Assembly (NCBI RefSeq): GCF_965641715.1
Contig: NZ_OZ282453.1
Strand: one strand, 5' to 3'
Origin: Escherichia coli
GTDB taxonomy: Bacteria > Pseudomonadota > Gammaproteobacteria > Enterobacterales > Enterobacteriaceae
Length of the DNA stretch: 64,000 nt
In this document: positions 1 through 64,000 of the stretch, piece by piece
Numbering within the stretch: position 1 is the first letter of the stretch
How the letters are laid out: every line of letters begins with the position of its first letter
Translations under genes and position numbers: made by a program
Notes under the pieces: generated by a model
The model's input: the letters and a program-made list of their open reading frames with translations, nothing else
Database searches by the model: none
Told to the model about the DNA's origin: nothing

Positions 1-1
1 C

Positions 2-508
2 GAAGACTGCTATTACAAAGATCAAAGCCATCTGTCGATGGAAGAACGCGTTAAGACCAACTACGACCATCCCAGCGCGATGGATCACAGCCTGCTGCTT
101 GAGCATTTACAAGCGTTGAAACGCGGCTCGGCAATTGACCTGCCGGTTTACAGCTATGTTGAACATACGCGTATGAAAGAAACGGTGACGGTTGAGCCGA
201 AGAAGGTCATCATTCTCGAAGGCATTTTGTTGCTGACGGATGCACGTTTGCGTGACGAACTTAACTTCTCCATTTTCGTTGATACCCCGCTGGATATCTG
301 CCTGATGCGCCGCATCAAGCGTGACGTTAACGAGCGTGGGCGTTCAATGGATTCCGTGATGGCGCAATATCAAAAAACCGTGCGCCCGATGTTCCTGCAA
401 TTCATTGAGCCTTCTAAACAATATGCGGACATTATCGTGCCGCGCGGCGGGAAAAACCGCATCGCGATCGATATATTGAAAGCGAAAATAAGTCAGTTCT
501 TTGAATAA
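2..508 (+). CDS. udk: Uridine kinase, C-terminal part (5-prime end lies outside the window)
   Basis: Open frame runs from the window edge with no stop; translation ...[30 protein letters not shown]...[11 protein letters not shown] matches the C-terminal two-thirds of enterobacterial Udk as I recall it. Confidence 0.9.
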
Positions 509-599
509 GCTTGATAAATTGTGTACCGTTCAGTGATAACCTGGTATGCCCTTGACGTAATTGGCGTTAAGGGAGTGATGCGCGAAAGGAGAAAATGCC

Positions 600-1181
600 A
601 TGCGTCTGTGTGACCGAGATATTGAAGCCTGGCTTGATGAAGGCCGTTTGTCGATCAACCCACGTCCGCCAGTGGAGCGTATTAACGGCGCGACGGTGGA
701 TGTACGCCTGGGCAATAAATTTCGTACCTTCCGTGGTCACACGGCAGCGTTTATCGATCTGAGCGGTCCCAAAGATGAAGTGAGCGCCGCGCTTGACCGC
801 GTGATGAGCGATGAGATCGTTCTCGACGAGGGCGAGGCGTTCTATCTTCACCCAGGAGAGCTGGCGCTGGCGGTGACGCTGGAGTCGGTGACGCTGCCAG
901 CCGATCTGGTGGGCTGGCTGGACGGGCGTTCCTCTTTGGCGCGTCTGGGGCTGATGGTGCACGTCACCGCGCACCGCATCGATCCGGGCTGGTCTGGCTG
1001 CATTGTGCTGGAGTTCTACAACTCCGGTAAGCTGCCGCTGGCGCTGCGTCCGGGCATGTTAATTGGTGCGCTGAGCTTTGAGCCGCTTTCCGGCCCGGCG
1101 GCGCGACCTTACAACCGCCGTGAAGATGCGAAGTATCGCAACCAGCAGGGCGCGGTAGCCAGCCGAATCGATAAAGACTAA
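600..1181 (+). CDS. dcd: dCTP deaminase
   Basis: 193-aa [20 protein letters not shown]..., length and sequence match Dcd; follows udk as in E. coli. Confidence 0.95.
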
Positions 1182-1202
1182 TTCAGGCCCATTGAGGATA
1201 CC

Positions 1203-3056
1203 ATGAGACGATTTCTGACGACGCTGATGATACTCCTGGTCGTGCTGGTGGCCGGGTTATCTGCGTTAGTGTTGCTGGTGAATCCGAATGATTTCCGCGA
1301 CTATATGGTCAAGCAAGTTGCTGCACGTAGCGGTTATCAATTGCAGCTCGACGGGCCACTGCGTTGGCACGTCTGGCCGCAGCTTAGTATCCTCTCCGGG
1401 CGAATGTCTCTCACCGCCCAGGGCGCAAGCCAGCCACTGGTTCGCGCCGACAACATGCGTCTGGACGTGGCGCTTTTACCACTACTGAGTCATCAACTGA
1501 GCGTTAAGCAGGTGATGCTAAAAGGGGCAGTGATCCAACTGACGCCGCAGACGGAAGCGGTGCGCAGTGAAGACGCTCCGGTTGCACCGCGCGACAATAC
1601 CTTGCCGGATCTGTCAGACGATCGCGGATGGTCGTTTGATATATCCAGTCTTAAGGTGGCGGACAGCGTTCTGGTGTTCCAGCATGAAGATGACGAGCAG
1701 GTGACAATCCGCAATATCCGCCTGCAAATGGAACAAGATCCCCAACATCGTGGCTCATTTGAGTTCTCCGGGCGGGTTAATCGCGATCAGCGCGATCTCA
1801 CGATATCCCTTAACGGTACGGTAGATGCTTCTGATTATCCGCATGATTTAACGGCGGCTATTGAACAAATTAACTGGCAGTTGCAGGGTGCCGATTTACC
1901 AAAACAAGGTATTCAGGGGCAGGGGAGTTTCCAGGCCCAGTGGCAGGAGTCACATAAACGCCTTTCATTTAACCAAATCAGCTTGACCGCCAATGACAGT
2001 ACGCTGAGCGGGCAAGCACAGGTTACGCTGACAGAGAAACCGGAATGGCAGCTGAGACTGCAATTCCCGCAACTGAATCTTGACAACCTCATCCCGCTTA
2101 ATGAAACCGCGAATGGTGAAAACGGTGCCGCGCAGCAGGGGCAGAGCCAATCAACGTTGCCGCGCCCGGTCATTTCTTCGCGTATTGATGAACCGGCCTA
2201 TCAGGGACTGCAAGGCTTTACGGCTGATATTTTGTTGCAGGCCAGTAACGTGCGCTGGCGCGGAATGAATTTTACAGATGTTGCCACGCAAATGACCAAC
2301 AAGTCGGGTCTGCTGGAAATTACTCAACTACAGGGCAAGCTTAACGGTGGACAGGTTTCACTGCCGGGCACGCTGGACGCGACATCAATAAATCCGCGGA
2401 TAAACTTCCAGCCACGGCTGGAAAACGTTGAGATTGGCACCATTCTGAAGGCGTTTAACTATCCGATTTCGTTGACCGGAAAGATGTCACTGGCTGGTGA
2501 TTTCTCCGGTGCTGACATAGATGCCGACGCATTCCGCCACAACTGGCAAGGACAGGCACATGTCGAAATGGCCGATACGCGCATGGAAGGGATGAACTTC
2601 CAGCAGATGATTCAGCAAGCGGTAGAACGTAATGGTGGTGATGTGAAGGCCGCTGAAAACTTCGATAACGTAACGCGTCTTGACCGCTTTACCACCGATT
2701 TGACGTTGAAGGATGGCGTCGTGACGTTAAACGACATGCAAGGTCAATCGCCTGTGCTGGCGTTGACAGGGGAAGGTATGTTGAATCTGGCAGATCAAAC
2801 CTGCGACACCCAGTTTGATATTCGGGTCGTGGGTGGTTGGAACGGGGAAAGCAAACTGATTGATTTCCTTAAAGAAACGCCAGTACCGCTGCGGGTTTAT
2901 GGCAACTGGCAGCAACTCAATTACAGTCTGCAAGTGGATCAGTTACTGCGCAAACATCTACAGGACGAAGCGAAACGTCGCCTGAATGACTGGGCCGAGC
3001 GGAATAAAGATTCCCGTAATGGCAAAGATGTGAAGAAGTTGCTGGAGAAGATGTAG
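1203..3056 (+). CDS. asmA: Outer membrane assembly protein AsmA
   Basis: 617-aa ORF with N-terminal hydrophobic anchor (LMILLVVLVAGLSALVLLV); length and synteny (dcd-asmA) match AsmA. Confidence 0.9.
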   Translation: MRRFLTTLMILLVVLVAGLSALVLLVNPNDFRDYMVKQVAARSGYQLQLDGPLRWHVWPQLSILSGRMSLTAQGASQPLVRADNMRLDVALLPLLSHQLSVKQVMLKGAVIQLTPQTEAVRSEDAPVAPRDNTLPDLSDDRGWSFDISSLKVADSVLVFQHEDDEQVTIRNIRLQMEQDPQHRGSFEFSGRVNRDQRDLTISLNGTVDASDYPHDLTAAIEQINWQLQGADLPKQGIQGQGSFQAQWQESHKRLSFNQISLTANDSTLSGQAQVTLTEKPEWQLRLQFPQLNLDNLIPLNETANGENGAAQQGQSQSTLPRPVISSRIDEPAYQGLQGFTADILLQASNVRWRGMNFTDVATQMTNKSGLLEITQLQGKLNGGQVSLPGTLDATSINPRINFQPRLENVEIGTILKAFNYPISLTGKMSLAGDFSGADIDADAFRHNWQGQAHVEMADTRMEGMNFQQMIQQAVERNGGDVKAAENFDNVTRLDRFTTDLTLKDGVVTLNDMQGQSPVLALTGEGMLNLADQTCDTQFDIRVVGGWNGESKLIDFLKETPVPLRVYGNWQQLNYSLQVDQLLRKHLQDEAKRRLNDWAERNKDSRNGKDVKKLLEKM

Positions 3057-3076
3057 GTTACCAGGTGACCTGTCCT

Positions 3077-3114
3077 GTAGGCCTGATAAGACGCGTAAAG
3101 CGTCGCATCAGGCG
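3077..3114. repeat. REP (repetitive extragenic palindromic) element
   Basis: gtaggcctgataagacgcg...cgtcgcatcaggcg, the canonical E. coli REP palindrome, directly after the asmA stop. Confidence 0.6.
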
Positions 3115-3507
3115 TTCGCGGCGGCACCATTATATTCTGAATATGTAAGATCGAAGGCTGTTCCGTTCACTTGATGTTCCTCACTACTATGGAACGCTCA
3201 AGCCGGTGAACGTGCCAGGGTGGCTCAATCGCCACCACCCTGGCAACCCGGGCTCCCGGCGGTAAATCGCCGCTGGCGCGGTTCCCTCATCTTATTCCTT
3301 TCGGCTATCGGGTACGGGCGCGAGGTAACATCCCTGTAAAACGCGCCCTCAGCCCACATCCGTGTGGGCTGCCCCGGCCTACAGGAAACGATTCGGCGAT
3401 TTACAGCCGGACCCACACCCCCGCTGTAATGTCCATGTACCATAGACAACGCTTCATTGCTGAAGTTATAAGGCGTTACGCAGCATCGGGTAAAATGACC
3501 GATACCA

Positions 3508-5091
3508 TCACACCTCGTACTCCATCTCGCCATCCTTACGCAGCGGTATAATCTGCACCTTCTGCACGCGATGGCTTTCTACCTGCAACGTTTTAAGCAA
3601 ATAATCCCCCACCTGAACTTCTTCGCCAGGTTTTGGAATACGCTGCAAATATTCCATCAATAGCCCGGCAATGGTGTGATATTCACGTTTTTCATCCAGC
3701 GGCAGCGGCACATATTGCACCAGATCTTCCAGCGGCATATGACCATTCGCCGTCCAGGAACCGTCCGCATTCTTCTGAATATCATGGCGGGCGTCGATCT
3801 CTTCCACTTCGTTCGGTAAGTTACCGGCAATGGTTTCAGTGACGTCACTTAATGTCACAATCCCTTCCACCGAGCCAAACTCATCCACCACAAAAGCAAA
3901 GTGCGTGCGGGCATTACGGAACTGCTCCAGGGCAGGTAACAACGGCAAGGTTTCCGGGAACACCAGCGGCTGGCGAATCAACACCCGCAGGTTGAGCGGT
4001 TCGCCGCGCAGAGACTGTTGTAGCAGGTCGATAACGTGAACAACACCGAGCAAATCTTCTGCGTCATCACCGTCGGTAACCACCAGCCGCGTATGCTGAT
4101 TTCGCTCCAGCAACTGGCGGATTTCTTCTTCCGGCGCGTTGAGATCGATATGCTCAATATCGTGGCGCGACGTCATAATGCTGCTGACGGTACGCTGGTT
4201 AAGATTAAGTACCCGCTCAATCATCCGCCGTTCCTGCGGATTAAAGATCTGCTGGTTACCATGATCCACCAGCATGGACGCGGTTTCGGCGTCCAGTTCC
4301 GCATCTTCTTTTTGCCCGCTAAGCAGGCGCATTACCGCTTCGGTAGTCCGCTGGCGTAGCGTCTGGTTAGCGGAAAGAAAACGTCGCCGGTTAAAGATAG
4401 CCAACTGATTGAGCGCCTCGATCATCACCGAGAAACCAATAGCAGCGTACAGGTAGCCTTTCGGAATGACGAAGCCGAAACCTTCTGCCACCAGGCTAAA
4501 GCCAATCATCAACAGGAAGCTTAAGCAGAGAATAACGATGGTCGGGTGACTGTTAACAAATTGCGTTAACGGCTTGCTGGCCATCAACATCAGGCTGATA
4601 GCGATAACCACGGCGGCCATCATGACCAGTAAATGGTCGACCATCCCGACGGCGGTAATCACTGAGTCGAGTGAGAAGATGGCGTCCAGTACCACAATTT
4701 GCGTCACCACGCCCCAGAACTTCGCACCTTTGCGTTGTGTGGGATTATTGCTGTCTTTCCCTTCCAGCCGTTCGTTCAGCTCCATCGTGGCTTTGAACAA
4801 CAGGAAGAAACCACCAAACAGCATGATTAAGTCGCGGGCGCTAAAGGTAAACGAGCGGAAGCTGAACAGCGGTTGAGTCAGGGTGACCAGCCAGGAGATT
4901 GACGCCAGCAGTAACAGGCGCATTAACATCGCCAGCAGCAGCCCGGTAACCCGTGCGCGGTCGCGCTGCTTCGGCGGTAGTTTTTCGGCGAGGATGGCAA
5001 TAAAGACCAGGTTATCAATGCCGAGGACCAGTTCGATCACAATCAGCGTGATTAACCCGGCCCAGATAGACGGATCGGCAATCCATTCCAT
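3508..5091 (-). CDS. yegH: TerC-family inner membrane protein with C-terminal CBS/CorC domains
   Basis: Long minus-strand ORF; N-terminal multi-TM region ([39 protein letters not shown]) and C-terminal CBS/transporter-associated region. Start placed at the internal ATG (527 aa) rather than the 549-aa ORF-track start. Confidence 0.85.
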
Positions 5092-5251
5092 AGTAAGTAC
5101 AAAACCTATTCGTTGTATGACAAATGTCACAATTCGATCATGGATAAATCGGGGCAAAAATGCAATGTTGCAGCACTATTTATCTCATATTATTTGAGGG
5201 TAATAACCTCACATTATCCCTGAATTAAAAGTGGTAATAATAAAACATTAT

Positions 5252-5266
5252 TTAAGAAATATCGCA
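5252..5266 (+). promoter_or_regulatory. Candidate RcsAB box of the colanic acid (cps) promoter
   Basis: ttaagaaatatcgca resembles the RcsAB box consensus TaAGaatatTCctA and sits about 490 bp upstream of the wza ATG in an AT-rich leader. Assigned by eye. Confidence 0.3.
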
Positions 5267-5532
5267 TGTGGAGACGCAATATTAAATATTGTCAACATAA
5301 AGAAACTCCTAAAAACCATATTGAATGACACTTAATATAATTCTTAAAAATAGCCAATTGCCGAATTGTTACCTTGCCTGCTATTCCGTTAGCTGTAACA
5401 CTTCCTCCTGCATTATTGGAGAGCCAATATTCAATTACCATAATGTCACCTTATATTCGGAAGTTAATTTCCGCAATAACCCTTTCTCATCAACGACTGT
5501 ATGTTGAGAGGGTTTTAAAAATTAAGCTAAAT

Positions 5533-5571
5533 CAGTGTATTGGTAGCTAAAAAGCCAGGGGCGGTAGCGTG
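5533..5571 (+). promoter_or_regulatory. JUMPStart element with ops site (RfaH-dependent antitermination) in the wza leader
   Basis: cagtgtattggtagctaaaaagccaggggcggtagcgtg contains the ops motif GGCGGTAGCGTG (5560-5571) on the coding strand, about 180 bp upstream of wza. Confidence 0.8.
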
Positions 5572-5749
5572 TCTGGATGCCTGAAAGACCAGTCTGAATT
5601 ATTCTGTCAATAGCCTGCGGATGAAATCAATTTTTTTAGGACTGATGCCAGTTAAATTTTTATTCAATTAACTGCAAGGTAAATGTGCATGGCGACATTG
5701 CTATTAATAGTGCACAGGATAATTACTCTGCCAAAGTGATAAATAAACA

Positions 5750-6889
5750 ATGATGAAATCCAAAATGAAATTGATGCCATTATTGGTGTCAGTAACCTTG
5801 ATAAGCGGTTGCACAGTACTTCCGGGCAGCAATATGTCGACGATGGGTAAAGACGTCATCAAACAGCAGGACGCTGATTTCGATCTCGACAAAATGGTGA
5901 ATGTTTATCCGTTGACCCCGCGCCTGATTGATCAATTACGTCCACGACCCAACGTAGCGCGCCCCAATATGACGCTGGAAAGTGAGATCGCGAATTACCA
6001 GTATCGCGTCGGGCCGGGGGACGTTCTGAATGTCACCGTCTGGGATCACCCGGAACTCACCACGCCAGCCGGTCAGTACCGCAGCTCCAGCGACACCGGC
6101 AACTGGGTACAGCCTGACGGCACTATGTTTTACCCGTATATCGGCAAGGTTCACGTAGTCGGGAAAACGCTCGCTGAAATCCGCAGTGATATTACCGGGC
6201 GCTTAGCGACGTACATCGCTGACCCGCAGGTGGACGTTAATATCGCCGCCTTCCGCTCGCAAAAAGCCTATATCTCCGGCCAGGTGAATAAATCCGGTCA
6301 ACAGGCGATCACCAACGTGCCACTGACCATTCTCGACGCCATCAACGCCGCAGGTGGCCTGACCGACACCGCTGACTGGCGCAACGTGGTGCTAACACAC
6401 AATGGTCGTGAAGAGCGTATTTCTTTGCAGGCGCTGATGCAAAACGGCGACCTCAACCAGAATCGACTGCTTTACCCCGGCGATATTCTCTACGTGCCGC
6501 GTAATGATGATCTGAAAGTATTTGTGATGGGTGAAGTGAAGAAACAGAGCACCCTGAAAATGGACTTTAGCGGCATGACCCTGACTGAAGCCCTGGGCAA
6601 TGCTGAAGGCATCGACATGACCACCTCCAACGCCAGCGGCATCTTTGTCATTCGTCCGCTGAAAGGCGAGGGCGGGCGTAACGGCAAGATTGCCAATATC
6701 TACCAGCTGGATATGTCCGATGCCACGTCGCTGGTGATGGCGACAGAATTCCGCCTGCAACCTTATGACGTGGTGTATGTCACCACCGCCCCGGTTTCCC
6801 GCTGGAACCGTCTGATCAATCAGTTGCTGCCAACTATTAGCGGTGTCCGTTACATGACGGATACAGCCAGCGACATTCATAACTGGTAA
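5750..6889 (+). CDS. wza: Colanic acid export outer-membrane lipoprotein Wza
   Basis: 379 aa; lipoprotein signal with lipobox LISGC; first gene of the wza-wzb-wzc unit. Confidence 0.95.
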
Positions 6890-6894
6890 TCGTC

Positions 6895-7338
6895 ATGTTT
6901 AACAACATCTTAGTTGTCTGTGTCGGCAATATTTGCCGTTCCCCGACGGCGGAACGCTTACTGCAACGTTATCACCCGGAGCTGAAAGTGGAGTCCGCTG
7001 GACTCGGCGCGCTGGTCGGTAAGGGCGCTGATCCTACCGCCATCAGCGTTGCCGCAGAGCATCAACTGTCTCTGGAAGGTCACTGTGCACGGCAAATCAG
7101 CCGCCGCCTGTGTCGCAACTATGACCTGATTTTGACCATGGAAAAGCGCCATATCGAACGCTTATGCGAGATGGCACCTGAGATGCGCGGCAAAGTGATG
7201 CTGTTTGGTCACTGGGATAACGAATGTGAAATCCCCGATCCGTATCGCAAAAGCCGGGAAACGTTTGCAGCGGTGTACACATTACTTGAACGGTCTGCCC
7301 GCCAGTGGGCGCAGGCATTGAACGCAGAGCAGGTATAA
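6895..7338 (+). CDS. wzb: Low-molecular-weight protein-tyrosine phosphatase Wzb
   Basis: 147 aa; N-terminal CX5R P-loop (VCVGNICRSP) typical of LMW-PTP. Confidence 0.95.
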   Translation: MFNNILVVCVGNICRSPTAERLLQRYHPELKVESAGLGALVGKGADPTAISVAAEHQLSLEGHCARQISRRLCRNYDLILTMEKRHIERLCEMAPEMRGKVMLFGHWDNECEIPDPYRKSRETFAAVYTLLERSARQWAQALNAEQV

Positions 7339-7340
7339 GA

Positions 7341-9503
7341 ATGACAGAAAAAGTAAAACAACATGCCGCTCCGGTAACGGGCAGTGATGAAATCGATATT
7401 GGTCGCCTGGTCGGCACCGTCATTGAAGCGCGCTGGTGGGTGATTGGCATCACCGCTGTATTTGCCGTCTGTGCCGTGGTTTACACCTTCTTCGCCACGC
7501 CGATTTATAGTGCCGACGCACTGGTACAAATCGAGCAAAACAGCGGCAATTCGTTAGTACAGGATATCGGCTCGGCATTAGCCAACAAACCGCCTGCATC
7601 GGACGCCGAGATCCAGTTGATTCGTTCGCGTCTGGTGCTTGGTAAAACGGTGGACGATCTCGACCTCGATATTGCGGTGAGCAAAAACACGTTCCCGATT
7701 TTCGGGGCGGGCTGGGATCGCCTGATGGGACGGCAGAACGAGACGGTGAAAGTGACTACCTTTAACCGCCCGAAAGAGATGGCGGATCAGGTGTTTACGC
7801 TTAATGTGCTGGACGATAAAAACTACACCCTGAGCAGTGATGGCGGCTTTAGCGCCCGTGGGCAAGCGGGCCAGATACTGAAAAAAGAAGGCGTCACGCT
7901 GATGGTTGAAGTCATTCACGCCAGCCCGGGCAGTGAGTTTACCATCACCAAATACTCCACGCTGGGGATGATCAACCAACTGCAAAACAGCCTGACGGTA
8001 ACGGAGAACGGCAAAGACGCAGGCGTACTGAGCCTGACTTATACCGGTGAAGATCGCGAACAGATCCGCGACATTCTTAACAGCATCGCCCGTAACTATC
8101 AGGAACAAAATATTGAGCGCAAATCGGCGGAAGCGTCGAAAAGCCTCGCTTTCCTCGCGCAACAGTTACCGGAAGTACGTAGCCGCCTTGATGTTGCCGA
8201 AAACAAACTGAATGCCTACCGTCAGGATAAAGATTCTGTTGATCTGCCGCTGGAAGCGAAAGCGGTGCTCGATTCGATGGTGAACATCGACGCGCAGTTG
8301 AACGAACTGACCTTTAAAGAAGCGGAAATCTCCAAGCTGTACACCAAAGTTCACCCGGCGTACCGCACGCTGCTGGAGAAACGGCAGGCGCTGGAAGACG
8401 AAAAAGCCAAACTTAATGGTCGCGTAACGGCGATGCCGAAAACCCAGCAGGAAATTGTGCGTCTGACCCGCGATGTCGAGTCTGGTCAGCAGGTCTATAT
8501 GCAACTGCTGAATAAAGAGCAGGAGCTGAAAATCACCGAGGCCAGCACCGTCGGCGATGTGCGCATTGTTGACCCGGCAATCACCCAGCCTGGCGTGCTA
8601 AAACCGAAGAAAGTGCTGATTATCCTTGGGGCGATTATCCTTGGTCTGATGCTCTCTATCGTGGGTGTGCTGCTGCGCTCGTTGTTTAATCGCGGTATCG
8701 AAAGCCCGCAAGTGCTGGAAGAACACGGTATCAGCGTCTATGCCAGCATCCCGCTGTCGGAATGGCAGAAAGCGCGCGATAGCGTCAAAACCATCAAAGG
8801 AGTTAAACGCTATAAACAGAGCCAGCTACTGGCGGTGGGGAATCCAACCGATCTGGCGATTGAAGCCATCCGCAGTCTGCGTACCAGTCTGCACTTCGCG
8901 ATGATGCAGGCGCAGAACAATGTGTTGATGATGACCGGGGTTAGCCCGTCAATCGGTAAAACCTTTGTCTGCGCCAACCTGGCGGCGGTGATCAGCCAGA
9001 CCAATAAACGGGTGTTGTTGATCGACTGCGATATGCGCAAAGGCTACACCCATGAGCTGTTGGGCACTAATAACGTCAATGGCCTGTCGGAAATTCTGAT
9101 TGGTCAGGGCGATATTACTACCGCTGCTAAACCGACCTCGATTGCCAAATTTGACCTGATCCCGCGCGGTCAGGTACCGCCAAATCCTTCTGAACTGTTG
9201 ATGAGCGAACGCTTTGCCGAACTGGTGAACTGGGCGAGTAAAAACTATGACCTGGTGTTGATTGATACGCCGCCGATTCTGGCAGTGACCGATGCGGCAA
9301 TTGTTGGTCGTCATGTCGGAACCACGTTAATGGTGGCTCGTTATGCGGTCAACACATTGAAAGAAGTGGAAACCAGTCTGAGCCGCTTTGAGCAAAACGG
9401 TATTCCGGTGAAAGGGGTGATTCTGAACTCCATCTTCCGCCGCGCCAGCGCGTATCAGGATTATGGCTATTACGAATACGAATATAAGTCGGATGCGAAA
9501 TAA
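7341..9503 (+). CDS. wzc: Tyrosine autokinase / polysaccharide co-polymerase Wzc
   Basis: 720 aa from MTEKVKQH; Walker A GVSPSIGKT; C-terminal tyrosine cluster YQDYGYYEYEYKSDAK; ORF-track start at 7305 overlaps wzb and is rejected. Confidence 0.95.
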   Translation: MTEKVKQHAAPVTGSDEIDIGRLVGTVIEARWWVIGITAVFAVCAVVYTFFATPIYSADALVQIEQNSGNSLVQDIGSALANKPPASDAEIQLIRSRLVLGKTVDDLDLDIAVSKNTFPIFGAGWDRLMGRQNETVKVTTFNRPKEMADQVFTLNVLDDKNYTLSSDGGFSARGQAGQILKKEGVTLMVEVIHASPGSEFTITKYSTLGMINQLQNSLTVTENGKDAGVLSLTYTGEDREQIRDILNSIARNYQEQNIERKSAEASKSLAFLAQQLPEVRSRLDVAENKLNAYRQDKDSVDLPLEAKAVLDSMVNIDAQLNELTFKEAEISKLYTKVHPAYRTLLEKRQALEDEKAKLNGRVTAMPKTQQEIVRLTRDVESGQQVYMQLLNKEQELKITEASTVGDVRIVDPAITQPGVLKPKKVLIILGAIILGLMLSIVGVLLRSLFNRGIESPQVLEEHGISVYASIPLSEWQKARDSVKTIKGVKRYKQSQLLAVGNPTDLAIEAIRSLRTSLHFAMMQAQNNVLMMTGVSPSIGKTFVCANLAAVISQTNKRVLLIDCDMRKGYTHELLGTNNVNGLSEILIGQGDITTAAKPTSIAKFDLIPRGQVPPNPSELLMSERFAELVNWASKNYDLVLIDTPPILAVTDAAIVGRHVGTTLMVARYAVNTLKEVETSLSRFEQNGIPVKGVILNSIFRRASAYQDYGYYEYEYKSDAK

Positions 9504-9504
9504 C

Positions 9505-9565
9505 GACGCCTGCATTCGCACCGCCCCGTAGGCCGGATAAGGCGCTCACGCCGCATCCGGCAAGC
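9505..9565. repeat. REP element(s) downstream of wzc
   Basis: gtaggccggataaggcgctcacgccgcatccggca palindromic REP consensus between wzc and wcaA. Confidence 0.55.
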
Positions 9566-9595
9566 AAACCAGCTCATAAGCCGGGAGTACAACCT

Positions 9596-10435
9596 ATGAA
9601 AGACAATCCGCTGATCTCAATCTATATGCCAACCTGGAACCGCCAACAACTGGCGATTCGGGCGATAAAATCGGTCCTGCGCCAGGACTACAGCAACTGG
9701 GAGATGATCATCGTGGATGATTGCTCCACCTCCTGGGAACAACTGCAACAGTACGTCAGCGCCCTCAACGATCCGCGTATCACCTACATTCACAACGACA
9801 TTAACAGCGGGGCGTGCGCGGTACGTAACCAGGCGATTATGCTGGCGCAAGGGGAATATATCACCGGGATTGATGACGATGACGAATGGACACCCAACCG
9901 TCTGAGCGTCTTCCTCGCCCATAAACAGCAACTGGTCACTCACGCCTTTTTGTACGCTAACGACTACGTATGCCAGGGAGAAGTTTATTCCCAACCGGCA
10001 AGCTTACCACTGTATCCCAAATCGCCGTACTCACGCCGCCTGTTCTATAAACGCAATATCATTGGCAATCAGGTCTTTACCTGGGCATGGCGTTTCAAAG
10101 AGTGTTTGTTCGATACCGAACTGAAAGCGGCACAGGATTACGACATCTTCCTGCGGATGGTGGTGGAGTATGGCGAACCGTGGAAAGTGGAAGAGGCGAC
10201 GCAGATCCTGCATATCAATCACGGCGAAATGCAGATCACCTCGTCACCGAAAAAATTCTCCGGATACTTCCACTTTTACCGCAAGCACAAAGACAAATTT
10301 GACCGCGCCAGCAAAAAATATCAGCTGTTTACCCTCTACCAGATCCGCAATAAACGCATGACCTGGCGCACTTTGCTGACGCTGCTGTCGGTGCGTAACG
10401 GCAAACGTCTGGCTGATGGTATTCGGGGGCGCTAA
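9596..10435 (+). CDS. wcaA: Colanic acid glycosyltransferase (GT2)
   Basis: 279 aa, position and length match WcaA; GT2 N-terminal motif (IYMPTWNR...DDCS). Confidence 0.9.
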   Translation: MKDNPLISIYMPTWNRQQLAIRAIKSVLRQDYSNWEMIIVDDCSTSWEQLQQYVSALNDPRITYIHNDINSGACAVRNQAIMLAQGEYITGIDDDDEWTPNRLSVFLAHKQQLVTHAFLYANDYVCQGEVYSQPASLPLYPKSPYSRRLFYKRNIIGNQVFTWAWRFKECLFDTELKAAQDYDIFLRMVVEYGEPWKVEEATQILHINHGEMQITSSPKKFSGYFHFYRKHKDKFDRASKKYQLFTLYQIRNKRMTWRTLLTLLSVRNGKRLADGIRGR

Positions 10436-10437
10436 AG

Positions 10438-10926
10438 ATGCTGGAAGATCTGCGCGCCAACAGCTGGAGTTTACGCCCGTGCTGCATGGTTCTTGCCTAT
10501 CGTGTTGCTCATTTTTGTTCGGTGTGGCGCAAAAAGAACGTCCTCAACAATCTGTGGGCGGCCCCGCTGCTGGTGCTGTATCGCATTATCACCGAATGCT
10601 TTTTCGGTTATGAAATCCAGGCAGCCGCAACCATTGGCCGCCGCTTTACTATCCATCACGGTTACGCCGTAGTGATCAATAAAAACGTGGTTGCGGGGGA
10701 TGATTTCACCATTCGCCACGGCGTCACTATCGGCAATCGGGGTGCCGATAACATGGCATGTCCACACATTGGCAACGGCGTCGAACTCGGTGCCAACGTC
10801 ATTATTCTTGGTGATATCACGCTTGGTAACAACGTCACCGTGGGCGCGGGCAGCGTGGTGCTCGACTCTGTCCCGGACAACGCGCTGGTGGTGGGAGAAA
10901 AAGCGCGAGTGAAGGTAATCAAATGA
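10438..10926 (+). CDS. wcaB: Colanic acid acetyltransferase (hexapeptide-repeat family)
   Basis: 162 aa, left-handed beta-helix hexapeptide repeats (IGNRGADN..IGNGVELGANVIILGDITLGNNVTVGAGSVV). Confidence 0.9.
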   Translation: MLEDLRANSWSLRPCCMVLAYRVAHFCSVWRKKNVLNNLWAAPLLVLYRIITECFFGYEIQAAATIGRRFTIHHGYAVVINKNVVAGDDFTIRHGVTIGNRGADNMACPHIGNGVELGANVIILGDITLGNNVTVGAGSVVLDSVPDNALVVGEKARVKVIK

Positions 10927-12140
10927 ATATTTTGCAATTTAATGTGCGACTGGCGGAAGGCGGGGCAGCAGGTGTGGCGTTAGATCTCCACCAGCGTGCG
11001 CTGCAACAGGGGCTGGCGTCACATTTTGTCTACGGCTACGGCAAAGGCGGCAAAGAGAGCGTCAGCCATCAAAACTATCCGCAGGTCATCAAACATACGC
11101 CGCGGATGACTGCGATGGCGAACATTGCCCTGTTTCGTCTGTTTAATCGCGATCTGTTCGGCAATTTCAATGAGTTATATCGCACCATTACTCGCACACC
11201 GGGTCCGGTGGTCCTGCATTTTCATGTGCTGCACAGCTACTGGTTGAATCTTAAGAGCGTGGTGCGCTTTTGCGAAAAAGTGAAAAACCACAAACCGGAT
11301 GTCACTCTGGTCTGGACGCTGCACGACCACTGGAGCGTTACCGGGCGCTGCGCCTTTACCGACGGTTGTGAAGGCTGGAAAACGGGCTGCCAGAAATGCC
11401 CGACCTTAAATAATTATCCGCCGGTGAAGATTGATCGGGCGCACCAGCTGGTGGCGGGCAAACGCCAGTTATTCCTTGAGATGCTGGTGCTGGGCTGTCA
11501 GTTTATTTCCCCCAGCCAGCATGTGGCTGACGCTTTCAATAGCCTGTACGGTCCAGGGCGTTGCCGGATCATCAATAATGGCATTGATATGGCAACCGAA
11601 GCGATTCTGGCGGATTTGCCTCCGGTGCGCGAAACTCAGGGCAAGCCGAAAATCGCGGTGGTAGCGCATGACCTGCGTTACGACGGCAAAACTAACCAGC
11701 ACCTGGTGCGCGAGATGATGGCGCTGGACGACAAAATCGAACTGCATACCTTCGGTAAGTTCTCGCCGTTCACCGCTGGCAACGTGGTCAATCACGGCTT
11801 TGAAACCGACAAACGTAAGCTGATGAGCGCGCTCAATCAGATGGATGCGCTGGTATTCAGTTCTCGCGTCGATAACTACCCGCTGATTTTGTGTGAGGCG
11901 TTATCAATTGGCGTGCCGGTGATTGCCACCCATAGCGACGCGGCGCGTGAAGTGTTGCAAAAATCCGGCGGTAAAACCGTCAGCGAAGAAGAGGTGCTGC
12001 AACTGGTCCAGTTAAGCAAACCGGAAATCGCGCAGGCGATATTTGGTACCACGCTGGCTGAGTTCAGCCAACGCAGCCGCGCCGCCTACAGTGGACAACA
12101 GATGCTGGAGGAGTATGTCAACTTCTATCAGAATCTGTAG
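10923..12140 (+). CDS. wcaC: Colanic acid glycosyltransferase (GT4)
   Basis: 405 aa; start overlaps the wcaB stop (ATGA); synteny. Confidence 0.9.
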   Translation: MNILQFNVRLAEGGAAGVALDLHQRALQQGLASHFVYGYGKGGKESVSHQNYPQVIKHTPRMTAMANIALFRLFNRDLFGNFNELYRTITRTPGPVVLHFHVLHSYWLNLKSVVRFCEKVKNHKPDVTLVWTLHDHWSVTGRCAFTDGCEGWKTGCQKCPTLNNYPPVKIDRAHQLVAGKRQLFLEMLVLGCQFISPSQHVADAFNSLYGPGRCRIINNGIDMATEAILADLPPVRETQGKPKIAVVAHDLRYDGKTNQHLVREMMALDDKIELHTFGKFSPFTAGNVVNHGFETDKRKLMSALNQMDALVFSSRVDNYPLILCEALSIGVPVIATHSDAAREVLQKSGGKTVSEEEVLQLVQLSKPEIAQAIFGTTLAEFSQRSRAAYSGQQMLEEYVNFYQNL

Positions 12141-13332
12141 CTACCTGCTGCTGCCGCTGATCTACCTGCTGGTTAACGTCAAAATCGCCCAGCTTGGCGA
12201 AAGTTTCCCCATCACCATCGTCACTTTTTTACCTGTCTTGTTACTGCTGTTTTTAGAACGCATCAGCGTTAAAAAATTGATGATTGCCTTAGGGATTGGC
12301 GCGGGACTCACGGCGTTTAACTACCTGTTTGGTCAGTCGTTGGATGCCAGTAAATACGTCACTTCAACCATGCTGTTTGTCTATATTGTGATCATTATTG
12401 GCATGGTGTGGAGTATTCGCTTTAAAACGATTTCGCCACACAACCATCGCAAGATATTACGTTTCTTTTATCTGGTGGTCGGACTGGTGGTGGCGCTGGC
12501 GGCGGTGGAGATGGCGCAAATTATCCTCACCGGTGGCAGTAGTATTATGGAGTCGATTTCGAAATATCTGATTTACAGCAACAGCTATGTGCTGAATTTC
12601 ATCAAATTCGGCGGCAAGCGCACGACAGCACTTTATTTCGAACCGGCATTTTTCGCTCTGGCATTAATCTCAATTTGGCTCAGCATCAAACAGTTTGGTA
12701 TCAAAACGCCTAAAACCGATGCTATGATTCTCGCAGGGATAATATTATCCGGATCGTTTTCAGGGGTTATGACCTTTATCCTGTTTTATTTGCTGGAGTG
12801 GGCATTTCAATATCTGAATAAAGAGGCGATTAAGAAAAAGTTACCGTTAGCATTGATTTCTCTGGCTGTATTCCTGGTTGGTGTGGTAATCGCGTTTCCT
12901 TATATTTCCACCCGTCTGGGCGATTTAGGTACGGAAGGATCGTCATCGTATTATCGTATTGTCGGTCCGCTGGTGATGGTCGGTTATTCTTTGACCCATA
13001 TTGACGGTGTAGTCAGATTTGGCTCACTTTATGAATATGTTGCATCATTCGGAATATTTAACGGTGCGGATGTCGGAAAAACCATAGACAATGGTTTGTA
13101 TCTGCTGATTATTTATTTTTCCTGGTTCGCGGTGTTTTTATCGCTGTGGTACATGGGGAAAGTGATAAAAATGATGATCAACGCTTTTGGTGATAACCGC
13201 AATTTTCGCGTGCAATTATATCTTTTTACTCCGGTATCGCTGTTTTTTACCGGTTCGATATTTAGCCCGGAATATGCATTTTTAATCGTCTGTCCGTTTA
13301 TTTTGCGAAAAGCGTTAAATATTACGAGGTAA
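12115..13332 (+). CDS. wcaD: Colanic acid polymerase (Wzy-like)
   Basis: 405 aa polytopic membrane protein from [14 protein letters not shown]; the ORF-track start at 12043 is inside wcaC and is rejected. Confidence 0.85.
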
Positions 13333-13342
13333 GAATAAGAAC

Positions 13343-14089
13343 ATGTTGCTTAGCATAATCACTGTCGCGTTTCGTAACCTCGAAGGGATAGTCAAAACAT
13401 ATGCCTCGCTGGCGCATCTGGCGCAGGCGGACGATATCAGCTTCGAATGGATTGTTGTCGATGGCGGTTCCAACGATGGCACCCGTGAGTATCTGGAAAA
13501 TCTCAATGGTATCTATAACCTACGCTTTGTCAGCGAGCCAGATAACGGTATCTACGACGCCATGAACAAAGGCATTGCGATGGCACAAGGCAAGTTCGCG
13601 TTGTTTCTCAACTCAGGTGATATTTTTCATCAGGATGCCGCAAATTTTGTCCGTAAGTTAAAAGTGCAAAAAGATAACGTGATGATCACCGGCGATGCGC
13701 TGCTGGATTTTGGCGACGGGCATAAAATTAAACGTAGCGCCAAACCGGGTTGGTATATTTATCACAGCCTGCCCGCCAGTCATCAGGCGATATTTTTCCC
13801 GGTATCCGGTTTGAAAAAATGGCGTTATGACCTGGAATATAAAGTTTCTTCTGATTACGCGCTGGCAGCCAAAATGTATAAAGCCGGTTATGCATTTAAA
13901 AAACTCAATGGTCTGGTGTCTGAATTTTCTATGGGTGGGGTATCAACCACCAATAATATGGAATTATGTGCTGACGCCAAAAAAGTCCAACGGCAAATAT
14001 TACATGTGCCTGGCTTCTGGGCAGAATTATCCTGGCATTTACGCCAGCGTACTACCTCAAAGACGAAAGCCTTATATAACAAAAGCTGA
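13343..14089 (+). CDS. wcaE: Colanic acid glycosyltransferase (GT2)
   Basis: 248 aa; synteny and length. Confidence 0.9.
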
Positions 14090-14104
14090 ATATAAGGGAA
14101 AACG

Positions 14105-14653
14105 ATGCAGGATTTAAGTGGATTCTCGGTGCCGAAAGGGTTCCGGGGGGGCAACGCTATTAAAGTGCAATTGTGGTGGGCAGTACAGGCAACATTATTT
14201 GCCTGGTCGCCACAAGTATTGTATCGCTGGCGGGCATTTTTATTACGTTTATTCGGCGCAAAAATAGGAAAAAACGTAGTTATTCGTCCGTCAGTAAAAA
14301 TTACCTATCCGTGGAAATTAACCTTAGGTGATTACGCGTGGGTCGGCGATGACGTCAATTTATATACCCTCGGTGAAATAACCATTGGCGCACATTCGGT
14401 GATATCGCAAAAAAGTTATTTATGCACCGGGAGCCACGACCATGCAAGTCAACATTTCACCATTAACGCCACGCCTATTGTGATTGGCGAGAAATGCTGG
14501 CTGGCAACCGATGTTTTTGTTGCCCCAGGCGTCACGATTGGCGACGGCACCGTCGTGGGTGCGCGAAGCAGTGTTTTTAAATCGCTTCCGGCAAATGTGG
14601 TTTGCCGGGGGAATCCCGCAGTGGTGATACGCAAACGCGTTGAAACTGAATAA
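14105..14653 (+). CDS. wcaF: Colanic acid acetyltransferase (hexapeptide-repeat family)
   Basis: 182 aa; hexapeptide repeats; synteny. Confidence 0.9.
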   Translation: MQDLSGFSVPKGFRGGNAIKVQLWWAVQATLFAWSPQVLYRWRAFLLRLFGAKIGKNVVIRPSVKITYPWKLTLGDYAWVGDDVNLYTLGEITIGAHSVISQKSYLCTGSHDHASQHFTINATPIVIGEKCWLATDVFVAPGVTIGDGTVVGARSSVFKSLPANVVCRGNPAVVIRKRVETE

Positions 14654-14679
14654 ATTCAAAAAATACAGAGGAATAAGAC

Positions 14680-15801
14680 ATGTCAAAAGTCGCTCTCATC
14701 ACCGGTGTAACCGGACAAGACGGTTCTTACCTGGCAGAGTTTCTGCTGGAAAAAGGTTACGAGGTACATGGTATTAAGCGTCGCGCATCGTCATTCAACA
14801 CCGAGCGCGTGGATCACATTTATCAGGATCCGCACACCTGCAACCCGAAATTCCATCTGCATTATGGCGACCTGAGTGATACCTCCAACCTGACGCGCAT
14901 TTTGCGTGAAGTGCAGCCGGATGAAGTGTACAACCTGGGCGCAATGAGCCACGTTGCGGTCTCTTTTGAGTCACCAGAATATACCGCTGACGTCGACGCG
15001 ATGGGTACGCTGCGCCTGCTCGAGGCGATCCGCTTCCTCGGTCTGGAAAAGAAAACCCGTTTCTATCAGGCTTCCACTTCTGAACTGTACGGTCTGGTGC
15101 AGGAAATTCCGCAGAAAGAAACCACGCCGTTCTATCCGCGATCTCCGTATGCGGTCGCCAAACTGTATGCCTACTGGATCACCGTTAACTACCGCGAATC
15201 CTACGGCATGTACGCCTGTAACGGTATTCTCTTCAACCATGAATCCCCGCGCCGCGGCGAAACCTTCGTTACCCGCAAAATCACCCGCGCAATCGCCAAT
15301 ATCGCCCAGGGGCTGGAGTCGTGCCTGTACCTCGGCAATATGGATTCCCTGCGTGACTGGGGCCACGCCAAAGACTACGTAAAAATGCAGTGGATGATGC
15401 TGCAACAGGAACAGCCAGAAGATTTCGTTATCGCGACCGGCGTTCAGTACTCCGTACGTCAGTTCGTGGAAATGGCGGCAGCACAGCTGGGCATCAAACT
15501 GCGCTTTGAAGGCACGGGTGTTGAAGAGAAGGGCATTGTGGTTTCCGTCACCGGGCATGACGCGCCGGGCGTTAAACCGGGCGATGTGATTATCGCTGTT
15601 GACCCGCGCTACTTCCGTCCGGCAGAAGTTGAAACGCTGCTCGGCGACCCGACCAAAGCGCACGAAAAACTGGGCTGGAAACCGGAAATCACCCTCAGAG
15701 AGATGGTGTCTGAAATGGTGGCTAATGACCTCGAAGCGGCGAAAAAACACTCTCTGCTGAAATCTCACGGCTACGACGTGGCGATCGCGCTGGAGTCATA
15801 A
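14680..15801 (+). CDS. gmd: GDP-mannose 4,6-dehydratase
   Basis: 373 aa; Rossmann motif [10 protein letters not shown]; highly conserved Gmd sequence. Confidence 0.95.
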
Positions 15802-15803
15802 GC

Positions 15804-16769
15804 ATGAGTAGACAACGCATTTTTATCGCTGGCCATCGCGGGATGGTCGGTTCTGCCATCAGGCGGCAGCTCGAACAGCGCGGTGATGTGGAACTGGTAT
15901 TACGCACCCGCGACGAGCTGAACCTGCTGGACAGCCGCGCCGTGCATGATTTCTTTGCCAGCGAACGTATTGACCAGGTCTATCTGGCGGCGGCGAAAGT
16001 GGGCGGCATTGTTGCCAACAACACCTATCCGGCGGATTTCATCTATCAGAACATGATAATTGAGAGCAACATCATTCACGCCGCGCATCAGAACGACGTG
16101 AACAAACTGCTGTTTCTCGGATCGTCCTGTATCTACCCGAAACTGGCAAAACAGCCGATGGCAGAAAGCGAGTTGTTGCAGGGCACGCTGGAGCCGACCA
16201 ACGAGCCTTACGCCATTGCCAAAATCGCCGGGATCAAACTGTGCGAATCTTACAACCGCCAGTATGGACGCGATTACCGCTCAGTCATGCCGACCAACCT
16301 GTATGGCCCGCATGACAACTTCCACCCGAGTAATTCGCATGTGATCCCTGCATTGCTGCGTCGCTTCCACGAGGCGACGGCACAGAATGCACCGGACGTG
16401 GTGGTGTGGGGCAGCGGTACACCGATGCGCGAATTTCTGCACGTCGATGATATGGCGGCGGCGAGCATTCATGTCATGGAGCTGGCGCATGAAGTCTGGC
16501 TGGAAAACACCCAGCCGATGCTGTCACACATTAACGTCGGCACGGGCGTTGACTGCACTATCCGCGAGCTGGCGCAAACCATCGCCAAAGTAGTGGGTTA
16601 CAAAGGTCGGGTGGTTTTTGATGCCAGCAAACCGGATGGTACGCCGCGCAAACTGCTGGATGTGACGCGCCTGCATCAGCTTGGCTGGTATCACGAAATC
16701 TCACTGGAAGCGGGGCTTGCCAGCACTTACCAGTGGTTCCTTGAGAATCAAGACCGCTTTCGGGGGTAA
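15804..16769 (+). CDS. fcl: GDP-L-fucose synthase (GDP-4-keto-6-deoxymannose 3,5-epimerase/4-reductase)
   Basis: 321 aa; [19 protein letters not shown]; follows gmd. Confidence 0.95.
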
Positions 16770-17251
16770 TGATGTTTTTACGTCAGGAAGACTTTGCCAC
16801 GGTAGTGCGCTCCACACCGCTTGTCTCTCTCGACTTTATTGTCGAGAACAGTCGCGGCGAGTTTCTGCTTGGCAAAAGAACCAACCGCCCGGCGCAGGGT
16901 TACTGGTTTGTGCCAGGAGGGCGCGTGCAGAAAGACGAAACGCTGGAAGCCGCATTTGAGCGGCTGACGATGGCGGAACTGGGGCTGCGTCTGCCGATAA
17001 CAGCAGGCCAGTTTTACGGTGTCTGGCAGCACTTTTATGACGATAACTTCTCTGGCACGGATTTCACCACGCACTATGTGGTGCTCGGTTTTCGCTTCAG
17101 AGTAGCGGAAGAAGAACTGTTACTGCCGGATGAGCAGCATGACGATTACCGCTGGCTGACGCCGGACGCACTGCTCGCCAGTGACAATGTTCACGCTAAC
17201 AGCCGCGCCTATTTTCTCGCTGAGAAGCGTGCCGGAGTACCCGGATTATGA
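16769..17251 (+). CDS. gmm: GDP-mannose mannosyl hydrolase (Nudix)
   Basis: 160 aa; Nudix-type fold region; synteny (wcaH). Confidence 0.9.
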
Positions 17252-18471
17252 AAATACTGGTCTACGGCATTAACTACTCGCCGGAGTTAACCGGCATCGG
17301 CAAATACACCGGCGAGATGGTGGAATGGCTGGCGGCACAAGGTCATGAGGTGCGGGTTATTACCGCACCGCCTTACTACCCGCAGTGGCAGGTGGGCGAG
17401 AACTATTCCGCCTGGCGCTACAAACGAGAAGAGGGGGCCGCCACGGTGTGGCGCTGCCCGCTGTACGTGCCAAAACAGCCGAGCACCCTGAAACGCTTGT
17501 TGCATCTCGGCAGTTTTGCCGTCAGCAGTTTTTTCCCGTTGATGGCGCAACGTCGCTGGAAGCCGGATCGTATTATCGGCGTGGTGCCAACGCTGTTTTG
17601 CACGCCAGGAATGCGCCTGCTGGCGAAGCTCTCTGGTGCGCGTATCGTGCTGCATATTCAGGATTACGAAGTGGACGCCATGCTGGGGCTGGGCCTTGCC
17701 GGAAAAGGCAAAGGCGGCAAAGTGGCACAGCTGGCAACGGCGTTCGAACGTAGCGGACTGCATAACGTCGATAACGTCTCCACGATTTCGCGTTCGATGA
17801 TGAATAAAGCCATCGAAAAAGGCGTGGCGGCGGAAAACGTCATCTTCTTCCCCAACTGGTCGGAAATCGCCCGTTTTCAGCATGTTGCAGATGCAGATGT
17901 TGATGCCCTTCGTAACCAGCTTGGCCTGCCGGATAACAAAAAAATCATTCTTTACTCCGGCAATATTGGTGAAAAGCAGGGGCTGGAAAACGTTATTGAA
18001 GCTGCCGATCGTCTGCGCGATGAACCGCTGATTTTTGCCATTGTCGGGCAGGGCGGCGGCAAAGCGCGGCTGGAAAAAATGGCGCAGCAGCGTGGACTGC
18101 GCAACATGCAATTTTTCCCGCTGCAATCGTATGACGCTTTACCCGCACTGCTGAAGATGGGCGATTGCCATCTGGTGGTGCAAAAACGCGGCGCGGCAGA
18201 TGCCGTATTGCCGTCGAAACTGACCAATATTCTGGCAGTAGGCGGTAACGCGGTGATTACTGCTGAAGCCTACACAGAACTGGGGCAGCTTTGCGAAACC
18301 TTTCCGGGCATTGCGGTTTGCGTTGAACCGGAATCGGTTGAGGCGCTGGTGGCGGGGATTCGTCAGGCGCTCCTGCTGCCCAAACACAACACGGTGGCAC
18401 GTGAATATGCCGAACGCACGCTCGATAAAGAGAACGTGTTACGTCAATTTATAAATGATATTCGGGGATAA
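17248..18471 (+). CDS. wcaI: Colanic acid glycosyltransferase (GT4)
   Basis: 407 aa; synteny. Confidence 0.9.
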
Positions 18472-18473
18472 TT

Positions 18474-19910
18474 ATGGCGCAGTCGAAACTCTATCCAGTT
18501 GTGATGGCAGGTGGCTCCGGTAGCCGCTTATGGCCGCTTTCCCGCGTACTTTACCCCAAGCAGTTTTTATGCCTGAAAGGCGATCTCACCATGCTGCAAA
18601 CCACCATCTGTCGCCTGAACGGCGTGGAGTGCGAAAGCCCGGTGGTGATTTGCAATGAGCAGCACCGCTTTATTGTCGCGGAACAGCTGCGTCAACTGAA
18701 CAAACTCACCGAGAACATTATTCTCGAACCGGCAGGGCGTAACACTGCACCTGCCATTGCACTGGCGGCGCTGGCGGCAAAACGTCATAGCCCGGAGAGC
18801 GACCCGTTAATGCTGGTATTGGCGGCGGATCATGTGATTGCCGATGAAGACGCGTTCCGTGCCGCCGTGCGTAATGCCATGCCGTATGCCGAAGCGGGCA
18901 AGCTGGTGACCTTTGGCATTGTGCCGGATCTACCAGAAACCGGTTATGGCTATATTCGTCGCGGTGAAGTGTCTGCGGGTGAGCAGGATACGGTGGCCTT
19001 TGAAGTGGCGCAGTTTGTCGAAAAACCGAATCTGGAAACCGCCCAGGCCTATGTGGCAAGCGGCGAATATTACTGGAACAGCGGCATGTTCCTGTTCCGC
19101 GCCGGACGCTATCTCGAAGAACTGAAAAAATATCGCCCGGATATTCTCGACGCCTGTGAAAAAGCGATGAGCGCCGTCGATCCGGATCTCGATTTTATTC
19201 GCGTGGATGAAGAAGCGTTTCTGGCCTGCCCGGAAGAGTCGGTGGATTACGCGGTCATGGAACGTACGGCAGATGCTGTTGTGGTGCCGATGGATGCGGG
19301 CTGGAGCGATGTCGGTTCCTGGTCTTCATTATGGGAGATTAGCGCCCACACCGCCGAGGGCAACGTTTGCCACGGCGATGTGATTAATCACAAAACTGAA
19401 AACAGCTATGTGTATGCCGAATCTGGCCTGGTCACCACCGTCGGGGTGAAAGATCTGGTAGTGGTGCAGACCAAAGATGCGGTGCTGATTGCCGACCGTA
19501 ACGCGGTGCAGGATGTGAAAAAAGTGGTCGAGCAGATCAAAGCCGATGGTCGCCATGAGCATCGGGTACATCGCGAAGTCTATCGCCCGTGGGGCAAATA
19601 TGACTCTATCGACGCGGGCGACCGCTACCAGGTGAAACGCATCACCGTGAAACCGGGCGAAGGCTTGTCGGTACAGATGCACCATCACCGCGCGGAACAC
19701 TGGGTGGTTGTCGCGGGAACGGCAAAAGTCACTATTGACGGTGATATCAAACTGCTTGGTGAAAACGAGTCGATTTATATTCCGCTGGGGGCGACGCACT
19801 GCCTGGAAAACCCGGGGAAAATTCCGCTCGATTTAATTGAAGTGCGCTCCGGCTCTTATCTCGAAGAGGATGATGTGGTGCGCTTCGCGGATCGCTACGG
19901 ACGGGTGTAA
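18474..19910 (+). CDS. cpsB: Mannose-1-phosphate guanylyltransferase (colanic acid copy)
   Basis: 478 aa; N-terminal nucleotidyltransferase motif [14 protein letters not shown] and C-terminal cupin/PMI-like domain; GC-rich. Confidence 0.95.
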
Positions 19911-20012
<102 letters not shown>

Positions 20013-20102
20013 AATGAATGCGAAACCGCGGTGTAAATAACGACAAAAACAAAATTGGCCGTTTCGGTCAGGGCCAACTATTGCCTGAAAAAGGGTAACG
20101 AT

Positions 20103-21473
20103 ATGAAAAAATTAACCTGCTTTAAAGCCTATGATATTCGCGGGAAATTAGGCGAAGAACTGAATGAAGATATTGCCTGGCGTATTGGTCGCGCCTATGG
20201 CGAATTTCTTAAACCGAAAACCATTGTTTTAGGCGGTGATGTCCGCCTCACCAGCGAAACCTTAAAACTGGCGCTGGCAAAAGGTTTACAGGATGCGGGC
20301 GTCGACGTGCTGGATATTGGCATGTCCGGCACCGAAGAGATCTATTTCGCCACGTTCCATCTCGGCGTGGATGGCGGCATTGAAGTTACCGCCAGCCATA
20401 ATCCGATGGATTACAACGGCATGAAGCTGGTGCGCGAAGGGGCTCGCCCAATCAGCGGTGATACCGGACTGCGCGATGTCCAGCGTCTGGCTGAAGCCAA
20501 CGACTTTCCTCCCGTCGATGAAACCAAACGCGGTCGCTATCAGCAAATCAGCCTGCGTGATGCATACGTTGATCACCTGTTTGGTTATATCAACGTCAAA
20601 AACCTCACGCCGCTCAAGCTGGTGATTAACTCCGGGAACGGCGCAGCGGGTCCGGTAGTGGACGCCATTGAAGCCCGCTTTAAAGCCCTCGGCGCACCTG
20701 TGGAATTGATCAAAGTGCACAACACGCCGGACGGTAATTTCCCCAACGGTATTCCTAACCCGCTACTGCCAGAATGCCGCGACGACACCCGCAATGCGGT
20801 CATCAAACACGGCGCGGATATGGGCATTGCCTTTGATGGCGATTTTGACCGCTGCTTCCTGTTTGACGAAAAAGGGCAGTTTATCGAAGGCTACTACATT
20901 GTCGGCCTGCTGGCAGAAGCGTTCCTCGAAAAAAATCCCGGCGCGAAGATCATCCACGATCCACGTCTCTCCTGGAACACTGTTGATGTGGTGACGGCCG
21001 CGGGCGGCACTCCGGTGATGTCGAAAACCGGACACGCCTTTATTAAAGAACGTATGCGCAAGGAAGACGCCGTCTACGGTGGCGAAATGAGCGCCCACCA
21101 TTACTTCCGTGATTTCGCTTACTGCGACAGCGGCATGATCCCGTGGCTGCTGGTCGCCGAACTGGTGTGCCTGAAAGGAAAAACGCTGGGAGAACTGGTG
21201 CGCGACCGGATGGCGGCATTCCCGGCAAGCGGTGAGATCAACAGCAAACTGGCGCAACCCGTTGAGGCGATTAACCGCGTGGAACAGCATTTTAGCCGTG
21301 AGGCGCTGGCGGTGGATCGCACCGATGGCATCAGCATGACCTTTGCCGACTGGCGCTTTAACCTGCGCACCTCCAACACCGAACCGGTGGTGCGGTTGAA
21401 TGTGGAATCACGCGGTGATGTGCCGCTGATGGAAGCGCGAACGCGAACTCTGCTGACGTTGCTGAACGAGTAA
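20103..21473 (+). CDS. cpsG: Phosphomannomutase (colanic acid copy)
   Basis: 456 aa from [20 protein letters not shown]; phosphohexomutase active-site region TASHNP; ORF-track start at 20055 rejected. Confidence 0.95.
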
Positions 21474-21527
21474 TGTCGGATCTTCCCTTACCCCATTGCG
21501 GGTAAGGGGCTAATAACAGGAACAACG

Positions 21528-22922
21528 ATGACAAATCTAAAAAAGCGCGAGCGAGCGAAAACCAATGCATCGTTAATCTCTATGGTGCAACGCTTTTCAG
21601 ATATCACCATCATGTTTGCCGGACTATGGCTGGTTTGCGAAGTCAGCGGACTGTCATTCCTCTACATGCACCTGTTGGTGGCGCTGATTACGCTGGTGGT
21701 GTTCCAGATGCTGGGCGGCATCACCGATTTTTATCGCTCATGGCGCGGTGTTCGGGCAGCGACAGAATTTGCCCTGCTGCTACAAAACTGGACCTTAAGC
21801 GTGATTTTCAGCGCCGGACTGGTGGCGTTCAACAATGATTTCGACACGCAACTGAAAATCTGGCTGGCGTGGTATGGGCTGACCAGTATCGGACTGGTGG
21901 TTTGCCGTTCATGTATTCGTATTGGGGCGGGCTGGCTGCGTAATCATGGCTATAACAAGCGCATGGTCGCCGTAGCGGGGGATTTAGCCGCCGGACAAAT
22001 GCTGATGGAGAGCTTCCGTAATCAGCCGTGGTTAGGGTTTGAAGTGGTGGGGGTTTACCACGACCCGAAACCGGGCGGCGTTTCTAACGACTGGGTGGGT
22101 AACCTGCAACAGCTGGTCGAGGATGCTAAAGCAGGCAAGATTCATAACGTCTATATCGCGATGCAAATGTGCGACGGCGCGCGAGTGAAAAAACTGGTCC
22201 ATCAATTGGCGGACACCACCTGTTCGGTGCTGCTGATCCCCGATGTCTTTACCTTCAATATTCTTCATTCCCGTATCGAAGAGATGAACGGCGTACCGGT
22301 GGTGCCGCTGTATGACACGCCGCTTTCCGGGGTAAACCGCCTGCTCAAACGTGCGGAAGATATTGTGCTGGCGACGCTTATTCTGCTGCTGATCTCCCCG
22401 GTGCTGTGCTGTATTGCGCTGGCGGTGAAACTCAGTTCACCAGGGCCGGTTATTTTCCGCCAGACTCGCTATGGCATGGATGGCAAGCCGATCAAAGTGT
22501 GGAAGTTCCGTTCCATGAAAGTGATGGAGAACGACAAAGTGGTGACTCAGGCGACGCAGAACGATCCGCGCGTCACCAAAGTGGGGAACTTTCTGCGCCG
22601 CACCTCGCTGGATGAATTGCCGCAGTTTATCAATGTGCTGACCGGGGGGATGTCGATTGTCGGTCCACGTCCGCACGCGGTGGCGCATAACGAACAGTAT
22701 CGACAGCTCATTGAAGGCTACATGCTGCGCCATAAGGTGAAACCGGGCATTACCGGCTGGGCGCAGATTAATGGCTGGCGCGGCGAAACTGACACGCTGG
22801 AGAAAATGGAAAAACGCGTCGAGTTCGACCTTGAGTACATCCGCGAATGGAGCGTCTGGTTCGATATCAAAATCGTTTTCCTGACGGTATTCAAAGGCTT
22901 CGTTAACAAAGCGGCATATTGA
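21528..22922 (+). CDS. wcaJ: Undecaprenyl-phosphate glucose-1-phosphate transferase (initiating transferase for colanic acid)
   Basis: 464 aa; N-terminal TM segments and C-terminal polyisoprenyl-phosphate hexose-1-P transferase domain (...DELPQFINVLTGGMSIVGPRP...). Confidence 0.9.
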   Translation: MTNLKKRERAKTNASLISMVQRFSDITIMFAGLWLVCEVSGLSFLYMHLLVALITLVVFQMLGGITDFYRSWRGVRAATEFALLLQNWTLSVIFSAGLVAFNNDFDTQLKIWLAWYGLTSIGLVVCRSCIRIGAGWLRNHGYNKRMVAVAGDLAAGQMLMESFRNQPWLGFEVVGVYHDPKPGGVSNDWVGNLQQLVEDAKAGKIHNVYIAMQMCDGARVKKLVHQLADTTCSVLLIPDVFTFNILHSRIEEMNGVPVVPLYDTPLSGVNRLLKRAEDIVLATLILLLISPVLCCIALAVKLSSPGPVIFRQTRYGMDGKPIKVWKFRSMKVMENDKVVTQATQNDPRVTKVGNFLRRTSLDELPQFINVLTGGMSIVGPRPHAVAHNEQYRQLIEGYMLRHKVKPGITGWAQINGWRGETDTLEKMEKRVEFDLEYIREWSVWFDIKIVFLTVFKGFVNKAAY

Positions 22923-22923
22923 T

Positions 22924-24402
22924 ATGAGCTTACGTGAAAAAACCATCAGCGGCGCGAAGTGGTCGGCGATTGCCACGGTGATCATCATCGGCCTCGGGCT
23001 GGTGCAGATGACCGTGCTGGCGCGGATTATCGACAACCACCAGTTCGGCCTGCTGACTGTGTCGCTGGTGATTATCGCGCTGGCAGATACGCTTTCTGAC
23101 TTTGGTATCGCTAACTCGATTATTCAGCGAAAAGAAATCAGCCACCTTGAACTCACCACGCTGTACTGGCTGAACGTCGGGCTGGGGCTTGTGGTGTGCG
23201 TGGCGGTGTTTTTGTTGAGTGATGCCATTGGCGACGTGCTGAATAACCCGGACCTGGCACCGTTGATTAAAACATTGTCGCTGGCGTTTGTGGTGATCCC
23301 CCACGGGCAACAGTTCCGCGCGTTGATGCAGAAGGAGCTGGAGTTCAACAAAATCGGCATGATCGAAACCAGCGCGGTGCTGGCGGGCTTCACTTTTACG
23401 GTGGTTAGCGCCCATTTCTGGCCGCTGGCGATGACCGCGATCCTCGGTTATCTGGTCAATAGTGCGGTAAGAACGCTGCTGTTTGGCTACTTTGGCCGCA
23501 AAATTTATCGCCCTGGTCTGCATTTCTCGCTGGCGTCTGTTGCACCGAACTTACGCTTTGGTGCCTGGCTGACGGCGGACAGCATCATCAACTATCTCAA
23601 TACCAACCTTTCGACGCTGGTGCTGGCGCGTATTCTCGGCGCGGGCGTGGCAGGGGGATACAACCTGGCGTACAACGTGGCCGTTGTGCCACCGATGAAG
23701 CTGAACCCAATCATCACCCGCGTGTTGTTTCCGGCATTCGCCAAAATTCAGGACGACACCGAAAAGCTGCGCGTTAACTTCTACAAGCTGCTGTCGGTAG
23801 TGGGGATTATCAACTTTCCGGCTCTGCTGGGGCTGATGGTGGTGTCGAATAACTTTGTACCGCTGGTCTTTGGTGAGAAGTGGAACAGCATTATTCCGGT
23901 GCTGCAATTGCTGTGTGTGGTGGGTCTGCTGCGTTCGGTGGGTAACCCGATTGGTTCGCTGCTGATGGCGAAAGCGCGGGTCGATATCAGCTTTAAATTC
24001 AACGTATTCAAAACATTTCTGTTTATTCCGGCGATTGTTATTGGTGGGCAGATGGCGGGCGCAATCGGCGTCACGCTCGGTTTCCTGCTGGTGCAGATTA
24101 TCAACACCATTCTCAGTTACTTCGTGATGATTAAACCGGTTCTTGGTTCCAGTTATCGCCAGTACATCCTGAGTTTATGGCTGCCGTTTTATCTCTCGCT
24201 GCCGACGCTGGTGGTCAGTTATGCACTGGGCATTGTGCTGAAAGGGCAACTGGCGCTGGGGATGCTGCTGGCGGTGCAAATAGCCGCAGGCGTGCTGGCG
24301 TTTGTGGTGATGATTGTGCTGTCGCGCCATCCGTTGGTGGTGGAAGTAAAGCGTCAGTTTTGTCGCAGCGAAAAAATGAAAATGCTTTTACGGGCGGGGT
24401 GA
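22924..24402 (+). CDS. wzxC: Colanic acid repeat-unit flippase (PST family)
   Basis: 492 aa polytopic membrane protein; synteny. Confidence 0.9.
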   Translation: MSLREKTISGAKWSAIATVIIIGLGLVQMTVLARIIDNHQFGLLTVSLVIIALADTLSDFGIANSIIQRKEISHLELTTLYWLNVGLGLVVCVAVFLLSDAIGDVLNNPDLAPLIKTLSLAFVVIPHGQQFRALMQKELEFNKIGMIETSAVLAGFTFTVVSAHFWPLAMTAILGYLVNSAVRTLLFGYFGRKIYRPGLHFSLASVAPNLRFGAWLTADSIINYLNTNLSTLVLARILGAGVAGGYNLAYNVAVVPPMKLNPIITRVLFPAFAKIQDDTEKLRVNFYKLLSVVGIINFPALLGLMVVSNNFVPLVFGEKWNSIIPVLQLLCVVGLLRSVGNPIGSLLMAKARVDISFKFNVFKTFLFIPAIVIGGQMAGAIGVTLGFLLVQIINTILSYFVMIKPVLGSSYRQYILSLWLPFYLSLPTLVVSYALGIVLKGQLALGMLLAVQIAAGVLAFVVMIVLSRHPLVVEVKRQFCRSEKMKMLLRAG

Positions 24403-24439
24403 GTTGTTGTTTTCGGTTCCGACAACGGTTGCCGGGTGC

Positions 24440-24711
<272 letters not shown>

Positions 24712-24773
24712 CAAAAAACGGCAACGAACACAACAAACACAGCCTCACCTGGCATCACATTTATGAGGAAAAA

Positions 24774-26054
24774 ATGAAATTACTTATTCTGGGCAACCAC
24801 ACTTGCGGCAATCGTGGCGACAGCGCCATCTTGCGCGGCTTACTTGATGCCATCAACATCCTCAATCCACACGCAGAAGTGGACGTGATGAGCCGCTATC
24901 CGGTCAGTTCTTCCTGGCTGCTCAACCGCCCGGTAATGGGTGATCCGCTGTTCCTTCAAATGAAACAACACAACAGCGCGGCGGGCGTTGTCGGGCGCGT
25001 TAAAAAAGTCCTCCGTCGCCGCTATCAACACCAGGTACTGCTCTCGCGCGTCACCGACACTGGCAAGCTGCGTAATATCGCCATCGCCCAGGGATTCACC
25101 GACTTCGTGCGCCTGCTGTCAGGTTACGACGCCATTATCCAGGTCGGCGGATCGTTTTTTGTCGATCTCTACGGCGTGCCGCAGTTTGAACATGCGCTTT
25201 GCACGTTTATGGCGAAAAAGCCGCTGTTTATGATTGGTCACAGCGTCGGTCCCTTCCAGGATGAGCAATTTAACCAACTGGCGAACTACGTTTTTGGTCA
25301 CTGCGACGCGCTGATCCTGCGCGAATCGGTCAGCCTTGATTTGATGAAACGCAGCAATATCACTACCGCAAAAGTGGAACATGGCGTCGATACCGCGTGG
25401 CTGGTCGATCACCACACAGAAGACTTCACCGCCAGCTATGCCGTCCAACACTGGCTGGACGTTGCCGCACAACAGAAAACGGTGGCAATTACCCTGCGCG
25501 AACTGGCACCGTTCGACAAACGTCTCGGCACCACTCAACAAGCGTATGAAAAAGCCTTTGCCGGGGTGGTCAATCGCATTCTCGACGAAGGCTATCAGGT
25601 CATTGCGCTCTCCACCTGTACGGGCATCGACAGCTATAACAAAGACGACCGCATGGTGGCGCTCAACCTGCGCCAGCATATCAGCGATCCTGCCCGTTAC
25701 CACGTAGTGATGGATGAACTTAACGATCTGGAAATGGGCAAAATTCTCGGTGCCTGTGAACTCACCGTTGGTACGCGTCTGCACTCCGCTATTATCTCAA
25801 TGAACTTTGCTACTCCGGCGATTGCCATCAACTATGAACATAAATCCGCTGGGATCATGCAGCAGCTGGGGCTGCCAGAGATGGCAATTGATATCCGTCA
25901 TTTATTAGACGGCAGCCTGCAAGCGATGGTTGCGGATACCTTAGGCCAACTTCCGGCGCTGAACGCGCGACTTAACGAAGCTGTCAGTCGCGAACGTCAG
26001 ACGGGAATGCAGATGGTGCAATCTGTGCTTGAACGCATCGGGGAGGTGAAATGA
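24774..26054 (+). CDS. wcaK: Colanic acid pyruvyl transferase
   Basis: 426 aa; synteny and length. Confidence 0.85.
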   Translation: MKLLILGNHTCGNRGDSAILRGLLDAINILNPHAEVDVMSRYPVSSSWLLNRPVMGDPLFLQMKQHNSAAGVVGRVKKVLRRRYQHQVLLSRVTDTGKLRNIAIAQGFTDFVRLLSGYDAIIQVGGSFFVDLYGVPQFEHALCTFMAKKPLFMIGHSVGPFQDEQFNQLANYVFGHCDALILRESVSLDLMKRSNITTAKVEHGVDTAWLVDHHTEDFTASYAVQHWLDVAAQQKTVAITLRELAPFDKRLGTTQQAYEKAFAGVVNRILDEGYQVIALSTCTGIDSYNKDDRMVALNLRQHISDPARYHVVMDELNDLEMGKILGACELTVGTRLHSAIISMNFATPAIAINYEHKSAGIMQQLGLPEMAIDIRHLLDGSLQAMVADTLGQLPALNARLNEAVSRERQTGMQMVQSVLERIGEVK

Positions 26055-27271
26055 AGGTCGGCTTCTTTTTACTGAAATTTCCGTTGTCGTCGGAAACCTT
26101 CGTTCTTAACCAAATCACTGCGTTTATTGATATGGGATTTGAGGTGGAGATTATCGCGCTGCAAAAAGGCGACACACAAAACACCCACGCGGCATGGACG
26201 AAATACAACCTTGCTGCCAGAACCCGCTGGTTACAGGACGAACCTACGGGCAAAGTGGCGAAACTGCGCCACCGCGCCAGCCAGACCTTACGCGGCATTC
26301 ATCGTAAAAATACCTGGCAGGCGCTCAACCTCAAACGCTATGGTGCTGAGTCGCGGAACCTGATTTTGTCTGCCATTTGCGGTCAGATCGCAACACCATT
26401 TCATGCCGATGTCTTTATCGCTCATTTTGGCCCTGCGGGGGTAACCGCAGCAAAACTACGCGAACTGGGTGTCATTCGCGGCAAAATTGCCACTATCTTT
26501 CACGGTATTGATATCTCCAGTCGGGAAGTGCTCAACCACTACACTCCCGAATATCAACAACTGTTTCGCCGTGGCGACCTGATGTTACCGATAAGCGATT
26601 TGTGGGCCGGAAGGCTGCAAAAAATGGGCTGCCCGAGGGAAAAAATCGCCGTATCGCGCATGGGCGTGGACATGACGCGCTTTAGCCCGCGTCCGGTGAA
26701 AGCGCCCGCAACGCCGCTGGAAATCATCTCCGTCGCACGCTTAACCGAAAAAAAAGGCCTGCATGTGGCGATCGAAGCCTGCCGTCAGTTGAAAGAGCAG
26801 GGCATGGCATTTCGCTATCGCATCCTCGGCATTGGCCCGTGGGAACGACGCCTGCGTACCCTCATCGAACAATATCAACTGGAAGATGTGGTAGACATGC
26901 CGGGCTTTAAACCGAGCCACGAAGTGAAAGCGATGCTCGACGACGCGGATGTCTTCCTGTTGCCATCGGTAACGGGCGCGGATGGCGATATGGAAGGTAT
27001 TCCGGTGGCGCTAATGGAAGCGATGGCGGTCGGCATTCCGGTGGTTTCTACTCTGCATAGCGGAATACCGGAATTGGTGGAGGCCGATAAATCCGGCTGG
27101 CTGGTGCCTGAGAACGATGCTCGCGCACTGGCACAACGTCTGGCGGCGTTTAGCCAACTGGACACCGACGAACTGGCTCCGGTCGTCAAACGTGCGCGCG
27201 AAAAAGTCGAACACGATTTTAACCAGCAGGTGATCAATCGAGAACTCGCCAGCTTGCTGCAAGCTTTATAG
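26051..27271 (+). CDS. wcaL: Colanic acid glycosyltransferase (GT4)
   Basis: 406 aa; GT4 EX7E region (...[19 protein letters not shown]...); start overlaps the wcaK stop. Confidence 0.9.
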
Positions 27272-27281
27272 AGGAGAACGC

Positions 27282-28676
27282 ATGCCATTTAAAACACTCT
27301 CCCGACGCACCTTCCTGACGGCAAGCTCGGCGCTTGCCTTCCTCCATACCCCTTTCGCTCGCGCACTTCCCGCCCGACAAAGCGTTAACATTAACGACTA
27401 CAACCCTCACGACTGGATCGCCTCATTTAAACAAGCCTTCAGCGAAGGGCAAACGGTCGTCGTGCCTGCTGGATTCGTTTGTGACAATATCAACACCGGC
27501 ATCTTCATCCCTCCCGGCAAAACGTTACACATCCTTGGAAGCCTGCGCGGCAACGGCAGAGGGCGATTTGTCTTACAGGACGGCAGCCAGGTGACAGGGG
27601 AGGAGGGCGGCAGTATGCATAACATCACCCTGGATGTGCGAGGCTCTGACTGCACCATCAAAGGGCTGGCGATGAGCGGCTTTGGTCCGGTAACGCAGAT
27701 TTATATCGGCGGCAAAAACAAACGGGTCATGCGCAACCTGACCATCGATAATCTCACCGTTAACCACGCTAATTACGCTATTTTGCGCCAGGGATTTCAT
27801 AACCAGATTATCGGTGCCAACATCACCAACTGTAAATTTAGTGATTTACAGGGCGACGCCATTGAATGGAACGTGGCGATTAACGACCGTGATATTTTGA
27901 TATCTGACCATGTCATCGAGCGCATCAACTGTACCAACGGCAAAATCAACTGGGGCATCGGCATAGGTCTTGCGGGAAGCACTTATGATAATAATTACCC
28001 GGAAGACCAGGCAGTGAAAAACTTTGTCGTGGCGAATATCACGGGAACGGATTGTCGGCAGTTGATCCATGTTGAAAATGGTAAACATTTTGTTATTCGT
28101 AATATCAAAGCCCGCAATATCACGCCGGATTTCAGTAAGAAAGCAGGTATTGATAACGCGACGGTCGCTATTTACGGTTGTGACAATTTCGCAATTGATA
28201 ATATTGAAATGATTAATAGCGCCGGGATGTTAATCGGCTATGGGGTAATTAAAGGCAAATATCTCTCGATACCGCAAAATTTCCGAGTGAATAATATTCA
28301 ACTGGATAACACCCATCTTGCTTATAAATTGCGCGGCATCCAAATCTCCGCTGGGAATGCCGTCTCCTTTGTGGCGCTGACTAACATTGAGATGAAGCGT
28401 GCGTCGCTGGAGTTACACAACAAACCGCAACACCTTTTTATGCGTAATATCAAGGTGATGCAGGAATCCTCAGTTGGACCCGCATTGAGCATGAACTTCG
28501 ACATGCGCAAAGACGTTCGCGGCGTCTTTATGGCGAAAAAAGAAACACTGCTGTCTCTTGCAAATGTTCATGCGGTGAATGAAAAAGGGCAAAGCTCCGT
28601 CGATATCGACAGAGTTAATCACCATATTGTTAATGTGGAAAAGATTAACTTTAGATTGCCGGAACGGAGGGAGTAG
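27282..28676 (+). CDS. wcaM: Colanic acid biosynthesis protein WcaM (predicted periplasmic, Tat-type signal)
   Basis: 464 aa; N-terminus [28 protein letters not shown] carries a twin-arginine motif; last gene of the operon. Confidence 0.85.
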
Positions 28677-28850
28677 ATTTGCGACCATTCCTGGAAAAAT
28701 GGAGCCATACTTAGGAACAATGCTACTGCAATCCACAACGAAGCGGCGTAACATCACAAGTAATTCAGTAATCAATTCAGGGTAATTGATGCTGGCGAAA
28801 AAAATCGAACAAGCTATAATTCAGCAACCATTTTACAGGTGGATGAAATA

Positions 28851-29744
28851 ATGACGAATTTAAAAGCAGTTATTCCTGTAGCGGGTCTTGGGATGCATAT
28901 GTTGCCTGCCACTAAGGCGATTCCCAAAGAGATGCTACCGATCGTCGACAAGCCAATGATTCAGTACATTGTTGACGAGATTGTGGCTGCAGGGATCAAA
29001 GAAATCCTCCTGGTAACTCACGCGTCCAAGAACGCGGTCGAAAACCACTTCGACACCTCTTATGAGTTAGAGTCTCTCCTTGAACAGCGCGTGAAGCGTC
29101 AGCTGCTGGCGGAAGTGCAGTCCATCTGTCCACCGGGCGTGACCATTATGAACGTGCGTCAGGGCGAACCTTTAGGTTTAGGCCACTCCATTTTGTGTGC
29201 ACGACCCGCCATTGGTGACAATCCATTTGTCGTGGTGCTGCCAGACGTTGTGATCGACGACGCCAGCGCCGACCCGCTGCGTTACAACCTTGCTGCCATG
29301 ATTGCACGTTTCAATGAAACGGGCCGCAGTCAGGTGCTGGCAAAACGTATGCCGGGTGACCTCTCTGAATACTCGGTCATCCAGACCAAAGAACCGCTGG
29401 ATCGCGAAGGTAAAGTCAGCCGCATCGTCGAATTTATCGAAAAACCGGATCAGCCGCAGACGCTGGACTCAGACATCATGGCCGTTGGTCGCTATGTGCT
29501 TTCTGCCGATATTTGGCCGGAACTGGAACGTACTCAGCCTGGTGCATGGGGGCGTATTCAGCTGACTGATGCCATCGCTGAACTGGCGAAAAAACAGTCC
29601 GTTGATGCCATGCTGATGACAGGTGACAGCTACGACTGCGGTAAAAAAATGGGCTATATGCAAGCGTTCGTGAAGTATGGGCTACGCAACCTCAAAGAAG
29701 GGGCGAAGTTCCGTAAAGGGATTGAGAAGCTGTTAAGCGAATAA
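28851..29744 (+). CDS. galF: UTP-glucose-1-phosphate uridylyltransferase-like protein GalF
   Basis: 297 aa from [30 protein letters not shown]; conserved 5-prime flank of O-antigen clusters. Confidence 0.95.
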
Positions 29745-30002
29745 TGAAAATCTGACCGGATGTAACGGTTGATAAGAAAATTATAACGGCAGTGAAGATT
29801 CGTGGCGAAAGTAATTTGTTGCGAATTTTCCTGCCGTTGTTTTATATAAACAATCAGAATAACAAGGAGTTAGCAATAGGATTTTAGTCAAAGTTTTCCA
29901 GGATTTTCCTTGTTTCCAGAGCGGATTGGTAAGACAATTAGCGTTTGAATTTTTCGGGTTTAGCGCGAGTGGGTAACGCTCGTCACATCGTAGGCATGCA
30001 TG

Positions 30003-30041
30003 CAGTGCTCTGGTAGCTGTAAAGCCAGGGGCGGTAGCGTG
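30003..30041 (+). promoter_or_regulatory. JUMPStart element with ops site upstream of the O-antigen cluster
   Basis: cagtgctctggtagctgtaaagccaggggcggtagcgtg; ops GGCGGTAGCGTG at 30030-30041, about 75 bp upstream of the rmlB start. Confidence 0.8.
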
Positions 30042-30115
30042 CATTAATACCTCTATTAATCAAACTAAGAGCCGCTTATTTCACAGCATGCTCTGAAGTA
30101 ATATGGAATAAAAGA

Positions 30116-31201
30116 GTGAAGATACTTGTTACTGGTGGCGCAGGATTTATTGGTTCTGCTGTAGTTCGTCACATTATAAATAATACGCAGGATAGTGTTG
30201 TTAATGTCGATAAATTAACGTACGCCGGAAACCTGGAATCACTTGCTGATGTTTCTGATTCTGAACGCTATATTTTTGAACATGCGGATATTTGCGATGC
30301 TGCTGCAATGGCACGGATTTTTGCTCAGCATCAGCCGGATGCAGTGATGCACTTGGCTGCTGAAAGCCATGTTGACCGTTCAATTACAGGTCCTGCGGCA
30401 TTTATTGAAACCAATATTGTTGGTACTTATGTCCTTTTGGAAGCCGCTCGCAATTACTGGTCTGCTCTTGATAGCGACAAGAAAAATAGCTTCCGTTTTC
30501 ATCATATTTCTACTGACGAAGTATATGGTGATTTGCCTCATCCTGACGAGGTAAATAATACAGAAGAATTACCCTTATTTACTGAGACAACAGCTTACGC
30601 GCCAAGCAGCCCTTATTCCGCATCCAAAGCATCCAGCGATCATTTAGTCCGCGCGTGGAAACGTACCTATGGTTTACCGACCATTGTGACTAATTGCTCT
30701 AACAATTATGGTCCTTATCATTTCCCGGAAAAATTGATTCCATTGGTTATTCTCAATGCTCTGGAAGGTAAAGCATTACCTATTTATGGTAAAGGGGATC
30801 AAATTCGCGACTGGCTGTATGTTGAAGATCATGCGCGTGCGTTATATACCGTCGTAACCGAAGGTAAAGCGGGTGAAACTTATAACATTGGTGGACACAA
30901 CGAAAAGAAAAACATCGATGTAGTGCTCACTATTTGTGATTTGTTAGATGAGATTGTCCCGAAAGAGAAATCTTACCGCGAGCAAATTACTTATGTTGCC
31001 GATCGTCCGGGACACGATCGCCGTTATGCGATTGATGCTGAGAACATTGGTCGCGAATTGGGATGGAAACCACAGGAAACGTTTGAGAGCGGGATTCGTA
31101 AAACGGTGGAATGGTACCTGTCCAATACAAAATGGGTTGATAATGTGAAAAGTGGTGCCTATCAATCGTGGATTGAACAGAACTATGAGGGCCGCCAGTA
31201 A
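30116..31201 (+). CDS. rmlB: dTDP-glucose 4,6-dehydratase
   Basis: 361 aa; GTG start; Rossmann motif TGGAGFIGS; conserved RmlB sequence. Confidence 0.95.
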
Positions 31202-32100
31202 TGAATATCCTCCTTTTTGGCAAAACAGGGCAGGTAGGTTGGGAACTACAGCGTGCTCTGGCACCTCTGGGTAATTTGATTGCTCTTGATGTTCACTCCA
31301 CTGATTACTGTGGTGATTTTAGTAATCCTGAAGGTGTAGCTGAAACCGTAAGAAGCATTCGGCCTGATATTATTGTCAACGCAGCCGCTCACACCGCAGT
31401 AGACAAAGCAGAATCAGAACCGAAGTTTGCACAATTACTTAACGCGACGAGTGTCGAAGCGATCGCGAAAGCAGCCAATGAAGTCGGCGCTTGGGTTATT
31501 CACTACTCTACTGACTACGTATTTCCGGGGACCGGTGAAATACCATGGCTGGAGACGGATGCAACCGCACCACTAAATGTTTACGGTGAAACCAAGTTAG
31601 CCGGAGAAAAGGCGTTACAGGAATATTGCGCGAAGCATCTTATTTTCCGGACCAGCTGGGTCTATGCAGGAAAAGGAAATAACTTCGCCAAAACGATGCT
31701 ACGTCTGGCAAAAGAGCGTGAAGAATTAGCGGTTATTAACGATCAGTTTGGTGCGCCAACAGGTGCTGAACTGCTGGCTGATTGTACAGCACATGCCATT
31801 CGTGTCGCACTGAATAAACCGGATGTCGCAGGCTTGTACCATTTGGTAGCCAGTGGTACCACAACCTGGTACGATTATGCTGCGCTGGTTTTTGAAGAGG
31901 CGCGCAAAGCAGGCATTCCCCTTGCACTCAACAAGCTCAACGCAGTACCAACAACTGCCTATCCTACACCAGCTCGTCGTCCACATAACTCTCGCCTTAA
32001 TACAGAAAAATTTCAGCAGAACTTTGCGCTTGTCTTGCCTGACTGGCAGGTTGGCGTGAAACGAATGCTTAACGAATTATTTACGACTACAGCAATTTAA
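31201..32100 (+). CDS. rmlD: dTDP-4-dehydrorhamnose reductase
   Basis: 299 aa; [20 protein letters not shown]; start overlaps the rmlB stop. Confidence 0.95.
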   Translation: MNILLFGKTGQVGWELQRALAPLGNLIALDVHSTDYCGDFSNPEGVAETVRSIRPDIIVNAAAHTAVDKAESEPKFAQLLNATSVEAIAKAANEVGAWVIHYSTDYVFPGTGEIPWLETDATAPLNVYGETKLAGEKALQEYCAKHLIFRTSWVYAGKGNNFAKTMLRLAKEREELAVINDQFGAPTGAELLADCTAHAIRVALNKPDVAGLYHLVASGTTTWYDYAALVFEEARKAGIPLALNKLNAVPTTAYPTPARRPHNSRLNTEKFQQNFALVLPDWQVGVKRMLNELFTTTAI

Positions 32101-32157
32101 TAGTTTTTGCATCTTGTTCGTGATGGTGGAGTAAGATGAATTAAAAGGAATGATGAA

Positions 32158-33036
32158 ATGAAAACGCGTAAAGGTATTATTTTAGCGGGTGGTTCTGGTA
32201 CTCGTCTTTATCCTGTGACTATGGCTGTCAGTAAACAGCTGTTACCGATTTATGATAAACCGATGATCTATTACCCGCTTTCTACACTGATGTTAGCGGG
32301 TATTCGCGATATTTTGATTATCAGTACGCCACAGGATACTCCTCGTTTTCAACAACTGCTGGGTGACGGGAGCCAGTGGGGGCTAAATCTTCAGTACAAA
32401 GTGCAACCGAGTCCAGATGGTCTTGCGCAGGCATTTATCATCGGTGAAGAGTTTATTGGTGGTGATGATTGTGCTTTGGTTCTTGGTGATAATATCTTCT
32501 ACGGCCACGATCTGCCGAAGTTAATGGACGTAGCTGTTAACAAAGAAAGTGGTGCAACAGTATTTGCTTATCACGTTAATGATCCTGAACGTTATGGTGT
32601 CGTTGAGTTTGATAAAAACGGTACGGCAATTAGTCTGGAAGAAAAACCGTTACAACCAAAAAGTAATTATGCGGTAACCGGGCTTTATTTCTATGATAAC
32701 GACGTTGTCGAAATGGCGAAAAACCTTAAGCCTTCTGCCCGTGGTGAACTGGAAATTACCGATATTAACCGTATCTATATGGAGCAGGGGCGTTTATCCG
32801 TTGCCATGATGGGGCGTGGTTATGCATGGCTGGATACGGGGACACATCAGAGTCTTATTGAAGCAAGCAACTTCATTGCCACCATTGAAGAGCGCCAGGG
32901 ACTAAAGGTTTCCTGCCCAGAAGAAATTGCTTACCGTAAAGGGTTTATTGATGCAGAGCAGGTAAAAGCATTAGCTGAGCCGCTGAAAAAAAATGCTTAT
33001 GGCCAGTATCTGCTGAAAATGATTAAAGGTTATTAA
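32158..33036 (+). CDS. rmlA: Glucose-1-phosphate thymidylyltransferase
   Basis: 292 aa; [15 protein letters not shown] nucleotidyltransferase motif. Confidence 0.95.
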
Positions 33037-33040
33037 TAAA

Positions 33041-33592
33041 ATGAACGTAATTAAAACAAAAATTCCAGATGTACTGATTTTTGAACCGAAAGTTTTTAGT
33101 GATGAGCGTGGTTTCTTTTTCGAGAGCTTTAACCAGAAGATTTTTGAGGAAGCTGTAGGCCGCAAAGTTGAATTTGTTCAGGATAACCATTCGAAGTCTA
33201 GTAAAGGTGTTTTACGCGGGCTGCATTATCAGTTGGAACCTTATGCACAAGGAAAATTGGTGCGCTGCGTTGTCGGTGAAGTTTTTGACGTAGCTGTTGA
33301 TATTCGTAAATCGTCATCTACTTTTGGCAAATGGGTTGGGGTGAATTTATCTTCTGAGAATAAGCGGCAATTGTGGATTCCTGAGGGATTTGCACATGGT
33401 TTTTTAGTGCTGAGTGAAACGGCGGAGTTTGTTTATAAAACAACAAATTTTTATTCGTATCCACATGAGCGTAGTATTATATGGAGTGATTCTAATATAA
33501 ATATAAGTTGGCCGCTCCCAAATAGTATGATAAATCTTTCTAAAAAAGATAAGATGGCACCAAATTTAAACATGGAAAATAAAATAAGTTGA
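33041..33592 (+). CDS. rmlC: dTDP-4-dehydrorhamnose 3,5-epimerase
   Basis: 183 aa; cupin-type RmlC sequence (FFESFN...RGLHYQ...). Confidence 0.95.
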   Translation: MNVIKTKIPDVLIFEPKVFSDERGFFFESFNQKIFEEAVGRKVEFVQDNHSKSSKGVLRGLHYQLEPYAQGKLVRCVVGEVFDVAVDIRKSSSTFGKWVGVNLSSENKRQLWIPEGFAHGFLVLSETAEFVYKTTNFYSYPHERSIIWSDSNINISWPLPNSMINLSKKDKMAPNLNMENKIS

Positions 33593-34827
33593 AAAATTCA
33601 ATATTAACAAACATTTTTTCAATGTTCAGCATACAAGGTGTTAATTACATCATTCCTTTGGTGACAATTCCATATCTTGTTAGGGTTTTAGGGTTAGAGG
33701 TTTATGGTAAATATAGTATTATTTTGTCTGTGTTACAATATTTAGTGATAATTACTGATTATGGATTTAATTTGTCTGGAAGTAGGCAGATAGCATTAAG
33801 TCTAAATGATAAGAAAAAAATTTCAAAGATATTTTGTGCGATAATAATATGTAAGGTTATTATTGCTGCAATTTCATTCTTTTCTGTTTTCTTATTTATG
33901 GAATATAATGGTTCTTATAGCGCTTATGTTGAGTTATTTATAAGCGGAATGGGAATTGTTATAGGTACATCATTTTTCCCAGTATGGTTGTTTCAAGGGT
34001 ATGAACGCATGTATTGGATTGCTATCAGTAATTTATTTGCAAAAATTACCGGAGGCATCCTGATTTTTTTACTTGTCCACAATAACAGCGATCTTAATAT
34101 TGCTATTATTATTCAGAGTTGTACTTGTCTCATTTCTGCTGGGATTGCATTAACGACAGCAAGAATAGGGAAGTTTGTTTATTTTCTATGGCCTCCACTA
34201 TCCGAAATAAAAAAACAACTTAAACTGGGTTGGAATATTTTTTTATCGACATTTTTTAGTAGTATGTACACAACAAGCATACCATTGATACTTGGAGTTA
34301 ACGCCGGAGCGGAAGCAGTAGGCGTTTATAATTCCGCAGATAAACTCAAGCAAGCTCTGCAAGGAATAATAGGTCCTGTATCTCAAGCTATTTACCCGCG
34401 CTCAAGCCGTTTATTTTCGCACTCAATTAAGGATGGACTTTCCTTTGTAACAAAAGTCTCGATTTTCTTATGTTCATTTATGTTTCTATGCAGTGCAGTA
34501 GGTTTTTTTCTATCAGAATACATCGTTAATTTAGCCTTTGGTGCAGGACATGAGTCATCTGTTTCAGTATTAAAAATTATAATTTGGATACCATCAGTTG
34601 TTGCTGTTGCGAATATGTTAGGTGTTCAAATAATCTTACCTATGGGATTAACCAAAATCTTTGGCATGACTTATGTAGTTTTGGGAGGAATAGGATTAAT
34701 AATTATGTATGCCGCTTCATATTATGAGTCTTTCATTGGGGTGTCATATGCAGCGATATTAATAGAGATTATTATTACAGTAATCTTTTTGGCAGTTATT
34801 AAGAAGCGCATTAGAGGGAAAGAATGA
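33589..34827 (+). CDS. wzx: O-antigen flippase Wzx (PST family), serotype-specific
   Basis: About 400-aa AT-rich ORF encoding a polytopic membrane protein directly after rmlC. Start is ambiguous: TTG at 33589 (overlapping the rmlC stop) or ATG at 33622. Confidence 0.75.
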   Translation: MKNSILTNIFSMFSIQGVNYIIPLVTIPYLVRVLGLEVYGKYSIILSVLQYLVIITDYGFNLSGSRQIALSLNDKKKISKIFCAIIICKVIIAAISFFSVFLFMEYNGSYSAYVELFISGMGIVIGTSFFPVWLFQGYERMYWIAISNLFAKITGGILIFLLVHNNSDLNIAIIIQSCTCLISAGIALTTARIGKFVYFLWPPLSEIKKQLKLGWNIFLSTFFSSMYTTSIPLILGVNAGAEAVGVYNSADKLKQALQGIIGPVSQAIYPRSSRLFSHSIKDGLSFVTKVSIFLCSFMFLCSAVGFFLSEYIVNLAFGAGHESSVSVLKIIIWIPSVVAVANMLGVQIILPMGLTKIFGMTYVVLGGIGLIIMYAASYYESFIGVSYAAILIEIIITVIFLAVIKKRIRGKE

Positions 34828-35741
34828 TTTATATATCTGTATGTATACCGACAAAAAATAGGCTTGACTATTTGACAAAAACAGTTGAGTCTATTATCAA
34901 TGATAACGTTGATGTTCATGCATATGAAATAGTTATTGCAGATAATTCTGACGATGATTTAACAGAAAAGTATGCAAGAGAATTAATGGATAGTGGGTAT
35001 AATATCAAATATTATAAAAATCCACAAACTGGGTTTTACAACTCTATTCAAGCACTTCAGTTAGGTGATGGTGCATTTCTTAAGTTACATAATGATTACA
35101 CCAGCTTCAATAAAGGAGGTTTTAAAAAACTATTCGATCATGTAGTAAAAAATTATGACTCTCGAAATATGCTTTTCTTCACTAATGGAGCATTGGGGGC
35201 CGTATCGACAAAATATGAATGTACTTCATTTGATAAGTTTGTATTTAATGCAAGTTATTTGATTACTTGGAGTTCGTCATTTTCTATTTGGAAGGATGAC
35301 TTTATTGAATTGGAAACAAAACCTGATGATCTCAATGAGATGTTCCCTCACACCAGCCTTATTTTACAATCAAATAATAAAATATTCTCAATAGTAGATG
35401 AATCTATTTTTAAAAATATTAGTGTATCAAGAAAAGGGGGGTATAATATATTTTATAATTTTTGTGTGTTATTTTTGGATATGCTTGATATTGAAAAAAA
35501 GAAAGGCTTGTTGTCAGAAAAAACAATAAAAAAGGTAAAAAGAGATATGTATTATAAGTTTGTAATGGTTTGGTACTATCGGACAATTCAGAACAATAAA
35601 AGAAGATATACCTTTGATAACGAAAATGCGTATGAGAATATTAAAAAAGCATATGGATTTATAGGTTTTTCTGGTGTGTTTTTAGTAGCTAAAGCCAAAT
35701 ATTTCTTTGATAAAATATTTGGCTTTTTCGTTAAAAGTTAG
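34824..35741 (+). CDS. Glycosyltransferase family 2 (O-antigen)
   Basis: 305 aa; N-terminal GT2 signature ISVCIPTKNR...IVIADNSDDD; AT-rich; sugar specificity unknown. Confidence 0.75.
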   Translation: MIYISVCIPTKNRLDYLTKTVESIINDNVDVHAYEIVIADNSDDDLTEKYARELMDSGYNIKYYKNPQTGFYNSIQALQLGDGAFLKLHNDYTSFNKGGFKKLFDHVVKNYDSRNMLFFTNGALGAVSTKYECTSFDKFVFNASYLITWSSSFSIWKDDFIELETKPDDLNEMFPHTSLILQSNNKIFSIVDESIFKNISVSRKGGYNIFYNFCVLFLDMLDIEKKKGLLSEKTIKKVKRDMYYKFVMVWYYRTIQNNKRRYTFDNENAYENIKKAYGFIGFSGVFLVAKAKYFFDKIFGFFVKS

Positions 35742-35747
35742 TATGGA

Positions 35748-37064
35748 TTGAGCATGATTATGCAGTTAAGAACAAATATTTCTGGGAGGGTGGGGCTTTG
35801 GTTGATTTTATTTACCATTTTTGGGGGAGCTTATAAGACTGCATTTGGAACTATTAGTACATCATATATATCATTTGTCTGGGGTGGCTGGATTTTAATT
35901 ATATATATATATCATTCATATTATGTAAGACTTAATTTCTTATATAGGATTAGCAGAAGTTATTATCTATATGCATTTTTTATATCTGTGTTGTTAATAG
36001 TATCTCTTATACAATTCTCATTTTTCGGTATAGGTGATATGCTGAATATTGACTTACAACTAAAAAGAGTAATGCAGGCAATAGTATCATTTACATTTTT
36101 TGCTATAACTGCTGATTATATTATTAACAAATTGACTGTTAGGGATTTATTCTTAGGAATCATATATTTTCTGTTATTTATAACGTTGTTGTGTGTTATA
36201 CAATTATCAAATGATTCATTTAGAATATGGTATTTGAATCTTACTGCAATTGATGGATACTGGTATGAGTGGGCCCAGAAAAGTAATCGAGCGATTGGAT
36301 TAAAGGCTATGTCTATTTGGGATACATCAGTATCCTATTCATTCCTGTTATTTATAGCATTTGCTGCATACTTTCAATTAAAAAATAAAAATATTCTTCT
36401 ATATTTATTTGTAGCATTGGTTTTTCTATTGATTGTTATGAGTGGCAGGACTGGATTATTATTTTTTATTGTATTTTCCTGCCTTCTATCAATCAGGTAT
36501 AAAATTTATGGATTCATGTTTACATATGCAATAACTTCGGTTATCTGCATTTTTTTTATTATGCTTGTGAGTGAAAGTGAGACTGTTTTACGTGTAATAA
36601 ATTTTGCTTTTGAATTAATTATGAATATTATAAATGGGAAAATTGAAACAAACTCAACAGATGATCTTATTAATAATCACTTATTTATACCTCATTTAGA
36701 TAACATATTTTGGGGTGATAATATTTATATTGGTGATGGTGATGAAGTAATTTCAAAAATTGGCCGTTCATCTGACTCCGCATTTGTTATTAACTATGTT
36801 TCTAATGGAGTGATTGGTTTTTTCATAACATCTATTCTGGCCATCATTAATGGGAAAATGATATTTAGTTATTTTAATATTCACAATAAAAGTGTTTTTT
36901 ATTTTTTTGTTTTGCTTGTTTGTTTTTTTCTGTCATTTGGTTTGTATATAAAGGTATTGGTATATGTTAGTGCTACTTTGTTGAAAGCAATGATATTTAC
37001 AACTATATGTTTAAATCATATTTTTAAAAATAAAATAATAGTTCGGAAAACTTATGAGAAATGA
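35748..37064 (+). CDS. wzy: O-antigen polymerase Wzy (candidate)
   Basis: 438 aa, extremely hydrophobic with 10 or more predicted TM segments, rich in I/F/L/Y, no recognisable soluble domain; position between wzx and the transferases. Family call from membrane topology only. Confidence 0.65.
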   Translation: MSMIMQLRTNISGRVGLWLILFTIFGGAYKTAFGTISTSYISFVWGGWILIIYIYHSYYVRLNFLYRISRSYYLYAFFISVLLIVSLIQFSFFGIGDMLNIDLQLKRVMQAIVSFTFFAITADYIINKLTVRDLFLGIIYFLLFITLLCVIQLSNDSFRIWYLNLTAIDGYWYEWAQKSNRAIGLKAMSIWDTSVSYSFLLFIAFAAYFQLKNKNILLYLFVALVFLLIVMSGRTGLLFFIVFSCLLSIRYKIYGFMFTYAITSVICIFFIMLVSESETVLRVINFAFELIMNIINGKIETNSTDDLINNHLFIPHLDNIFWGDNIYIGDGDEVISKIGRSSDSAFVINYVSNGVIGFFITSILAIINGKMIFSYFNIHNKSVFYFFVLLVCFFLSFGLYIKVLVYVSATLLKAMIFTTICLNHIFKNKIIVRKTYEK

Positions 37065-37614
37065 GAAATTAATTATTTTAATTTTACGTGGTGGACCATC
37101 ATTCTATCGCAGACTCAGAAGTCGAATATATGCAATGATTTTCAATACTGAAAAGTTGACAATTGGTAGAAATGTTTCTCTGTCAGGCACGAACAATATT
37201 TACTTTGGACGTAACGTATTGGTTGGAAATCAATCATGGTTGGCGGCGATAAACTCGGGGAAAATAATTATTGGAGATAATGTATCATTAAGTCAAAATG
37301 TGCATATAGCTGCTAATCAATGCGTTAGAATAGGAAATGGTTGTTTGATAGGAAGCGATGTTTTAATAACAGATCACAATCATGGTTATGGCAGAGAACT
37401 AATATATGTTCCACCTAAAGAACGTAAGTTAATTATTAAAGGAAGCACTGAAATTGGTGAAAATTGTTGGTTGGGTGATAATGTGAAAATATTAAGTGGA
37501 GTTGTTTTAGGGAGCAATGTAGTTGTTGGTGCAAATTCTGTTGTAACACGGAGTTTTCCAGCTAACTGTATTATAGGTGGTATACCAGCAAAACTAATAA
37601 AAAAAATACAATGA
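37054..37614 (+). CDS. O-acetyltransferase, hexapeptide-repeat (maltose/galactoside acetyltransferase-like) family
   Basis: 186 aa; hexapeptide repeats and HNHGYG-like motif (IGDNVSLSQNVHIAANQ...ITDHNHGYG...IGENCWLGDNVKILSGVVLGSNVVVGANSVV); overlaps the wzy 3-prime end by 11 nt. Confidence 0.75.
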   Translation: MRNEKLIILILRGGPSFYRRLRSRIYAMIFNTEKLTIGRNVSLSGTNNIYFGRNVLVGNQSWLAAINSGKIIIGDNVSLSQNVHIAANQCVRIGNGCLIGSDVLITDHNHGYGRELIYVPPKERKLIIKGSTEIGENCWLGDNVKILSGVVLGSNVVVGANSVVTRSFPANCIIGGIPAKLIKKIQ

Positions 37615-37632
37615 TATAAGGGTAGTGTTTTT

Positions 37633-38562
37633 ATGACGGTAGATATTATTATAGCAACATATAATGGCGAAAAATACATAAGGGAACAAGTGGAGTCTAT
37701 ACTCAATCAAACATATAAGAATTTTCATTTATATATACGTGATGATGGTTCTACTGATAAGACAAAAGATATTATTTATGACTTGAAATGTTTAGACGAT
37801 AGAATTATTTTGATTGAAGATGATATTATTAATAATGGTGTTGGAGAAAACTTTAAAATACTATTAAAACATTGCTCCGCTGATTATGTTTTTATTGCGG
37901 ATCAGGATGATGTATGGGAAAAAAGTAAGATAGAAGAGCTGCTCTCTTTTGCTATAAAAAATTTACCTACAAACTCGCCAGGTATTGCATATGCCCCAGG
38001 ATATGTTGTTGATGAACATTTGTATTCATCAAAGTTAAAAATGACAAATACAGACAATAAAGTTAAAAGTCTTGGTGATATGATCTTAATGAATGGCGGA
38101 GTGCAAGGATGTGCAATGGTTATTAATCGATGTCTATATCAGATGGTTCTCCGTACCAATTTTTATTGGTATATGCATGATCAAGTATTAAGTCTTTATG
38201 CTATTTGTTTTGGTTATATATTGTTTTTACCTAAACCATTATTTAGATACCGGCAGCACTCTAATAATGTATTAGGATATAATTCAGGAGGGGTGAAGTT
38301 ATGGTTCAAAAAATATATCCGCTCCAGAAGGAATACTTTTTTAATTAACAAACATACAGATAAGTTGTTTTGTGATTTTTTTTCTAGTGAGTCGTTTAGA
38401 ATGAGAAAAAATCAACATGATTTTTTCTTTTCATATATGGGCTCCAGAAAAAATAAAGTTAAGTTTTTGTATTACATTATAACCAATAAAATATTTCTAC
38501 GTGGGAAGCTAACTAACGCTATTATTAAAACGTTGTTAGTTAAAGATATTGTTGAACGATGA
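37633..38562 (+). CDS. Glycosyltransferase family 2 (O-antigen)
   Basis: 309 aa; N-terminal IIIATYNGEKYI...YIRDDGSTD GT2 signature. Confidence 0.75.
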   Translation: MTVDIIIATYNGEKYIREQVESILNQTYKNFHLYIRDDGSTDKTKDIIYDLKCLDDRIILIEDDIINNGVGENFKILLKHCSADYVFIADQDDVWEKSKIEELLSFAIKNLPTNSPGIAYAPGYVVDEHLYSSKLKMTNTDNKVKSLGDMILMNGGVQGCAMVINRCLYQMVLRTNFYWYMHDQVLSLYAICFGYILFLPKPLFRYRQHSNNVLGYNSGGVKLWFKKYIRSRRNTFLINKHTDKLFCDFFSSESFRMRKNQHDFFFSYMGSRKNKVKFLYYIITNKIFLRGKLTNAIIKTLLVKDIVER

Positions 38563-38592
38563 GTTATTTATAATAAAATGGATGGTTGAATA

Positions 38593-39699
38593 ATGAATGT
38601 TGTTTTTTCGGCAAATACATCATGGTATTTATATAATTTTAGGCAAAATACCATAAGAAGGTGTATCAAAAAAGGGCACAGTGTTTATATCATTGCCCCT
38701 GAAGATGAATACACTGAAAAACTAGTAAGTCTTGGTGTTAAGAAATATAATCTATTTTTAAATGGAAGTTCACTAAATCCATTTGTTGATATTGTTAGTG
38801 TATTCCATTTGTTTTTACTTTATTTTTTTATTAAACCTGATGTTGTCTGTAATTTTACCCCGAAGTTAAATGTTTATAGCTCTCTCGTCTCATTTTTTTA
38901 TCCAAAGATTAAAGTCATAAATAACATATCGGGTTTAGGTTCTGCTTTTGTATCGAATAATATAAAGAAAAGTATGCTTCATATATTATACAAAATAACA
39001 CAGAGAAGAGCTGATATTATTTTTTTTCAAAATAATGATGATTTGTCTTATTTTTTAGAACATCGACTGGTTCAGGAAATAAAAACAAGATGCGTTATAG
39101 GTTCGGGAGTTGATATTAACAAATTTAAAGTAACAAAAATAGACAGAGAAAAATGTATAAAGTTTATACTTGTTGCTCGTCTGATTGAGCATAAAGGAAT
39201 TCGATTGTATGTTGAGGCTGCCAGACTTATAAAAAGTAAATATCCCTTTACACATTTTGCATTGCTGGGGCCTAGCATTGATTCACATCCATCATCAATT
39301 AATTTAGATGAGGTTCATAGATGGACTGAGTTGGGGTATATTGATTATCTTGGTCATTCAGATGATGTTGCAAATGTTATTGCTGATTTCGATTGTGTTG
39401 TACTACCTTCCTATTATCGTGAAGGTGTTCCCAAATCATTACTTGAGGCAGCTGCATCGGGTAAAATAATAATTACTACAAACACAGTAGGTTGTAGAGA
39501 CTCTGTCATTGAAAATGTTACTGGGTTTCTTTGTGAACCTCGCTCGTTAGAAAGCTTAATCGGAGCCTTGGAAAGAGTATTACAACTTAATGAGAATGAG
39601 TTTATTAATATGAAAATATCAGCAAGACATCTGGCTGAAGAAAAGTTTGATGAGAATATCAACATAAAAAAATATATTGATTCTATTGAAAACAAGTAG
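38593..39699 (+). CDS. Glycosyltransferase family 4 (O-antigen)
   Basis: 368 aa; C-terminal GT4 region REGVPKSLLEAAASGKIIITTNTVGCRDSV. Confidence 0.75.
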   Translation: MNVVFSANTSWYLYNFRQNTIRRCIKKGHSVYIIAPEDEYTEKLVSLGVKKYNLFLNGSSLNPFVDIVSVFHLFLLYFFIKPDVVCNFTPKLNVYSSLVSFFYPKIKVINNISGLGSAFVSNNIKKSMLHILYKITQRRADIIFFQNNDDLSYFLEHRLVQEIKTRCVIGSGVDINKFKVTKIDREKCIKFILVARLIEHKGIRLYVEAARLIKSKYPFTHFALLGPSIDSHPSSINLDEVHRWTELGYIDYLGHSDDVANVIADFDCVVLPSYYREGVPKSLLEAAASGKIIITTNTVGCRDSVIENVTGFLCEPRSLESLIGALERVLQLNENEFINMKISARHLAEEKFDENINIKKYIDSIENK

Positions 39700-39724
39700 T
39701 ATTTAATTCGATATAGGTTTATAC

Positions 39725-40783
39725 ATGAAGATATTTCTTTGCTCTCTCTATTATGAGTCAAAAAGAGTTACAGGTGCAAATAAACGGTTTGATTATTTTG
39801 GGAAATATCTTGCTAGAAATGAAGAAGTTTCGTTGACGGTTATTGTTCGTGATGGGGAGATACCGTCATGGGCAACTGATGCTATTGTTTTACCAAAATA
39901 TCAGTACTTGCCACCTTTATTTCGCAGAATTCTATATTGGTTGCATTTGTCAAAAATATTTTTTAAATGTGACAATATAATAATTAGTGATTTTATGCCG
40001 ATTCCGTTTATTCCTTTTAAAGGTAATGATAATTATTACCAGTTAGTTCATGACATCCGCAATTTTACCGATTACAATAGAGCTTTTTTTAAAAAAATGG
40101 CAAGTGTATTTCAAGGATATCAATGGCGCAAAACACAAAATATTCTCACAGTGAGTAATTTTACTAAATGGCAATTGATTAGATATTGTAATGTTAATGA
40201 GAATAAAATAAAAGTATCCTATAATGGAATTGAGCTTATTGAAAGGAACAAACTTGTAAGAGATATTGATTTTTTATATATAGCTACATTTGAAAAAAGA
40301 AAAAATCATGATAATTTAATAAAGGCTTTTTATTATTATGTTAATGAAATAAACACCAATGCGAAATTATATCTAATTGGTAGGGATTTAGGATATAAAA
40401 AGAGTATTTTAGAGCTTGTATCGTCGCTTCAGTTATCACAATCAGTGATTTTTATTGATTCTGTTAGCGAAAATGAGTTGAGTAGAATTTATGAAAGAAC
40501 TCATTGCTTTATCAGTCCTTCTCTCTATGAAGGATTTGGTATGCCGATTATTGAAGCGATGTACCATGGTTGTAATGTGGCTTGTAGTAACATTGATGTT
40601 TTCCGTGAAATAGCTCAGAATCATGCTTCGTACTTTGAACCGGATAATATTCATAGTATTATAGATGCAATGTGCCTTGCACGAGAGTATGAAAATAACA
40701 ATCCCGAAACTCTTCATTATGTAAATGTTAATTTTTCTTGGGATTCTATAACTGCTAAATTTTTAGAGGACGTTAGATATTAA
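39725..40783 (+). CDS. Glycosyltransferase family 4 (O-antigen; possibly a mannosyltransferase)
   Basis: 352 aa; GT4 EX7E region EGFGMPIIEAMYHGCNVACSNIDVFREI; lies immediately upstream of manC-manB. Confidence 0.7.
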   Translation: MKIFLCSLYYESKRVTGANKRFDYFGKYLARNEEVSLTVIVRDGEIPSWATDAIVLPKYQYLPPLFRRILYWLHLSKIFFKCDNIIISDFMPIPFIPFKGNDNYYQLVHDIRNFTDYNRAFFKKMASVFQGYQWRKTQNILTVSNFTKWQLIRYCNVNENKIKVSYNGIELIERNKLVRDIDFLYIATFEKRKNHDNLIKAFYYYVNEINTNAKLYLIGRDLGYKKSILELVSSLQLSQSVIFIDSVSENELSRIYERTHCFISPSLYEGFGMPIIEAMYHGCNVACSNIDVFREIAQNHASYFEPDNIHSIIDAMCLAREYENNNPETLHYVNVNFSWDSITAKFLEDVRY

Positions 40784-40784
40784 C

Positions 40785-42185
40785 ATGATTCAACCTGTAA
40801 TTATTGCTGGGGGCGTTGGTTCTAGATTATGGCCGCTTTCTAGGGAACAGTACCCAAAACAATTTCTTACATTATTAAATGATAAGAGTTTACTTCAAAA
40901 TACATTATTACGACTCAAAGATCTGCATCATTTACCTCCCATAATCGTATGCAACCATGAGCATAGATTTTTAGTCGCTGAACAATTAAGGATGGAATCT
41001 ATTAATGTTGGTGGAATTATTTTAGAACCTAAAGGAAAAAATACAGCTCCAGCTGTTGCCCTTTCAGCCTTTTTTGTAAATAGATGTGAGATAAACTTAG
41101 AGAAGGATCCTGTCTTATTAGTGTTAGCTGCGGATCATGTTATTGATGATACGGATGGATTTTTAGCTGCAATAAATAGTGCTTTACCTCTTGCGCAGAA
41201 CGGTATGTTAGTGACTTTTGGTGTTGTTCCTACTCATCCTGAAACAGGATATGGATATATCCAGACTGGCAAGAAAATAATAGATAATTCATTTGAAATT
41301 ATTGATTTTAAAGAAAAGCCATCATTAGAAAAAGCGCAGGAATATTTAGATAGTAAAAACTATTTATGGAATAGTGGTATGTTTATGTTTCGTGCGTCTA
41401 CTTATTTAAATGAGTTGAAAAAATTCAGATCTGATATTTATGATGCTTGCTTTGATGCCATGAATTCCTCAAGTTTTGATTTTGATTTTGTTCATGTAAA
41501 TAAAGAAAATTTTTCATTGTGCTTATCTGAATCAATCGATTATGCTGTCATGGAGCAAACAGATAAAGGTGTTGTTGTCCCCATTGATATAGGATGGAGT
41601 GACATTGGTTCGTGGTCAGCTCTTTGGGATGTTTGTAGTAAAGATACTAATAATAATGTTATTAAAGGGGATGTCATAGATCATGATTCTCATAATTGTT
41701 TTATCATCGCTGAGACATCCTTAGTTACTACTATTGGTCTTAATAATCTTATTATTATTCAAAGCAATGATTCACTACTTATTGCTGACCGTCATTCTTC
41801 CCAAATGGTGAAGAATATAGTTGACGAACTCAAGGAAAAAGAACGTCATGAATATTATTTCCATTCGGAGGGATATCGGCCTTGGGGAAAATATAAAACA
41901 ATTGATACCGGGGAAAACTATCAAGTAAAACGAATTACTGTGAGGCCTGGAGGGAAACTATCAATGCAAATACATTATCATCGTGCTGAACATTGGGTTA
42001 TTGTCTCTGGTACAGCAAGAGTTATAGTTGATGGCAATACCAAATTGCTTAGAGAGAATGAATCTATATACATTCCTCAGGGATGTATTCATAGTTTAGA
42101 AAATCCAGGAGAAACTCCTCTCGATATAATAGAGGTTCGCTCAGGTGTTTATCTTGAAGACGATGATGTTGTGCGCTTTCAATAG
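40785..42185 (+). CDS. manC: Mannose-1-phosphate guanylyltransferase (O-antigen copy)
   Basis: 466 aa; same domain order as cpsB ([14 protein letters not shown]...cupin) but AT-rich and divergent at DNA level. Confidence 0.9.
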
Positions 42186-42232
42186 TAGCTCTATTTTTTT
42201 TACAACAAACGTTTTGTTATAAAAATTATCAT

Positions 42233-43603
42233 ATGAAACAATTAACCTGCTTTAAAGCCTATGATATTCGCGGGAAATTAGGCGAAGAACTGAATGAAGA
42301 TATCGCCTGGCGTATTGGGCGCGCCTATGGCGAATTTCTCAAACCGAAAACCATTGTGTTAGGCGGTGATGTCCGCCTTACCAGCGAAACCTTAAAACTG
42401 GCGCTGGCGAAAGGTTTACAGGATGCGGGAGTCGACGTGCTGGATATTGGTATGTCCGGCACTGAAGAGATCTATTTCGCCACGTTCCATCTCGGCGTGG
42501 ATGGCGGCATTGAAGTTACCGCCAGCCATAATCCGATGGATTATAACGGCATGAAGCTGGTGCGCGAGGGGGCTCGCCCGATCAGCGGTGATACCGGACT
42601 GCGCGACGTCCAGCGTCTGGCAGAAGCCAACGACTTTCCTCCCGTCGATGAAACCAAACGCGGTCGCTATCAGCAAATCAATCTGCGTGACGCTTACGTT
42701 GATCACCTGTTCGGTTATATCAATGTCAAAAACCTCACGCCGCTCAAGCTGGTGATCAACTCCGGGAACGGCGCAGCGGGTCCGGTGGTGGACGCCATCG
42801 AAGCCCGCTTTAAAGCCCTCGGCGCACCTGTGGAATTAATCAAAGTACACAACATGCCGGATGGCAATTTCCCCAACGGTATTCCTAACCCGCTACTGCC
42901 GGAATGTCGCGACGATACTCGTAATGCGGTCATCAAACACGGCGCGGATATGGGCATTGCCTTTGATGGCGATTTTGACCGCTGCTTCCTGTTTGACGAA
43001 AAAGGGCAGTTTATTGAGGGCTACTACATTGTCGGCCTGTTGGCAGAAGCATTCCTCGAAAAAAATTCCGGCGCGAAGATCATCCACGATCCACGTCTCT
43101 CCTGGAACACCGTTGATGTGGTGACTGCCGCAGGCGGCACCCCGGTAATGTCGAAAACCGGACACGCCTTTATTAAAGAACGTATGCGCAAGGAAGACGC
43201 CATCTACGGTGGCGAAATGAGCGCCCACCATTACTTCCGTGATTTCGCTTACTGCGACAGCGGCATGATCCCGTGGCTGCTGGTCGCCGAACTGGTGTGC
43301 CTGAAAGGGAAAACGCTGGGCGAACTGGTACGCGACCGGATGGCAGCATTTCCGGCAAGCGGTGAGATCAACAGCAAACTGGCGGACCCCGTTGAGGCGA
43401 TTAACCGCGTGGAACAGCATTTTAGCCGTGAGGCTCTGGCGGTGGATCGCACCGATGGCATCAGCATGACCTTTGCCGACTGGCGCTTTAACCTGCGCAC
43501 CTCCAACACCGAACCGGTGGTGCGCCTGAATGTGGAATCGCGCGGTGATGTGCCGCTGATGGAAGAAAAAACAAAACTTATTCTTGAGTTACTGAGTAAG
43601 TAA
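42233..43603 (+). CDS. manB: Phosphomannomutase (O-antigen copy; mosaic with cpsG)
   Basis: 456 aa; codons 3 to about 444 are near-identical in DNA to cpsG (20109-21434), while the first two codons and the last 13 codons ([14 protein letters not shown]) are AT-rich and different. Confidence 0.95.
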
Positions 43604-43766
43604 TTCAGTAATTTCATATAAATGGGTTTTAAAAAACGGAAAAGATGAGATATCCGGTGTGGTATAGCCAAGGTAATGCTATTCAGTATCTCTATGAGTG
43701 AGTTAACATCTATACCACATTTAAGCCGCACACTTGGCGGTGACCACCCCCTGACAGGAGTAAACA

Positions 43767-45173
43767 ATGTCAAAGCAACAGATCGGCGTCGTCGGTATGG
43801 CAGTGATGGGGCGCAACCTTGCGCTCAACATCGAAAGCCGTGGTTATACCGTCTCTATTTTCAACCGTTCCCGTGAAAAGACGGAAGAAGTGATTGCCGA
43901 AAATCCAGGCAAGAAACTGGTTCCTTACTATACGGTGAAAGAGTTTGTTGAATCTCTGGAAACGCCTCGTCGCATCCTGTTAATGGTGAAAGCAGGTGCA
44001 GGCACGGATGCTGCTATTGATTCCCTCAAACCATATCTCGATAAAGGCGACATCATCATTGATGGTGGTAACACCTTCTTCCAGGACACCATTCGTCGTA
44101 ACCGTGAGCTTTCTGCTGAAGGCTTTAACTTCATTGGTACCGGTGTCTCCGGTGGAGAAGAAGGCGCGCTGAAAGGTCCTTCCATTATGCCTGGTGGGCA
44201 GAAAGAAGCCTATGAACTGGTTGCGCCGATCCTGACCAAAATCGCCGCAGTGGCTGAAGACGGTGAGCCATGCGTTACCTATATTGGTGCCGATGGTGCA
44301 GGTCACTATGTGAAGATGGTTCACAACGGTATCGAATACGGTGATATGCAACTGATTGCTGAAGCCTATTCTCTGCTTAAAGGTGGCCTGAACCTCACCA
44401 ACGAAGAACTGGCGCAGACCTTTACCGAATGGAATAACGGTGAACTGAGCAGCTACCTGATCGACATCACCAAAGATATCTTCACCAAAAAAGATGAAGA
44501 CGGTAACTACCTGGTTGATGTGATTCTGGATGAAGCAGCAAACAAAGGTACGGGTAAATGGACCAGCCAGAGTGCGCTGGATCTCGGTGAACCACTGTCG
44601 CTTATTACCGAGTCTGTGTTTGCACGTTATATCTCTTCTCTAAAAGATCAGCGCGTTGCCGCATCTAAAGTTCTCTCTGGTCCGCAAGCGCAGCCAGCTG
44701 GCGACAAGGCTGAGTTCATCGAAAAAGTTCGTCGTGCGCTGTATCTGGGCAAAATCGTTTCTTACGCCCAAGGCTTCTCTCAGCTGCGTGCTGCGTCTGA
44801 AGAGTACAACTGGGATCTGAACTACGGCGAAATCGCGAAGATTTTCCGTGCTGGCTGCATCATCCGTGCGCAGTTCCTGCAGAAAATCACTGATGCATAT
44901 GCCGAAAATCCGCAGATCGCTAACCTGCTGCTGGCTCCGTACTTTAAACAAATTGCCGATGATTACCAGCAGGCGCTGCGTGATGTCGTTGCTTATGCAG
45001 TACAGAACGGTATCCCGGTTCCGACCTTCGCCGCTGCGGTTGCCTATTATGACAGCTACCGCGCCGCTGTTCTGCCTGCGAACCTGATCCAGGCACAGCG
45101 TGACTATTTCGGTGCGCATACTTATAAGCGCATTGATAAGGAAGGTGTGTTCCATACTGAATGGCTGGATTAA
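43767..45173 (+). CDS. gnd: 6-phosphogluconate dehydrogenase, decarboxylating
   Basis: 468 aa; [21 protein letters not shown]; highly conserved Gnd. Confidence 0.95.
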
Positions 45174-45202
45174 TCTGATTTAAATCAATTAACCAACACA
45201 AG

Positions 45203-45230
45203 GCCCGGAGAAACCCTCCGGGCTTTTTTA
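45203..45230 (+). terminator. Rho-independent terminator downstream of gnd
   Basis: gcccggagaaaccctccgggc hairpin followed by tttttt. Confidence 0.7.
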
Positions 45231-45421
45231 TTATACAAAGCGGCAGGTTATGGCCTTTTTTTATAATTTATGATTAAAAAAGCGATATAATACAGAGCCG
45301 CACAGCAGGATCGCTGCCTTGACAGTTCATATACATCAGCGTTAAAAATCCCGCAGTAGATGAAGTTGTGGTGGTGGATTAATGACCACTCTAAATGTTT
45401 AACCGGAAGAAGTCAGAGCTA

Positions 45422-46588
45422 ATGAAAATAACAATTTCAGGAACAGGTTATGTTGGTCTTTCAAATGGTATTCTGATTGCGCAAAACCACGAAGTGGTTG
45501 CACTGGATATCGTTCAGGCCAAAGTGGACATGCTTAACAAGAAGCAGTCACCGATTGTTGATAAGGAGATTGAAGAGTATCTGGCGACTAAAGATCTCAA
45601 TTTCCGCGCTACGACAGATAAGTATGACGCGTATAAAAATGCCGATTACGTTATTATTGCCACACCTACCGATTATGATCCGAAAACGAATTATTTTAAT
45701 ACCTCAAGCGTGGAAGCGGTCATTCGCGATGTGACAGAAATTAATCCCAACGCGGTAATGATTATAAAATCAACTATCCCTGTTGGTTTTACAGAGTCCA
45801 TTAAAGAACGTTTTGGTATTGAAAATGTGATCTTTTCGCCTGAGTTTTTGCGTGAAGGTAAAGCACTTTATGATAACTTACACCCATCACGCATTGTGAT
45901 TGGCGAGCAGTCTGAACGCGCTGAACGTTTTGCTGCGTTATTACAGGAAGGCGCCATTAAGCAAGACATACCAACATTGTTTACTGACTCAACCGAAGCT
46001 GAGGCGATTAAACTTTTTGCCAACACTTATCTGGCTATGCGTGTAGCGTATTTCAATGAACTTGATAGTTATGCTGAAAGCCTGGGGCTTAATTCACGCC
46101 AGATTATTGAGGGCGTATGCCTTGATCCGCGTATCGGTAATCACTACAACAACCCGTCATTCGGTTATGGCGGTTATTGTCTGCCGAAAGATACCAAGCA
46201 GTTACTGGCAAATTACCAGTCTGTGCCGAATAACCTGATCTCGGCAATTGTTGACGCCAACCGCACGCGCAAAGATTTTATTGCCGATTCTATCCTTGCA
46301 CGTAAACCGAAAGTTGTTGGCGTCTATCGTCTGATTATGAAGAGTGGTTCGGACAATTTCCGTGCTTCCTCGATTCAGGGTATTATGAAGCGAATCAAGG
46401 CGAAAGGTGTGCCAGTAATCGTTTATGAGCCAGCGATGAAAGAGGACGATTTTTTCCGTTCGCGCGTGGTACGTGATCTGGATGCGTTCAAACAAGAAGC
46501 TGATGTTATTATTTCTAACCGTATGTCTGCCGATCTGGCTGATGTAGCAGATAAGGTTTATACGCGCGACTTGTTTGGCAATGATTAA
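45422..46588 (+). CDS. ugd: UDP-glucose 6-dehydrogenase
   Basis: 388 aa from [16 protein letters not shown]; the ORF-track start at 45395 is rejected; the C-terminal 30 codons differ from the K-12-like duplicate at 47836-47937. Confidence 0.95.
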
Positions 46589-46608
46589 TTATTTTGTTTC
46601 ATACTAAG

Positions 46609-46638
46609 AAAAGGCCCTAATAAATTAGGGCCTTTTCT
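46609..46638. terminator. Bidirectional rho-independent terminator between convergent ugd and gla
   Basis: aaaaggccctaataaattagggcctttt: perfect stem flanked by an A-run and a T-run. Confidence 0.7.
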
Positions 46639-46653
46639 TATGGTTTTATAAAA

Positions 46654-47658
46654 TCAAACTTTATAGAAGTTACGATACCATTCTACAAAGTTCTTTACCC
46701 CCTCTTTAACTGACGTTTCAGGTTTGAATCCTATTACGTCATACAGTGCTTTTGTATCAGCACTGGTTTCCAGTACATCACCGGGTTGGAGAGGCATCAT
46801 ATTTTTGTTGGCTTCAATACCCAGAGCCTCTTCTAAGGCATTGATATAGTCCATCAACTCCACAGGCGAACTATTACCAATGTTATAGACACGATATGGT
46901 GCTGAACTTGTTGCAGGAGAGCCTGTTTCAACAGCCCACTGTGGATCTTTTTCTGGAATAACATCCTGTAAGCGAATAATAGCTTCGGCAATATCATCAA
47001 TATAAGTAAAGTCACGCTTCATTTTGCCGAAGTTGTAAACATCAATGCTTTTACCTCCCAACATGGCTTTAGTGAATTTAAATAATGCCATATCCGGACG
47101 TCCCCATGGACCATAAACCGTAAAGAAACGCAGCCCTGTGGTCGGTAAGCCATACAAATGAGAATACGTATGGGCCATGAGTTCATTCGCTTTTTTAGTT
47201 GCTGCATAAAGCGAAACAGGATGATCTACAGAGTCATCTGTGGAGAAAGGCATCTTGCGGTTCATGCCATAAACAGAACTGGAGGAAGCGTAAAGTAGAT
47301 GCTGAACACTATTATGGCGACATCCTTCCAGTATGTTCAGGAATCCAATCAGGTTTGCATCTGCATATGCATTGGGATTTTCAAGGGAGTAACGTACACC
47401 GGCTTGCGCAGCGAGGTTTATTACGCGTTCGAACTGCTCGTCTGCAAACAGTGCCGCCATTTTCTCACGATCAGCCAGGTCAATTTTATAAAAACTGAAG
47501 TTGTCGTGCTTGAGTAAATCAAGTCGTGCTTGTTTGAGGTTGACATCGTAATAATCATTTAAGTTGTCAATGCCTACAACCTGATGACCAGCTGCAAGAA
47601 GCCGTTTACTTACATAGAAACCGATAAAGCCAGCAGCTCCCGTAACCAGAAATTTCAT
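46654..47658 (-). CDS. gla: UDP-glucuronate 4-epimerase (NAD-dependent SDR; Gla/WbnF/CapI-like)
   Basis: 334 aa; MKFLVTGAAGFIGFYVSKRLL...YASSSSVYG...YAATKK; closely resembles UDP-GlcA 4-epimerases from memory; minus strand, opposite to flanking ugd and wzz. Confidence 0.8.
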   Translation of the reverse strand: MKFLVTGAAGFIGFYVSKRLLAAGHQVVGIDNLNDYYDVNLKQARLDLLKHDNFSFYKIDLADREKMAALFADEQFERVINLAAQAGVRYSLENPNAYADANLIGFLNILEGCRHNSVQHLLYASSSSVYGMNRKMPFSTDDSVDHPVSLYAATKKANELMAHTYSHLYGLPTTGLRFFTVYGPWGRPDMALFKFTKAMLGGKSIDVYNFGKMKRDFTYIDDIAEAIIRLQDVIPEKDPQWAVETGSPATSSAPYRVYNIGNSSPVELMDYINALEEALGIEANKNMMPLQPGDVLETSADTKALYDVIGFKPETSVKEGVKNFVEWYRNFYKV

Positions 47659-47829
47659 TTATAATCCTCGCTCAGGCTAGAATATAGCCAATCTTCATCT
47701 GGCATAACTGAAAGTTAAATCATACCGTTAGACAAGAAAAAAAGATAATCGGTATCAGTTCTAAACCTGGCTGTTTTTTCTGGTAACGTGCTCATTTTAC
47801 GATCAAAGCTGTTCTAAGCTGACTATTAG

Positions 47830-47937
<108 letters not shown>

Positions 47938-48083
47938 CATCCTGTTATCAGGGCGATTTTCGCCCTGATTCTCTTATGTTCCATTTGTAATAATTCATTA
48001 TTTTTATCATTTATCCTATAGCATTCATGGCGATTATCGCTAAACTATGGCGACTTAAAATTATTTCGTCCGTTAGGGTAATG

Positions 48084-49064
48084 ATGAGAGTAGAAAATAA
48101 TAATGTTTCTGGGCAAAACCATGACCCGGAACAGATTGATTTGATTGATTTACTGGTGCAGTTGTGGCGTGGCAAGATGACAATTATCATCTCTGTCATT
48201 GTTGCTATTGCCCTGGCTATAGGGTATCTGGCCGTTGCCAAAGAAAAGTGGACTTCCACTGCTATCGTTACTCAACCTGATGTGGGGCAAATCGCTGGTT
48301 ATACCAACGCGATGAATGTGATTTACGGTCCGGCTGTACCGAAAGTCTCCGACATTCAGGCTTCACTTATCGGACGTTACAGCACTGCATTCTCAGCATT
48401 AGCGGAAACGCTGGATAACCAGGAAGAAGCAGAAAAGCTGACCATTGAGCCTACCGTTAAAAATCAGTCATTACCTTTAGCGGTGTCTTATGTTGGTGAA
48501 ACACCTGAAGGTGCTCAGAAGCAGCTGGCGAAGTATATCCAGCAAGTTGACGACCAGGTAAACGTAGAGCTGGAAAAAGACTTGAAAGACAACATCGCGC
48601 TGCGTATGAAAAACTTGCAGGACTCTTTAAGAACTCAGGAAGTAGTCGCGCAAGAGCAGAAAGATCTGCGTATCCGTCAGATTCAGGAAGCGTTGCAGTA
48701 TGCGAATCAGGCGCAGGTGACAAAACCGCAAATTCAACAGACTGGCGAAGATATCACGCAAGATACGTTGTTCCTTTTGGGGAGCGAAGCGCTGGAGTCG
48801 ATGATTAAGCACGAGGCGACCCGTCCGTTGGTGTTCTCACCAAACTACTATCAGACACGTCAAAACCTGCTGGATATCGAAAGCTTAAAAGTTGATGATC
48901 TTGATATTCATGCTTACCGCTATGTAATGAAACCGACGTTACCTATTCGTCGCGATAGCCCGAAAAAGGCAATTACCTTGATTCTGGCGGTGCTGCTGGG
49001 CGGCATGGTTGGCGCGGGGATTGTGCTGGGGCGTAATGCTCTGCGTAATTACAACGCGAAGTAA
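48084..49064 (+). CDS. wzzB: O-antigen chain-length determinant (polysaccharide co-polymerase 1)
   Basis: 326 aa from MRVENNNVSGQNHDPEQIDLIDLLVQLWRGK; TM1 near the N-terminus and TM2 near the C-terminus (ITLILAVLLGGMVGAGIVLG). Confidence 0.9.
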   Translation: MRVENNNVSGQNHDPEQIDLIDLLVQLWRGKMTIIISVIVAIALAIGYLAVAKEKWTSTAIVTQPDVGQIAGYTNAMNVIYGPAVPKVSDIQASLIGRYSTAFSALAETLDNQEEAEKLTIEPTVKNQSLPLAVSYVGETPEGAQKQLAKYIQQVDDQVNVELEKDLKDNIALRMKNLQDSLRTQEVVAQEQKDLRIRQIQEALQYANQAQVTKPQIQQTGEDITQDTLFLLGSEALESMIKHEATRPLVFSPNYYQTRQNLLDIESLKVDDLDIHAYRYVMKPTLPIRRDSPKKAITLILAVLLGGMVGAGIVLGRNALRNYNAK

Positions 49065-49084
49065 TCTTTTCGGTTTTAAAGAAA

Positions 49085-49120
49085 AAGGGCAGGGTGGTGA
49101 CACCTTGCCCGTTTTTTTTG
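49085..49120. terminator. Bidirectional terminator between convergent wzzB and hisI
   Basis: gggcagggtggtgacaccttgccc hairpin followed by tttttttt on plus strand and preceded by an A-rich run; a second hairpin cggatgcgacaacaacatcgcatccg at 49121-49148. Confidence 0.65.
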
Positions 49121-49160
49121 CCGGATGCGACAACAACATCGCATCCGTTTACCCCGCAAC

Positions 49161-49765
49161 TCACTGATGCCGTTTACGCAGGTTCTCAATCACCGTCGTT
49201 AAATCCAGATCCTGATCCTGCAACAACACCAGCAGGTGATACATCAAATCAGATGCCTCGTTGGTCAGTTCAAAGCGGTCATGTACCGTCGCTGCCAGTG
49301 CGGTTTCCACGCCTTCTTCGCCCACTTTCTGCGCAATGCGTTTGGTGCCGCTGGCATACAGTTTGGCGGTGTAGGAGGTTTCCGGGTCGGCAGATTTACG
49401 TTCGGCGAGCAGTTGTTCCAGTTGATAAAGGAACAGCCACTGGTGAGCGGTGTCGCCGAAGCAGCTGCTGGTGCCTTTGTGGCAGGTTGGGCCGATGGGA
49501 TTCGCCAGTACCAGTAACGTGTCGTTGTCGCAGTCCGGGGCAATACTCACCACATTGAGGAAATTGCCCGACGTTTCGCCTTTGGTCCACAGTCGCTGTT
49601 TAGTGCGGGAGAAAAAGGTGACTTTGCCGCTTTCGATGGTTTTGTCCAGAGCTTCCGGGTTCATATAGCCCAGCATTAACACTTCACCGGATACCGCGTG
49701 TTGCACAATCACCGGCATCAGTCCGTCGGTTTTTTCCCAGTCCAGTTCGCGGCGTTGTTGTTCTG

Positions 49766-49772
<7 letters not shown>
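49161..49772 (-). CDS. hisI: Bifunctional phosphoribosyl-AMP cyclohydrolase / phosphoribosyl-ATP pyrophosphatase
   Basis: 203 aa; conserved HisIE sequence; last gene of the his operon. Confidence 0.95.
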
Positions 49773-55289
<5,517 letters not shown>

Positions 55290-55294
55290 GGCGA

Positions 55295-56194
55295 TCACTC
55301 CATCATCTTCTCAATCGGCAGGACCAGGATTGAACTGGCACCCAGCGCTTTCAGTTTTTCCATCGTTTCCCAGAACAGGGTTTCGCTGCTGACCATGTGC
55401 ATCGCTACGCGTTGTTGATCACCCGCCAGCGGCAGAATGGTTGGGCGTTCGGCACCTGGCAGCAGGGCGATGACTTCATCCAGACGTTCGGTCGGTGCGT
55501 GCATCATGATGTATTTTGATTCGCGCGCCTGGATCACACCCTGAATACGGGTCAGCAGTTTGTCGATCAGTTGCTGTTTGGATTCTTCCATTTCGCCATC
55601 GCGTTGTATCAGGCAGGCTTTCGAGCGATAGATAACTTCGACTTCGCGCAGGCCGTTTGCTTCCAGCGTGGCACCGGTGGAAACCAGATCGCAAATCGCA
55701 TCCGCCAGTCCGGCACGCGGGGCGACTTCAACAGAACCGTTCAGTAAGCAGGATTTAAAAGAGATGCCTTTCTGGTCGAGATAACGCTTGAGCAGGTGAG
55801 GATAAGAGGTGGCGATACGTTTACCGTTTAAGGAGAGTGGGCCATCCCAGGCTTCATCAACCGGCGTTGCCAGCGAAAGACGGCAGCCGCCGAAATCCAG
55901 ACGACGCAGGGTAAAGTAGCGTGGATCTTCACCCTGGGCGCGGCGGTTAAGCAGCTCTTCTTCCAGCACGTTTTCGCCGATAATCCCAAGATCTACCACG
56001 CCGTCCATTACCAGACCGGGAATGTCGTCGTCACGCACGCGCAGAATATCAATCGGCATGTTTTCTGCCATCGCGATCAGGCGCTGGGTGTGAAGATTGA
56101 TTTTAATGCCACAGCGCGCCAGCAATTCACGTGAGTCATCACTTAAACGGCCGGATTTCTGCATAGCTATGCGTAAACGAGTGTTGTCTGTCAT
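55295..56194 (-). CDS. hisG: ATP phosphoribosyltransferase
   Basis: 299 aa from [21 protein letters not shown]; the ORF-track start at 56233 would run into the attenuator terminator. Confidence 0.95.
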
Positions 56195-56233
56195 TTTCTT
56201 ATTCCTCTTTAAACCTGTCTGAACCGTTATCAA

Positions 56234-56339
56234 TCGCGCAATAAAAAAGCCCCCGGAAGGTGATCTTCCGGGGGCTTTCTCATGCGTTCATGCACCACTG
56301 GAAGATCTGAATGTCTTCCAGCACACATCGCCTGAAAGA
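56234..56339 (-). promoter_or_regulatory. his operon attenuator including rho-independent terminator
   Basis: On the minus strand: GC-rich hairpin gcccccggaagatcaccttccgggggc followed by a T-run (plus-strand 56243-56275), located between hisL and hisG. Confidence 0.85.
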
Positions 56340-56390
56340 CTAGTCAGGATGATGGTGATGATGGTGGTGTTTAAATTGAACGCGTGTCAT
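56340..56390 (-). CDS. hisL: his operon leader peptide (MTRVQFKHHHHHHHPD)
   Basis: Reverse complement of 56340-56390 reads atgacacgcgttcaatttaaacaccaccatcatcaccatcatcctgactag: 16 codons with seven consecutive His codons. Confidence 0.95.
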   Translation of the reverse strand: MTRVQFKHHHHHHHPD

Positions 56391-56615
56391 AAAAGTCTCT
56401 GTGAATGTTTATTCAACTGATGTCTTTTAACCTAAACCACTTTCACGTTAGAAAGCAAGGGCTTTTTTATATATTTTATGGCAATGGATTTGTTTAATGA
56501 ATGAGCGGGGAAAGGTGGGGGCCTGGAGTGACTACGTTAGAAAAGTAATCGTGAAAATATGTCTTTAAAACCCTCAAGAACATTGTGTTCTGTAACTAAA
56601 GTGGGCTTTGTTCCT

Positions 56616-56711
56616 GCCGGATGCGGCGTGAATGCCTTATCTGGTCTACAAATGTTGCCTAAATTCAATATATTGATGTTTTGTAGGACTGATAAGCGGA
56701 GCGCATCAGGC
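56616..56711. repeat. Degenerate REP pair (BIME-like) upstream of the his promoter region
   Basis: gccggatgcggcgtgaatgccttatctggtctac ... gtaggactgataagcggagcgcatcaggc. Confidence 0.5.
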
Positions 56712-56815
56712 AATGGTATATTTGCTAACAGTTTCGATTTCATTCATAGAATGAATTGTCAGTTTTGATACGCTAGCGTAGCCTTATAGATCTAAGGTGT
56801 ATCAGGAGATAACGG

Positions 56816-57640
56816 ATGAAAAAGGTCGCAATTGTCGGGTTAGGGTGGTTAGGCATGCCGCTGGCGATGTCACTTTCAGCGCGAGGCTGGCAAGTCACCG
56901 GGAGTAAAACCACACAAGATGGTGTCGAAGCGGCCCGAATGAGTGGCATTGATAGCTATCTGCTTCGCATGGAGCCTGAGTTAGTTTGCGATTCTGACGA
57001 TCTGGATGCCCTGATGGATGCCGACGCGCTGGTCATTACGCTTCCGGCACGTCGTAGCGGCCCCGGCGATGAGTTCTATTTACAAGCGGTACAAGAGTTA
57101 GTAGATAGCGCGCTGGCCCATCGTATTCCCCGCATTATTTTCACCAGCTCAACATCTGTCTATGGCGACGCGCAAGGCACGGTGAAAGAAACTACCCCGC
57201 GTAATCCGGTAACCAACAGTGGACGAGTATTAGAAGAACTCGAAGACTGGCTGCACAATTTACCCGGTACTTCGGTCGATATTCTGCGTCTTGCGGGCCT
57301 GGTCGGACCGGGGCGTCATCCCGGACGCTTCTTTGCCGGAAAAACTGCGCCTGATGGTGAACATGGTGTTAATTTAGTCCATTTAGAAGATGTTATTGGC
57401 GCTATCACTCTGTTGTTACAGGCACCTAAAGGCGGACACATCTATAATATATGTGCGCCAGCTCACCCTGCGCGTAATGTTTTCTATCCGCAGATGGCCC
57501 GTTTACTGGGGCTGGAACCTCCGCAGTTCAGAAATAGTCTGGACAGCGGCAAAGGTAAGATTATTGATGGCAGTCGGATTTGTAATGAACTGGGGTTTGA
57601 ATACCAGTATCCCGATCCGCTGGTAATGCCGCTGGAGTAA
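56816..57640 (+). CDS. yeeZ: NAD(P)-binding epimerase/dehydratase-family protein
   Basis: 274 aa; MKKVAIVGLGWLGMPLA Rossmann N-terminus; synteny with the his operon and yeeY. Confidence 0.85.
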   Translation: MKKVAIVGLGWLGMPLAMSLSARGWQVTGSKTTQDGVEAARMSGIDSYLLRMEPELVCDSDDLDALMDADALVITLPARRSGPGDEFYLQAVQELVDSALAHRIPRIIFTSSTSVYGDAQGTVKETTPRNPVTNSGRVLEELEDWLHNLPGTSVDILRLAGLVGPGRHPGRFFAGKTAPDGEHGVNLVHLEDVIGAITLLLQAPKGGHIYNICAPAHPARNVFYPQMARLLGLEPPQFRNSLDSGKGKIIDGSRICNELGFEYQYPDPLVMPLE

Positions 57641-57685
57641 ACGATCACGCCAGCAGGACGCCGCATGCACTGCAAGGGGGCGTGT

Positions 57686-58615
57686 ATGAAACCACTGCTG
57701 GATGTGTTGATGATCCTCGATGCCTTAGAAAAAGAAGGCAGTTTTGCGGCGGCGTCGGCCAAACTCTACAAGACGCCGTCCGCTCTGAGTTACACCGTTC
57801 ACAAGCTGGAAAGCGACCTTAATATTCAATTGCTTGATCGTAGCGGTCACCGCGCTAAATTCACCCGTACCGGAAAAATGTTATTAGAGAAGGGGCGGGA
57901 AGTTCTGCATACCGTGCGAGAACTGGAAAAGCAGGCGATCAAACTGCATGAAGGCTGGGAAAACGAGCTGGTGATTGGCGTGGACGACACGTTTCCTTTT
58001 TCTCTGCTTGCGCCACTGATTGAAGCTTTTTATCAACATCATAGCGTGACGCGCCTGAAGTTTATCAATGGCGTACTCGGTGGTTCCTGGGATGCCCTGA
58101 CTCAGGGGCGAGCGGATATTATTGTTGGCGCGATGCATGAGCCACCATCTTCCAGTGAGTTTGGTTTCTCGCGGTTGGGCGATCTGGAACAAGTCTTTGC
58201 GGTCGCGCCTCATCATCCGTTAGCCCAGGAAGAAGAGCCGTTAAACCGTCGTATCATTAAGCGATATCGGGCGATTGTGGTGGGGGACACTGCGCAGGCA
58301 GGCGCTTCTACGGCCTCACAACTTCTCGACGAACAAGAAGCCATTACCGTTTTCGATTTTAAAACCAAGCTGGAGCTGCAAATTAGCGGCCTCGGCTGCG
58401 GCTATTTACCCCGTTATCTGGCGCAACGTTTTCTCGATAGTGGCGCGTTAATCGAGAAGAAAGTGGTCGCCCAAACTCTCTTTGAACCCGTCTGGATTGG
58501 CTGGAACGAACAGACCGCAGGGCTTGCCAGCGGCTGGTGGCGGGATGAAATTTTAGCAAATAGTGCGATCGCCGGTGTTTATGCAAAATCTGATGACGGA
58601 AAATCAGCCATTTAA
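57686..58615 (+). CDS. yeeY: LysR-family transcriptional regulator
   Basis: 309 aa from MKPLLDVLMILDALEKEGSFAAASAKLYKTPSALSYTVHKLE (LysR HTH), C-terminal substrate-binding domain. Confidence 0.85.
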   Translation: MKPLLDVLMILDALEKEGSFAAASAKLYKTPSALSYTVHKLESDLNIQLLDRSGHRAKFTRTGKMLLEKGREVLHTVRELEKQAIKLHEGWENELVIGVDDTFPFSLLAPLIEAFYQHHSVTRLKFINGVLGGSWDALTQGRADIIVGAMHEPPSSSEFGFSRLGDLEQVFAVAPHHPLAQEEEPLNRRIIKRYRAIVVGDTAQAGASTASQLLDEQEAITVFDFKTKLELQISGLGCGYLPRYLAQRFLDSGALIEKKVVAQTLFEPVWIGWNEQTAGLASGWWRDEILANSAIAGVYAKSDDGKSAI

Positions 58616-58881
58616 AGAAAAATTATTATGACAAGCCTCTCATTCTCTTGTCATTTCCCCCCCATTTAGGCACAATGCGCCGCTGTCAAAAAATGACTAA
58701 AAACCGACGTTTCATCAGCGTCGGTTATTTTTTGCTTCAAACCAATCATTCATACCAAGAGGCCGGGCTTCGTACCGGATAGATATTTACTAAAAATCGA
58801 CAGTTGTTGTCGCTGAGGAATCCAAAAAAATGGGGCAATTTTTTGCTTACGCGACGGTTATCACCGTAAAGGAGAATGACC

Positions 58882-60240
58882 ATGTCGCATAACGTTACTC
58901 CAAACACCTCTCGCGTGGAATTGCGTAAAACGCTTACGTTAGTTCCGGTTGTAATGATGGGTCTTGCCTATATGCAGCCGATGACGCTGTTTGATACTTT
59001 TGGTATCGTTTCAGGCCTCACGGATGGTCATGTGCCGACAGCCTATGCGTTCGCATTGATTGCGATCCTGTTTACGGCTCTGAGCTACGGGAAGCTGGTT
59101 CGCCGCTATCCTTCTGCTGGCTCTGCATACACTTACGCCCAGAAATCCATTAGCCCGACTGTCGGCTTTATGGTGGGTTGGTCTTCTCTGCTCGACTATC
59201 TGTTCGCGCCGATGATCAACATTCTGCTGGCGAAAATCTATTTTGAAGCTCTGGTGCCTTCCATCCCATCGTGGATGTTTGTGGTGGCGCTGGTGGCCTT
59301 TATGACCGCCTTTAACCTGCGTAGTCTGAAATCCGTAGCGAACTTCAACACTGTAATCGTCGTGTTGCAGGTAGTGCTGATCGCGGTGATTCTGGGCATG
59401 GTTGTTTATGGCGTATTTGAAGGTGAAGGCGCTGGTACGCTGGCGAGCACTCGTCCATTCTGGTCTGGCGATGCGCATGTTATCCCGATGATTACCGGGG
59501 CGACAATCCTGTGCTTCTCCTTTACCGGCTTTGACGGCATCAGCAATCTGTCGGAAGAAACCAAAGATGCAGAGCGCGTGATCCCGCGTGCGATTTTCCT
59601 GACCGCGCTGATCGGCGGCATGATCTTCATCTTTGCAACTTACTTCCTGCAGCTGTACTTCCCGGATATCTCTCGCTTTAAAGATCCGGATGCGTCACAG
59701 CCTGAAATCATGCTGTACGTTGCGGGTAAAGCGTTCCAGGTTGGCGCGCTGATCTTCTCCACCATTACCGTACTGGCGTCCGGTATGGCGGCGCATGCAG
59801 GCGTAGCGCGTCTGATGTACGTAATGGGTCGTGACGGCGTATTCCCGAAAAGCTTCTTCGGTTATGTACACCCGAAATGGCGTACTCCGGCGATGAACAT
59901 CATCCTGGTTGGCGCGATTGCCCTGCTGGCAATCAACTTCGACCTGGTAATGGCTACAGCGCTGATTAACTTTGGTGCGTTGGTGGCGTTCACCTTCGTT
60001 AACCTGTCGGTCATCTCGCAGTTCTGGATCCGTGAGAAGCGTAATAAGACGCTGAAAGATCACTTCCAGTATCTGTTCCTGCCGATGTGTGGTGCGCTGA
60101 CTGTTGGTGCGCTGTGGGTTAACCTGGAAGAAAGCTCAATGGTTCTGGGTCTGATCTGGGCTGCTATCGGTCTGATTTACCTGGCTTGCGTCACCAAGAG
60201 CTTCCGTAACCCGGTTCCGCAGTACGAAGACGTAGCATAA
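58882..60240 (+). CDS. plaP: Putrescine / amino acid-polyamine permease (APC family)
   Basis: 452 aa from [16 protein letters not shown]; 12-TM APC-type transporter; ATG at 58882 has SD aggaga at proper spacing. Confidence 0.85.
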
Positions 60241-60418
60241 TCATCTTTTCTAATAATCAACCGGAGTCGAATGAACATTGGGCTCCGGTTTTTTTATTCT
60301 TTTTTATCGAAATCCTCATTAATAACCATTTGTTCTAATTTAGAGAATTTGGTTATTGGTCTGCATTCCACCAGTCATGAATAATTTCCCCATTAACATT
60401 CATCTGGTTAATTAATTT

Positions 60419-61477
60419 ATGTTTTCAATGATATTAAGCGGGCTAATTTGTGGTGCTCTGCTGGGATTTGTCATGCAGCGTGGGCGTTTTTGCCTGACAG
60501 GTGGTTTTCGCGATATGTATATCGCGAAAAATAATCGCATGTTTTACGCCCTGCTGATTGCAATTTCGGTACAAAGCGTGGGGGTTTTTGCGTTAATTCA
60601 GGCGGGCCTACTGACTTACGAAGCCGGGGCGTTCCCGTGGCTTGGTACTGTTATAGGTGGGTATATCTTCGGGCTGGGAATTGTTCTGGCGGGTGGATGT
60701 GCCACCGGGACCTGGTATCGCGCGGGTGAGGGATTGATCGGCAGTTGGATCGCGCTTTTCACTTATATGGTGATGAGTGCGGTGATGCGTTCTCCACATG
60801 CCAGTGGTTTAAATCAAACCTTGCAGCACTACAGTACTGAACATAACTCTATTGCTGAGACTTTTAATTTGTCTGTGTGGCCGTTGGTTGCCGTTTTGCT
60901 GGTGATAACGCTCTGGGTGGTGATGAAAGAGTTGAAGAAGCCAAAACTCAAAGTCGCGACCTTACCGCCGCGCCGAACCGGGATCGCTCATATTCTATTT
61001 GAAAAACGCTGGCATCCCTTTGTCACTGCTGTACTCATCGGTTTGATTGCGCTTTTAGCCTGGCCCCTGAGTGAAGCAACCGGACGCATGTTTGGGTTAG
61101 GAATCACTTCCCCAACGGCCAATATTCTGCAATTTCTGGTCGCAGGTGACGTGAAATACATTAACTGGGGCGTTTTCCTGGTGTTAGGGATCTTCGTGGG
61201 GTCATTTATTGCAGCCAAAGCGAGCCGTGAGTTCCGCGTTCGCGCAGCTGATGCACAAACAACATTACGTAGCGGGTTAGGTGGTGTACTGATGGGCTTC
61301 GGTGCCAGTATTGCAGGTGGTTGCTCTATCGGTAATGGACTGGTTATGACTGCAATGATGACCTGGCAGGGCTGGGTTGGCCTTGTATTTATGATTCTCG
61401 GAGTCTGGACTGCGTCCTGGCTTGTGTATGTTCGACCGCAGCGTAAGGCGCGACTGGCAACTGCTGCGGCAAATTAA
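60419..61477 (+). CDS. yeeE: YeeE/YedE-family inner membrane transporter (thiosulfate uptake, TsuA-like)
   Basis: 352 aa; conserved Cys-containing motifs (QRGRFCLTGG, IAGGCSIGNG); followed by yeeD. Confidence 0.85.
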   Translation: MFSMILSGLICGALLGFVMQRGRFCLTGGFRDMYIAKNNRMFYALLIAISVQSVGVFALIQAGLLTYEAGAFPWLGTVIGGYIFGLGIVLAGGCATGTWYRAGEGLIGSWIALFTYMVMSAVMRSPHASGLNQTLQHYSTEHNSIAETFNLSVWPLVAVLLVITLWVVMKELKKPKLKVATLPPRRTGIAHILFEKRWHPFVTAVLIGLIALLAWPLSEATGRMFGLGITSPTANILQFLVAGDVKYINWGVFLVLGIFVGSFIAAKASREFRVRAADAQTTLRSGLGGVLMGFGASIAGGCSIGNGLVMTAMMTWQGWVGLVFMILGVWTASWLVYVRPQRKARLATAAAN

Positions 61478-61490
61478 GTAAGGTGTAAAG

Positions 61491-61718
61491 ATGGCGATTA
61501 AAAAGCTGGATGTGGTGACGCAGGTCTGTCCGTTTCCCCTCATAGAAGCAAAAGCAGCACTGGCAGAAATGGCCAGCGGCGATAAGTTGGTAATTGAGTT
61601 TGATTGCACCCAGGCAACTGAAGCAATCCCACAATGGGCGGCAGAAGAAGGACATGCCATCACCGATTATCAGCAGATTGGCGATGCTGCGTGGAGCATC
61701 ACCGTTCAAAAAGCCTGA
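61491..61718 (+). CDS. yeeD: TusA-like sulfurtransferase
   Basis: 75 aa; conserved CPxP motif (VTQVCPFPLIEAK). Confidence 0.85.
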   Translation: MAIKKLDVVTQVCPFPLIEAKAALAEMASGDKLVIEFDCTQATEAIPQWAAEEGHAITDYQQIGDAAWSITVQKA

Positions 61719-61760
61719 CTCAACATTGTCCTCCGCTGTACCAGCGGCGGAGGCTTCAAA

Positions 61761-63188
61761 TTAGACAATCTCTTCCGCGTACTGCCAAAGCGCTTTTAAC
61801 AGCGCCACTTTTTCTTTATCGTCGGCATACTGCTGCGCCAGCATCTGAATCTCTTCTGCATAGCCTTGTAAAAACTCGGGTGTGAATACCTGGCGGCGGT
61901 GCTCCAGCCAGCGTTGCTGCTCGGCATAATCCAGCGTCCCCGGGAAGTTGCGTGCCCGATAATTGAACAACAGCTTTTCAATCCGTTTATCAACAAAAGT
62001 GATATCCAGTGCCGGTAAATTACGCGGCTCGGTTTCCAGCACAATTTTCATTGCTGCACGATCGGCGTCACTGAAAAAGCCGTTATAAAGCTGTGCATCC
62101 ACGTTATCTGAAGGCGTAAACGGTTCGGCTTCCGCGAATATCGCCACCACTTTTTCGCGCACTTGCGGATTTTCACGCAGAATTTTCAGGTTATCGAGGC
62201 AATGCTGACGATTAATTCCCAGTCGGTCGGCATCTTCCGGGCGTAGCGTATTCGCCTGGGCCAGCACCGGACATTTATTGATATGCACCAGCTTAACCGG
62301 AACGGCGGCGTTATCGCCAAGATCGGCTTTTGCGGTATATAAACGCTCGCGCAATGTGTCGCTATCCAGTTCCAGTAATGGCGAAATGTCTCCTGCCAAA
62401 TCCACCATAATTACGGCATTGCGATTTTCAGGATGCCACGCCAGCGGTGCCACCCAGCTGGTATTGCCGCGCCATGCCCCAAACATTCCGGAAACGTGAA
62501 CCAGGGGTTTCATCTGCGGAACATCAATCAACGCCATCAGTTTGTGTTTATTGCGATGGGTAAAGAGATAATCAAACAGACGTGGCTGACGCGTTTTTAC
62601 CAGCTTTGCCATCGCAATAGTGGCGTACACATCAGCCATCGCATCGTGGGCGTTGCTATGTTCAATACCATTCGCTTTGGTTAAATGCTCAAGGCGAAAG
62701 CTCGGTAGACCGTCATCATTTTCAGGCCAGTTTATTCCTTCCGGGCGCAGGGCATAACAGGCACGCATAACATCCAGTAAATCCCAGCGCGAGTTATCAT
62801 GCTGCCAGCTCCAGGCGTAAGGATCGTAGAAATTACGATAAAAAATGTTGCGTGTGACTTCGTCGTCGAAACGCACATTGTTGTAGCCCAGAATACAGGT
62901 CTTCGGTACGGTAAAAAGCGAGTGAATACGGGCGGCAAACGCGGCTTCGTTTTCTCCTTTCGCCCGTGCTTCCTGCGGGGTAATACCGGTAATTAATACT
63001 GCTCCTGGCTGGGGTAAATAGTCATCAGCGGGCTTGCAGTAAAAGACTTCGGGTTCGCCGATGACATTGAATTCGCTATCGGTGCGAATGGCTGCGAACT
63101 GTGCAGGGCGATCTAACGCGGGGTGCGTGCCAAAGGTTTCGTAATCGTGAAACAAAAAGGTAGATTGTTGCTTACCGTCATTCATCAT
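61761..63188 (-). CDS. sbcB: Exodeoxyribonuclease I
   Basis: 475 aa from MMNDGKQQSTFLFHDYETFGTHPALDRPAQFAAIRTD (DEDDh exonuclease motif); the ORF-track N-terminal extension is rejected. Confidence 0.95.
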   Translation of the reverse strand: MMNDGKQQSTFLFHDYETFGTHPALDRPAQFAAIRTDSEFNVIGEPEVFYCKPADDYLPQPGAVLITGITPQEARAKGENEAAFAARIHSLFTVPKTCILGYNNVRFDDEVTRNIFYRNFYDPYAWSWQHDNSRWDLLDVMRACYALRPEGINWPENDDGLPSFRLEHLTKANGIEHSNAHDAMADVYATIAMAKLVKTRQPRLFDYLFTHRNKHKLMALIDVPQMKPLVHVSGMFGAWRGNTSWVAPLAWHPENRNAVIMVDLAGDISPLLELDSDTLRERLYTAKADLGDNAAVPVKLVHINKCPVLAQANTLRPEDADRLGINRQHCLDNLKILRENPQVREKVVAIFAEAEPFTPSDNVDAQLYNGFFSDADRAAMKIVLETEPRNLPALDITFVDKRIEKLLFNYRARNFPGTLDYAEQQRWLEHRRQVFTPEFLQGYAEEIQMLAQQYADDKEKVALLKALWQYAEEIV

Positions 63189-63396
63189 TAGGTTAAATCC
63201 GTTATTTCTGCTGTCTGCCAGAGTATCAAATATCACCGTGCTAATCAGCTTTAGCGCGATAATTTGACAGCGAGTGGCAACAGATCATGTCAGATAAAAA
63301 TGAGAGGGTAGTCACATTTTCTTGCACTTTATTCCAGCCAGTTCATAAGTATTTCCGTAAAAAGAACAGCTATTTGAAACTCCTGAGGGTTTGCTG

Positions 63397-64000
63397 TTGA
63401 AACGCCGTCTTATTATTGCTGCTTCTTTGTTCGTTTTTAACTTATCGTCTGGTTTTGCGGCGGAAAACATTCCTTTTTCACCTCAGCCTCCAGAGATTCA
63501 TGCCGGGTCCTGGGTACTGATGGATTACACCACCGGACAGATCCTCACCGCGGGTAATGAGCATCAACAGCGCAATCCCGCCAGCCTGACAAAGCTGATG
63601 ACGGGTTATGTCGTGGATCGCGCTATCGATAGTCATCGCATTACGCCAGACGATATTGTCACCGTGGGGCGCGATGCGTGGGCGAAAGATAATCCGGTGT
63701 TTGTCGGTTCTTCACTGATGTTTTTGAAAGAGGGCGATCGCGTATCGGTACGTGATTTAAGCCGTGGTTTAATTGTTGATTCCGGAAATGACGCTTGTGT
63801 TGCTCTGGCTGACTATATTGCCGGTGGGCAACGGCAGTTTGTTGAAATGATGAACAACTATGCCGAGAAGCTGCATCTCAAGGATACGCATTTTGAAACA
63901 GTGCATGGCCTGGATGCGCCAGGTCAGCATAGCTCGGCTTATGATTTAGCTGTGCTTTCTCGTGCTATCATCCACGGCGAGCCCGAGTTTTATCATATGT
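63397..64000 (+). CDS. dacD: D-alanyl-D-alanine carboxypeptidase (PBP6b), N-terminal part; 3-prime end outside the window
   Basis: TTG-initiated frame reading MKRRLIIAASLFVFNLSSGFAAENIPFSPQPPEIH... with active-site SLTKLM; not in the ORF track because it lacks a stop inside the window. Confidence 0.85.
   Translation, partial: MKRRLIIAASLFVFNLSSGFAAENIPFSPQPPEIHAGSWVLMDYTTGQILTAGNEHQQRNPASLTKLMTGYVVDRAIDSHRITPDDIVTVGRDAWAKDNPVFVGSSLMFLKEGDRVSVRDLSRGLIVDSGNDACVALADYIAGGQRQFVEMMNNYAEKLHLKDTHFETVHGLDAPGQHSSAYDLAVLSRAIIHGEPEFYHM

Follow-up and report, generated by a model that had tools for sequence, protein, structure and literature searches.

Mobile insertion cassettes, of which MIC231 of IS231 is an example, are a known kind of mobile DNA, and the RNAs CsrB and CsrC carry many repeated sites for the protein CsrA. 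The consensus of CsrA ligands selected by SELEX is RUACARGGAUGU (Dubey 2005, quoted in PMC7652899); these ligands have a 6-nt loop architecture and most of their stems are of 4 bp or fewer, one CsrA dimer bridges sites 10–63 nt apart, and CsrA binding may suffer where structure is very stable (PMC7652899). TwoAYGGAY, an RNA motif (Rfam RF01731; Weinberg et al. 2010, PMC2864571), has been an orphan since 2010; tandem G-A pairs have been noted for the family, and CsrA binding has been independently predicted for it, as a motif-based guess only (PMC4333381). Among the intergenic repeats of Escherichia coli K-12, RSA / BEE95 (Bachellier & Hofnung 1996, cited in PMC3751351) is 150/151 bp long and has 6 copies (PMC5172473). 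Here we compare with these systems the segment at 3115–3507 of a 64,000-nt stretch of E. coli DNA (hereafter the window), which lies between the convergent genes asmA and yegH.

A dispersed repeat in the asmA–yegH gap

A sequence-only reading had described the segment as non-coding and unusually long, and both descriptions held. K-12 has 273 bp between asmA and yegH, an O145 strain 292 bp, and the present DNA 451 bp. The 102-aa minus-strand ORF that had been listed (3225–3533) exists but is without coding support: neither it nor a 39-aa ORF matches any Pfam family at E<=1, and the length differences among 49 relatives are spread over all three residues modulo 3 (19/19/11), so that no reading frame is conserved. 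A protein-coding gene at either ORF was rejected on these two results.

The segment belongs to a repeat family, of which other E. coli copies, 78–85% identical, are found at aqpZ–lysO, putP–efeU, yohP–dusC, proX–ygaY and alx–sstT. By a pattern scan of species-representative genomes, the family was found in Escherichia, Citrobacter, Enterobacter, Kluyvera, Pluralibacter, Pseudocitrobacter, Lelliottia, Huaxiibacter and Silvania, and as many as 7 copies were recovered per genome (in Kluyvera and Enterobacter); one Klebsiella chromosome has it at 13 places. Kluyvera and Enterobacter sp. ENT03 are among the genomes that show recent bursts of the family. Composite elements elsewhere are ~633 bp long and contain two modules placed head-to-head. 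The family accounts for strain variation of the asmA–yegH gap and of several other E. coli intergenic regions. Indirect signs of movement were also observed: the yohP–dusC copy is oppositely oriented in K-12 and strain M1/5, and copies are present or absent at proX–ygaY and alx–sstT. Carriage on plasmids was rejected, the matches being mostly mislabelled chromosomes or chromosome fragments.

Sequence comparison with other copies places the element at about 3118/3131–3507. Its module lies on the minus strand, where it follows yegH directly and points the same way. A REP palindrome (3077–3114; arms 3081–3094 and 3100–3113) stands just after the asmA stop and gives partial matches to the REP-derived Rfam family naRNA4. 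It is a neighbour of the element and lies outside it, because it is missing from an allele with a toxin-antitoxin cassette in which the element, starting at 3118, is still present. REP-like repeats also stand next to the single-module copies of Enterobacter. The outer end of the element (3118–3163, minus strand), which is the 3' tail in RNA orientation, is placed by the block common to the cassette allele, starting at 3118, and by homologous ends in Enterobacter and Kluyvera copies. Within it, 3130–3149 (TTATATTCTGAATATGTAAG) holds the position of an IS4-like terminal repeat of better-preserved relatives and is degenerate in the window copy.

All further parts of the element are likewise read on the minus strand. 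Hairpin A (3164–3212; stem CGTTCAC/GTGAACG with a variable loop of ~35 nt) is the terminal hairpin of the module, and hairpin B (3213–3245) has a perfect 11-bp G+C-rich stem and a conserved loop containing GGCGAUUG. The structured core (3262–3405) is preceded, in RNA orientation, by a 5' leader (3406–3464) with a small hairpin (repeat-finder arms 3401–3410 and 3420–3429) and one spacer unit of ~36 nt (CGCTGTAA at 3421 to TTGCTGAAG at 3456), the same unit that forms tandem repeats between the two modules of composites, as seen in Kluyvera. The inner, right end (3465–3507) abuts the yegH stop codon (3508–3510), and its stretch 3490–3507 (GTAAAATGACCGATACCA) is like the right ends of Enterobacter single-module copies and weakly (10/18) like the IS4 right repeat.

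A conserved RNA fold and its relation to TwoAYGGAY

Both strands of the region fold far better than shuffles, at −138.3 kcal/mol (z −5.5) for the minus strand and −122.2 kcal/mol (z −5.1) for the plus strand. The 142-nt core (3405→3262, minus strand) has 45 base pairs, for which 97.7% of cells are paired in the family alignment, and 16 of the 45 show compensatory (double) changes. Not one shuffle in 500 attains this pairing and covariation, and sliding the pair partners lowers core pairing to about 38%. Substitutions in the core follow base-pairing, not codons. The core pairs include 24 G-U versus 4 A-C, which points to the minus strand as the RNA strand. The single-sequence minimum free energy fold of the window reproduces the core structure, and a covariance model (R1) scores the window core at 158.5 bits (E 1e-34). 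A 21-bit R1 match at 14514–14632, considered as a second copy in the 64-kb window, lies inside a 182-aa ORF and was dismissed as noise. With a covariation-supported structure in place, the segment does not consist of REP or terminator sequence alone, the outcome that the sequence-only reading had named as fatal to its proposal.

The core is closed by a stem, P1, that pairs 3395–3402 with 3264–3271 (AAAUCGCC with GGCGAUUU; 6 pairs are 99% paired, with one compensatory change). It further comprises tandem G-A pairs (near-invariant GA/GA at alignment columns 13–14 and 121–122), a multi-helix stalk, two hairpins with GGA loops and a small hairpin at 3270–3281; its unpaired junction residues are conserved across the family. 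Core hairpin 1 (3350–3371) has the loop ACACGGAUGU at 3365→3356, with GGA at 3361→3359; its loop CA-N-GGAUG is invariant in 46 of the 47 distinct family members, and its closing pair covaries between A-U and G-C. Core hairpin 2 (3316–3348) has the loop UUACAGGGAUGU at 3339→3328, with GGA at 3333→3331. Outside the core, the stem of hairpin A covaries across the family (for example GUGAACG/CGUUCAC vs GGAGCGC/GCGCUCC), as does that of hairpin B (GGGUGG/CCACCC vs GGGCGG/CCGCCC vs GGAGG/CCUCC). A pseudoknot between the hairpin-B loop and the 5' strand of P1 was rejected because changes in the loop (variants GCGACUG and GUAAUUG) are not matched by changes in P1. All three inverted repeats reported earlier are present in the sequence, and only the first two belong to the conserved fold: the one given as 3215–3243 is hairpin B (11-nt arms 3213–3223 and 3235–3245 by repeat finder), and the one given as 3352–3369 is core hairpin 1 (9-nt arms 3350–3358 and 3363–3371). 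The third, CCGGC...GCCGG, was found at about 3374–3378 and 3406–3410, one base off its earlier coordinates; lying outside the covariation-supported pairs, it was rejected as part of the fold.

In the Rfam scan that had been proposed, run at permissive thresholds, 3263–3406 of the minus strand aligned over the full length of TwoAYGGAY with 31.4 bits (E 0.0075), below the gathering threshold of 43 bits. Sister E. coli copies gave full-length, sub-threshold scores of 36.6 and 30.6 bits, so that three independent E. coli copies align full-length to the model, and the second module of a Pseudocitrobacter composite (2218–2281 of its locus, L029) reached 49.2 bits, above the threshold. Rfam misses the E. 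coli copies, including the two intact ones of K-12, because their scores fall below this cut-off. The intact K-12 cores are at 2,229,226–2,229,367 of NC_000913.3 (minus strand), downstream of dusC, and at 915,036–915,177 (plus strand), between lysO and aqpZ. In the window, loop 1 reads ACGGAU and fits AYGGAY, while loop 2 reads AGGGAU, with G instead of Y; family-wide, the first loop reads A(U/G/A/C)GGAU and the second mostly AGGGA(U/C/G). As in TwoAYGGAY, P1 closes a two-hairpin core and tandem G-A pairs lie in a stem. The window core thus resembles the TwoAYGGAY motif and is probably related to it. The earlier suggestion that the segment could encode a small RNA gains substance at the level of sequence, in that the core has a covariation-supported, strand-specific fold. 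Other weak Rfam matches in the window (b55, snoRNA, PTE) were treated as noise.

An IS4-type element and its decay

Preserved members of the family end in 18-bp sequences that agree with those of K-12 IS4 at 16/18 positions; these members are flanked by target duplications of 11–13 bp and lie inside intrinsic-terminator hairpins. One such copy, a 633-bp Pseudocitrobacter element (L076, 5273–5905), has perfect terminal inverted repeats (TAATGCTGGTCAGTTAAG) and a 13-bp target duplication (TCCCTTACGGGGG), and splits a terminator hairpin; a second (L081) has an 11-bp duplication and terminal repeats with 1–2 mismatches, and the composite of L029 has terminal repeats with 1–2 mismatches and a degenerate duplication of about 11 bp. 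For comparison, IS4 of K-12 has the terminal repeats TAATGCCAGTCAGTTAAG and TAATGCCGATCAGTTAAG and a 12-bp target duplication. These ends, duplications and terminator sites together identify the family as an IS4-type non-autonomous element; our literature search found no description of an IS4 MITE of this kind. R1 links both module types of the composites, scoring first modules at 130–170 bits and second modules with E down to 1e-10. Sequence of the second-module type is essentially absent from E. coli (1 partial match in 5426 genomes).

The window copy is, judged by its sequence homology, a degenerate single-module relic of this IS4-type family, in agreement with the earlier guess of a decayed insertion. 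It shares with the preserved elements the module recognised by R1, hairpins A and B and the spacer unit, and is without a transposase gene. Neither the window nor the E. coli single-module copies contain a match to TAATGCTGGTCAGTTAAG within 4 substitutions, and a target duplication is not recoverable in them; the window flanks share only CCAT, and comparison with the short allele is ambiguous.

As the element is a transposon derivative and both of its strands fold better than shuffles, the fold could have been selected as DNA, in cruciform or single-stranded form, for transposition and not as RNA. We regard this as scarcely credible, for the excess of G-U over A-C pairs favours one strand, copies without terminal repeats keep the fold, and for IS4-family DDE transposases the terminal repeats as a rule suffice.

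At asmA–yegH the full segment is found in 1424 of 5426 E. coli genomes, about a quarter of complete genomes; A30-like and ST131 strains are examples. Alignment shows that K-12-type strains lack 3315–3492, a 178-bp deletion between CGGGTA direct repeats (3309–3314 and 3487–3492) that removes the 5' strand of P1 and both GGA hairpins, and an R1 search of the K-12 locus found no core. The K-12 and O145 alleles are independent microhomology deletions; in some further strains the segment is replaced by the toxin-antitoxin cassette or reduced to 14 bp, and the short allele has only CTACATGCCATCAC left between REP and yegH. The element at this locus is dispensable and decaying, and its frequent loss argues against an important local role. 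Together with the intact core at only 2 loci in K-12 (plus two partial copies) and the lack of a promoter in the searches given below, these alleles would fit the remains of a selfish mobile element with an inherited fold and no present function at asmA–yegH, possibly at no locus. This is a real possibility, though a lesser one in our estimate: it has to contend with E. coli copies whose core still scores 158–170 bits with R1 though their terminal repeats have decayed beyond recognition, with pairing kept by compensatory changes between old paralogues, and with two loop motifs that are invariant across genera.

Candidate CsrA sites, transcription and known systems

The core loops ACACGGAUGU and ACAGGGAUGU match the CsrA SELEX consensus. 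Compared with RUACARGGAUGU, UUACAGGGAUGU agrees at 11/12 positions and CCACACGGAUGU at 9/12, with ACA, GGA and GU all present, and the loops at both sites are of 6 nt and closed by AC/GU. The GGA-to-GGA spacing is 28–29 nt in 45 of the 47 distinct family members, within the 10–63 nt range, and the only two matches of ACANGGATGT in the 64-kb window are the two core loops. The hairpin stems (9 bp, and 7 plus 2 bp) exceed those of most SELEX ligands in length, which counts against CsrA binding. We infer from the loop sequences that hairpins 1 and 2 each present a candidate CsrA binding site. In K-12 CsrA CLIP-seq tables (Potts 2017) searched by gene name, lysO/ybjE, dusC, sstT, alx, ygaY and asmA are marked 'No' in every binding column, and aqpZ, putP, proX, yohP and yegH have no entries among the rows checked. 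The literature search found no transcript or sRNA at asmA–yegH and no CsrA CLIP peak.

No terminator-like site was found on either strand of 2950–3650, including the interval between the yegH stop and the module, and neither the window gap nor a Kluyvera composite contains a sigma-70 promoter consensus or an intrinsic terminator. No module hairpin is followed by a U-tract. Promoter and terminator candidates picked by eye were not conserved and were rejected, and inspection by eye showed no conserved motif upstream. The module might instead be a small RNA gene in its own right, expressed from its own promoter without dependence on yegH and working through base pairing or as a protein sponge. 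Such a gene is very unlikely given the missing sigma-70 consensus, terminator and upstream motif, even though module orientation across loci is independent of the flanking genes (antisense to flanking transcription at aqpZ–lysO and putP–efeU) and the composite modules face away from a shared A+T-rich spacer like divergent genes.

Transcription entering a composite from either side meets one sense module. This would suit a structural 3'-end element, which would block 3' exonucleases as REP does, or cause pausing or termination that makes up for a disrupted terminator, with no sequence-specific protein partner. The very stable fold (−138 kcal/mol), the preserved copies inside intrinsic terminators and a convergent asmA/yegH gap without canonical terminator are in keeping with such a role. 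It is nevertheless unlikely, as it leaves the invariant CA-N-GGAUG loops and the conserved unpaired junction residues unexplained, and a U-tract is absent after every hairpin.

For the combined reading of an IS4-type relic whose TwoAYGGAY-class module is read through from yegH and captures a CsrA dimer, we see an even chance. Module orientation relative to neighbouring genes speaks against it, being inconsistent between loci, with antisense copies at aqpZ–lysO and putP–efeU. The yegH transcript would continue through the module, giving the mRNA a 3' extension, since no promoter or terminator consensus separates the two. The RNA would then fold into a multi-helix domain closed by P1 and displaying both loops, and because these match the SELEX consensus at a spacing within the one-dimer range, it would capture a CsrA dimer; the captured CsrA might be titrated, or the host transcript might be placed under CsrA control. 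On a broader scale, and with considerable doubt, we suggest that the family consists of IS4-mobilised cassettes whose paired RNA modules each clamp one CsrA dimer, so that insertion into terminators would give arbitrary genes a CsrA-binding 3' extension and shift the free CsrA pool. If so, they would form a mobile, copy-number-variable layer of Csr regulation in which mobile DNA spreads sites for a global post-transcriptional regulator and strain differences could shift Csr-controlled behaviour, and the orphan TwoAYGGAY would gain a function and a means of spread. Should the CsrA prediction fail, the family would still illustrate cleanly how a transposon derivative in bacteria can carry structured RNA as its cargo. 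For TwoAYGGAY itself, the present results add E. coli copies for experiment, a covariation-supported fold on a defined strand, and an IS4-type vehicle with clear ends and target duplications.

Among known intergenic repeats, REP/BIME are likewise palindromic and located at gene 3' ends, and one REP adjoins the element. The element differs from them in being of another sequence family, in its roughly tenfold greater length and in its multi-helix fold, whose loops are conserved. RSA / BEE95, compared by description only as its sequences were not found in the literature, is similarly a low-copy dispersed enterobacterial intergenic repeat, with about six E. coli loci in the family described here; a match with the six 150-bp RSA copies is doubtful because the present family is represented in K-12 by no more than two intact copies and two partial ones. 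The likeness to TwoAYGGAY is closer, and includes the P1 closing stem, the tandem G-A pairs, two adjacent hairpins with ...CA(Y)GGAUG... loops joined by AG, and multiple copies per genome in gamma-proteobacteria; Psychromonas seed members also have ACAUGGAUGU loops inside longer repeated flanks. Unlike the motif as described, the window copy is G+C-rich, has AGGGAU as its second loop, bears two additional hairpins (A and B) on its 3' side, and lies within an IS4-type element, a context that we did not find described for TwoAYGGAY. With the CsrB/CsrC sponges and SELEX ligands the module shares GGA in 6-nt loops closed by AC/GU, and its two sites, 28–29 nt apart, lie inside the bridging range; it differs from CsrB/CsrC in having only two candidate sites per module, fixed within a rigid scaffold of several helices with long stems. 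Finally, like IS4 and its non-autonomous derivatives (MITEs and mobile insertion cassettes), preserved members have IS4-like ends, 11–13-bp duplications and a cargo other than transposase, whose gene they lack. What sets the family apart is a cargo of two structured RNA modules in place of a protein gene, and the window copy differs further in having one module and neither terminal repeats nor a duplication that can be recognised.

The asmA-yegH gap and its repeat family

The window comes from E. coli. Its plus strand encodes udk, dcd and asmA, the last with its stop at 3056; yegH (stop codon 3508-3510) is on the minus strand, followed by colanic-acid genes. The asmA-yegH gap measures 451 bp; a K-12-like strain has 273 bp at this place and an O145 strain 292 bp. 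The sequence-only reading had described a REP element and perfect inverted repeats here, and we found the REP palindrome (arms 3081-3094 and 3100-3113), the two repeats placed by a repeat finder (3213-3223/3235-3245 and 3350-3358/3363-3371) and a CCGGC...GCCGG pair, the last offset by one base from the position first reported. Its hedged suggestion of a small RNA or a decayed insertion was also supported: the asmA-yegH segment (3115-3507) is a decayed copy of an IS4-type mobile element carrying a structured RNA of the TwoAYGGAY class.

By querying with a 226-nt mid-segment, we found matches in 5425 of 5426 complete E. coli genomes (median of 3 places, maximum of 10). Representative copies fetched from five further E. 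coli loci (aqpZ-lysO, ygaY-proX, putP-efeU, sstT-alx and dusC-yohP) share 78-85% identity. A scan of one genome per species, using a degenerate pattern based on the conserved central part, yielded 73 stretches, ~59 of them from Enterobacteriaceae with up to 7 copies per genome (Escherichia, Citrobacter, Enterobacter, Kluyvera, Pluralibacter, Pseudocitrobacter, Lelliottia, Huaxiibacter and Silvania); the remainder were chance matches in G+C-rich genomes such as Streptomyces. One Klebsiella chromosome has 13 places. RSA (=BEE95), a low-copy enterobacterial repeat of 150/151 bp for which an old K-12 record lists six copies (PMC5172473), may belong to the same family; the K-12 count of the element (two intact, two partial) has no obvious match to RSA's six.

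An IS4-type vehicle and its past movement

In two-module copies aligned with their flanks, homology stops at inverted 18-bp sequences (TAATGCTGGTCAGTTAAG ... CTTAACTGACCAGCATTA); the ends of IS4 in K-12 are TAATGCCAGTCAGTTAAG and TAATGCCGATCAGTTAAG, bordered by a 12-bp duplication, ATCTTGGTTCTG. The Pseudocitrobacter vendiensis copy (633 bp) has perfect terminal repeats and a 13-bp duplication (TCCCTTACGGGGG), and its insertion splits a former canonical intrinsic terminator (CCGTCCC-TTAC-GGGGACGG, then T7). In one Kluyvera copy the duplication is 11 bp long and falls within another terminator-like hairpin, and the duplication of a third two-module copy is degenerate (about 11 bp). Judged from these IS4-like ends and target duplications, intact members are IS4-type non-autonomous elements that carry two RNA modules head to head, with an A+T-rich spacer of ~36-nt tandem units between them. 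We found no description of an IS4-type element with RNA-module cargo in the searchable literature. Spacers of the Kluyvera composites (L083 9688-9793, L054, L053 and L026) are 71 or 107 nt long, with one or two tandem units (TCGCTGCAAGTTTTCAGCTAAAAGCAAACGCCAATA).

Only one module makes up the window copy, and it belongs to the type that ends in GTGAACGGAAC. Its outer end (3118/3131-3163) is degenerate; then come hairpins A (3164-3212) and B (3213-3245), the core (3262-3405), and a 5' hairpin plus one spacer unit (3406-3464), the unit itself persisting at 3421-3456; the right end reaches the yegH stop codon and resembles those of Enterobacter single-module copies. Allowing up to four substitutions, no IS4-like repeat was found in this copy, and no clear target duplication survives.

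Polymorphism is concentrated at asmA-yegH, a hot spot where 1424 of 5426 genomes have the full element. In K-12, 178 bp between CGGGTA repeats are deleted, and both loop hairpins are lost with them. O145 strains lack about 159 bp through a different deletion, and in a short allele just 14 bp separate REP from yegH. A RelE/ParE-HTH toxin-antitoxin cassette occurs in further alleles, some of which also have the element. This cassette (RelE/ParE toxin, HTH antitoxin; L086 353-971 and L087 353-800, O157-type and MS1718 strains) replaces both REP and element in some lineages, and in MS1718 a truncated toxin lies beside an intact element. In one Escherichia lineage (strain SCPM-O-B-8794, L030 about 8600-9190) the element is flipped relative to asmA, with REP palindromes on both flanks.

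R1, a covariance model built from enterobacterial cores, found two intact cores in K-12, at aqpZ-lysO and yohP-dusC, and no others. The core is gone from the putP-efeU copy, and different repeats occupy the proX-ygaY and alx-sstT gaps. At alx-sstT (L092 2547-2944) these are CCCTCTCCC...GGGAGAGGGTTAGGGTGAGGGG-type palindromic repeats, a type that also directly flanks Enterobacter single-module copies (left flanks of L013-L024). The yohP-dusC element has opposite orientations in K-12 (L090 1567-1938) and strain M1/5 (L008 2380-2766). Only 88.5% identity between these copies, despite an identical yohP-side flank (dusC side: 92.9% over 42 nt), suggests independent insertion or replacement and not simple inversion. 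In an O170:H18 strain (L009 2839-3906), an IS110-family transposase element lies within the second GGA hairpin loop at dusC-yohP (junction ...ACGTCC / TTGTAAG...), splitting the module.

Conserved RNA fold and predicted CsrA binding

Folding of the gap region is much more stable than in shuffled controls on both strands (z of -5.5 for minus and -5.1 for plus). In an alignment of 50 non-redundant copies in minus-strand orientation, RNAalifold found many compensatory pairs. For a fixed structure of the 142-nt core (45 pairs, 10 helices), 97.7% of cells were paired and 16 of the 45 pairs had double-sided changes (141 cells); 0 of 500 column shuffles reached these values, and sliding the 3' partners by 1-3 columns reduced pairing to about 38%. 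Minimum-energy folding of the single window sequence reproduced this structure, and hairpins A and B covary too. Hairpin B is unstable: one Kluyvera copy (L050 about 1188-1482) shows a tandem expansion of GGGGTGCA units, and in another (L081 about 6660-6700) a poly-G/poly-C tract was assembled with Ns. The stability of both strands could reflect selection on DNA-level structure, which we consider extremely improbable: G-U cells on the minus strand (n = 24) versus cells that are G-U only on the opposite strand (4) argue for selection on the minus strand of the window, with RNA as its target.

A coding gene also ranks below the relic and 3'-end readings weighed later on. The 102-aa minus-strand frame is the only sizeable ORF, it lacks a Pfam match, and no reading frame is conserved among relatives of the element, which upholds the initial view that the gap has no credible ORF. 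RefSeq annotates a 102-aa hypothetical protein (WP_001441360.1) on the sstT-alx copy (L007 2392-2700); since the frame is not conserved, both this annotation and the 102-aa ORF of the window are probably spurious.

In both core hairpins, GGA is displayed by a 6-nt loop with A-C/G-U closure (UUACAGGGAUGU and CCACACGGAUGU), exactly the loop architecture of SELEX ligands of E. coli CsrA (consensus RUACARGGAUGU; PMC7652899). Among 47 distinct family members CA-N-GGA is essentially invariant, the loop-closing pairs covary, and GGA-to-GGA spacing is 28-29 nt in 45; one CsrA dimer can bridge sites 10-63 nt apart (PMC7652899). The only two ACANGGATGT matches within the 64-kb window are the two core loops. 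CsrA binding of TwoAYGGAY was independently predicted from motif scans by Gardner and Eldai (PMC4333381).

No promoter or terminator consensus was found in the asmA-yegH gap. An autonomous sRNA gene is a very improbable reading; a REP-like 3'-end structural element substituting for a disrupted terminator, as the split terminators of P. vendiensis and Kluyvera would allow, is unlikely. From the loops, their spacing, the motif-scan prediction and the lack of either consensus in the gap, we infer that the module would be transcribed through read-through from yegH and that its RNA would clamp one CsrA dimer, with CsrA titration or CsrA-dependent control of the host transcript as the likely outcome. 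Against the CsrA step, K-12 CLIP-seq tables searched by gene name show no CsrA peak for those genes flanking family loci that they list. The mechanism is also weakened by the antisense orientation of the module to neighbouring genes at 2 of 6 E. coli loci, by core stems longer than in typical SELEX ligands, and by the tolerance of element loss at asmA-yegH. Such tolerance would suit a neutral relic of selfish DNA, a doubtful reading that still deserves some weight. The E. coli copies have unrecognisable terminal repeats yet keep core pairing and loops, which suggests that constraint on the core has persisted after the copies ceased moving.

Relation to TwoAYGGAY

TwoAYGGAY (RF01731) was the only meaningful Rfam match to the window copy. 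The alignment, on the minus strand, spans the full model and scores 31.4 bits (E 0.0075; curated cut-off 43); two further E. coli copies scored 36.6 and 30.6 bits. R1 gave 158.5 bits for the window core and revealed a second, divergent module (30-58 bits) that faces the other way at a distance of 71-131 nt. This second module occurs in Kluyvera, Pseudocitrobacter, Enterobacter sp. ENT03 and a gut Enterobacteriaceae genome, and that of Pseudocitrobacter faecalis exceeds the TwoAYGGAY cut-off with 49.2 bits. A further R1 match in the window, at 14514-14632 (+), (21.4 bits, E 0.04) lies within a 182-aa colanic-acid-region ORF and was judged to be noise. Taken together, the Rfam matches, the R1-linked second modules and the 49.2-bit score indicate that the family is an enterobacterial branch of TwoAYGGAY. 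This ties the motif to a defined transposon, and the long-standing question of its function becomes directly testable in E. coli.

TwoAYGGAY was originally described as a probable non-cis-regulatory RNA, often with a very long P1, from gut metagenomes, Clostridia and gamma-proteobacteria (PMC2864571). The window copy is a sub-threshold relative that differs in its second loop (AGGGAU) and in two additional hairpins. Psychromonas TwoAYGGAY members are likewise multi-copy and lie within longer repeated flanks.

Follow-up and report, generated by a model that had tools for sequence, protein, structure and literature searches.

Sequence comparison confirmed that the leader of the colanic acid operon wza-wcaM carries a real, conserved and already known JUMPstart/ops element in the window, i.e., the whole 64-kb stretch of Escherichia coli DNA that was analysed. 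Positions 5533-5571 were, with high confidence, assigned as the JUMPstart of the wca/cps leader with a functional ops, at which the loading of RfaH lets the distal wca genes be expressed. The sequence, strand, position and conservation of the element were established in the present analysis, and the occupancy of wza-wcaM by RfaH was taken from the literature.

The locus belonged to the E. coli chromosome, and the gene order in the window was asmA-yegH / wza…wcaM / galF / rfb…his. Of 5426 complete E. coli genomes, 4838 contained a match to the 801 bases around ops, mostly with an identity of at least 95%. The annotated neighbours of the element were yegH (TerC family, minus strand) and wza; downstream of wcaM, the order was galF, an O-antigen cluster of the rfbBDAC type and, at a greater distance, the his operon. 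The operon measured 22.9 kb from the wza start to the wcaM stop and 23.1 kb when counted from ops, for which the 24 kb given in a preliminary description of this DNA was a fair rounding. The intergenic region shared 98-99% identity with that of K-12 MG1655, and the JUMPstart and both Rcs-like boxes were identical; therefore, the K-12 literature was considered directly applicable. The GC content was 30-40% in the leader versus 50-59% in the flanks, and the low value of the leader fits H-NS binding. No Shine-Dalgarno-like purine run was present within 13 nt 5' of the wza ATG. The coordinates of the features are listed in Table 1.

Table 1. Features of the wza leader, the colanic acid operon and the second JUMPstart, in positions of the window.
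Feature	Position	Strand	Sequence	Remarks
yegH-wza intergenic region	5092-5750			658 bp; ORF map
RcsAB-box candidate A	5253-5266	+	TAAGAAATATCGCA	Candidate of the preliminary description
Conserved block	5289-5314		TTGTCAA..AAATCCTAAAA	80-sequence profile
Second Rcs-like box B	5298-5311	+	TAAAGAAACTCCTA	45 bp downstream of box A; tentative
Conserved block	5331-5349		CTTAATAT..TCTTAAAA	80-sequence profile
Same block as alternative or additional promoter-like element	5331-5349	+	CTTAATATAATTCTTAAAA	-10-like TAATAT at 5333-5338; columns 80-100% conserved in 80 sequences
Predicted sigma-70 promoter	5374-5402	+		-35 TTGCCT at 5374-5379; 17-nt spacer; -10 AACACT at 5397-5402
JUMPstart block	5533-5571	+	CAGTGTATTGGTAGCTAAAAAGCCAGGGGCGGTAGCGTG	Rfam RF01707; ops is its 3' third
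ops	5560-5571	+ (non-template strand)	GGCGGTAGCGTG	Exact 12-nt match, 190 nt 5' of the wza ATG
Conserved block	5598-5612			80-sequence profile
Conserved block	5633-5654		TTTTTAGGACTGATGCCAGTTA	In the transcribed leader
Conserved block	5711-5745		GCACAGGATAATTACTCTGCCAAAGTGATAAATAA	In the transcribed leader
Colanic acid operon wza-wcaM	5750-28676	+		20 genes (wza wzb wzc wcaA-F gmd fcl gmm wcaI cpsB cpsG wcaJ wzxC wcaK wcaL wcaM); ORFs compared with the RefSeq annotation of E. coli C
wza	5750-6889	+		ORF map
REP-type hairpin, wzc/wcaA gap	9532-9561	+		Fold and sequence; candidate elongation barrier
Two REP hairpins, cpsB/cpsG gap	19932-20012	+		Fold of 19905-20050
Two REP pairs, wzxC/wcaK gap	24488-24654	-		Rfam naRNA4 RF02564, 81.9 and 79.7 bits
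Second JUMPstart/ops	30003-30041 (ops 30030-30041)	+		RF01707, 60 bits; exact ops

The preliminary description had reported a 12-nt ops upstream of wza within a JUMPstart-like block of 39 bp, and both were borne out. The 12-nt consensus GGCGGTAGnnTG was matched exactly by GGCGGTAGCGTG, and the block coincided exactly with a full-length match to Rfam RF01707 (57.3 bits, with a gathering score of 35 and E 1.6e-10, over model positions 1-38 of 38). The motif scan proposed there was run on the 64-kb window and detected the degenerate consensus GGCGGTAGNNTG at 5560 and 30030, i.e., two copies versus 0.06 expected, a number reached in none of 100 shuffles. Both copies were on the coding strand of polysaccharide operon leaders, the first before wza and the second before rfbB, and the first was co-oriented with the 20 plus-strand colanic acid genes. 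From ops biochemistry, the ops pause presumably occurs with the RNA 3' end at U11 (5570), G12 (5571) being the next base.

The second copy is the classic rfb JUMPstart heading the O-antigen cluster; it was located between galF and this cluster, 75 nt 5' of rfbB. The two JUMPstart copies were identical at 31 of 39 positions, and alignment revealed no recognisable similarity outside the block. The wza copy had one extra loop base (AGCTAAAAAGCC vs AGCTGTAAAGCC), and the distance from the end of ops to the first gene was 178 nt for wza versus 74 nt for rfbB.

Comparison with the RfaH-controlled operons (RF01707; rfb, rfaQ, hlyCABD, kps and tra leaders) showed that the wza copy had the identical 12-nt ops and the full-length 39-nt consensus, and that no structural feature set it apart. 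As in those operons, it was in an untranslated leader, on the non-template strand, and the operon that followed was long and directed the synthesis of a cell-surface polysaccharide. Unlike the other RfaH-controlled systems, the wza JUMPstart belongs to an operon that stays silent without Rcs induction. The leader represented the same locus as the wza-wcaM leaders of K-12 and CFT073 (Stout 1996; Hustmyer et al. 2022), with strain-level SNPs only outside the element, and the ops-wza distance of 190 nt equalled the published CFT073 value.

Hobbs & Reeves 1994 and Stout 1996 are the works referred to for a JUMPstart in the cps leader, and a 2023 paper citing both gives 'a JUMPStart-RfaH antitermination mechanism' as background knowledge on the wca operon. 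Hustmyer et al. 2022 listed GGCGGTAGCGTG, located 190 nt 5' of wza, among the RfaH-bound ops sites of CFT073. In that study, an RfaH ChIP-seq signal on wza-wcaM was obtained in CFT073 delta-hns delta-stpA and was absent in delta-rfaH, H-NS was bound at the wza leader, and wza-wcaM was described as a 'cryptic' RfaH locus that still needs a signal for initiation. When wild-type cells were grown in rich medium, wza was silent, with an RNAP signal below background (Hustmyer 2022), and K-12 ChIP-chip has been summarised as showing RfaH at only two operons. Because wza is silent in the wild type and only two RfaH operons are counted in K-12, RfaH action here is conditional on Rcs induction or H-NS loss.

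The preliminary description had concluded that the operon depends on RfaH. The recruitment of RfaH has been published for this very sequence at this position, and this part stood; 'depends' was too strong, since it is occupancy that has been shown and one clade is without the element. It is better to state that wza-wcaM is loaded with RfaH when it is transcribed. The effect on the distal genes may be surmised here, and the magnitude of the dependence is reported elsewhere, by Navasa 2014 (FEBS Lett 588:922), a paper that Hustmyer et al. cite for the control of colanic acid by RfaH.

RfaH is described as being recruited by ops exposed on the non-template strand of the paused complex. Once bound, RfaH reduces both pausing and termination, keeps NusG away (which blunts Rho), recruits ribosomes and stays through the transcription unit, and it counteracts bridged H-NS-StpA filaments. 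In the wza-wcaM operon, transcription would begin upstream of the element at an Rcs-activated, H-NS-silenced promoter, and RNAP transcribing ops would pause, leaving the ops bases of the non-template strand exposed. RfaH would recognise this exposed strand, bind RNAP instead of NusG and be retained for the whole transcription unit, where it would counter pauses, termination by Rho and the obstruction caused by bridged H-NS filaments. It would probably also aid ribosome recruitment to wza, which is without a Shine-Dalgarno sequence, and the outcome would be the expression of wca genes as distant as 23 kb.

Conservation was investigated in Wza loci fetched by protein similarity, with one genome per species, which gave 80 loci, 79 of them with upstream sequence. 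Because retrieval was by Wza protein similarity, the locus set was unbiased toward JUMPstart. The genera sampled included Escherichia, Citrobacter, Salmonella, Enterobacter, Kosakonia, Lelliottia, Phytobacter, Franconibacter, Siccibacter, Atlantibacter, Trabulsiella, Cedecea, Buttiauxella, Superficieibacter and others. JUMPstart was present at the same place of the wza leader in 76 of 79 other species (RF01707 threshold or exact ops). The consensus GGCGGTAGNNTG was located about 190 nt before the wza ATG in 72 of the 79 loci with upstream sequence, and four more loci had, in the same position, ops variants differing by one or two bases (two loci with GGCGGTAGCGTA, one each with GGCGGTAGCATA and GACGGTAGCGTG), all of which passed the Rfam threshold. 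The GTA and CATA variants GGCGGTAGCGTA and GGCGGTAGCATA are RfaH-bound ops sites in CFT073 (Hustmyer 2022). The column profile of the 80 sequences showed that the ops columns were 80-100% conserved, with 9 of 12 columns at 95% or more, and that the 90 nt 5' of JUMPstart were only 10-40% conserved. A near-invariant ops at a fixed position with variable neighbours therefore indicated strong purifying selection on the element. In Citrobacter amalonaticus (L045), a leader insertion of about 120 nt was found downstream of ops, between the equivalents of 5677 and 5680, and increased the distance between ops and the wza ATG to about 308 nt.

The three loci without JUMPstart were those of Pseudescherichia vulneris, Escherichia sp. 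ESNIH1 and UBA7338 (L035, L036 and L039). Alignment showed that this P. vulneris clade had a clean deletion of about 33 nt, equivalent to 5540-5572 of the window, which removed TGGTAGC…GGCGGTAGCGTG, and an RF01707 search of the three loci detected no JUMPstart anywhere in them. This clade kept the promoter motif, the RcsAB-like box and the conserved leader blocks on either side of the deletion, and wza and wzb were intact; thus, the operon, or at least its start, can be maintained without the element. The deletion represents a natural ops-minus allele, and the lineage is a ready-made control for the importance of RfaH to the operon.

The barriers that RfaH would overcome were searched for inside the operon. 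Intrinsic-terminator-like sites numbered 24 versus 23.2 expected within the operon, with none in the plus-strand intergenic gaps, and intrinsic terminators as the target of read-through had no support. Since there was no terminator excess, read-through would have to concern Rho, H-NS, pausing or REP hairpins. All three sizeable intergenic gaps of the operon contained REP-type (REP/BIME) hairpins; the fold of 19905-20050 reached -61.6 kcal/mol (z -4.87), and 0 of 200 shuffles was as good. We infer that such hairpins could be barriers to transcription. The wzc-wcaA gap was 92 nt in the window and 177 nt in E. coli C. The Rfam 'algC RNA' RF02929 was matched at 20049-20098 (78.2 bits vs 33.8), after the REP pair and directly 5' of cpsG (phosphomannomutase). 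A simple scan from the wcaM stop to the second JUMPstart detected no plus-strand terminator-like site, so that the end of RfaH-modified wza transcription was not evident from the sequence.

The near-invariance of at least 12 nt, whose position is constant in 76 of 79 species and more than 15 genera, with neighbours that vary, also bears on the view that ops/JUMPstart is a conserved but functionally minor relic, with initiation (RcsAB, H-NS) governing expression and RfaH adding little. Such purifying selection speaks against a relic, as do the physical loading of RfaH at this place once transcription occurs and the paper of Navasa 2014, which by its title and its citations concerns RfaH control of colanic acid synthesis. 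The relic view draws on the silence of the locus unless initiation is unlocked ('cryptic' in the words of Hustmyer et al.), on a K-12 study with two RfaH operons only, on a whole clade that deleted the element without visible decay of wza or wzb, and on the lack of strong intrinsic terminators in the operon. Taken together, a relic was judged improbable, and a functional ops that loads RfaH was the preferred reading.

The position of the promoter was predicted from conserved signals upstream of the element. The spacer of the predicted sigma-70 promoter ended with TGT (extended -10; TGn and -10 at 5394-5402). The motif TTGCCT-17-(TGn)AACAAT was found in 76 of 80 sequences, and the spacer length was 17 nt in all 76. 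The hexamers were more than 95% conserved and the spacer was variable, which is the signature of a promoter. At position 5401 in the -10, C was found in 3 of 76 sequences (the window included) and A in 71; the -10 of the window, AACACT, is weaker than the AACAAT of the 71 others. The predicted start is near 5409, which would place ops at about +150 in a leader of about 340 nt; alternatively, if the block at 5331-5349 is the promoter, the start would be near 5345. Every conserved promoter-like element and Rcs-like box was located 150-300 nt upstream of ops, and since both predicted starts are upstream, ops would be inside the transcript either way. RfaH reaches DNA only via RNAP that has transcribed ops, and the ChIP signal on wza-wcaM implies transcription through ops (Hustmyer 2022). 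A Cappable-seq data set gave no start coordinate in the range of the wza leader, and the MG1655 RefSeq record had no promoter or binding features annotated in this region.

Two other candidates were rejected. A generic promoter scan gave 5417-5444 as its sole plus-strand site; such sites were fewer than in shuffles, the stretch was poorly conserved, and no weight was given to it. The palindrome TGTTAC/GTAACA at 5366-5400 was considered as a hairpin or operator; its left arm was not conserved in other genera, and the block is better read as the -35 and extended -10.

The published 'wza promoter'-lacZ construct (PMC11112850; forward primer AAAAGCCAGGGGCGGTAGCG) covered 5552-5746 and began inside the JUMPstart. 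As it was without the promoter and Rcs boxes (5250-5402), its negative LsrR result may not concern the real promoter. For wza reporter fusions and the engineering of colanic acid production, the whole region of about 5250-5571 is needed. On the minus strand, at about 5292-5441, a 49-aa 'hypothetical protein' (WP_162829205.1) was annotated by RefSeq/PGAP across the wza promoter region of E. coli C, and no counterpart of this gene was annotated in K-12; it is probably a spurious gene call over regulatory DNA.

The candidate RcsAB box of the preliminary description, ttaagaaatatcgca, was present at 5252-5266 as described, and its distance of 267 nt to the JUMPstart block fits the 'about 280 bp' given for it. 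In the Rcs literature, the RcsAB box consensus (Wehland & Bernhard 2000) is quoted as TaAGaatatTCctA (TaAGaa / tatTCctA); the RcsB box is TN(G/A)GAN4TC(T/C)NA. Box A matched all six invariant positions of TaAGaatatTCctA (T1, A3, G4, T10, C11 and A14) and deviated from it at 5 of 8 lower-case positions, and its position 12 was G, where the RcsB box has T/C. The RcsAB core pattern occurred 17 times in the window versus 24 times expected from shuffles; since the pattern was not enriched, the match of box A alone is weak evidence. Box A was the sole core-pattern match in the intergenic region. Among the 76 loci, 54 had the core pattern at a distance of 119-122 nt 5' of the predicted -35, a count that rose to 56 with limits of 112-130 nt, and the usual form of the pattern was TAGGA(A/T)ATATCGCA. 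By sequence and spacing, box A is a good candidate for an RcsAB box conserved in position upstream of the predicted promoter. Wehland & Bernhard 2000 reportedly mutated the RcsAB box of wza.

In box B, the right half, ATCCTA, was nearly invariant and the left half was degenerate in E. coli. An invariant TTGTCAA (5289-5295) preceded the box, and 5289-5314 as a whole was more than 95% conserved. In Kosakonia, Atlantibacter and Siccibacter, box B agreed well with the RcsAB consensus, and the strict core was found in only 5 loci. Box B may be a second Rcs box; the rcsA promoter has been described with two boxes, which makes a two-box arrangement at wza plausible.

The model RF01707 draws a 5-bp stem (UUGGU/GCCAG), which the window sequence is able to form. 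Among 51 distinct JUMPstarts of wza leaders, stem pairs 2-5 were invariant and pair 1 varied on one side only (U:G, U:A, one C:G and one broken). No compensatory stem changes were found among these 51 sequences, and the invariance is uninformative rather than contrary. The local folds of both JUMPstart copies were unremarkable (z -1.3 and -1.5), and the MFE structures were without the Rfam stem. The data are thus silent on a JUMPstart hairpin, and the DNA-signal reading stands. That the block is mainly an RNA element, i.e., the Rfam JUMPstart hairpin acting post-transcription and not a DNA signal for RfaH, is very unlikely: Rfam does hold it as a cis-regulatory RNA model with a formable stem, and the 5' two-thirds of JUMPstart are conserved though ops alone is the known RfaH signal, but neither compensatory change nor folding points to such a stem, and the RfaH-ops DNA mechanism is experimentally established. 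A chance 12-mer in the intergenic region is the least credible explanation and already refuted, for although ops-like 12-mers also occur inside genes (34 of 42 matches in CFT073 were intragenic and not RfaH-bound; Hustmyer 2022), the two copies observed against 0.06 expected were both in coding-strand operon leaders, and the match covered the full 39-nt family with positional conservation across genera.

Between ops and the wza ATG, two kinds of RNA structure were tried and rejected. A hairpin right after ops was suggested by inspection, since self-complementary stems that differed among several genera seemed to follow it; the 36 nt after ops were folded in the 51 distinct sequences, and the mean z was +0.42, with one of 51 below -1.5. 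For a conserved RNA structure over the whole stretch, RNAalifold on 46 diverse sequences predicted 0 pairs. Judged from these alignments, the conservation between ops and the wza ATG is at the level of primary sequence.

The blocks at 5289-5314, 5331-5349, 5633-5654 and 5711-5745 were at least as invariant as JUMPstart across more than 15 genera, and TTTTTAGGACTGATGCCAGTTA and GCACAGGATAATTACTCTGCCAAAGTGATAAATAA were more invariant than the third positions of most wza N-terminal codons. The block at 5598-5612 likewise equalled JUMPstart in conservation. CsrA binding to the two invariant GGA-containing blocks was disfavoured, as a published EMSA with the wza 5'UTR was negative; despite this EMSA, delta-csrA raises wza transcripts up to about 50-fold. 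As a tentative suggestion, 5633-5654 and 5711-5745 could be binding sites through which a regulator or sRNA not described so far controls colanic acid synthesis after initiation. The cross-genus footprint serves as a map of the wza-leader bases under selection.

In the group 1 cps leader of E. coli K30 and Klebsiella, a JUMPstart is reportedly located upstream of wzi, and the passage of a stem-loop after wzc is said to be RfaH-dependent. The window was like the K30 group 1 capsule in that a homologous wza-wzb-wzc export module was preceded by JUMPstart. The hairpin after wzc is a stem-loop in the group 1 capsule, whereas in the window it was the REP hairpin at 9532-9561, a candidate attenuator. 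The expression of the group 1 capsule is RcsAB-independent, whereas colanic acid is strictly Rcs-activated. The present result is the re-identification of a textbook element; it adds nothing to the knowledge of colanic acid regulation, and its practical value is modest.

Two further RNA elements were detected in the window, both ordinary for this chromosomal region: the his operon leader at 56241-56364 on the minus strand (131.6 bits) and the sRNA STnc240 at 58661-58735 on the plus strand (68.2 bits).

Follow-up and report, generated by a model that had tools for sequence, protein, structure and literature searches.

The 64,000-nucleotide stretch of Escherichia coli DNA analysed here (the window) most probably carries a standard, intact chromosomal colanic acid operon of the group 1-like, Wzx/Wzy-dependent kind, a reading to which we give a probability of roughly 0.96. 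The operon, wza-wzb-wzc-wcaA...wcaM, comprises 20 genes at positions 5750-28676 and is bordered by yegH on one side and by galF on the other. The system is already well known and is found here in its ordinary intact state. Annotation quality control aside, the meaning of an intact operon is very small. No feature of the sequence speaks against this reading. The strain is genetically equipped to make colanic acid and to regulate it by Wzc/Wzb tyrosine phosphorylation, as nearly every E. coli genome is. The locus could be used as a negative control when scanning for pseudogenisation. The features on which the analysis is built are collected in Table 1.

Table 1. Genes, protein motifs and leader element of the colanic acid locus, with window positions.
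Feature	Position	Strand	Evidence
JUMPstart element, leader 5' of wza	5533-5571	+	Rfam RF01707, 57.3 bits vs gathering score 35
wza, outer-membrane polysaccharide export lipoprotein, 379 aa	5750-6889	+	100% amino acid identity to K-12 Wza
wzb, low-molecular-weight protein-tyrosine phosphatase, 147 aa	6895-7338	+	NCBIfam equivalog, K-12 identity
Wzb P-loop C9-V-G-N-I-C-R15-S16 (C-X5-R-S/T), residues 9-16	6919-6942	+	Regular-expression search
Wzb D115-P116, DP loop	7237-7242	+	Motif scan
wzc, BY-kinase and polysaccharide co-polymerase, 720 aa plus stop	7341-9503	+	NCBIfam equivalog, K-12 alignment
Wzc RK-cluster loop K477-K492, including D480, R490 and K492	8769-8816	+	Residues confirmed in translation
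Wzc EX2RX2R motif EAIRSLR, residues 508-514 (E508, R511, R514)	8862-8882	+	Motif scan
Wzc Walker A GVSPSIGKT, residues 533-541 (K540, T541)	8937-8963	+	Regular-expression scan of translation
Wzc Walker A' VLLIDCDMR, residues 558-566, then Y569	9012-9047	+	Motif scan
Wzc Walker B LVLIDTPP, residues 638-645 (D642)	9252-9275	+	Motif scan
Wzc C-terminal tyrosine cluster YQDYGYYEYEYKSDAK, residues 705-720	9453-9500	+	Motif scan; identical to K-12
wcaA, wcaB, wcaC, wcaD, wcaE, wcaF, gmd, fcl, gmm, wcaI, cpsB, cpsG, wcaJ, wzxC, wcaK, wcaL, wcaM	9596-28676	+	K-12 orthologues, annotated gene order
ugd, UDP-glucose 6-dehydrogenase	45422-46588	+	NCBIfam equivalog, 798 bits vs cut-off 757

The reading frame at 7341-9503 runs on the plus strand from ATG to TAA over 720 codons and corresponds exactly to wzc. 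The original prediction had assigned this interval to Wzb and Wzc together, which holds for wzc but leaves out wzb; the latter lies just 5' of it, at 6895-7338 on the same strand, and is in turn preceded by the wza frame. The arrangement is that of the species at large. Region 5200-29500 was detected by megablast in essentially all of 5,426 complete E. coli genomes, and the same gene order is kept in the 3,547 complete genomes whose coverage of it is 80% or more. Full-length wzb-wzc is carried by 4,821 of the 5,426. Moreover, the annotations of K-12 and UTME-3 agree on the gene order, and A30 and 1504D004 show it too.

Gene-by-gene global alignment was carried out with the MG1655 operon (b2062-b2043; Wzc NP_416564.4, Wzb NP_416565.1) as the K-12 reference. 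All the 20 genes have the same order and the same lengths as in MG1655, and each has an ATG start and a terminal stop, with neither internal stops nor alignment gaps, which bears out the earlier claim that none of them is frameshifted or truncated. The proteins differ from their K-12 counterparts at 0-13 residues each, with no difference (100% identity) in Wza, Wzb, WcaB, WcaD and Gmd and 13 differences in WcaM. Nucleotide divergence amounts to 1.3-4.7% per gene and is nearly all synonymous; by the Nei-Gojobori method, the 20 genes together have 540.5 synonymous and 69.5 non-synonymous differences from K-12 (pN/pS 0.039). Per-gene dN/dS ranges from 0 to 0.11 in the 17 genes wcaA-wcaM, and the kinase domain of Wzc (447-720) holds 16 synonymous differences vs one non-synonymous. 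Because the cluster-wide dN/dS against K-12 is 0.039, the comparison indicates purifying selection on the cluster, with its genes apparently maintained and not decaying. Differences in length are seen between genes. The wzxC-wcaK spacer measures 371 bp here and 275 bp in K-12, with one additional REP/naRNA4-type unit in the window, and the cpsB-cpsG spacer measures 192 bp as against 103 bp.

Judged by its sequence, Wzc is a predicted BY-kinase and PCP-2a protein, combining a Wzz/PCP domain, a transmembrane pair, the Walker motifs, EX2RX2R, the RK-cluster, a tyrosine tail and an equivalog match. The NCBIfam Wzc equivalog NF008568 scores 1510.8 bits vs a cut-off of 1068 over positions 1-720 of 720, and the Pfam domains are Wzz (16-107), WZC_N (111-204), GNVR (367-447) and AAA_31. 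The periplasmic domain is flanked by two hydrophobic segments, one at about residues 32-52 and the other at about 425-446. The motifs of BY-kinases are defined as Walker A (A/G-X5-G-K-S/T), Walker A' (hhhhDxDxR) and Walker B (hhhhDxxP), and the roles of the RK-cluster residues have been described for K-12 Wzc (PMC11206214). The Walker A motif and the six-tyrosine C-terminus, both named in the original prediction, were found in the translation, as were all the nucleotide-contacting residues (D480, R490, K492, Y569 and E572). The EX2RX2R motif of Wzc serves both oligomerisation and Wzb docking (PMC9245664). The tail tyrosines are Y705, Y708, Y710, Y711, Y713 and Y715, and a stop-free 11-mer with six or more tyrosines occurs nowhere else in a six-frame translation of the 64-kb window. 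Modification of all six is disputed, as the reports conflict over Y705: it has been reported, from earlier work, as not autophosphorylated (PMC9245664), whereas a 2026 mass-spectrometry study found it to be the commonest singly phosphorylated site (PMC12881504).

Alignment with the characterised K-12 proteins shows an identical Wzb and a Wzc identical at 711 of 720 residues (98.75%), with the same catalytic and regulatory residues. Both the Walker A lysine (K540) and the CX5R cysteine (C9), whose loss would have spoken against an intact system, are present. The nine Wzc differences are T39A, L43V, N159D, M179I, A191V, V202I, F293Y, G425V and I488V, none of which falls inside the Walker motifs, EX2RX2R, Y569 or the tyrosine cluster. 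TM1 holds T39A and L43V, the helical arm holds F293Y, TM2 has G425V at its start and the RK loop has I488V, and the remaining four (N159D, M179I, A191V and V202I) belong to the jellyroll domain, which spans residues 112-204 (PMC12881504). As exchanges among V/I/L/M, A/V, F/Y and N/D, these substitutions are conservative by residue type, G425V being the least so. A39, D159 and V488 are common alleles, because they are found in other non-K-12 strains compared: A39 and V488 in all three and D159 in two of them. Among the four E. coli strains used for comparison, three have V488 and none has L43V, M179I, A191V, V202I, F293Y or G425V. Furthermore, all the residues mutated in PMC12881504 are unchanged, namely K332, Y334, T335, H338, D301, K307, E354 and R374 of Wzc and D99, E102 and Y155 of Wza. 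Wzc also aligns over its full length with the cryo-EM chains of K-12 Wzc (such as 9r62), in which K540 was changed to methionine by design (K540M); the window protein has the wild-type lysine.

Wzb is, by the same kind of evidence, a predicted low-molecular-weight protein-tyrosine phosphatase (LMW-PTP), with the P-loop, the DP-loop aspartate and matches to both family and equivalog models. The CX5R P-loop described earlier is read as CVGNICRS at residues 9-16. Asp115 of the DP loop, which had gone unmentioned, is present as well. In the LMW-PTP family, the DP-loop aspartate acts as general acid. The NCBIfam equivalog NF007520 scores 329.1 bits vs a cut-off of 243, Pfam LMWPc scores 160.4 bits, and the K-12 Wzb structure PDB 2FEK is identical to the window protein over all 147 residues. 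C9 and R15 are the catalytic motif residues of Wzb, and the identical K-12 protein dephosphorylates phospho-Wzc (PMC9245664). Additionally, Wza is matched by NCBIfam PRK15078 (729 bits) and by Pfam Poly_export, SLBB_2 and Wza_C, and its N-terminus reads ...LISGC.

The mechanism that these proteins would follow is drawn from work on their K-12 counterparts. Wzc would be a co-polymerase of the inner membrane whose P-loop tyrosine autokinase domain faces the cytoplasm. With its tail unphosphorylated, it would assemble as an octamer, supporting WcaD in polymerisation and docking onto the outer-membrane channel Wza. Adjacent subunits would then cross-phosphorylate their tails by means of K540/T541, Walker A' and D642 of Walker B, whereupon the ring would fall apart. 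Cytoplasmic Wzb, with C9 as nucleophile together with R15 and D115, would dock on the EX2RX2R helix and remove the phosphates, and the cycle would be reset. Such an autokinase/phosphatase cycle, coupled to octamer assembly and disassembly, has been described for Wzc/Wzb (PMC9245664, PMC12881504). The term phosphorelay, under which the pair had been presented, is a misnomer, as the two proteins form a cycle of BY-kinase autophosphorylation and LMW-PTP dephosphorylation (PMC9245664). Wzc would also phosphorylate Ugd at Tyr71, a known Wzc site (PMC2516531), and residue 71 of the Ugd encoded in the window is a tyrosine. We infer that Wzc and Wzb are likely to be active and that colanic acid would be made upon Rcs induction.

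NCBI lists the exact Wzc sequence under the name "tyrosine-protein kinase Wzc [Escherichia coli]" (e.g., EEW8734333.1), on at least 59 contigs. One draft E. coli genome, GCA_047532575.1 (contig JBLKGJ010000001.1), is 99.99% identical in nucleotides over window positions 1-19503, with two mismatches and no gaps, and its Wzc is identical to that of the window. Among the 5,426 complete E. coli genomes, the best reaches at most 97.8% identity over the cluster and at most 98.4% over wzb-wzc. The flanks reach 99.8%, and E. coli genomes match the O-antigen region at 100%. The patchy identity per kilobase, which alternates between strains, marks the cluster as a recombination mosaic beside the O-antigen locus. 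Recombination mosaicism is a well-known property of this region. An origin in Shigella or a cryptic clade, raised by the cluster identity of at most 97.8%, was rejected in view of the flanks, the O-antigen region, the mosaic pattern and the draft genome.

The yegH-wza region (592 bp) is colinear with K-12, with 12 substitutions and no indels. The JUMPstart/ops element is identical to that of K-12 in the alignment, with the ops sequence GGCGGTAGCGTG at 5560-5571 and GGCGGTAG at 5560-5567. JUMPstart/ops is an RfaH-dependent antitermination element. A search upstream of wza for an RcsAB box gave no match with three or fewer mismatches to the consensus TAAGAATATTCCTA, from which the true K-12 operator may differ; the five matches to this consensus all lie in the AT-rich O-antigen region and are no better than chance. 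Over 5100-9700, a promoter scan returned one sigma-70-like site, fewer than in shuffled sequences, and terminator-like hairpins occur at chance level. The Rcs regulators are needed for expression of the operon, and Rcs is the phosphorelay that controls it. RcsA, RcsB, RcsC, RcsD, RcsF and RfaH are all encoded outside the window.

The operon might be structurally intact and still be phenotypically silent or impaired, whether through missense changes (Wzc G425V, the jellyroll substitutions, WcaM), a promoter polymorphism or an Rcs defect elsewhere. We regard this as very unlikely. The location of the regulators beyond the window leaves room for such a defect, and position 5421 carries an A>G change from K-12 in the only sigma-70-like -35 hexamer before wza, but the same G is also found in UTME-3. 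Six of the Wzc substitutions are absent from the four other strains and four of the nine fall in the jellyroll domain, the deletion of which strongly lowers colanic acid (PMC12881504). Against this, all the substitutions are of the conservative kind, G425V least, and the low dN/dS of the cluster speaks for maintained genes. Moreover, because at least 59 public contigs carry the same protein, the Wzc allele appears to be circulating and not a recent lesion.

A milder effect is conceivable but very improbable, namely that L43V, M179I, A191V, V202I, F293Y and G425V of Wzc subtly alter how repeat units are captured, how long the chains become or how stable the oligomer is. V202I, M179I and A191V sit in the jellyroll domain, which binds glycan. 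If such an effect were real, a rare mosaic Wzc allele would confer a colanic acid phenotype distinct from that of K-12.

The Wzc/Wzb pair has relatives at other loci. The group 1 K30 Wzc/Wzb (PDB 7NHR, 2WJA) and Etk/Etp (PDB 3CIO) share the architecture of PCP-2a, BY-kinase and tyrosine cluster with an LMW-PTP partner, and their regulatory cycle is the same as that of Wzc/Wzb (PMC8285477). As paralogues or orthologues encoded elsewhere, they are far less similar, with about 811 bits vs 1555 for Wzc and 164 vs 330 for Wzb, and the downstream biosynthesis genes of those loci differ from the ones found here. The idea that wza-wzb-wzc come from a group 1 (K30-like) capsule locus or an etp/etk pair, to which the matches of Wzc to the Etk-type model PRK09841 (897.5 bits), to K30 Wzc structures (about 811 bits) and to Etk 3CIO might point, has a negligible probability and is refuted by synteny and equivalog cut-offs: the PRK09841 score does not reach the cut-off of 1248 set for that model, whereas the colanic acid Wzc equivalog clears its own, Wzc is 98.75% identical to the K-12 colanic acid protein, and wcaA-wcaM directly 3' with yegH 5' make up the arrangement of the colanic acid locus.

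The colanic acid cluster is a recombination mosaic, as its identity per kilobase switches between reference strains. Across 5,426 complete Escherichia coli genomes, the cluster as a whole (window 5700-29700) reaches at most 97.8% identity to any one of them, and the best identity for wzb-wzc is 98.4%. The flank upstream of the cluster is up to 99.8% identical to complete E. coli genomes, while the O-antigen region shares 100% identity with a few of them. Additionally, the draft genome GCA_047532575.1 matches the window from 1 to 19503 at 99.99%.

Two spacers of the colanic acid cluster are longer than in K-12. The one between wzxC and wcaK holds a tandem pair of REP-type units spaced 96 bp apart, both matching Rfam naRNA4, whereas the K-12 (MG1655) spacer is 275 bp long with a single match. 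The cpsB-cpsG spacer is 103 bp long in K-12, and K-12 also has the algC RNA motif upstream of cpsG. Upstream of wza, only one sigma-70-like match was found; within it, K-12 has A at position 5421, where the window and strain UTME-3 both carry G.

Features of the window discussed here, in order of position
Feature	Coordinates	Strand	Description
Sigma-70-like promoter match (predicted)	5417-5444		Upstream of wza; TGGAGA, 16-nt spacer, CATAAT
cpsB-cpsG spacer	19911-20102		192 bp; REP-like sequence inside
algC RNA motif (Rfam)	20049-20098		Directly upstream of cpsG
wzxC-wcaK spacer	24403-24773		371 bp
naRNA4 matches (Rfam)	24488-24558 and 24584-24654	-	In wzxC-wcaK spacer
Second JUMPstart/ops element	30003-30041		GGCGGTAG at 30030; upstream of rmlB
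O-antigen gene cluster	30116-43603		Low G+C; rmlBDAC, wzx, glycosyltransferase, putative wzy, WbbJ-like O-acetyltransferase, 3 further glycosyltransferases, manC, manB
NAD-dependent sugar epimerase gene	46654-47658	-	334 aa; between ugd and wzzB, opposite strand
his operon leader	56241-56364	-	Rfam His_leader, 131.6 bits
STnc240 sRNA match (Rfam)	58661-58735	+	Upstream of ORF 58876-60240

The O-antigen gene cluster, headed by the second JUMPstart/ops element, has a G+C content of about 30% across 34-42 kb. Only 6 of the 5,426 complete genomes match its central part (33500-40800) at 99.6-100% identity. In UniProt, names from Shigella dysenteriae are also attached to two proteins, one identical to this Wzy and the other a close Wzx cluster-mate. 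Furthermore, the O-antigen manB (42233-43603) and the colanic acid cpsG (20103-21473) are 95.8% identical in nucleotides over 1,335 bp, forming a long direct repeat with copies about 22 kb apart, which could mediate recombination or gene conversion.

The epimerase gene between ugd and wzzB was found in strain 1504D004, which has the same O-antigen cluster, and is absent from this position in strain A30. Its product may be a UDP-sugar 4-epimerase serving the O-antigen. Further along the window, the His_leader precedes hisG-hisIE on the minus strand.

What the first reader, a model, noticed from the sequence alone, without database searches (positions are those of the whole stretch)
27282..27370. 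WcaM N-terminus carries a twin-arginine (Tat) signal motif
The sequence [22 protein letters not shown] matches the S/T-R-R-x-F-L Tat consensus followed by a hydrophobic stretch and an AxA cleavage site. This suggests WcaM is exported folded to the periplasm, which is informative for its still poorly defined role in colanic acid assembly.
Basis: partly seen in the sequence, partly recalled or inferred. Interest (0 to 1): 0.2.

Follow-up and report, generated by a model that had tools for sequence, protein, structure and literature searches.

The report
Known Tat export signal on WcaM
The last gene of the E. coli colanic acid slime cluster, wcaM, does start with a twin-arginine (Tat) export signal, which is already documented; the more useful result is that the exported protein is a relative of the enzymes phages use to cut colanic acid.

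Summary
The ORF at 27282..28676 (+) is E. coli WcaM (NCBIfam equivalog, 1021 bits). It begins [28 protein letters not shown]|LPARQ.

The Tat reading is supported:
- The strict motif occurs once among 149 ORFs in the window.
- The hydrophobic core is as weakly hydrophobic as accepted E. coli Tat leaders and well below Sec leaders.
- Across 80 distinct leaders of the family, RR is kept in 100%, the F two residues later in 90% and the next L/I/V in 94%, while the rest varies.

It is not new. WcaM is listed as a Tat substrate in published genome surveys and tables. A published TatP prediction covers a leader that differs from this one at one residue.

Beyond the finding, mature WcaM is a confident right-handed beta-helix. 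It is homologous to phage colanic-acid-degrading tailspikes: Phi92 gp150, E 7e-25 by sequence and TM 0.75 by fold; PHROG "colanic acid degradation", E 8e-53. Three motifs, including D192, E195, H263 and E265, are kept in 94-100% of both phage and cellular relatives.

The best reading is a Tat-exported, folded colanic acid glycanase acting in the periplasm, analogous to Pantoea WceF. Export route and enzyme activity were not testable here.

Interest is low for the Tat signal and moderate for the functional lead.

The parts
27271..27276 (+). Shine-Dalgarno sequence GAGGAG, 5 nt upstream of the wcaM ATG and overlapping the last base of the wcaL stop codon (TAG 27269-27271)
   Evidence: Read directly from the sequence; wcaL ORF end.
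27282..27365 (+). Predicted Tat signal peptide of WcaM, residues 1-28 ([28 protein letters not shown]). Predicted signal peptidase I cleavage lies after A28, between 27365 and 27366.
   Evidence: Disordered in the AF2 model: pLDDT is below 50 for residues 1-30. Same leader apart from K5T as the published TatP prediction.
27300..27317 (+). Twin-arginine core S7-R8-R9-T10-F11-L12
   Evidence: R8 and R9 are invariant and F11 is at least 90% conserved in 32 orthologs. In 80 distinct leaders, RR is kept in 100%, F in 90% and L/I/V in 94%.
27318..27353 (+). h-region, residues 13-24 ([12 protein letters not shown]). It is weakly hydrophobic and rich in Ser, Thr and His.
   Evidence: Best 12-residue Kyte-Doolittle window is 1.62, against 1.76 +/- 0.20 for 22 E. 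coli Tat leaders and 2.39 +/- 0.30 for 12 Sec leaders.
27354..27365 (+). c-region F-A-R-A, with Ala at -3 and -1 and a basic residue (R27) at -2, the type of residue associated with Sec avoidance
   Evidence: R27 and A28 are at least 90% conserved in alignment A1. A small-x-small site 11-28 residues after RR is present in 130 of 130 family members.
27366..28673 (+). Mature WcaM, residues 29-464: a right-handed parallel beta-helix homologous to phage colanidase tailspikes
   Evidence: AF2 mean pLDDT 82 and pTM 0.83, all-beta rungs. Foldseek top hit 6e0v, E 2e-11, TMq 0.75. phmmer against 6e0v, E 7e-25. phrog_6117, E 8e-53 over residues 86-460.
27852..27872 (+). Conserved motif G191-D192-A-I-E195-W-N197, holding candidate catalytic carboxylates
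   Evidence: D192 is kept in 97% of phage-type and 100% of distant cell-type representatives, E195 in 95% and 94%, N197 in 97% and 94%.
27948..27977 (+). Conserved motif N223-W224-G-I-G-I-G-L-A-G232
   Evidence: G225 is 100% and 100%, G229 95% and 100%, W224 89% and 81%. The motif also aligns with gp150.
28056..28076 (+). Conserved motif R259-Q-L-I-H263-V-E265
   Evidence: H263 and E265 are 100% conserved in both groups.
28674..28676 (+). wcaM stop codon

Best explanation
wcaM encodes a precursor whose first 28 residues are a twin-arginine signal peptide.

Proposed mechanism: the protein folds in the cytoplasm into a right-handed beta-helix. TatBC recognises the S-R-R-T-F-L core. The folded protein crosses the inner membrane through the Tat translocase, and signal peptidase I cuts after A-R-A28. 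The mature 436-residue protein then acts in the periplasm, or further out, as a colanic-acid-specific glycanase related to phage colanidase tailspikes. It would trim or clear polymer made by the Wzx/Wzy/Wza-Wzc machinery encoded by the same operon.

Shown here: the leader and its selective conservation, the beta-helix fold, the homology to phage colanidases, and the conserved acidic and histidine motifs.

Taken from the literature: WcaM's status as a listed or predicted Tat substrate.

Inferred: actual Tat dependence, the cleavage position, the final location, catalytic activity and the physiological role.

My estimates are about 0.9 for Tat targeting and about 0.55 for colanic acid glycanase activity.
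For: Leader features:
- The S-R-R-x-F-L core is present and unique in the window.
- The h-region hydrophobicity (1.62) falls within the Tat set (1.76 +/- 0.20) and outside the Sec range of 1.99-3.07.
- In 32 orthologs, the only invariant leader columns are M1, R8, R9 and L18. F11, R27 and A28 are at least 90% conserved, so the recognised Tat determinants make up most of the conserved leader positions.
- In 80 distinct leaders, RR is 100%, F 90% and L/I/V 94%, while neighbouring positions vary.
- Eleven distant cell-type relatives, mostly around 30-40% identical, also carry RR leaders.
- The Pfam TAT_signal score of the leader alone is 17.6 bits, level with the canonical substrate SufI at 17.7.

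Published support: a TatP prediction (PMC7549933), a TATFIND-based table (PMC3027627) and Tat substrate tables (PMC8262268 and PMC9604234).

Function:
- phmmer against Phi92 gp150 gives E 7e-25, and a profile gives 2e-27.
- Foldseek's top hit is the 'colanidase tailspike protein gp150', TMq 0.75.
- phrog_6117 'colanic acid degradation' gives E 8e-53.
- 244 phage records, almost all from hosts that make colanic acid, carry homologs annotated as colanidase or colanic acid degradation.
- D192, E195, H263 and E265 are kept in 94-100% of both phage and cellular members.
- Distant Tat-bearing relatives lie in polysaccharide synthesis clusters.

Precedent: Pantoea WceF is a Tat-signal-bearing, tailspike-like stewartan hydrolase encoded in its EPS cluster, and its loss lengthens the polymer (PMC7949094).
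Against: - No localisation or tat-mutant data specific to WcaM could be read here. The substrate lists mix predicted and verified entries.
- Profile models do not call the leader. Pfam TAT_signal scores 12.1 bits on the full protein and 17.6 on the leader, against a cut-off of 22.7, and no NCBIfam Tat-signal model appeared among the hits at E <= 1. The same test misses 7 of 9 accepted E. coli Tat leaders, including TorA.
- The leader lacks the consensus Lys after F-L; it has Thr.
- Five distant family members use Sec or lipoprotein-like leaders, so the fold does not strictly need Tat.
- Salmonella workers use wcaM deletions as colanic-acid-deficient strains. A purely degradative enzyme does not obviously predict that. 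Precedents such as AlgL, where a lyase is needed for polymer production, are cited in the reference list of PMC7949094.
- No colanidase activity has been shown for WcaM.
- The catalytic residues of gp150 were not available to me.
Confidence: 0.85

Rival explanations
1. The leader is functionally a Sec signal peptide, or is used by both pathways, and the RR pair is not what directs export.
For: RR alone does not make a Tat signal: the DacD leader in this same window is MLLKRRLIIAASLFVFNLSSGFA. The Pfam TAT_signal score is below the cut-off. PMC8262268 cites work showing some native Tat leaders (AmiA, AmiC, SufI) can use Sec to some extent. Five distant family members carry Sec or lipoprotein-like leaders.
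Against: The WcaM h-region (1.62) is well below every Sec leader tested (minimum 1.99) and below DacD (2.46). A basic residue at -2 of the c-region is conserved. RR is 100% and the following F 90% conserved across 80 divergent leaders, which is hard to explain without Tat recognition. TatP and TATFIND both call it Tat.
Confidence: 0.08
2. WcaM is exported by Tat but is not an enzyme. It is a colanic-acid-binding, lectin-like or scaffold protein that assists assembly or export at the Wza-Wzc complex, in line with its 'biosynthesis protein' name.
For: wcaM deletions are used as colanic-acid-deficient strains in Salmonella, which suggests a positive role in production. WceF shows lectin-like agglutination with its polymer and slow cleavage (PMC7949094). 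Beta-helix tailspike folds bind long glycan stretches. No activity has been reported for WcaM.
Against: The residues most strictly shared with active phage colanidases are carboxylates and a histidine (D192, E195, H263 and E265, 94-100%). That pattern is expected of a retained active site rather than of a binding surface alone. Binding and catalysis are also not mutually exclusive.
Confidence: 0.25
3. The leader is not cleaved and acts as an N-terminal signal anchor that tethers WcaM to the periplasmic face of the inner membrane.
For: Cleavage was not tested. The +2 residue is Pro (L29-P30), and some Tat substrates are known to stay membrane-anchored (general knowledge).
Against: An A-x-A or small-x-small site at a conserved distance from RR is present in 130 of 130 family members. 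The h-region of about 12-16 weakly hydrophobic residues is short for a stable transmembrane helix.
Confidence: 0.05
4. The motif is a chance occurrence and WcaM is cytoplasmic.
For: None beyond the sub-threshold profile scores.
Against: The chance expectation is about 1.4e-4 per protein. The motif is conserved down to about 30% identity. It is followed by a hydrophobic stretch and a cleavage motif in all members. A colanic-acid-directed beta-helix has no polymer substrate in the cytoplasm.
Confidence: 0.02

Closest known systems
E. coli K-12 / Salmonella WcaM (b2043 / STM2099), a listed Tat substrate
   Same: It is the same gene: an NCBIfam equivalog at 1021 bits, 97-98% identical to common E. 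coli WcaM clusters, at the same position between wcaL and galF. The leader is the same apart from K5T.
   Different: Only allelic differences. This allele is uncommon: 1 of 4657 genomes is at least 99% identical over wcaL-galF.
Phage Phi92 gp150 colanidase tailspike (PDB 6E0V) and PHROG 6117 'colanic acid degradation'
   Same: Homologous beta-helix core, with sequence E 7e-25 and fold TMq 0.75. The motifs GDAIExN, NWGIGIGxAG and RQxxHVE are shared. The presumed substrate, colanic acid, is the same.
   Different: Phage proteins are 550-1000 aa, with N-terminal virion-attachment domains and no signal peptide: 41 of 41 long representatives have none. WcaM has a Tat leader in place of the adaptor and is encoded by the cell that makes the polymer. 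Identity is only about 25-40%.
Pantoea stewartii WceF (and Erwinia homologs), a stewartan hydrolase
   Same: It is encoded inside a Wzx/Wzy-type EPS cluster, carries a Tat signal, and has a right-handed beta-helix tailspike-like fold. It acts on the cell's own exopolysaccharide, and a knockout lengthens the chains (PMC7949094).
   Different: No detectable sequence relationship. WceF structures are absent from the phmmer and profile hits at E <= 10 and E <= 1, and from the top 50 Foldseek hits. WceF is 736 aa and a proven trimer and hydrolase; neither property is known for WcaM.
Canonical cofactor-less E. coli Tat substrates (SufI, AmiA, AmiC, MepK/YcbK)
   Same: An envelope-acting protein with no evident cofactor and a leader of similar length, hydrophobicity and Pfam score; SufI scores 17.7 bits against 17.6 for WcaM.
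   Different: The mature domain is unrelated. The wcaM deletion shows no virulence defect in ExPEC, with a competitive index of 0.89, not significant.

Membership tests
Twin-arginine (Tat) signal peptides | Consecutive Arg-Arg within an S/T-R-R-x-F-L-(K) core at the boundary of the n- and h-regions | tested here: met
   S7-R8-R9-T10-F11-L12 is present. The Lys position is Thr. RR is 100% conserved in 80 distinct leaders.
Twin-arginine (Tat) signal peptides | h-region less hydrophobic than in Sec leaders, and a longer leader overall | tested here: met
   The best 12-residue Kyte-Doolittle window is 1.62, against 1.76 +/- 0.20 for Tat and 2.39 +/- 0.30 for Sec. Length is 28 aa, against means of 32.8 for Tat and 22.4 for Sec.
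Twin-arginine (Tat) signal peptides | A-x-A signal peptidase I site, often with a basic residue in the c-region | tested here: met
   A26-R27-A28 is present, and R27 and A28 are at least 90% conserved in A1. The basic c-region residue is found in only 54 of 104 family members that have A-x-A.
Twin-arginine (Tat) signal peptides | Score above the curated cut-off of the profile models (Pfam PF10518; NCBIfam Tat-signal model, which I recall as TIGR01409) | tested here: inconclusive
   The score is 12.1 bits on the full protein and 17.6 on the leader, against a cut-off of 22.7. No NCBIfam Tat-signal model appeared at E <= 1. In the control, only 2 of 9 accepted E. coli Tat leaders pass, and TorA, FhuD and YcbK get no hit. 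The models are therefore too insensitive to decide.
Twin-arginine (Tat) signal peptides | Classification as Tat by dedicated predictors (TatP, TATFIND, SignalP 6) | not testable with these tools
   Not run here. Published TatP 1.0 output lists the K5 variant of this leader (PMC7549933). A TATFIND-based table marks wcaM as Tat-positive (PMC3027627).
Twin-arginine (Tat) signal peptides | Export depends on tatABC or tatC and on the RR pair in vivo | not testable with these tools
   [quoted passage not shown] From memory, a 2007 JBC survey by Tullman-Ercek et al. tested the leader in reporter fusions, but I could not retrieve it.
WcaM (NCBIfam NF007517 / TIGR04004; Pfam PF27800) | Full-length match above the equivalog cut-off | tested here: met
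   1021.3 bits against a cut-off of 808, and 969.2 against 794.6. Homologs carry PF27800.
WcaM (NCBIfam NF007517 / TIGR04004; Pfam PF27800) | Last gene of the colanic acid (wca/cps) operon, between wcaL and galF | tested here: met
   ORF order in the window and the annotation of matching E. coli genomes.
Phage colanidase tailspikes (Phi92 gp150, PHROG 6117) | Homologous beta-helix catalytic domain with the family's conserved motifs | tested here: met
Phage colanidase tailspikes (Phi92 gp150, PHROG 6117) | N-terminal virion-attachment module, with the protein being a structural part of a phage tail | tested here: not met
   WcaM begins with a signal peptide and the helix starts at about residue 31. 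It lies in a chromosomal biosynthesis operon. It is therefore a cellular homolog of the enzymatic domain, not a tailspike.
Phage colanidase tailspikes (Phi92 gp150, PHROG 6117) | Cleaves colanic acid | not testable with these tools
WceF/AmsF-type EPS-cluster glycanases | Sequence or close structural homology to WceF | tested here: not met
   No WceF chain appears in the PDB sequence or profile hits, or in the top 50 Foldseek hits. The resemblance is functional and architectural only.

The most novel reading that the evidence does not exclude
WcaM is an active, host-encoded colanidase. It is a domesticated or ancestral counterpart of the phage tailspike enzyme, folded (possibly oligomerised) in the cytoplasm, exported by Tat, and used by the cell to set colanic acid chain length or to clear polymer stalled in the periplasm. 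That would give a biochemical function to a colanic acid operon gene that the pathway summary I read leaves unassigned. It would also explain why phages of colanic-acid-producing Enterobacteriaceae carry the same domain, through gene exchange between host EPS clusters and phage receptor-binding proteins.
Probability: 0.5. Interest if true: 0.45.

Novelty: already known. Interest (0 to 1): 0.2.

Why it matters
The Tat signal only confirms textbook-level annotation of a known E. coli Tat substrate.

The value lies in combining it with what the mature protein is. A colanidase-like beta-helix delivered folded to the periplasm gives a concrete, testable function for WcaM, which a 2022 summary of the colanic acid pathway leaves unassigned (PMC9143390). 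It also places WcaM with the self-polymer hydrolases and lyases cited in the WceF paper, such as WceF and AlgL, which are encoded inside exopolysaccharide clusters.

It also matters practically. Salmonella studies use wcaM deletions as 'colanic-acid-negative' strains. If WcaM trims the polymer rather than building it, those phenotypes need re-reading.

Tried and rejected
- **Primary paper not retrieved.** I tried to fetch the signal-peptide survey I remember (Tullman-Ercek et al. 2007, JBC) by DOI and by the PMC id I recalled, and the Phi92 genome paper by PMC id. None is held. What I recall of them is not used as evidence.
- **Profile HMMs as a Tat test.** The scores are below the cut-offs. 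I rejected this as evidence against Tat after the control showed that 7 of 9 accepted E. coli Tat leaders also fail.
- **Prior statement of the WcaM-colanidase link.** Several literature searches found none. The closest is a phage paper that mentions a 'wcaM superfamily protein' (PMC6141743). Phage genome annotations do, however, use both 'colanic acid degradation' and 'colanic acid biosynthesis protein' for these homologs, so the similarity is recognised in databases in practice.
- **WceF membership.** I considered filing WcaM as a WceF family member and rejected it, because no sequence or close fold match exists.
- **Spatial clustering of conserved residues.** I tried to measure whether D192, E195, H263 and E265 cluster in the model, but the coordinates are not exposed to the sandbox. 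Only the rung periodicity argument remains.
- **Alternative start codons.** None is plausible.

Full report
**1. The observation**

The window is E. coli chromosome. The stretch 27000-28900 matches 4657 of 5426 complete E. coli genomes and is annotated wcaL-wcaM-galF. The best match is strain S56 at 99.1%, and the surrounding locus is the complete colanic acid operon followed by galF, the O-antigen cluster, gnd, ugd, wzzB and his.

ATG at 27282 opens a 464-codon ORF ending at 28676. A GAGGAG Shine-Dalgarno lies 5 nt upstream and overlaps the last base of the wcaL stop codon.

The product is WcaM by NCBI's equivalog models: NF007517 scores 1021 bits against a cut-off of 808, and TIGR04004 scores 969 bits. 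Its first 28 residues are [28 protein letters not shown], followed by LPARQ. The quoted peptide is therefore real and at the stated coordinates. The finding's end coordinate overshoots the predicted cleavage site by about 5 nt.

**2. Is it more than chance, and is it Tat-like?**

- Among 149 six-frame ORFs of at least 80 aa in the window, the strict pattern [ST]RRxF[LIVM] in the first 40 residues occurs only here. It occurs once in 30,351 aa overall. Composition gives about 1.4e-4 per protein.
- I compared the leader with 22 E. coli Tat leaders tabulated in PMC7549933 and with 12 textbook Sec leaders. Its most hydrophobic 12-residue window (Kyte-Doolittle 1.62) lies inside the Tat distribution (1.76 +/- 0.20) and below the whole Sec range (1.99-3.07).
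- An internal control sits in the same window. The truncated dacD gene at 63391 encodes the leader MLLKRRLIIAASLFVFNLSSGFA. It has an RR pair but a strongly hydrophobic core (2.46), so it looks Sec-type.
- The WcaM c-region is F-A-R-A, with Ala at -3 and -1 and a basic residue at -2.

**3. Conservation**

- In an alignment of 32 orthologs (75-97% identity), the only invariant leader columns are M1, R8, R9 and L18. F11, R27 and A28 are at least 90% conserved. The recognised Tat determinants (RR, the F two residues later, the c-region basic residue and the -1 Ala) thus make up most of the conserved leader positions.
- In 80 distinct RR-anchored leaders from 130 family members, RR is 100%, the F two residues later 90%, the next L/I/V 94% and S/T before RR 92%. 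The h-region residues drift.
- An exhaustive search of 1.84 billion representative proteins found only about 190 representatives. Of the 27 whose beta-helix starts where WcaM's does, 11 have RR leaders, 5 have Sec or lipoprotein-like leaders and 11 have none recognisable. The 11 RR-bearing proteins are mostly about 30-40% identical to WcaM.
- All 41 representatives with long N-terminal extensions have no signal peptide.

**4. Profile models**

Pfam TAT_signal scores 12.1 bits on the whole protein and 17.6 on the leader alone, against a cut-off of 22.7. No NCBIfam Tat-signal model appeared.

I calibrated this on nine accepted E. coli Tat leaders. Only CueO and NapA pass. SufI (17.7), AmiA (18.9), AmiC (14.4) and MdoD (22.1) fall short, and TorA, FhuD and YcbK are not detected at all. 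The sub-threshold score therefore carries no weight against the Tat reading.

**5. What is already known**

- WcaM is marked Tat-positive in E. coli (b2043) and Salmonella (STM2099) in a table based on the TATFIND genomic survey (PMC3027627).
- TatP 1.0 predicts [28 protein letters not shown] as a Tat signal in ExPEC PCN033, where the wcaM deletion had no virulence defect (PMC7549933).
- WcaM appears in the Salmonella Tat substrate table (PMC8262268).
- It was over-expressed as a Tat substrate in PMC9604234.

[quoted passage not shown] I could not retrieve the primary reporter-fusion study, so I cannot cite WcaM-specific export data.

**6. What the exported protein is**

- The AlphaFold2 model (mean pLDDT 82, pTM 0.83) has a disordered leader at residues 1-30 and then a right-handed parallel beta-helix to the C-terminus.
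- By sequence alone, WcaM residues 163-349 match phage Phi92 gp150 at E 7e-25. A family profile gives 2e-27, and there is no other credible PDB hit.
- Foldseek's best PDB match is the same entry, titled 'colanidase tailspike protein gp150 of Phage Phi92' (E 2e-11, TMq 0.75). It is well ahead of generic beta-helix enzymes such as the Sf6 and P22 tailspikes, alginate epimerases and lyases, and polygalacturonases.
- Against PHROGs, WcaM residues 86-460 match phrog_6117 'colanic acid degradation' at E 8e-53. The long relatives from the representative search match the same family and also carry N-terminal tail-fibre or tailspike modules.
- In annotated phage genomes, 244 records encode a homolog: Escherichia 160, Salmonella 20, Cronobacter 17, Klebsiella 13, Kosakonia 7 and Enterobacter 6. 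Typical names are 'colanic acid degradation' and 'colanidase tailspike'.

**7. Candidate active site**

I aligned 38 phage-type and 16 distant cell-type representatives to a WcaM-family HMM. Three motifs are shared by both groups:

| Motif | Conservation, phage-type / cell-type |
|---|---|
| G-D192-A-I-E195-x-N197 | D192 97% / 100%; E195 95% / 94% |
| N-W224-G-I-G-I-G-x-A-G232 | W224 89% / 81%; G225 100% / 100%; G229 95% / 100% |
| R259-Q-x-x-H263-V-E265 | H263 100% / 100%; E265 100% / 100% |

The motifs are spaced about 36 residues apart. They fall on the equivalent short strands of three successive rungs (E194-197, E226-229 and E262-265 in the DSSP listing), so they should stack on one face of the helix. 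Strictly conserved carboxylates and a histidine are what a retained glycanase active site would look like.

**8. Context of distant relatives**

- A 41%-identical Tat-bearing relative (P0123) lies inside a colanic-acid-like cluster with WcaD, a WcaJ-type transferase, gmd/fcl-like genes, a NUDIX protein and a pyruvyl transferase.
- Three relatives at roughly 29-36% identity lie next to glycosyltransferases and acyltransferases.

The pairing of a Tat leader, a WcaM-family beta-helix and a polysaccharide synthesis cluster is thus older than the Enterobacteriaceae.

**9. Most likely mechanism**

WcaM folds in the cytoplasm, where no polymer exists, and is recognised through S-R-R-T-F-L. It is moved folded across the inner membrane by Tat and cut after A28. 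It then acts on colanic acid polymer in the periplasm or beyond.

The closest functional precedent is Pantoea stewartii WceF. It is a tailspike-like trimeric beta-helix with a Tat signal, encoded in the stewartan cluster. It hydrolyses stewartan, and its loss lengthens the polymer (PMC7949094). WceF is not detectably homologous to WcaM, so this is an analogy and not family membership.

Why Tat rather than Sec is inference. Beta-helix tailspike-like proteins may need cytoplasmic folding or oligomerisation. The five Sec-type relatives show this is not absolute.

**10. Points that do not fit neatly**

Salmonella laboratories use wcaM deletions as colanic-acid-deficient strains. That suggests a positive role in production, which a simple degradative enzyme does not predict. 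A binding or scaffold role, or a requirement for a lyase or hydrolase for productive export (as cited for AlgL in the reference list of PMC7949094), would both accommodate it. A 2022 summary of the pathway assigns roles to the other operon products it discusses but gives none for WcaM (PMC9143390).

**11. Verdict**

The homology of mature WcaM to phage colanidases, with conserved catalytic-looking residues, is a worthwhile functional lead. I did not find it stated in the searchable literature, although phage annotation already reflects it. I estimate Tat targeting at about 0.9 and colanic acid glycanase activity at about 0.5-0.55.

Noticed in passing
window 63391-64000 (+): A truncated dacD gene (NCBIfam NF008489, matching positions 1-202 of the 389-position model) encodes the leader MLLKRRLIIAASLFVFNLSSGFA. 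It has an RR pair but a strongly hydrophobic core (Kyte-Doolittle 2.46 against 1.62 for WcaM). It serves as an in-window example that RR alone does not make a Tat signal.
   Followed up: partly
window 27000-28900: This wcaL-wcaM-galF allele is uncommon. Only 1 of 4657 matching E. coli genomes (strain S56) is at least 99% identical, 3876 are 95-99% and 756 are 90-95%. That fits recombination next to the O-antigen locus.
   Followed up: no
hits H7 and H8 (E. coli O145:H28 RM12761 and RM13516), the region matching window 27000-28900: In these strains the wcaL-wcaM-galF stretch is interrupted by an IS1B-family element and a hypothetical protein; the match splits into two pieces.
   Followed up: no
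protein P0062: A 761-aa protein joins WcaJ-type domains (PF13727, PF02397) to a WcaM domain that is 95% identical to the query. It is probably a deletion fusing wcaJ to wcaM, or an assembly or gene-call artefact.
   Followed up: no
protein P0051: A WcaM 76% identical to the query is labelled Vagococcus sp. WN89Y, a Firmicute. The assembly is most likely contaminated or mislabelled.
   Followed up: no
proteins P0142, P0188, P0190, P0208 and P0228: Five distant cellular WcaM-family representatives carry Sec-like leaders in place of RR; two (P0188, P0208) have a Cys just after the hydrophobic core, which may mark a lipoprotein. The export route has been swapped within the family.
   Followed up: partly
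phage hits H18 (phage BF17) versus H17, H19 and H20: Homologous phage genes are annotated 'colanic acid biosynthesis protein' in one record and 'colanic acid degradation' in others. The name has been transferred in both directions between host WcaM and phage colanidase.
   Followed up: no
L001 28639-29546 (E. coli S56): In the closest genome, the O103-family O-antigen polymerase gene wzy is annotated as frameshifted and partial. I did not check whether the window shares this.
   Followed up: no
L002 10001-11344: In assembly GCA_000737915.1, the 41%-identical Tat-bearing WcaM homolog sits between gnd and a WcaJ-type gene, on the opposite strand to the rest of a colanic-acid-like cluster.
   Followed up: partly

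Follow-up and report, generated by a model that had tools for sequence, protein, structure and literature searches.

What is the 39-nt block in the gap between galF and rmlB, and what might it do for the O-antigen genes that follow it? We approached this question with a window of 64,000 nucleotides, which is the whole stretch of DNA analyzed here and covers the his-linked polysaccharide region of the Escherichia coli chromosome. Gene names were taken from the annotation of a near-identical complete genome, YSP8-1 (pig faeces), and from ORF lists; YSP8-1 is the closest complete genome, with 99.9% identity over 29000-31500. We are highly confident that the block is the JUMPStart/ops element of an E. 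coli O-antigen (rfb/wb) operon leader, through which RfaH would mediate expression to the distal end of the operon. The features of the window are collected in Table 1.

Table 1. Position and strand of the leader elements, genes and operons in the 64-kb window
Feature	Position	Strand	Remarks
First JUMPStart/ops copy	5533-5571	+	RF01707, 57.3 bits (E = 1.6e-10); 178 nt upstream of wza
ops 12-mer of the wza copy	5560-5571	+	Exact GGCGGTAGCGTG
wza-wzb-wzc-wcaA...wcaM (colanic acid)	5750-28676	+	
galF	28851-29744	+	Upstream conserved neighbour of the leader; annotation of matching genomes
Putative sigma-70 promoter, TTGTTT-17 nt-GACAAT	29910-29938	+	Block conserved among divergent E. coli galF-O-antigen gaps
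JUMPStart element, 39 nt	30003-30041	+	galF-rmlB intergenic leader; Rfam RF01707
JUMPStart stem-loop	30010-30028	+	Arms 30010-30014 (CTGGT) and 30024-30028 (GCCAG), 9-nt loop; Rfam consensus structure
GGTAGC, upstream copy	30012-30017	+	Direct repeat of the ops-internal GGTAGC at 30033-30038; sequence search
ops 12-mer GGCGGTAGCGTG	30030-30041	+	Exact match, 3' end of JUMPStart
ops bases	G1 = 30030, C3 = 30032, G4 = 30033, G5 = 30034, T6 = 30035, A7 = 30036, G8 = 30037	+	
O-antigen operon rmlB-rmlD-rmlA-rmlC-wzx-glycosyltransferase-putative wzy-acetyltransferase-three glycosyltransferases-manC-manB	30116-43603	+	
gnd, then ugd	3' of manB	+	
NAD-dependent sugar epimerase/dehydratase-family gene, 334 aa	46654-47658	-	Between ugd and wzzB
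wzzB	Next after the epimerase gene	+	
hisIE	49161-49772	-	Directly after wzzB
his operon leader	56241-56364	-	his operon on the - strand

The sequence, strand, position and family membership of the block were observed directly. The RF01707 covariance model, whose family reportedly goes back to Hobbs and Reeves in 1994, matched the block over the full length of the model (1-38/38) with 60.0 bits, compared to a gathering score of 35 (E = 2.6e-11). On the + strand the 39-mer reads cagtgctctggtagctgtaaagccaggggcggtagcgtg, also written CAGTGCTCTGGTAGCTGTAAAGCCAGGGGCGGTAGCGTG. The ops 12-mer at its 3' end agrees with the consensus R-GGCGGTAGYNT quoted in PMC3911127, including the GGCGGTAG core and the bases C3, G4, G5, T6, A7 and G8. 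The block is intergenic and non-coding, the gap between galF and rmlB is 371 nt, and the start of rmlB lies 74 nt downstream. An earlier sequence-only reading had proposed a JUMPStart with an ops 12-mer at this place, between galF and rmlB, and as one of a pair of copies of which it is the second; the covariance model and the exact 12-mer at both sites, together with the mapped gap, confirmed each of these points. That reading had also raised the concern that the ops might lie on the wrong strand, which proved unfounded: the ops and all 13 genes downstream of it are on the + strand, placing the ops on the non-template (sense) strand.

We compared the two copies by aligning the 39-bp blocks together with the 20 nt that flank each of them on either side. 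The copy upstream of wza reads cagtgtattggtagctaaaaagccaggggcggtagcgtg on the + strand, also written CAGTGTATTGGTAGCTAAAAAGCCAGGGGCGGTAGCGTG, and carries its GGTAGC pair at 5542-5547 and 5563-5568. The copies match at 34 of 39 positions, and their flanks bear no relation to each other on either side; the 39-nt block is thus a discrete repeated element and not part of a duplicated region. The copies share the ops 12-mer, the stem-loop, the GGTAGC repeat and the strand logic. Five substitutions, in the loop and the 5' part, set them apart, as does the longer leader downstream of the wza copy. The shared core tggtagct..aaagccaggggcggtagcgtg that had been noticed from the letters alone is correct, as is the observation that each copy heads a long polysaccharide operon, co-oriented with it in both cases (wza-wcaM and rmlB-manB).

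A search of the window with RF01707 returned just these two JUMPstart intervals. The exact 12-mer likewise occurs twice in the 64 kb, both times on the + strand, whereas dinucleotide shuffles contained it 0.02 times on average and none of 100 shuffles reached two. A chance origin of the two 12-mers is ruled out by this expectation and by the RF01707 E-value near 1e-11. Allowing up to two mismatches in the ops gave nine matches in the 64-kb window where 4.5 are expected, a difference without significance, so that only the two exact sites stand out. The GGCGGTAG core was present four times against 1.4 expected, again not a significant excess. Its two further occurrences, at 4973-4980 (+) and 7034-7041 (-), lie within coding regions and antisense to their host genes, an ORF on the - strand (3508-5157) and an ORF on the + strand (6895-7338), respectively. 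These two cores are probably non-functional.

The element is conserved well beyond the window. Of 5426 complete E. coli genomes, 4630 contain the galF-JUMPStart (galF-rmlB intergenic) region. In E. coli B, O157:H7 and three strains whose first O-antigen genes are unrelated, the JUMPStart carries a few changes in its 5' part and loop, with the stem and the ops retained. For many genomes, sequence similarity to the galF-rmlB gap ended at positions 296-300 of the query, corresponding to 30040-30044 of the window and thus to the 3' end of the ops, and an alignment of diverse O-antigen loci placed the onset of divergence directly 3' of the 12-mer. Since the similarity stops at this point, the JUMPStart is, to judge from these alignments, the final conserved block ahead of the variable genes and the left edge of an exchangeable O-antigen cassette. 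The serogroup-specific core of the cassette (33589-40783) was present in only six of these 5426 genomes, and half of the six are pig isolates. An NCBIfam search with the wzx and the putative wzy of this core matched no family that would name the serogroup.

A near-universal leader ahead of a rare core could also mean that galF and the JUMPStart form the left homology arm for swaps of O-antigen clusters and are kept for that purpose rather than for transcription control. The sharp edge of similarity and the rarity of the core agree with this explanation, but such an edge is to be expected anyway wherever a constrained element abuts a variable cassette. The JUMPStart is also found ahead of operons that are not exchanged as cassettes, for example wza in this window, and related elements occur across the gamma-proteobacteria; moreover, published RfaH ChIP and expression data account for the conservation directly. 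We consider it very improbable that the element is kept for recombination, and a role as recombination junction is best seen as a side-effect of an element kept for transcription control, not as an alternative to it.

The genome of strain XH992 gave a further observation at this boundary. Its first O-antigen CDS (1717-2631 of the extracted locus) is annotated from 1717, leaving a gap of only 216 nt from galF to the CDS, and no GGCGGTAG core was found in these 216 nt. The similarity of XH992 to the leader of the window reaches position 304 of the query (position 1806 of the locus), past the position of the ops. The JUMPStart/ops of XH992, if present, may lie under an over-extended CDS call.

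We examined the architecture of the operon downstream of the element, which, like the conservation of the element, could be observed directly. The O-antigen operon comprises 13 genes over 13.5 kb, all on the + strand, with intergenic gaps of -11 to 57 nt. The O-antigen region from 33 to 42 kb has a GC content of 28-34%, compared to about 53% in the surrounding chromosome. No strong terminator-like site was found on the + strand between the ops and manB; the first such sites lie after gnd (45200-45226) and after ugd (46605-46640). The first gene, rmlB, starts with GTG and has no evident Shine-Dalgarno sequence.

RfaH is a virulence and serum-resistance determinant, and the rfaH gene, which belongs to the E. 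coli core genome, is located outside the 64-kb window. For this operon, the position of the promoter, the pausing, the binding of RfaH and the suppression of polarity are predicted here by analogy with homologous systems. Transcription would start at a promoter in the galF-rmlB gap, probably near 29943, and RNA polymerase would enter the untranslated leader. The polymerase would pause when the RNA 3' end is at U11 of the ops; published work on other ops templates predicts this position at T11, which is 30040 in the window. In the open bubble, the non-template 12-mer would form a small DNA hairpin in which C3 pairs with G8 and G4 with A7 while T6 is flipped out, the hairpin bases C3 to G8 being 30032-30037. 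RfaH would recognize this hairpin, leave its autoinhibited form, bind the beta' clamp helices and remain on the polymerase through the operon. Once bound, it would reduce pausing, exclude NusG, block Rho termination and the roadblocks formed by H-NS/StpA, and probably recruit ribosomes through S10. The expected outcome is that the AT-rich and poorly translated rmlB-manB operon is expressed to its distal end, and the copy at 5533-5571 would play the same role for the colanic-acid operon wza-wcaM.

These steps are modelled on published work on the ops family. The ops has been described as a 12-nt element of untranslated leaders whose non-template DNA recruits RfaH to the paused elongation complex (PMC2871177). 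In the paused complex, the non-template ops forms a hairpin in which C3:G8 and G4:A7 pair, G5 is stacked and T6 flips out into an RfaH pocket (PMC6391919). RfaH stays bound, lowers pausing, keeps NusG away, opposes Rho and probably loads ribosomes via S10; the K-12 rfb operon is reportedly Rho-silenced, and RfaH raises its expression about 300-fold (PMC5449661). Binding of RfaH to the K-12 rfb operon has also been published. RfaH ChIP in the UPEC strain CFT073 identified eight leader ops sites, including that of the O-antigen operon (wzx), and all eight loci carry H-NS-StpA filaments, while intragenic ops-like sites were without RfaH binding (PMC9765446). At wza-wcaM of CFT073, the RfaH ChIP signal came from the delta-hns delta-stpA mutant, that is, RfaH binding to this operon was seen only when the H-NS/StpA repression of initiation was removed (PMC9765446).

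The operon in the window fits this picture of RfaH action in several respects, namely a leader ops on the sense strand, a long AT-rich operon, the lack of a strong internal terminator, and a GTG start without Shine-Dalgarno. The start codon context of rmlB fits ribosome loading aided by RfaH, and the low GC content resembles that of the H-NS/Rho-silenced DNA that RfaH reportedly rescues. We found no sequence evidence against the JUMPStart/ops reading.

The galF-rmlB gap was also searched for the start of the O-antigen transcript. A consensus promoter scan of the + strand between galF and the JUMPStart made no call, TTGTTT/GACAAT being a weak hexamer match. From the conserved block that contains these hexamers, we infer a transcription start near 29943. 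The spacing of this putative promoter implies a leader of 173 nt, and 173 nt is reportedly also the leader length that Marolda and Valvano gave for the O7 cluster in 1998.

We further analyzed the stem-loop that lies directly upstream of the ops. Folding gave no thermodynamic support for the stem: the z-score of the 39-mer against shuffles was -0.03, and the other 39-mer and the leader of 146 nt likewise scored close to 0. The case for the stem is thus a comparative one, the fold being no more stable than that of shuffled sequence. Scanning species-representative genomes for GGGGCGGTAGCGTG gave at least 120 loci, and among the matches listed, genuine gamma-proteobacterial leaders were mixed with chance matches in GC-rich phyla. 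The alignment used to look for covariation comprised 27 sequences resembling JUMPStart, from the genera Escherichia, Citrobacter, Enterobacter, Superficieibacter, Rahnella, Pantoea, Aeromonas and Idiomarina. In this set, which was chosen by eye for JUMPStart likeness and may carry a selection bias, the five stem pairs were formed in 99.2% of cells, compared to 21-62% when the partner was slid by 1-3 columns. Compensatory double changes were present at two of the five pairs, from U-A to A-U at one and from U-G to A-U, G-C or C-G at the other.

A cruder count made with no hand selection pointed the same way. Among the matches listed, 42 of 59 from gamma-proteobacteria (Enterobacterales, 17 of 22; others, 25 of 37) had a stem of 5 bp or more whose end lies 1 nt upstream of the ops 12-mer, whereas only 13 of 62 from other phyla had one. 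The sequences of these stems are unrelated, as in CAGGA/UCCUG of Pseudomonas and UGAUGG/CCGUCG of Nitrincola. A covariance model was also tried as a means of enlarging the family, and all 101 matches scored, with only the seed sequences above 40 bits and the invariant 14-mer alone contributing about 20 bits; since every locus had been fetched via this 14-mer, the extension was uninformative. A conserved stem-loop common to JUMPstart elements was reported by Weinberg et al. 2010 (PMC2864571), and the covariation described here agrees with that published result and adds little to it.

As a separate observation, exact ops 14-mers outside the Enterobacterales were preceded by hairpins that differ in stem and loop and stand at the same distance from the ops, in several copies per genome. 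Such hairpins were present at seven loci of Pseudomonas, Stutzerimonas and Marinobacterium, at three loci of Nitrincola and at three of Marinobacter.

The comparative evidence for the stem raises the possibility that the JUMPStart is chiefly a structured leader RNA, which would bind a protein or control the stability or translation of the mRNA independently of RfaH and of the ops at the DNA level. The paired cells, the compensatory changes, the unrelated stems abutting the ops and the earlier report of the stem-loop all speak for this reading. The most conserved part of the element, however, is the unpaired ops 12-mer, for which the two studies of the paused complex cited above provide structural and biochemical backing of a DNA-level mechanism. 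With its 5 bp and variable loop, the hairpin lacks the complexity needed in a ligand sensor, and the stem always accompanies the ops, which suggests an accessory rather than an independent role. We consider an RfaH-independent leader RNA very improbable.

Within the RfaH-dependent reading, we considered what an accessory hairpin might contribute. One tentative and rather unlikely idea is that the 5' half of the JUMPStart encodes a nascent-RNA hairpin, which would form in the RNA exit channel of the polymerase paused at U11 of the ops and would lengthen the pause and with it the time available for RfaH loading, after which RfaH would release the pause. The 3' end of the stem (30028-30030) and the RNA 3' end predicted for the pause (30040) are separated by 10-12 nt. 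A spacing of 10-12 nt between hairpin and RNA 3' end is that of a his-type hairpin pause, and RfaH suppresses hairpin-stabilized pausing. The covariation and the ops-abutting stems of unrelated sequence in Pseudomonas, Marinobacter, Nitrincola, Halomonas and Aeromonas are compatible with this idea. No literature test of it was found in a search that was limited and aimed at other questions.

Comparison with known systems placed the element close to the classical ones. With respect to the K-12 rfb (galF-rfbB) leader and the O7 wb cluster, the JUMPStart is identical to that of K-12 (39/39, for the K-12 derivative RR1), it lies 74-75 nt upstream of rfbB/rmlB between the same flanking genes, and the galF-rmlB gap is about 97% identical to that of K-12 derivatives. 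Only the cargo differs, which here is the rare cluster of rmlBDAC, wzx, wzy, an acetyltransferase, four glycosyltransferases and manCB. The match to the JUMPstart RNA motif RF01707 (Weinberg et al. 2010) is full-length with the same stem, and we noted no difference from it. Rfam models the motif as RNA, and the best-supported step of ops recognition is that of non-template DNA. The ops elements of waaQ/rfa, hly, kps and tra have in common with this one the GGCGGTAG core, the location in a 5' leader, the non-template strand and the recruitment of RfaH to a paused polymerase. Several of these ops elements reportedly occur without the full 39-nt JUMPStart context.

By every feature that can be tested on sequence, the block at 30003-30041 belongs to the JUMPStart/ops family and is identical to its best-studied representative, and the interpretation first proposed for it held in every part that could be checked. 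The element, its position and its mechanism are already known and are textbook matter for E. coli, and RfaH ChIP and expression work on homologous elements has been published for CFT073 (PMC9765446) and K-12 (PMC5449661). Its significance is that of a correct annotation: the element shows where the O-antigen cluster has its 5' boundary and where its transcription is controlled. By analogy with these strains, it predicts that expression of both O-antigen and colanic acid in the strain studied here would depend on RfaH.

Some additional observations were made in the genes around the element. The epimerase gene between ugd and wzzB could not be given a specific NCBIfam identity, with all models below their cut-off and GalE the best of them at 145 bits against a cut-off of 262. 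YSP8-1 carries extra genes downstream of wzzB (40643-42501 of its extracted locus), one for a hypothetical protein and one that is its second of the manC type, and differs there from the window, in which wzzB is followed by hisIE (about 49100).

The O-antigen manB (42233-43603) and the colanic-acid cpsG (20103-21473) are 94.6% identical at the DNA level (1297/1371), compared to only about 57% identity of manC to cpsB. The GC content of manB is 0.54 and that of the adjacent manC is 0.35. This step in GC content and identity at the manC/manB junction looks as if the two phosphomannomutase genes had recombined or undergone gene conversion. An algC RNA motif (RF02929) was found at 20049-20098 (+) in the cpsB-cpsG gap, just 5' of the cpsG start at 20103. 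It scored 78.2 bits, the threshold being 33.8, and RF02929 gave no match in the 47 nt between manC and manB of the O-antigen cluster. Two tandem naRNA4 elements (REP-type, RF02564) were found on the - strand at 24488-24558 and 24584-24654, with 81.9 and 79.7 bits, respectively, and this pair is placed in the 371-nt gap between wzxC and wcaK, inside the colanic-acid operon.

Follow-up and report, generated by a model that had tools for sequence, protein, structure and literature searches.

Among described E. coli clusters, that of O62/O68 has the order rmlBDAC-wzx-wekA-wbcC-wzy-wfaV-manC-manB (PMC4384082). In common with the locus described here, it places rmlBDAC at the 5′ end and manC-manB at the 3′ end with wzx, wzy and transferases between, but its transferases number three, it has no acetyltransferase gene and its Wzy is 372 aa long (PMC4384082). 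The O62/O68 wzx primers have no match in the window, the 64,000-nucleotide stretch of E. coli DNA analysed here, and O62/O68, O75 and O150 were all rejected on gene content or primers. The O antigen of O58 and Shigella dysenteriae type 5 contains a Rha derivative, two Man and an O-acetyl group. This seemed the best fit but was rejected, as the window has no annealing site for the Og58 wzy primers.

We are confident, though short of certain, that the region 33589-42185 is the serotype-specific core of a Wzx/Wzy-dependent O-antigen cluster at the normal galF-gnd locus, and a rare allele that has moved by recombination in its flanks. The order galF, JUMPStart/ops, rmlBDAC, module, manB, gnd, ugd and wzzB is that of the standard E. 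coli O-antigen locus, with the module lying between galF (28839-29744) and gnd on the chromosome. The same context is seen in a RefSeq-annotated genome whose copy of the 8.6-kb module is 100% identical (wcaM, galF, rfbBDAC, module, a cpsG-like manB, gnd, ugd, wzzB, his). The module consists of eight co-directional, tightly packed ORFs, positioned as in the preliminary description. The features are:

30030-30037, + strand: ops element GGCGGTAG, part of the JUMPStart sequence; rmlB lies 79 bases downstream
30116-31201, + strand: rmlB, dTDP-L-rhamnose synthesis (RefSeq rfbB, Pfam)
31201-32100, + strand: rmlD, dTDP-L-rhamnose synthesis (RefSeq rfbD, Pfam)
32158-33036, + strand: rmlA, dTDP-L-rhamnose synthesis (RefSeq rfbA, Pfam)
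33041-33592, + strand: rmlC, dTDP-L-rhamnose synthesis (RefSeq rfbC, Pfam)
33589-34827, + strand: wzx, O-unit flippase, 412 aa; TTG start overlapping the rmlC stop codon
34824-35741, + strand: GT2 glycosyltransferase a (GT2a), 305 aa; 4-base overlap with the end of wzx
35754-37064, + strand: wzy, predicted O-antigen polymerase, 436 aa
37054-37614, + strand: hexapeptide-repeat (left-handed beta-helix) acyltransferase, WbbJ-like, 186 aa; 11-base overlap with the end of wzy
37633-38562, + strand: GT2 glycosyltransferase b (GT2b), 309 aa
38593-39699, + strand: GT4 glycosyltransferase a, 368 aa; E-x7-E motif EGVPKSLLE
39725-40783, + strand: GT4 glycosyltransferase b, 352 aa; E-x7-E motif EGFGMPIIE
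40785-42185, + strand: manC, AT-rich allele, the final gene of the variable module
42233-43603, + strand: manB, phosphomannomutase, GC-rich (54%)
43767-45173, + strand: gnd, housekeeping flank gene
45422-46588, + strand: ugd, housekeeping flank gene
48027-49064, + strand: wzzB, chain-length regulator (coordinates of the ORF; the RefSeq start is further in)

Profiles, motifs and fold bear out every gene call of the preliminary description (wzx, GT2, wzy, acetyltransferase, GT2, GT4, GT4, manC). The TTG start of wzx at 33589 also stands, since an orthologue with an ATG start, in the distant cluster L007 described below, conserves the additional N-terminal residues. The wzy ORF is present, but RefSeq begins it at ATG 35754 and not at the TTG 35748 first chosen. 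The sharp fall in G+C content is clear, with 30.9% in the module versus 48.2% in the whole window. Individual module genes have G+C contents of 27-35% (GC3 20-26%), with wcaM, galF, manB and gnd at 48-54%, and the combined fraction of Ile, Lys, Asn, Phe and Tyr is 0.28-0.43 in module proteins versus 0.22-0.31 in those of the flanks. The AT-rich tract had been placed between the rml genes and manB; it starts, however, already in rmlC (36% G+C), and rmlBDA are intermediate (43-48%).

The ops element is expected, from its sequence and placement, to be the site of RfaH-dependent antitermination for the operon. The octamer is weakly enriched across the window overall, so it is the placement upstream of rmlB that counts. 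At the other end the right-hand recombination junction is marked by manB, which shares 95.7% identity with the colanic-acid cpsG copy (20101-21435) over 1335 bases. The module had been considered the only accessory content of the window. This is not so, because an SDR epimerase gene at 46654-47658 occurs in just 278 of 5426 genomes. The epimerase was assessed as a cluster-specific source of UDP-GalA and rejected, as it also adjoins an unrelated O-antigen cluster.

Wzx matches the MOP-family flippase profile PF01943 (E = 1e-53) and displays ten hydrophobic peaks in a hydropathy plot. The manC product scores 702 bits against TIGR01479, above the cut-off of 373 bits. Both GT2 enzymes match PF00535 (precomputed for identical proteins) and each matches PDB structures of GT-A enzymes. 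In GT2a, which is weakly GT2-like beyond the first 112 residues, the sole DXD motif is DDD at residues 43-45; GT2b has DQD. Both GT4 enzymes match PF00534. All four transferases fall short of every NCBIfam equivalog cut-off. The acetyltransferase matches PF00132 and PF14602 and is nearest to WbbJ (NF007240, E = 3.5e-39), with a score of 134 bits that is under the 243-bit cut-off; judged by these profiles it is a hexapeptide-repeat acyltransferase and not a WbbJ equivalog. The cluster contains no initiating transferase.

Gene identities, folds, the ops site, synteny and identity to S. dysenteriae Wzx and Wzy are established, and a pathway can be proposed. Transcription would begin upstream of rmlB, with RfaH recruited at ops carrying it through the long AT-rich operon. 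RmlBDAC would supply dTDP-L-rhamnose, and ManC with ManB GDP-mannose. WecA, encoded outside the window, would start the unit by placing GlcNAc or GalNAc on undecaprenyl phosphate, and the four cytoplasmic transferases would extend it. Alpha-L-Rha or a beta-linked hexose would probably be added by the two inverting GT2 enzymes and alpha-D-Man by the two retaining GT4 enzymes, and the soluble hexapeptide acetyltransferase would O-acetylate one sugar. Wzx would then flip the finished unit for polymerisation by Wzy in the periplasm, with WzzB setting chain length and WaaL ligating the chain to lipid A-core. The sugar order, linkages, unit size, acetylation site and expression are what we infer.

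Is the 436-aa membrane protein indeed the polymerase? It has no Pfam match even at E ≤ 10 and no NCBIfam match at E ≤ 0.01, and its best solved-structure match is the ligase WaaL, not a Wzy; both points favour a different role, as a ligase-like protein or some other GT-C enzyme, in which case polymerisation would be done elsewhere. Without a Pfam or NCBIfam polymerase model the assignment draws on fold, topology and position. The preliminary description would have taken fewer than eight TM helices as refuting the Wzx/Wzy prediction; 12 TM-like helices are found, in keeping with a polytopic inner-membrane protein (about 8-14 TM helices with a large periplasmic loop). The protein has the WaaL/Wzy/SEDS membrane fold, and its loop at residues 294-342 bears invariant residues including Asp304, His309 and Asp341. 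Sequence identity to the WaaL O-antigen ligase and to the SEDS proteins RodA and FtsW (PDB codes 7tpj, 8tj3, 6pl5, 8bh1) is 8-13%; a family profile search against PDB sequences matched no chain, and Foldseek against the PDB returned nothing significant. Given the known great diversity of Wzy proteins, the profile miss lowers the case for membership of a named family, not the functional call. The window ORFs include neither wzm/wzt nor a second polymerase candidate and, with each ORF between galF and gnd assigned another function, none is left as an ABC-transporter gene. The prediction that the protein is the O-antigen polymerase Wzy is supported, and we find it very hard to credit that it is not a polymerase.

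What the polymerase acts upon, and whether the product is displayed, are further matters. The O-acetylated Rha/Man pentasaccharide predicted earlier is plausible, yet four transferases do not necessarily mean five sugars. The same pathway could yield a unit of four or six sugars, or a branched one, through a side branch, a non-stoichiometric residue, or a bifunctional or inactive transferase, and it might draw on UDP-ManNAc or UDP-GalA synthesised outside the module. That no donor is assignable to any transferase, the limited GT2 character of GT2a, and the position of ugd and the epimerase just downstream fit such a unit. All four transferases are, however, full length and each has a one-to-one counterpart in the distant orthologous cluster, catalytic motifs are retained in GT2b and in both GT4 enzymes, and the epimerase is not specific to this cluster. 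We regard departure from a linear pentasaccharide as possible but doubtful. With respect to display, E. coli O34, O89 and O144 type strains possess full clusters and are rough (PMC7685785), and the complete genome ES5 has frameshifts in wzx, wzy and manC, which would suit an intact but silent cluster, or a rough strain, with no O antigen of this type at the surface. The ES5 differences are few, though, scattered over the AT-rich module, and resemble long-read errors, and every ORF is intact in the window, as it is in five of the six complete genomes with the module. Shigella serotypes are defined by the expressed O antigen, and the record of identical Wzx and Wzy under S. dysenteriae thus argues that the present cluster type can be expressed. 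Silence appears improbable, and we retain the reading of a functional Wzx/Wzy-dependent cluster.

The preliminary description would have counted the cluster as described had wzx and wzy matched a known serogroup at over 95% identity. Wzx and Wzy share 100% identity with S. dysenteriae A0A510B230 (putative O-antigen transporter) and A0A510B225 (Wzy), respectively, along the whole of each Shigella entry, a match of these two at the protein level and not of whole-cluster DNA, and on that measure the cluster is already described. The protein cluster of the acetyltransferase also includes an S. dysenteriae name. On these sequence matches the cluster is not new but an ordinary, intact, rare type with key genes public under S. 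dysenteriae. Which serotype might this be? S. dysenteriae types 3-9, 11-13 and 18 correspond to E. coli O groups. The set has primers for all of these but type 7 (O121), and none matched the window. Type 16 carries gmd/fcl. Types 10, 14, 15 and 17 together with the provisional types remain as the main candidates.

Primers for 137 E. coli O groups (PMC7403468 supplement) gave no match in the window with two mismatches allowed, the assays not extending to O24, O26, O30, O34, O36, O45, O52, O57, O59, O61, O95, O97, O99, O103, O104, O111, O112ac, O121, O145, O155, O157, O158, O183-O185, O187 and the OX groups. Those for OgN1, 3, 5, 8, 9, 10, 12, 31 and OSB16 gave none with three mismatches allowed. 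The cluster thus falls outside that portion of the classical scheme which the primers cover. O141 and OgN8, considered in view of pig hosts and rmlBDAC, were rejected when their primers did not match, and EPEC001, EPEC080 and the OgN-RKI types have a different gene content or no link to the cluster. Perhaps the polysaccharide has never been chemically characterised. Carriers would in that case be untypeable in O1-O187 and the cluster a candidate new E. coli O group, shared with a late-numbered or provisional S. dysenteriae serotype, and its Wzy would stand for a small polymerase family (25 clusters among 5.8 billion proteins) outside all curated profiles; we advance this tentatively, at somewhat short of an even chance.

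The whole module occurs at no less than 99.6% identity in six of 5426 complete E. coli genomes, and the exact module proteins on about 80-250 contigs each; the carriers found are E. coli from pigs and humans. One assembly, GCA_014329535.1, shares 21.3 kb with the window at 100% identity. From rmlB to ugd the DNA is nearly identical among strains that differ by 3-4% in the wca/galF and wzz/his flanks. In one locus (L004) sharing is limited to positions 33-42 kb, and in several strains gnd and ugd travel together with the cluster. Block breakpoints fall in the rml genes, in manB or past ugd. Such a pattern suggests that homologous recombination in the conserved flanks carries the rare allele from one E. 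coli background to another. A more distant relative is the cluster L007, from a non-E. coli enterobacterium (GCA_053586265.1). The gene order from wcaM to ugd is identical, including wzx-GT2-wzy-AT-GT2-GT4-GT4-manC-manB, but amino-acid identity across the module is just 57-73%, and the 77% identity of WcaM indicates another species. Conservation of the gene set over this distance argues that the cluster works as one unit.

The carriers, from pigs and people, are E. coli of commensal type. They would likely be O-untypeable with tools limited to the classical groups, or receive a Shigella O type where a database has one, so the significance is mainly a matter of bookkeeping, and nothing in the locus touches an open question. 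With a block of 9-16 kb nearly identical across strains, the locus is a clean example of O-antigen allele movement.

The O-antigen module at 33589-42185 is a rare allele that has been deposited previously, and its annotation is correct and routine. Exact-sequence look-up found all seven module proteins queried in public collections, each on approximately 80-250 contigs. The Wzx cluster includes UniProt A0A510B230 ("Putative O-antigen transporter") and the Wzy cluster A0A510B225 ("Wzy"), both from Shigella dysenteriae. The choice of start codon is the sole difference between these entries and the proteins of the window, and A0A510B225 was also recovered at 100% identity in an independent AFDB50 match. 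The preliminary description held that wzx and wzy matching a known serogroup at over 95% would make this a described cluster; at 100% protein identity to the S. dysenteriae entries, it is one. Among 5426 complete E. coli genomes the module occurs in six (three from pigs, three from humans) at an identity of at least 99.6%, and 21.3 kb of the window has a 100% match in a draft assembly, GCA_014329535.1. The copy of the 8.6-kb module in a complete E. coli genome from a Canadian pig, NZ_CP149565, is 100% identical, and the RefSeq annotation of that genome is given here with the ops element of the window.

NZ_CP149565, left part: wcaK-L-M, galF, rfbBDAC, then the module
NZ_CP149565, module labels: flippase, glycosyltransferase, hypothetical protein, acyltransferase, glycosyltransferase, two GT4 proteins, manC
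NZ_CP149565, after the module: cpsG-like manB, gnd, ugd, SDR epimerase (opposite strand), wzzB, his operon
Window, 30030-30037: ops octamer GGCGGTAG within a JUMPStart-like sequence, 79 bases 5' of rmlB

The surroundings are ordinary E. coli chromosome, with udk, dcd, asmA, yegH and the colanic-acid cluster to the left and his, yeeZ, sbcB and dacD to the right. Further copies of the octamer lie on the + strand at 4973-4980 and 5560-5567, the latter placed, by extrapolation from the reference genome, between yegH and wza upstream of the colanic-acid operon. The SDR gene, an accessory 'NAD-dependent epimerase' of 334 residues (46654-47658, - strand) between ugd and wzzB, is found in 278 of the 5426 complete genomes and also adjoins an unrelated O cluster. 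Its top identity among complete genomes is 98.8%, whereas the adjacent module reaches 100% in two of them. In NZ_CP149565 a short pseudogene remnant is annotated beside it.

All eight module ORFs of the preliminary description were found on the + strand with exactly the coordinates it gave. They are tightly packed, wzx and GT2a overlapping by 4 bases, wzy and the acetyltransferase gene by 11. The contrast drawn there between an AT-rich module and GC-richer surroundings is borne out: G+C is 0.52-0.56 in the colanic-acid genes, drops to 0.27-0.35 at 33.5-42 kb and is back at 0.49-0.56 in manB and gnd. Individual module genes have 27-35% G+C and a GC3 of 20-26%, compared with 48-54% G+C for wcaM, galF, manB and gnd; the rml genes are intermediate (36-48%). 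The fraction of I, K, N, F and Y residues is 0.28-0.43 in the module and 0.22-0.31 in the flanks.

Pfam, NCBIfam and PDB matches, together with motifs, support the earlier calls for the genes other than wzy. Wzx matches Polysacc_synt (PF01943, E=1e-53), and the long form of the protein, with its start at TTG 33589, is backed by an ATG-starting orthologue that keeps the added N-terminal residues. Both GT2 proteins match PF00535 and solved GT-A enzymes; both GT4 proteins match PF00534 and carry E-x7-E motifs. ManC scores over the TIGR01479 cut-off and ManB over that of the CpsG subfamily. The 186-residue protein is a hexapeptide-repeat acyltransferase nearest to WbbJ, scoring under the cut-off of the WbbJ model. 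None of the four glycosyltransferases reaches an equivalog cut-off among the NCBIfam profiles, so donor and acceptor are not assignable.

The Wzy candidate (436 residues, 35754-37064) matched no Pfam entry even at E<=10, no NCBIfam family and no PDB sequence. A search of 5.8 billion sequences gave 25 related protein clusters, all unnamed, from Edwardsiella, Providencia, Proteus, Erwinia, Pectobacterium, Pantoea, Xenorhabdus, Morganella and Vibrio. This small family has neither a Pfam nor an NCBIfam model, and RefSeq labels its members 'hypothetical protein'. An AlphaFold model built with 21 related sequences as input is confident (pLDDT 84.8, pTM 0.89) and predicts 12 TM-like helices, with invariant residues placed in a periplasmic loop, 294-342. 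Fewer than eight helices had been named as evidence against a Wzx/Wzy system; the predicted 12 are consistent with that assignment.

Gene families, folds, ops site and synteny are shown by the analysis, and neither an initiating transferase nor an ABC transporter is present within the cluster. Knowledge of the Wzx/Wzy pathway provides the basis for the biosynthetic steps we infer. WecA would initiate the unit, and the GT2 pair, which is inverting, and the GT4 pair, which is retaining, would add four residues drawn from dTDP-L-rhamnose, GDP-mannose and common UDP-sugars, with the soluble acetyltransferase supplying an O-acetyl group. The unit would then be flipped by Wzx and polymerized by Wzy, the chain length set by WzzB and the chain ligated by WaaL. 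An O-acetylated pentasaccharide containing rhamnose and mannose, as first proposed, is a reasonable prediction for the product.

Which serotype might this be? In-silico PCR with 137 primer pairs published for E. coli serogroups, two mismatches permitted, gave no match, nor did primers for OgN1, 3, 5, 8, 9, 10, 12 and 31 and OSB16. Primer mismatch thus rules out most of the classical E. coli O scheme, including O58 (S. dysenteriae 5), O141, O75, O150 and O62/O68. A published table gives the E. coli O groups corresponding to S. dysenteriae types 3-9, 11-13 and 18; primers for all of these except O121 (type 7) were tested without a match. Type 16 carries gmd/fcl. The candidates left are mainly S. 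dysenteriae types 10, 14, 15 and 17 and the provisional types.

One complete-genome carrier, strain ES5 (NZ_CP133871), has wzx and manC annotated as pseudogenes and wzy, GT2a and the acetyltransferase gene fragmented. Its differences from the window are few and spread over the AT-rich module; they have the look of errors in long-read assembly, not of true decay.

Positions 24000-51000 of the window were compared with five other carriers. Differences are nearly nil from rmlB to ugd (30-46 kb). In wca/galF three of the five diverge by 3-4%, and divergence is similar across the epimerase, wzz and his beyond ugd in L001, the sole compared locus reaching there. In another, L004, the shared block is just 33-42 kb, the module as first delimited, and rmlBDA and manB diverge. 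This mosaic pattern of identity shows that homologous recombination, with breakpoints that vary, has moved the allele. The manB gene (42233-43567) and the colanic-acid cpsG (20101-21435) form direct repeats 22 kb apart, with cpsG upstream; their identity is 95.7% across 1335 bases and 97% in the first 300. Published work explains the O14 deletion by recombination between copies of this kind (PMC7685785). A different enterobacterial species has a fully syntenic cluster (GCA_053586265.1, 3344-16840), acetyltransferase and all four transferases included, with module proteins 57-73% identical to those of the window and WcaM 77%. Synteny at this level of divergence argues that the gene set is old and has been inherited as a single unit.
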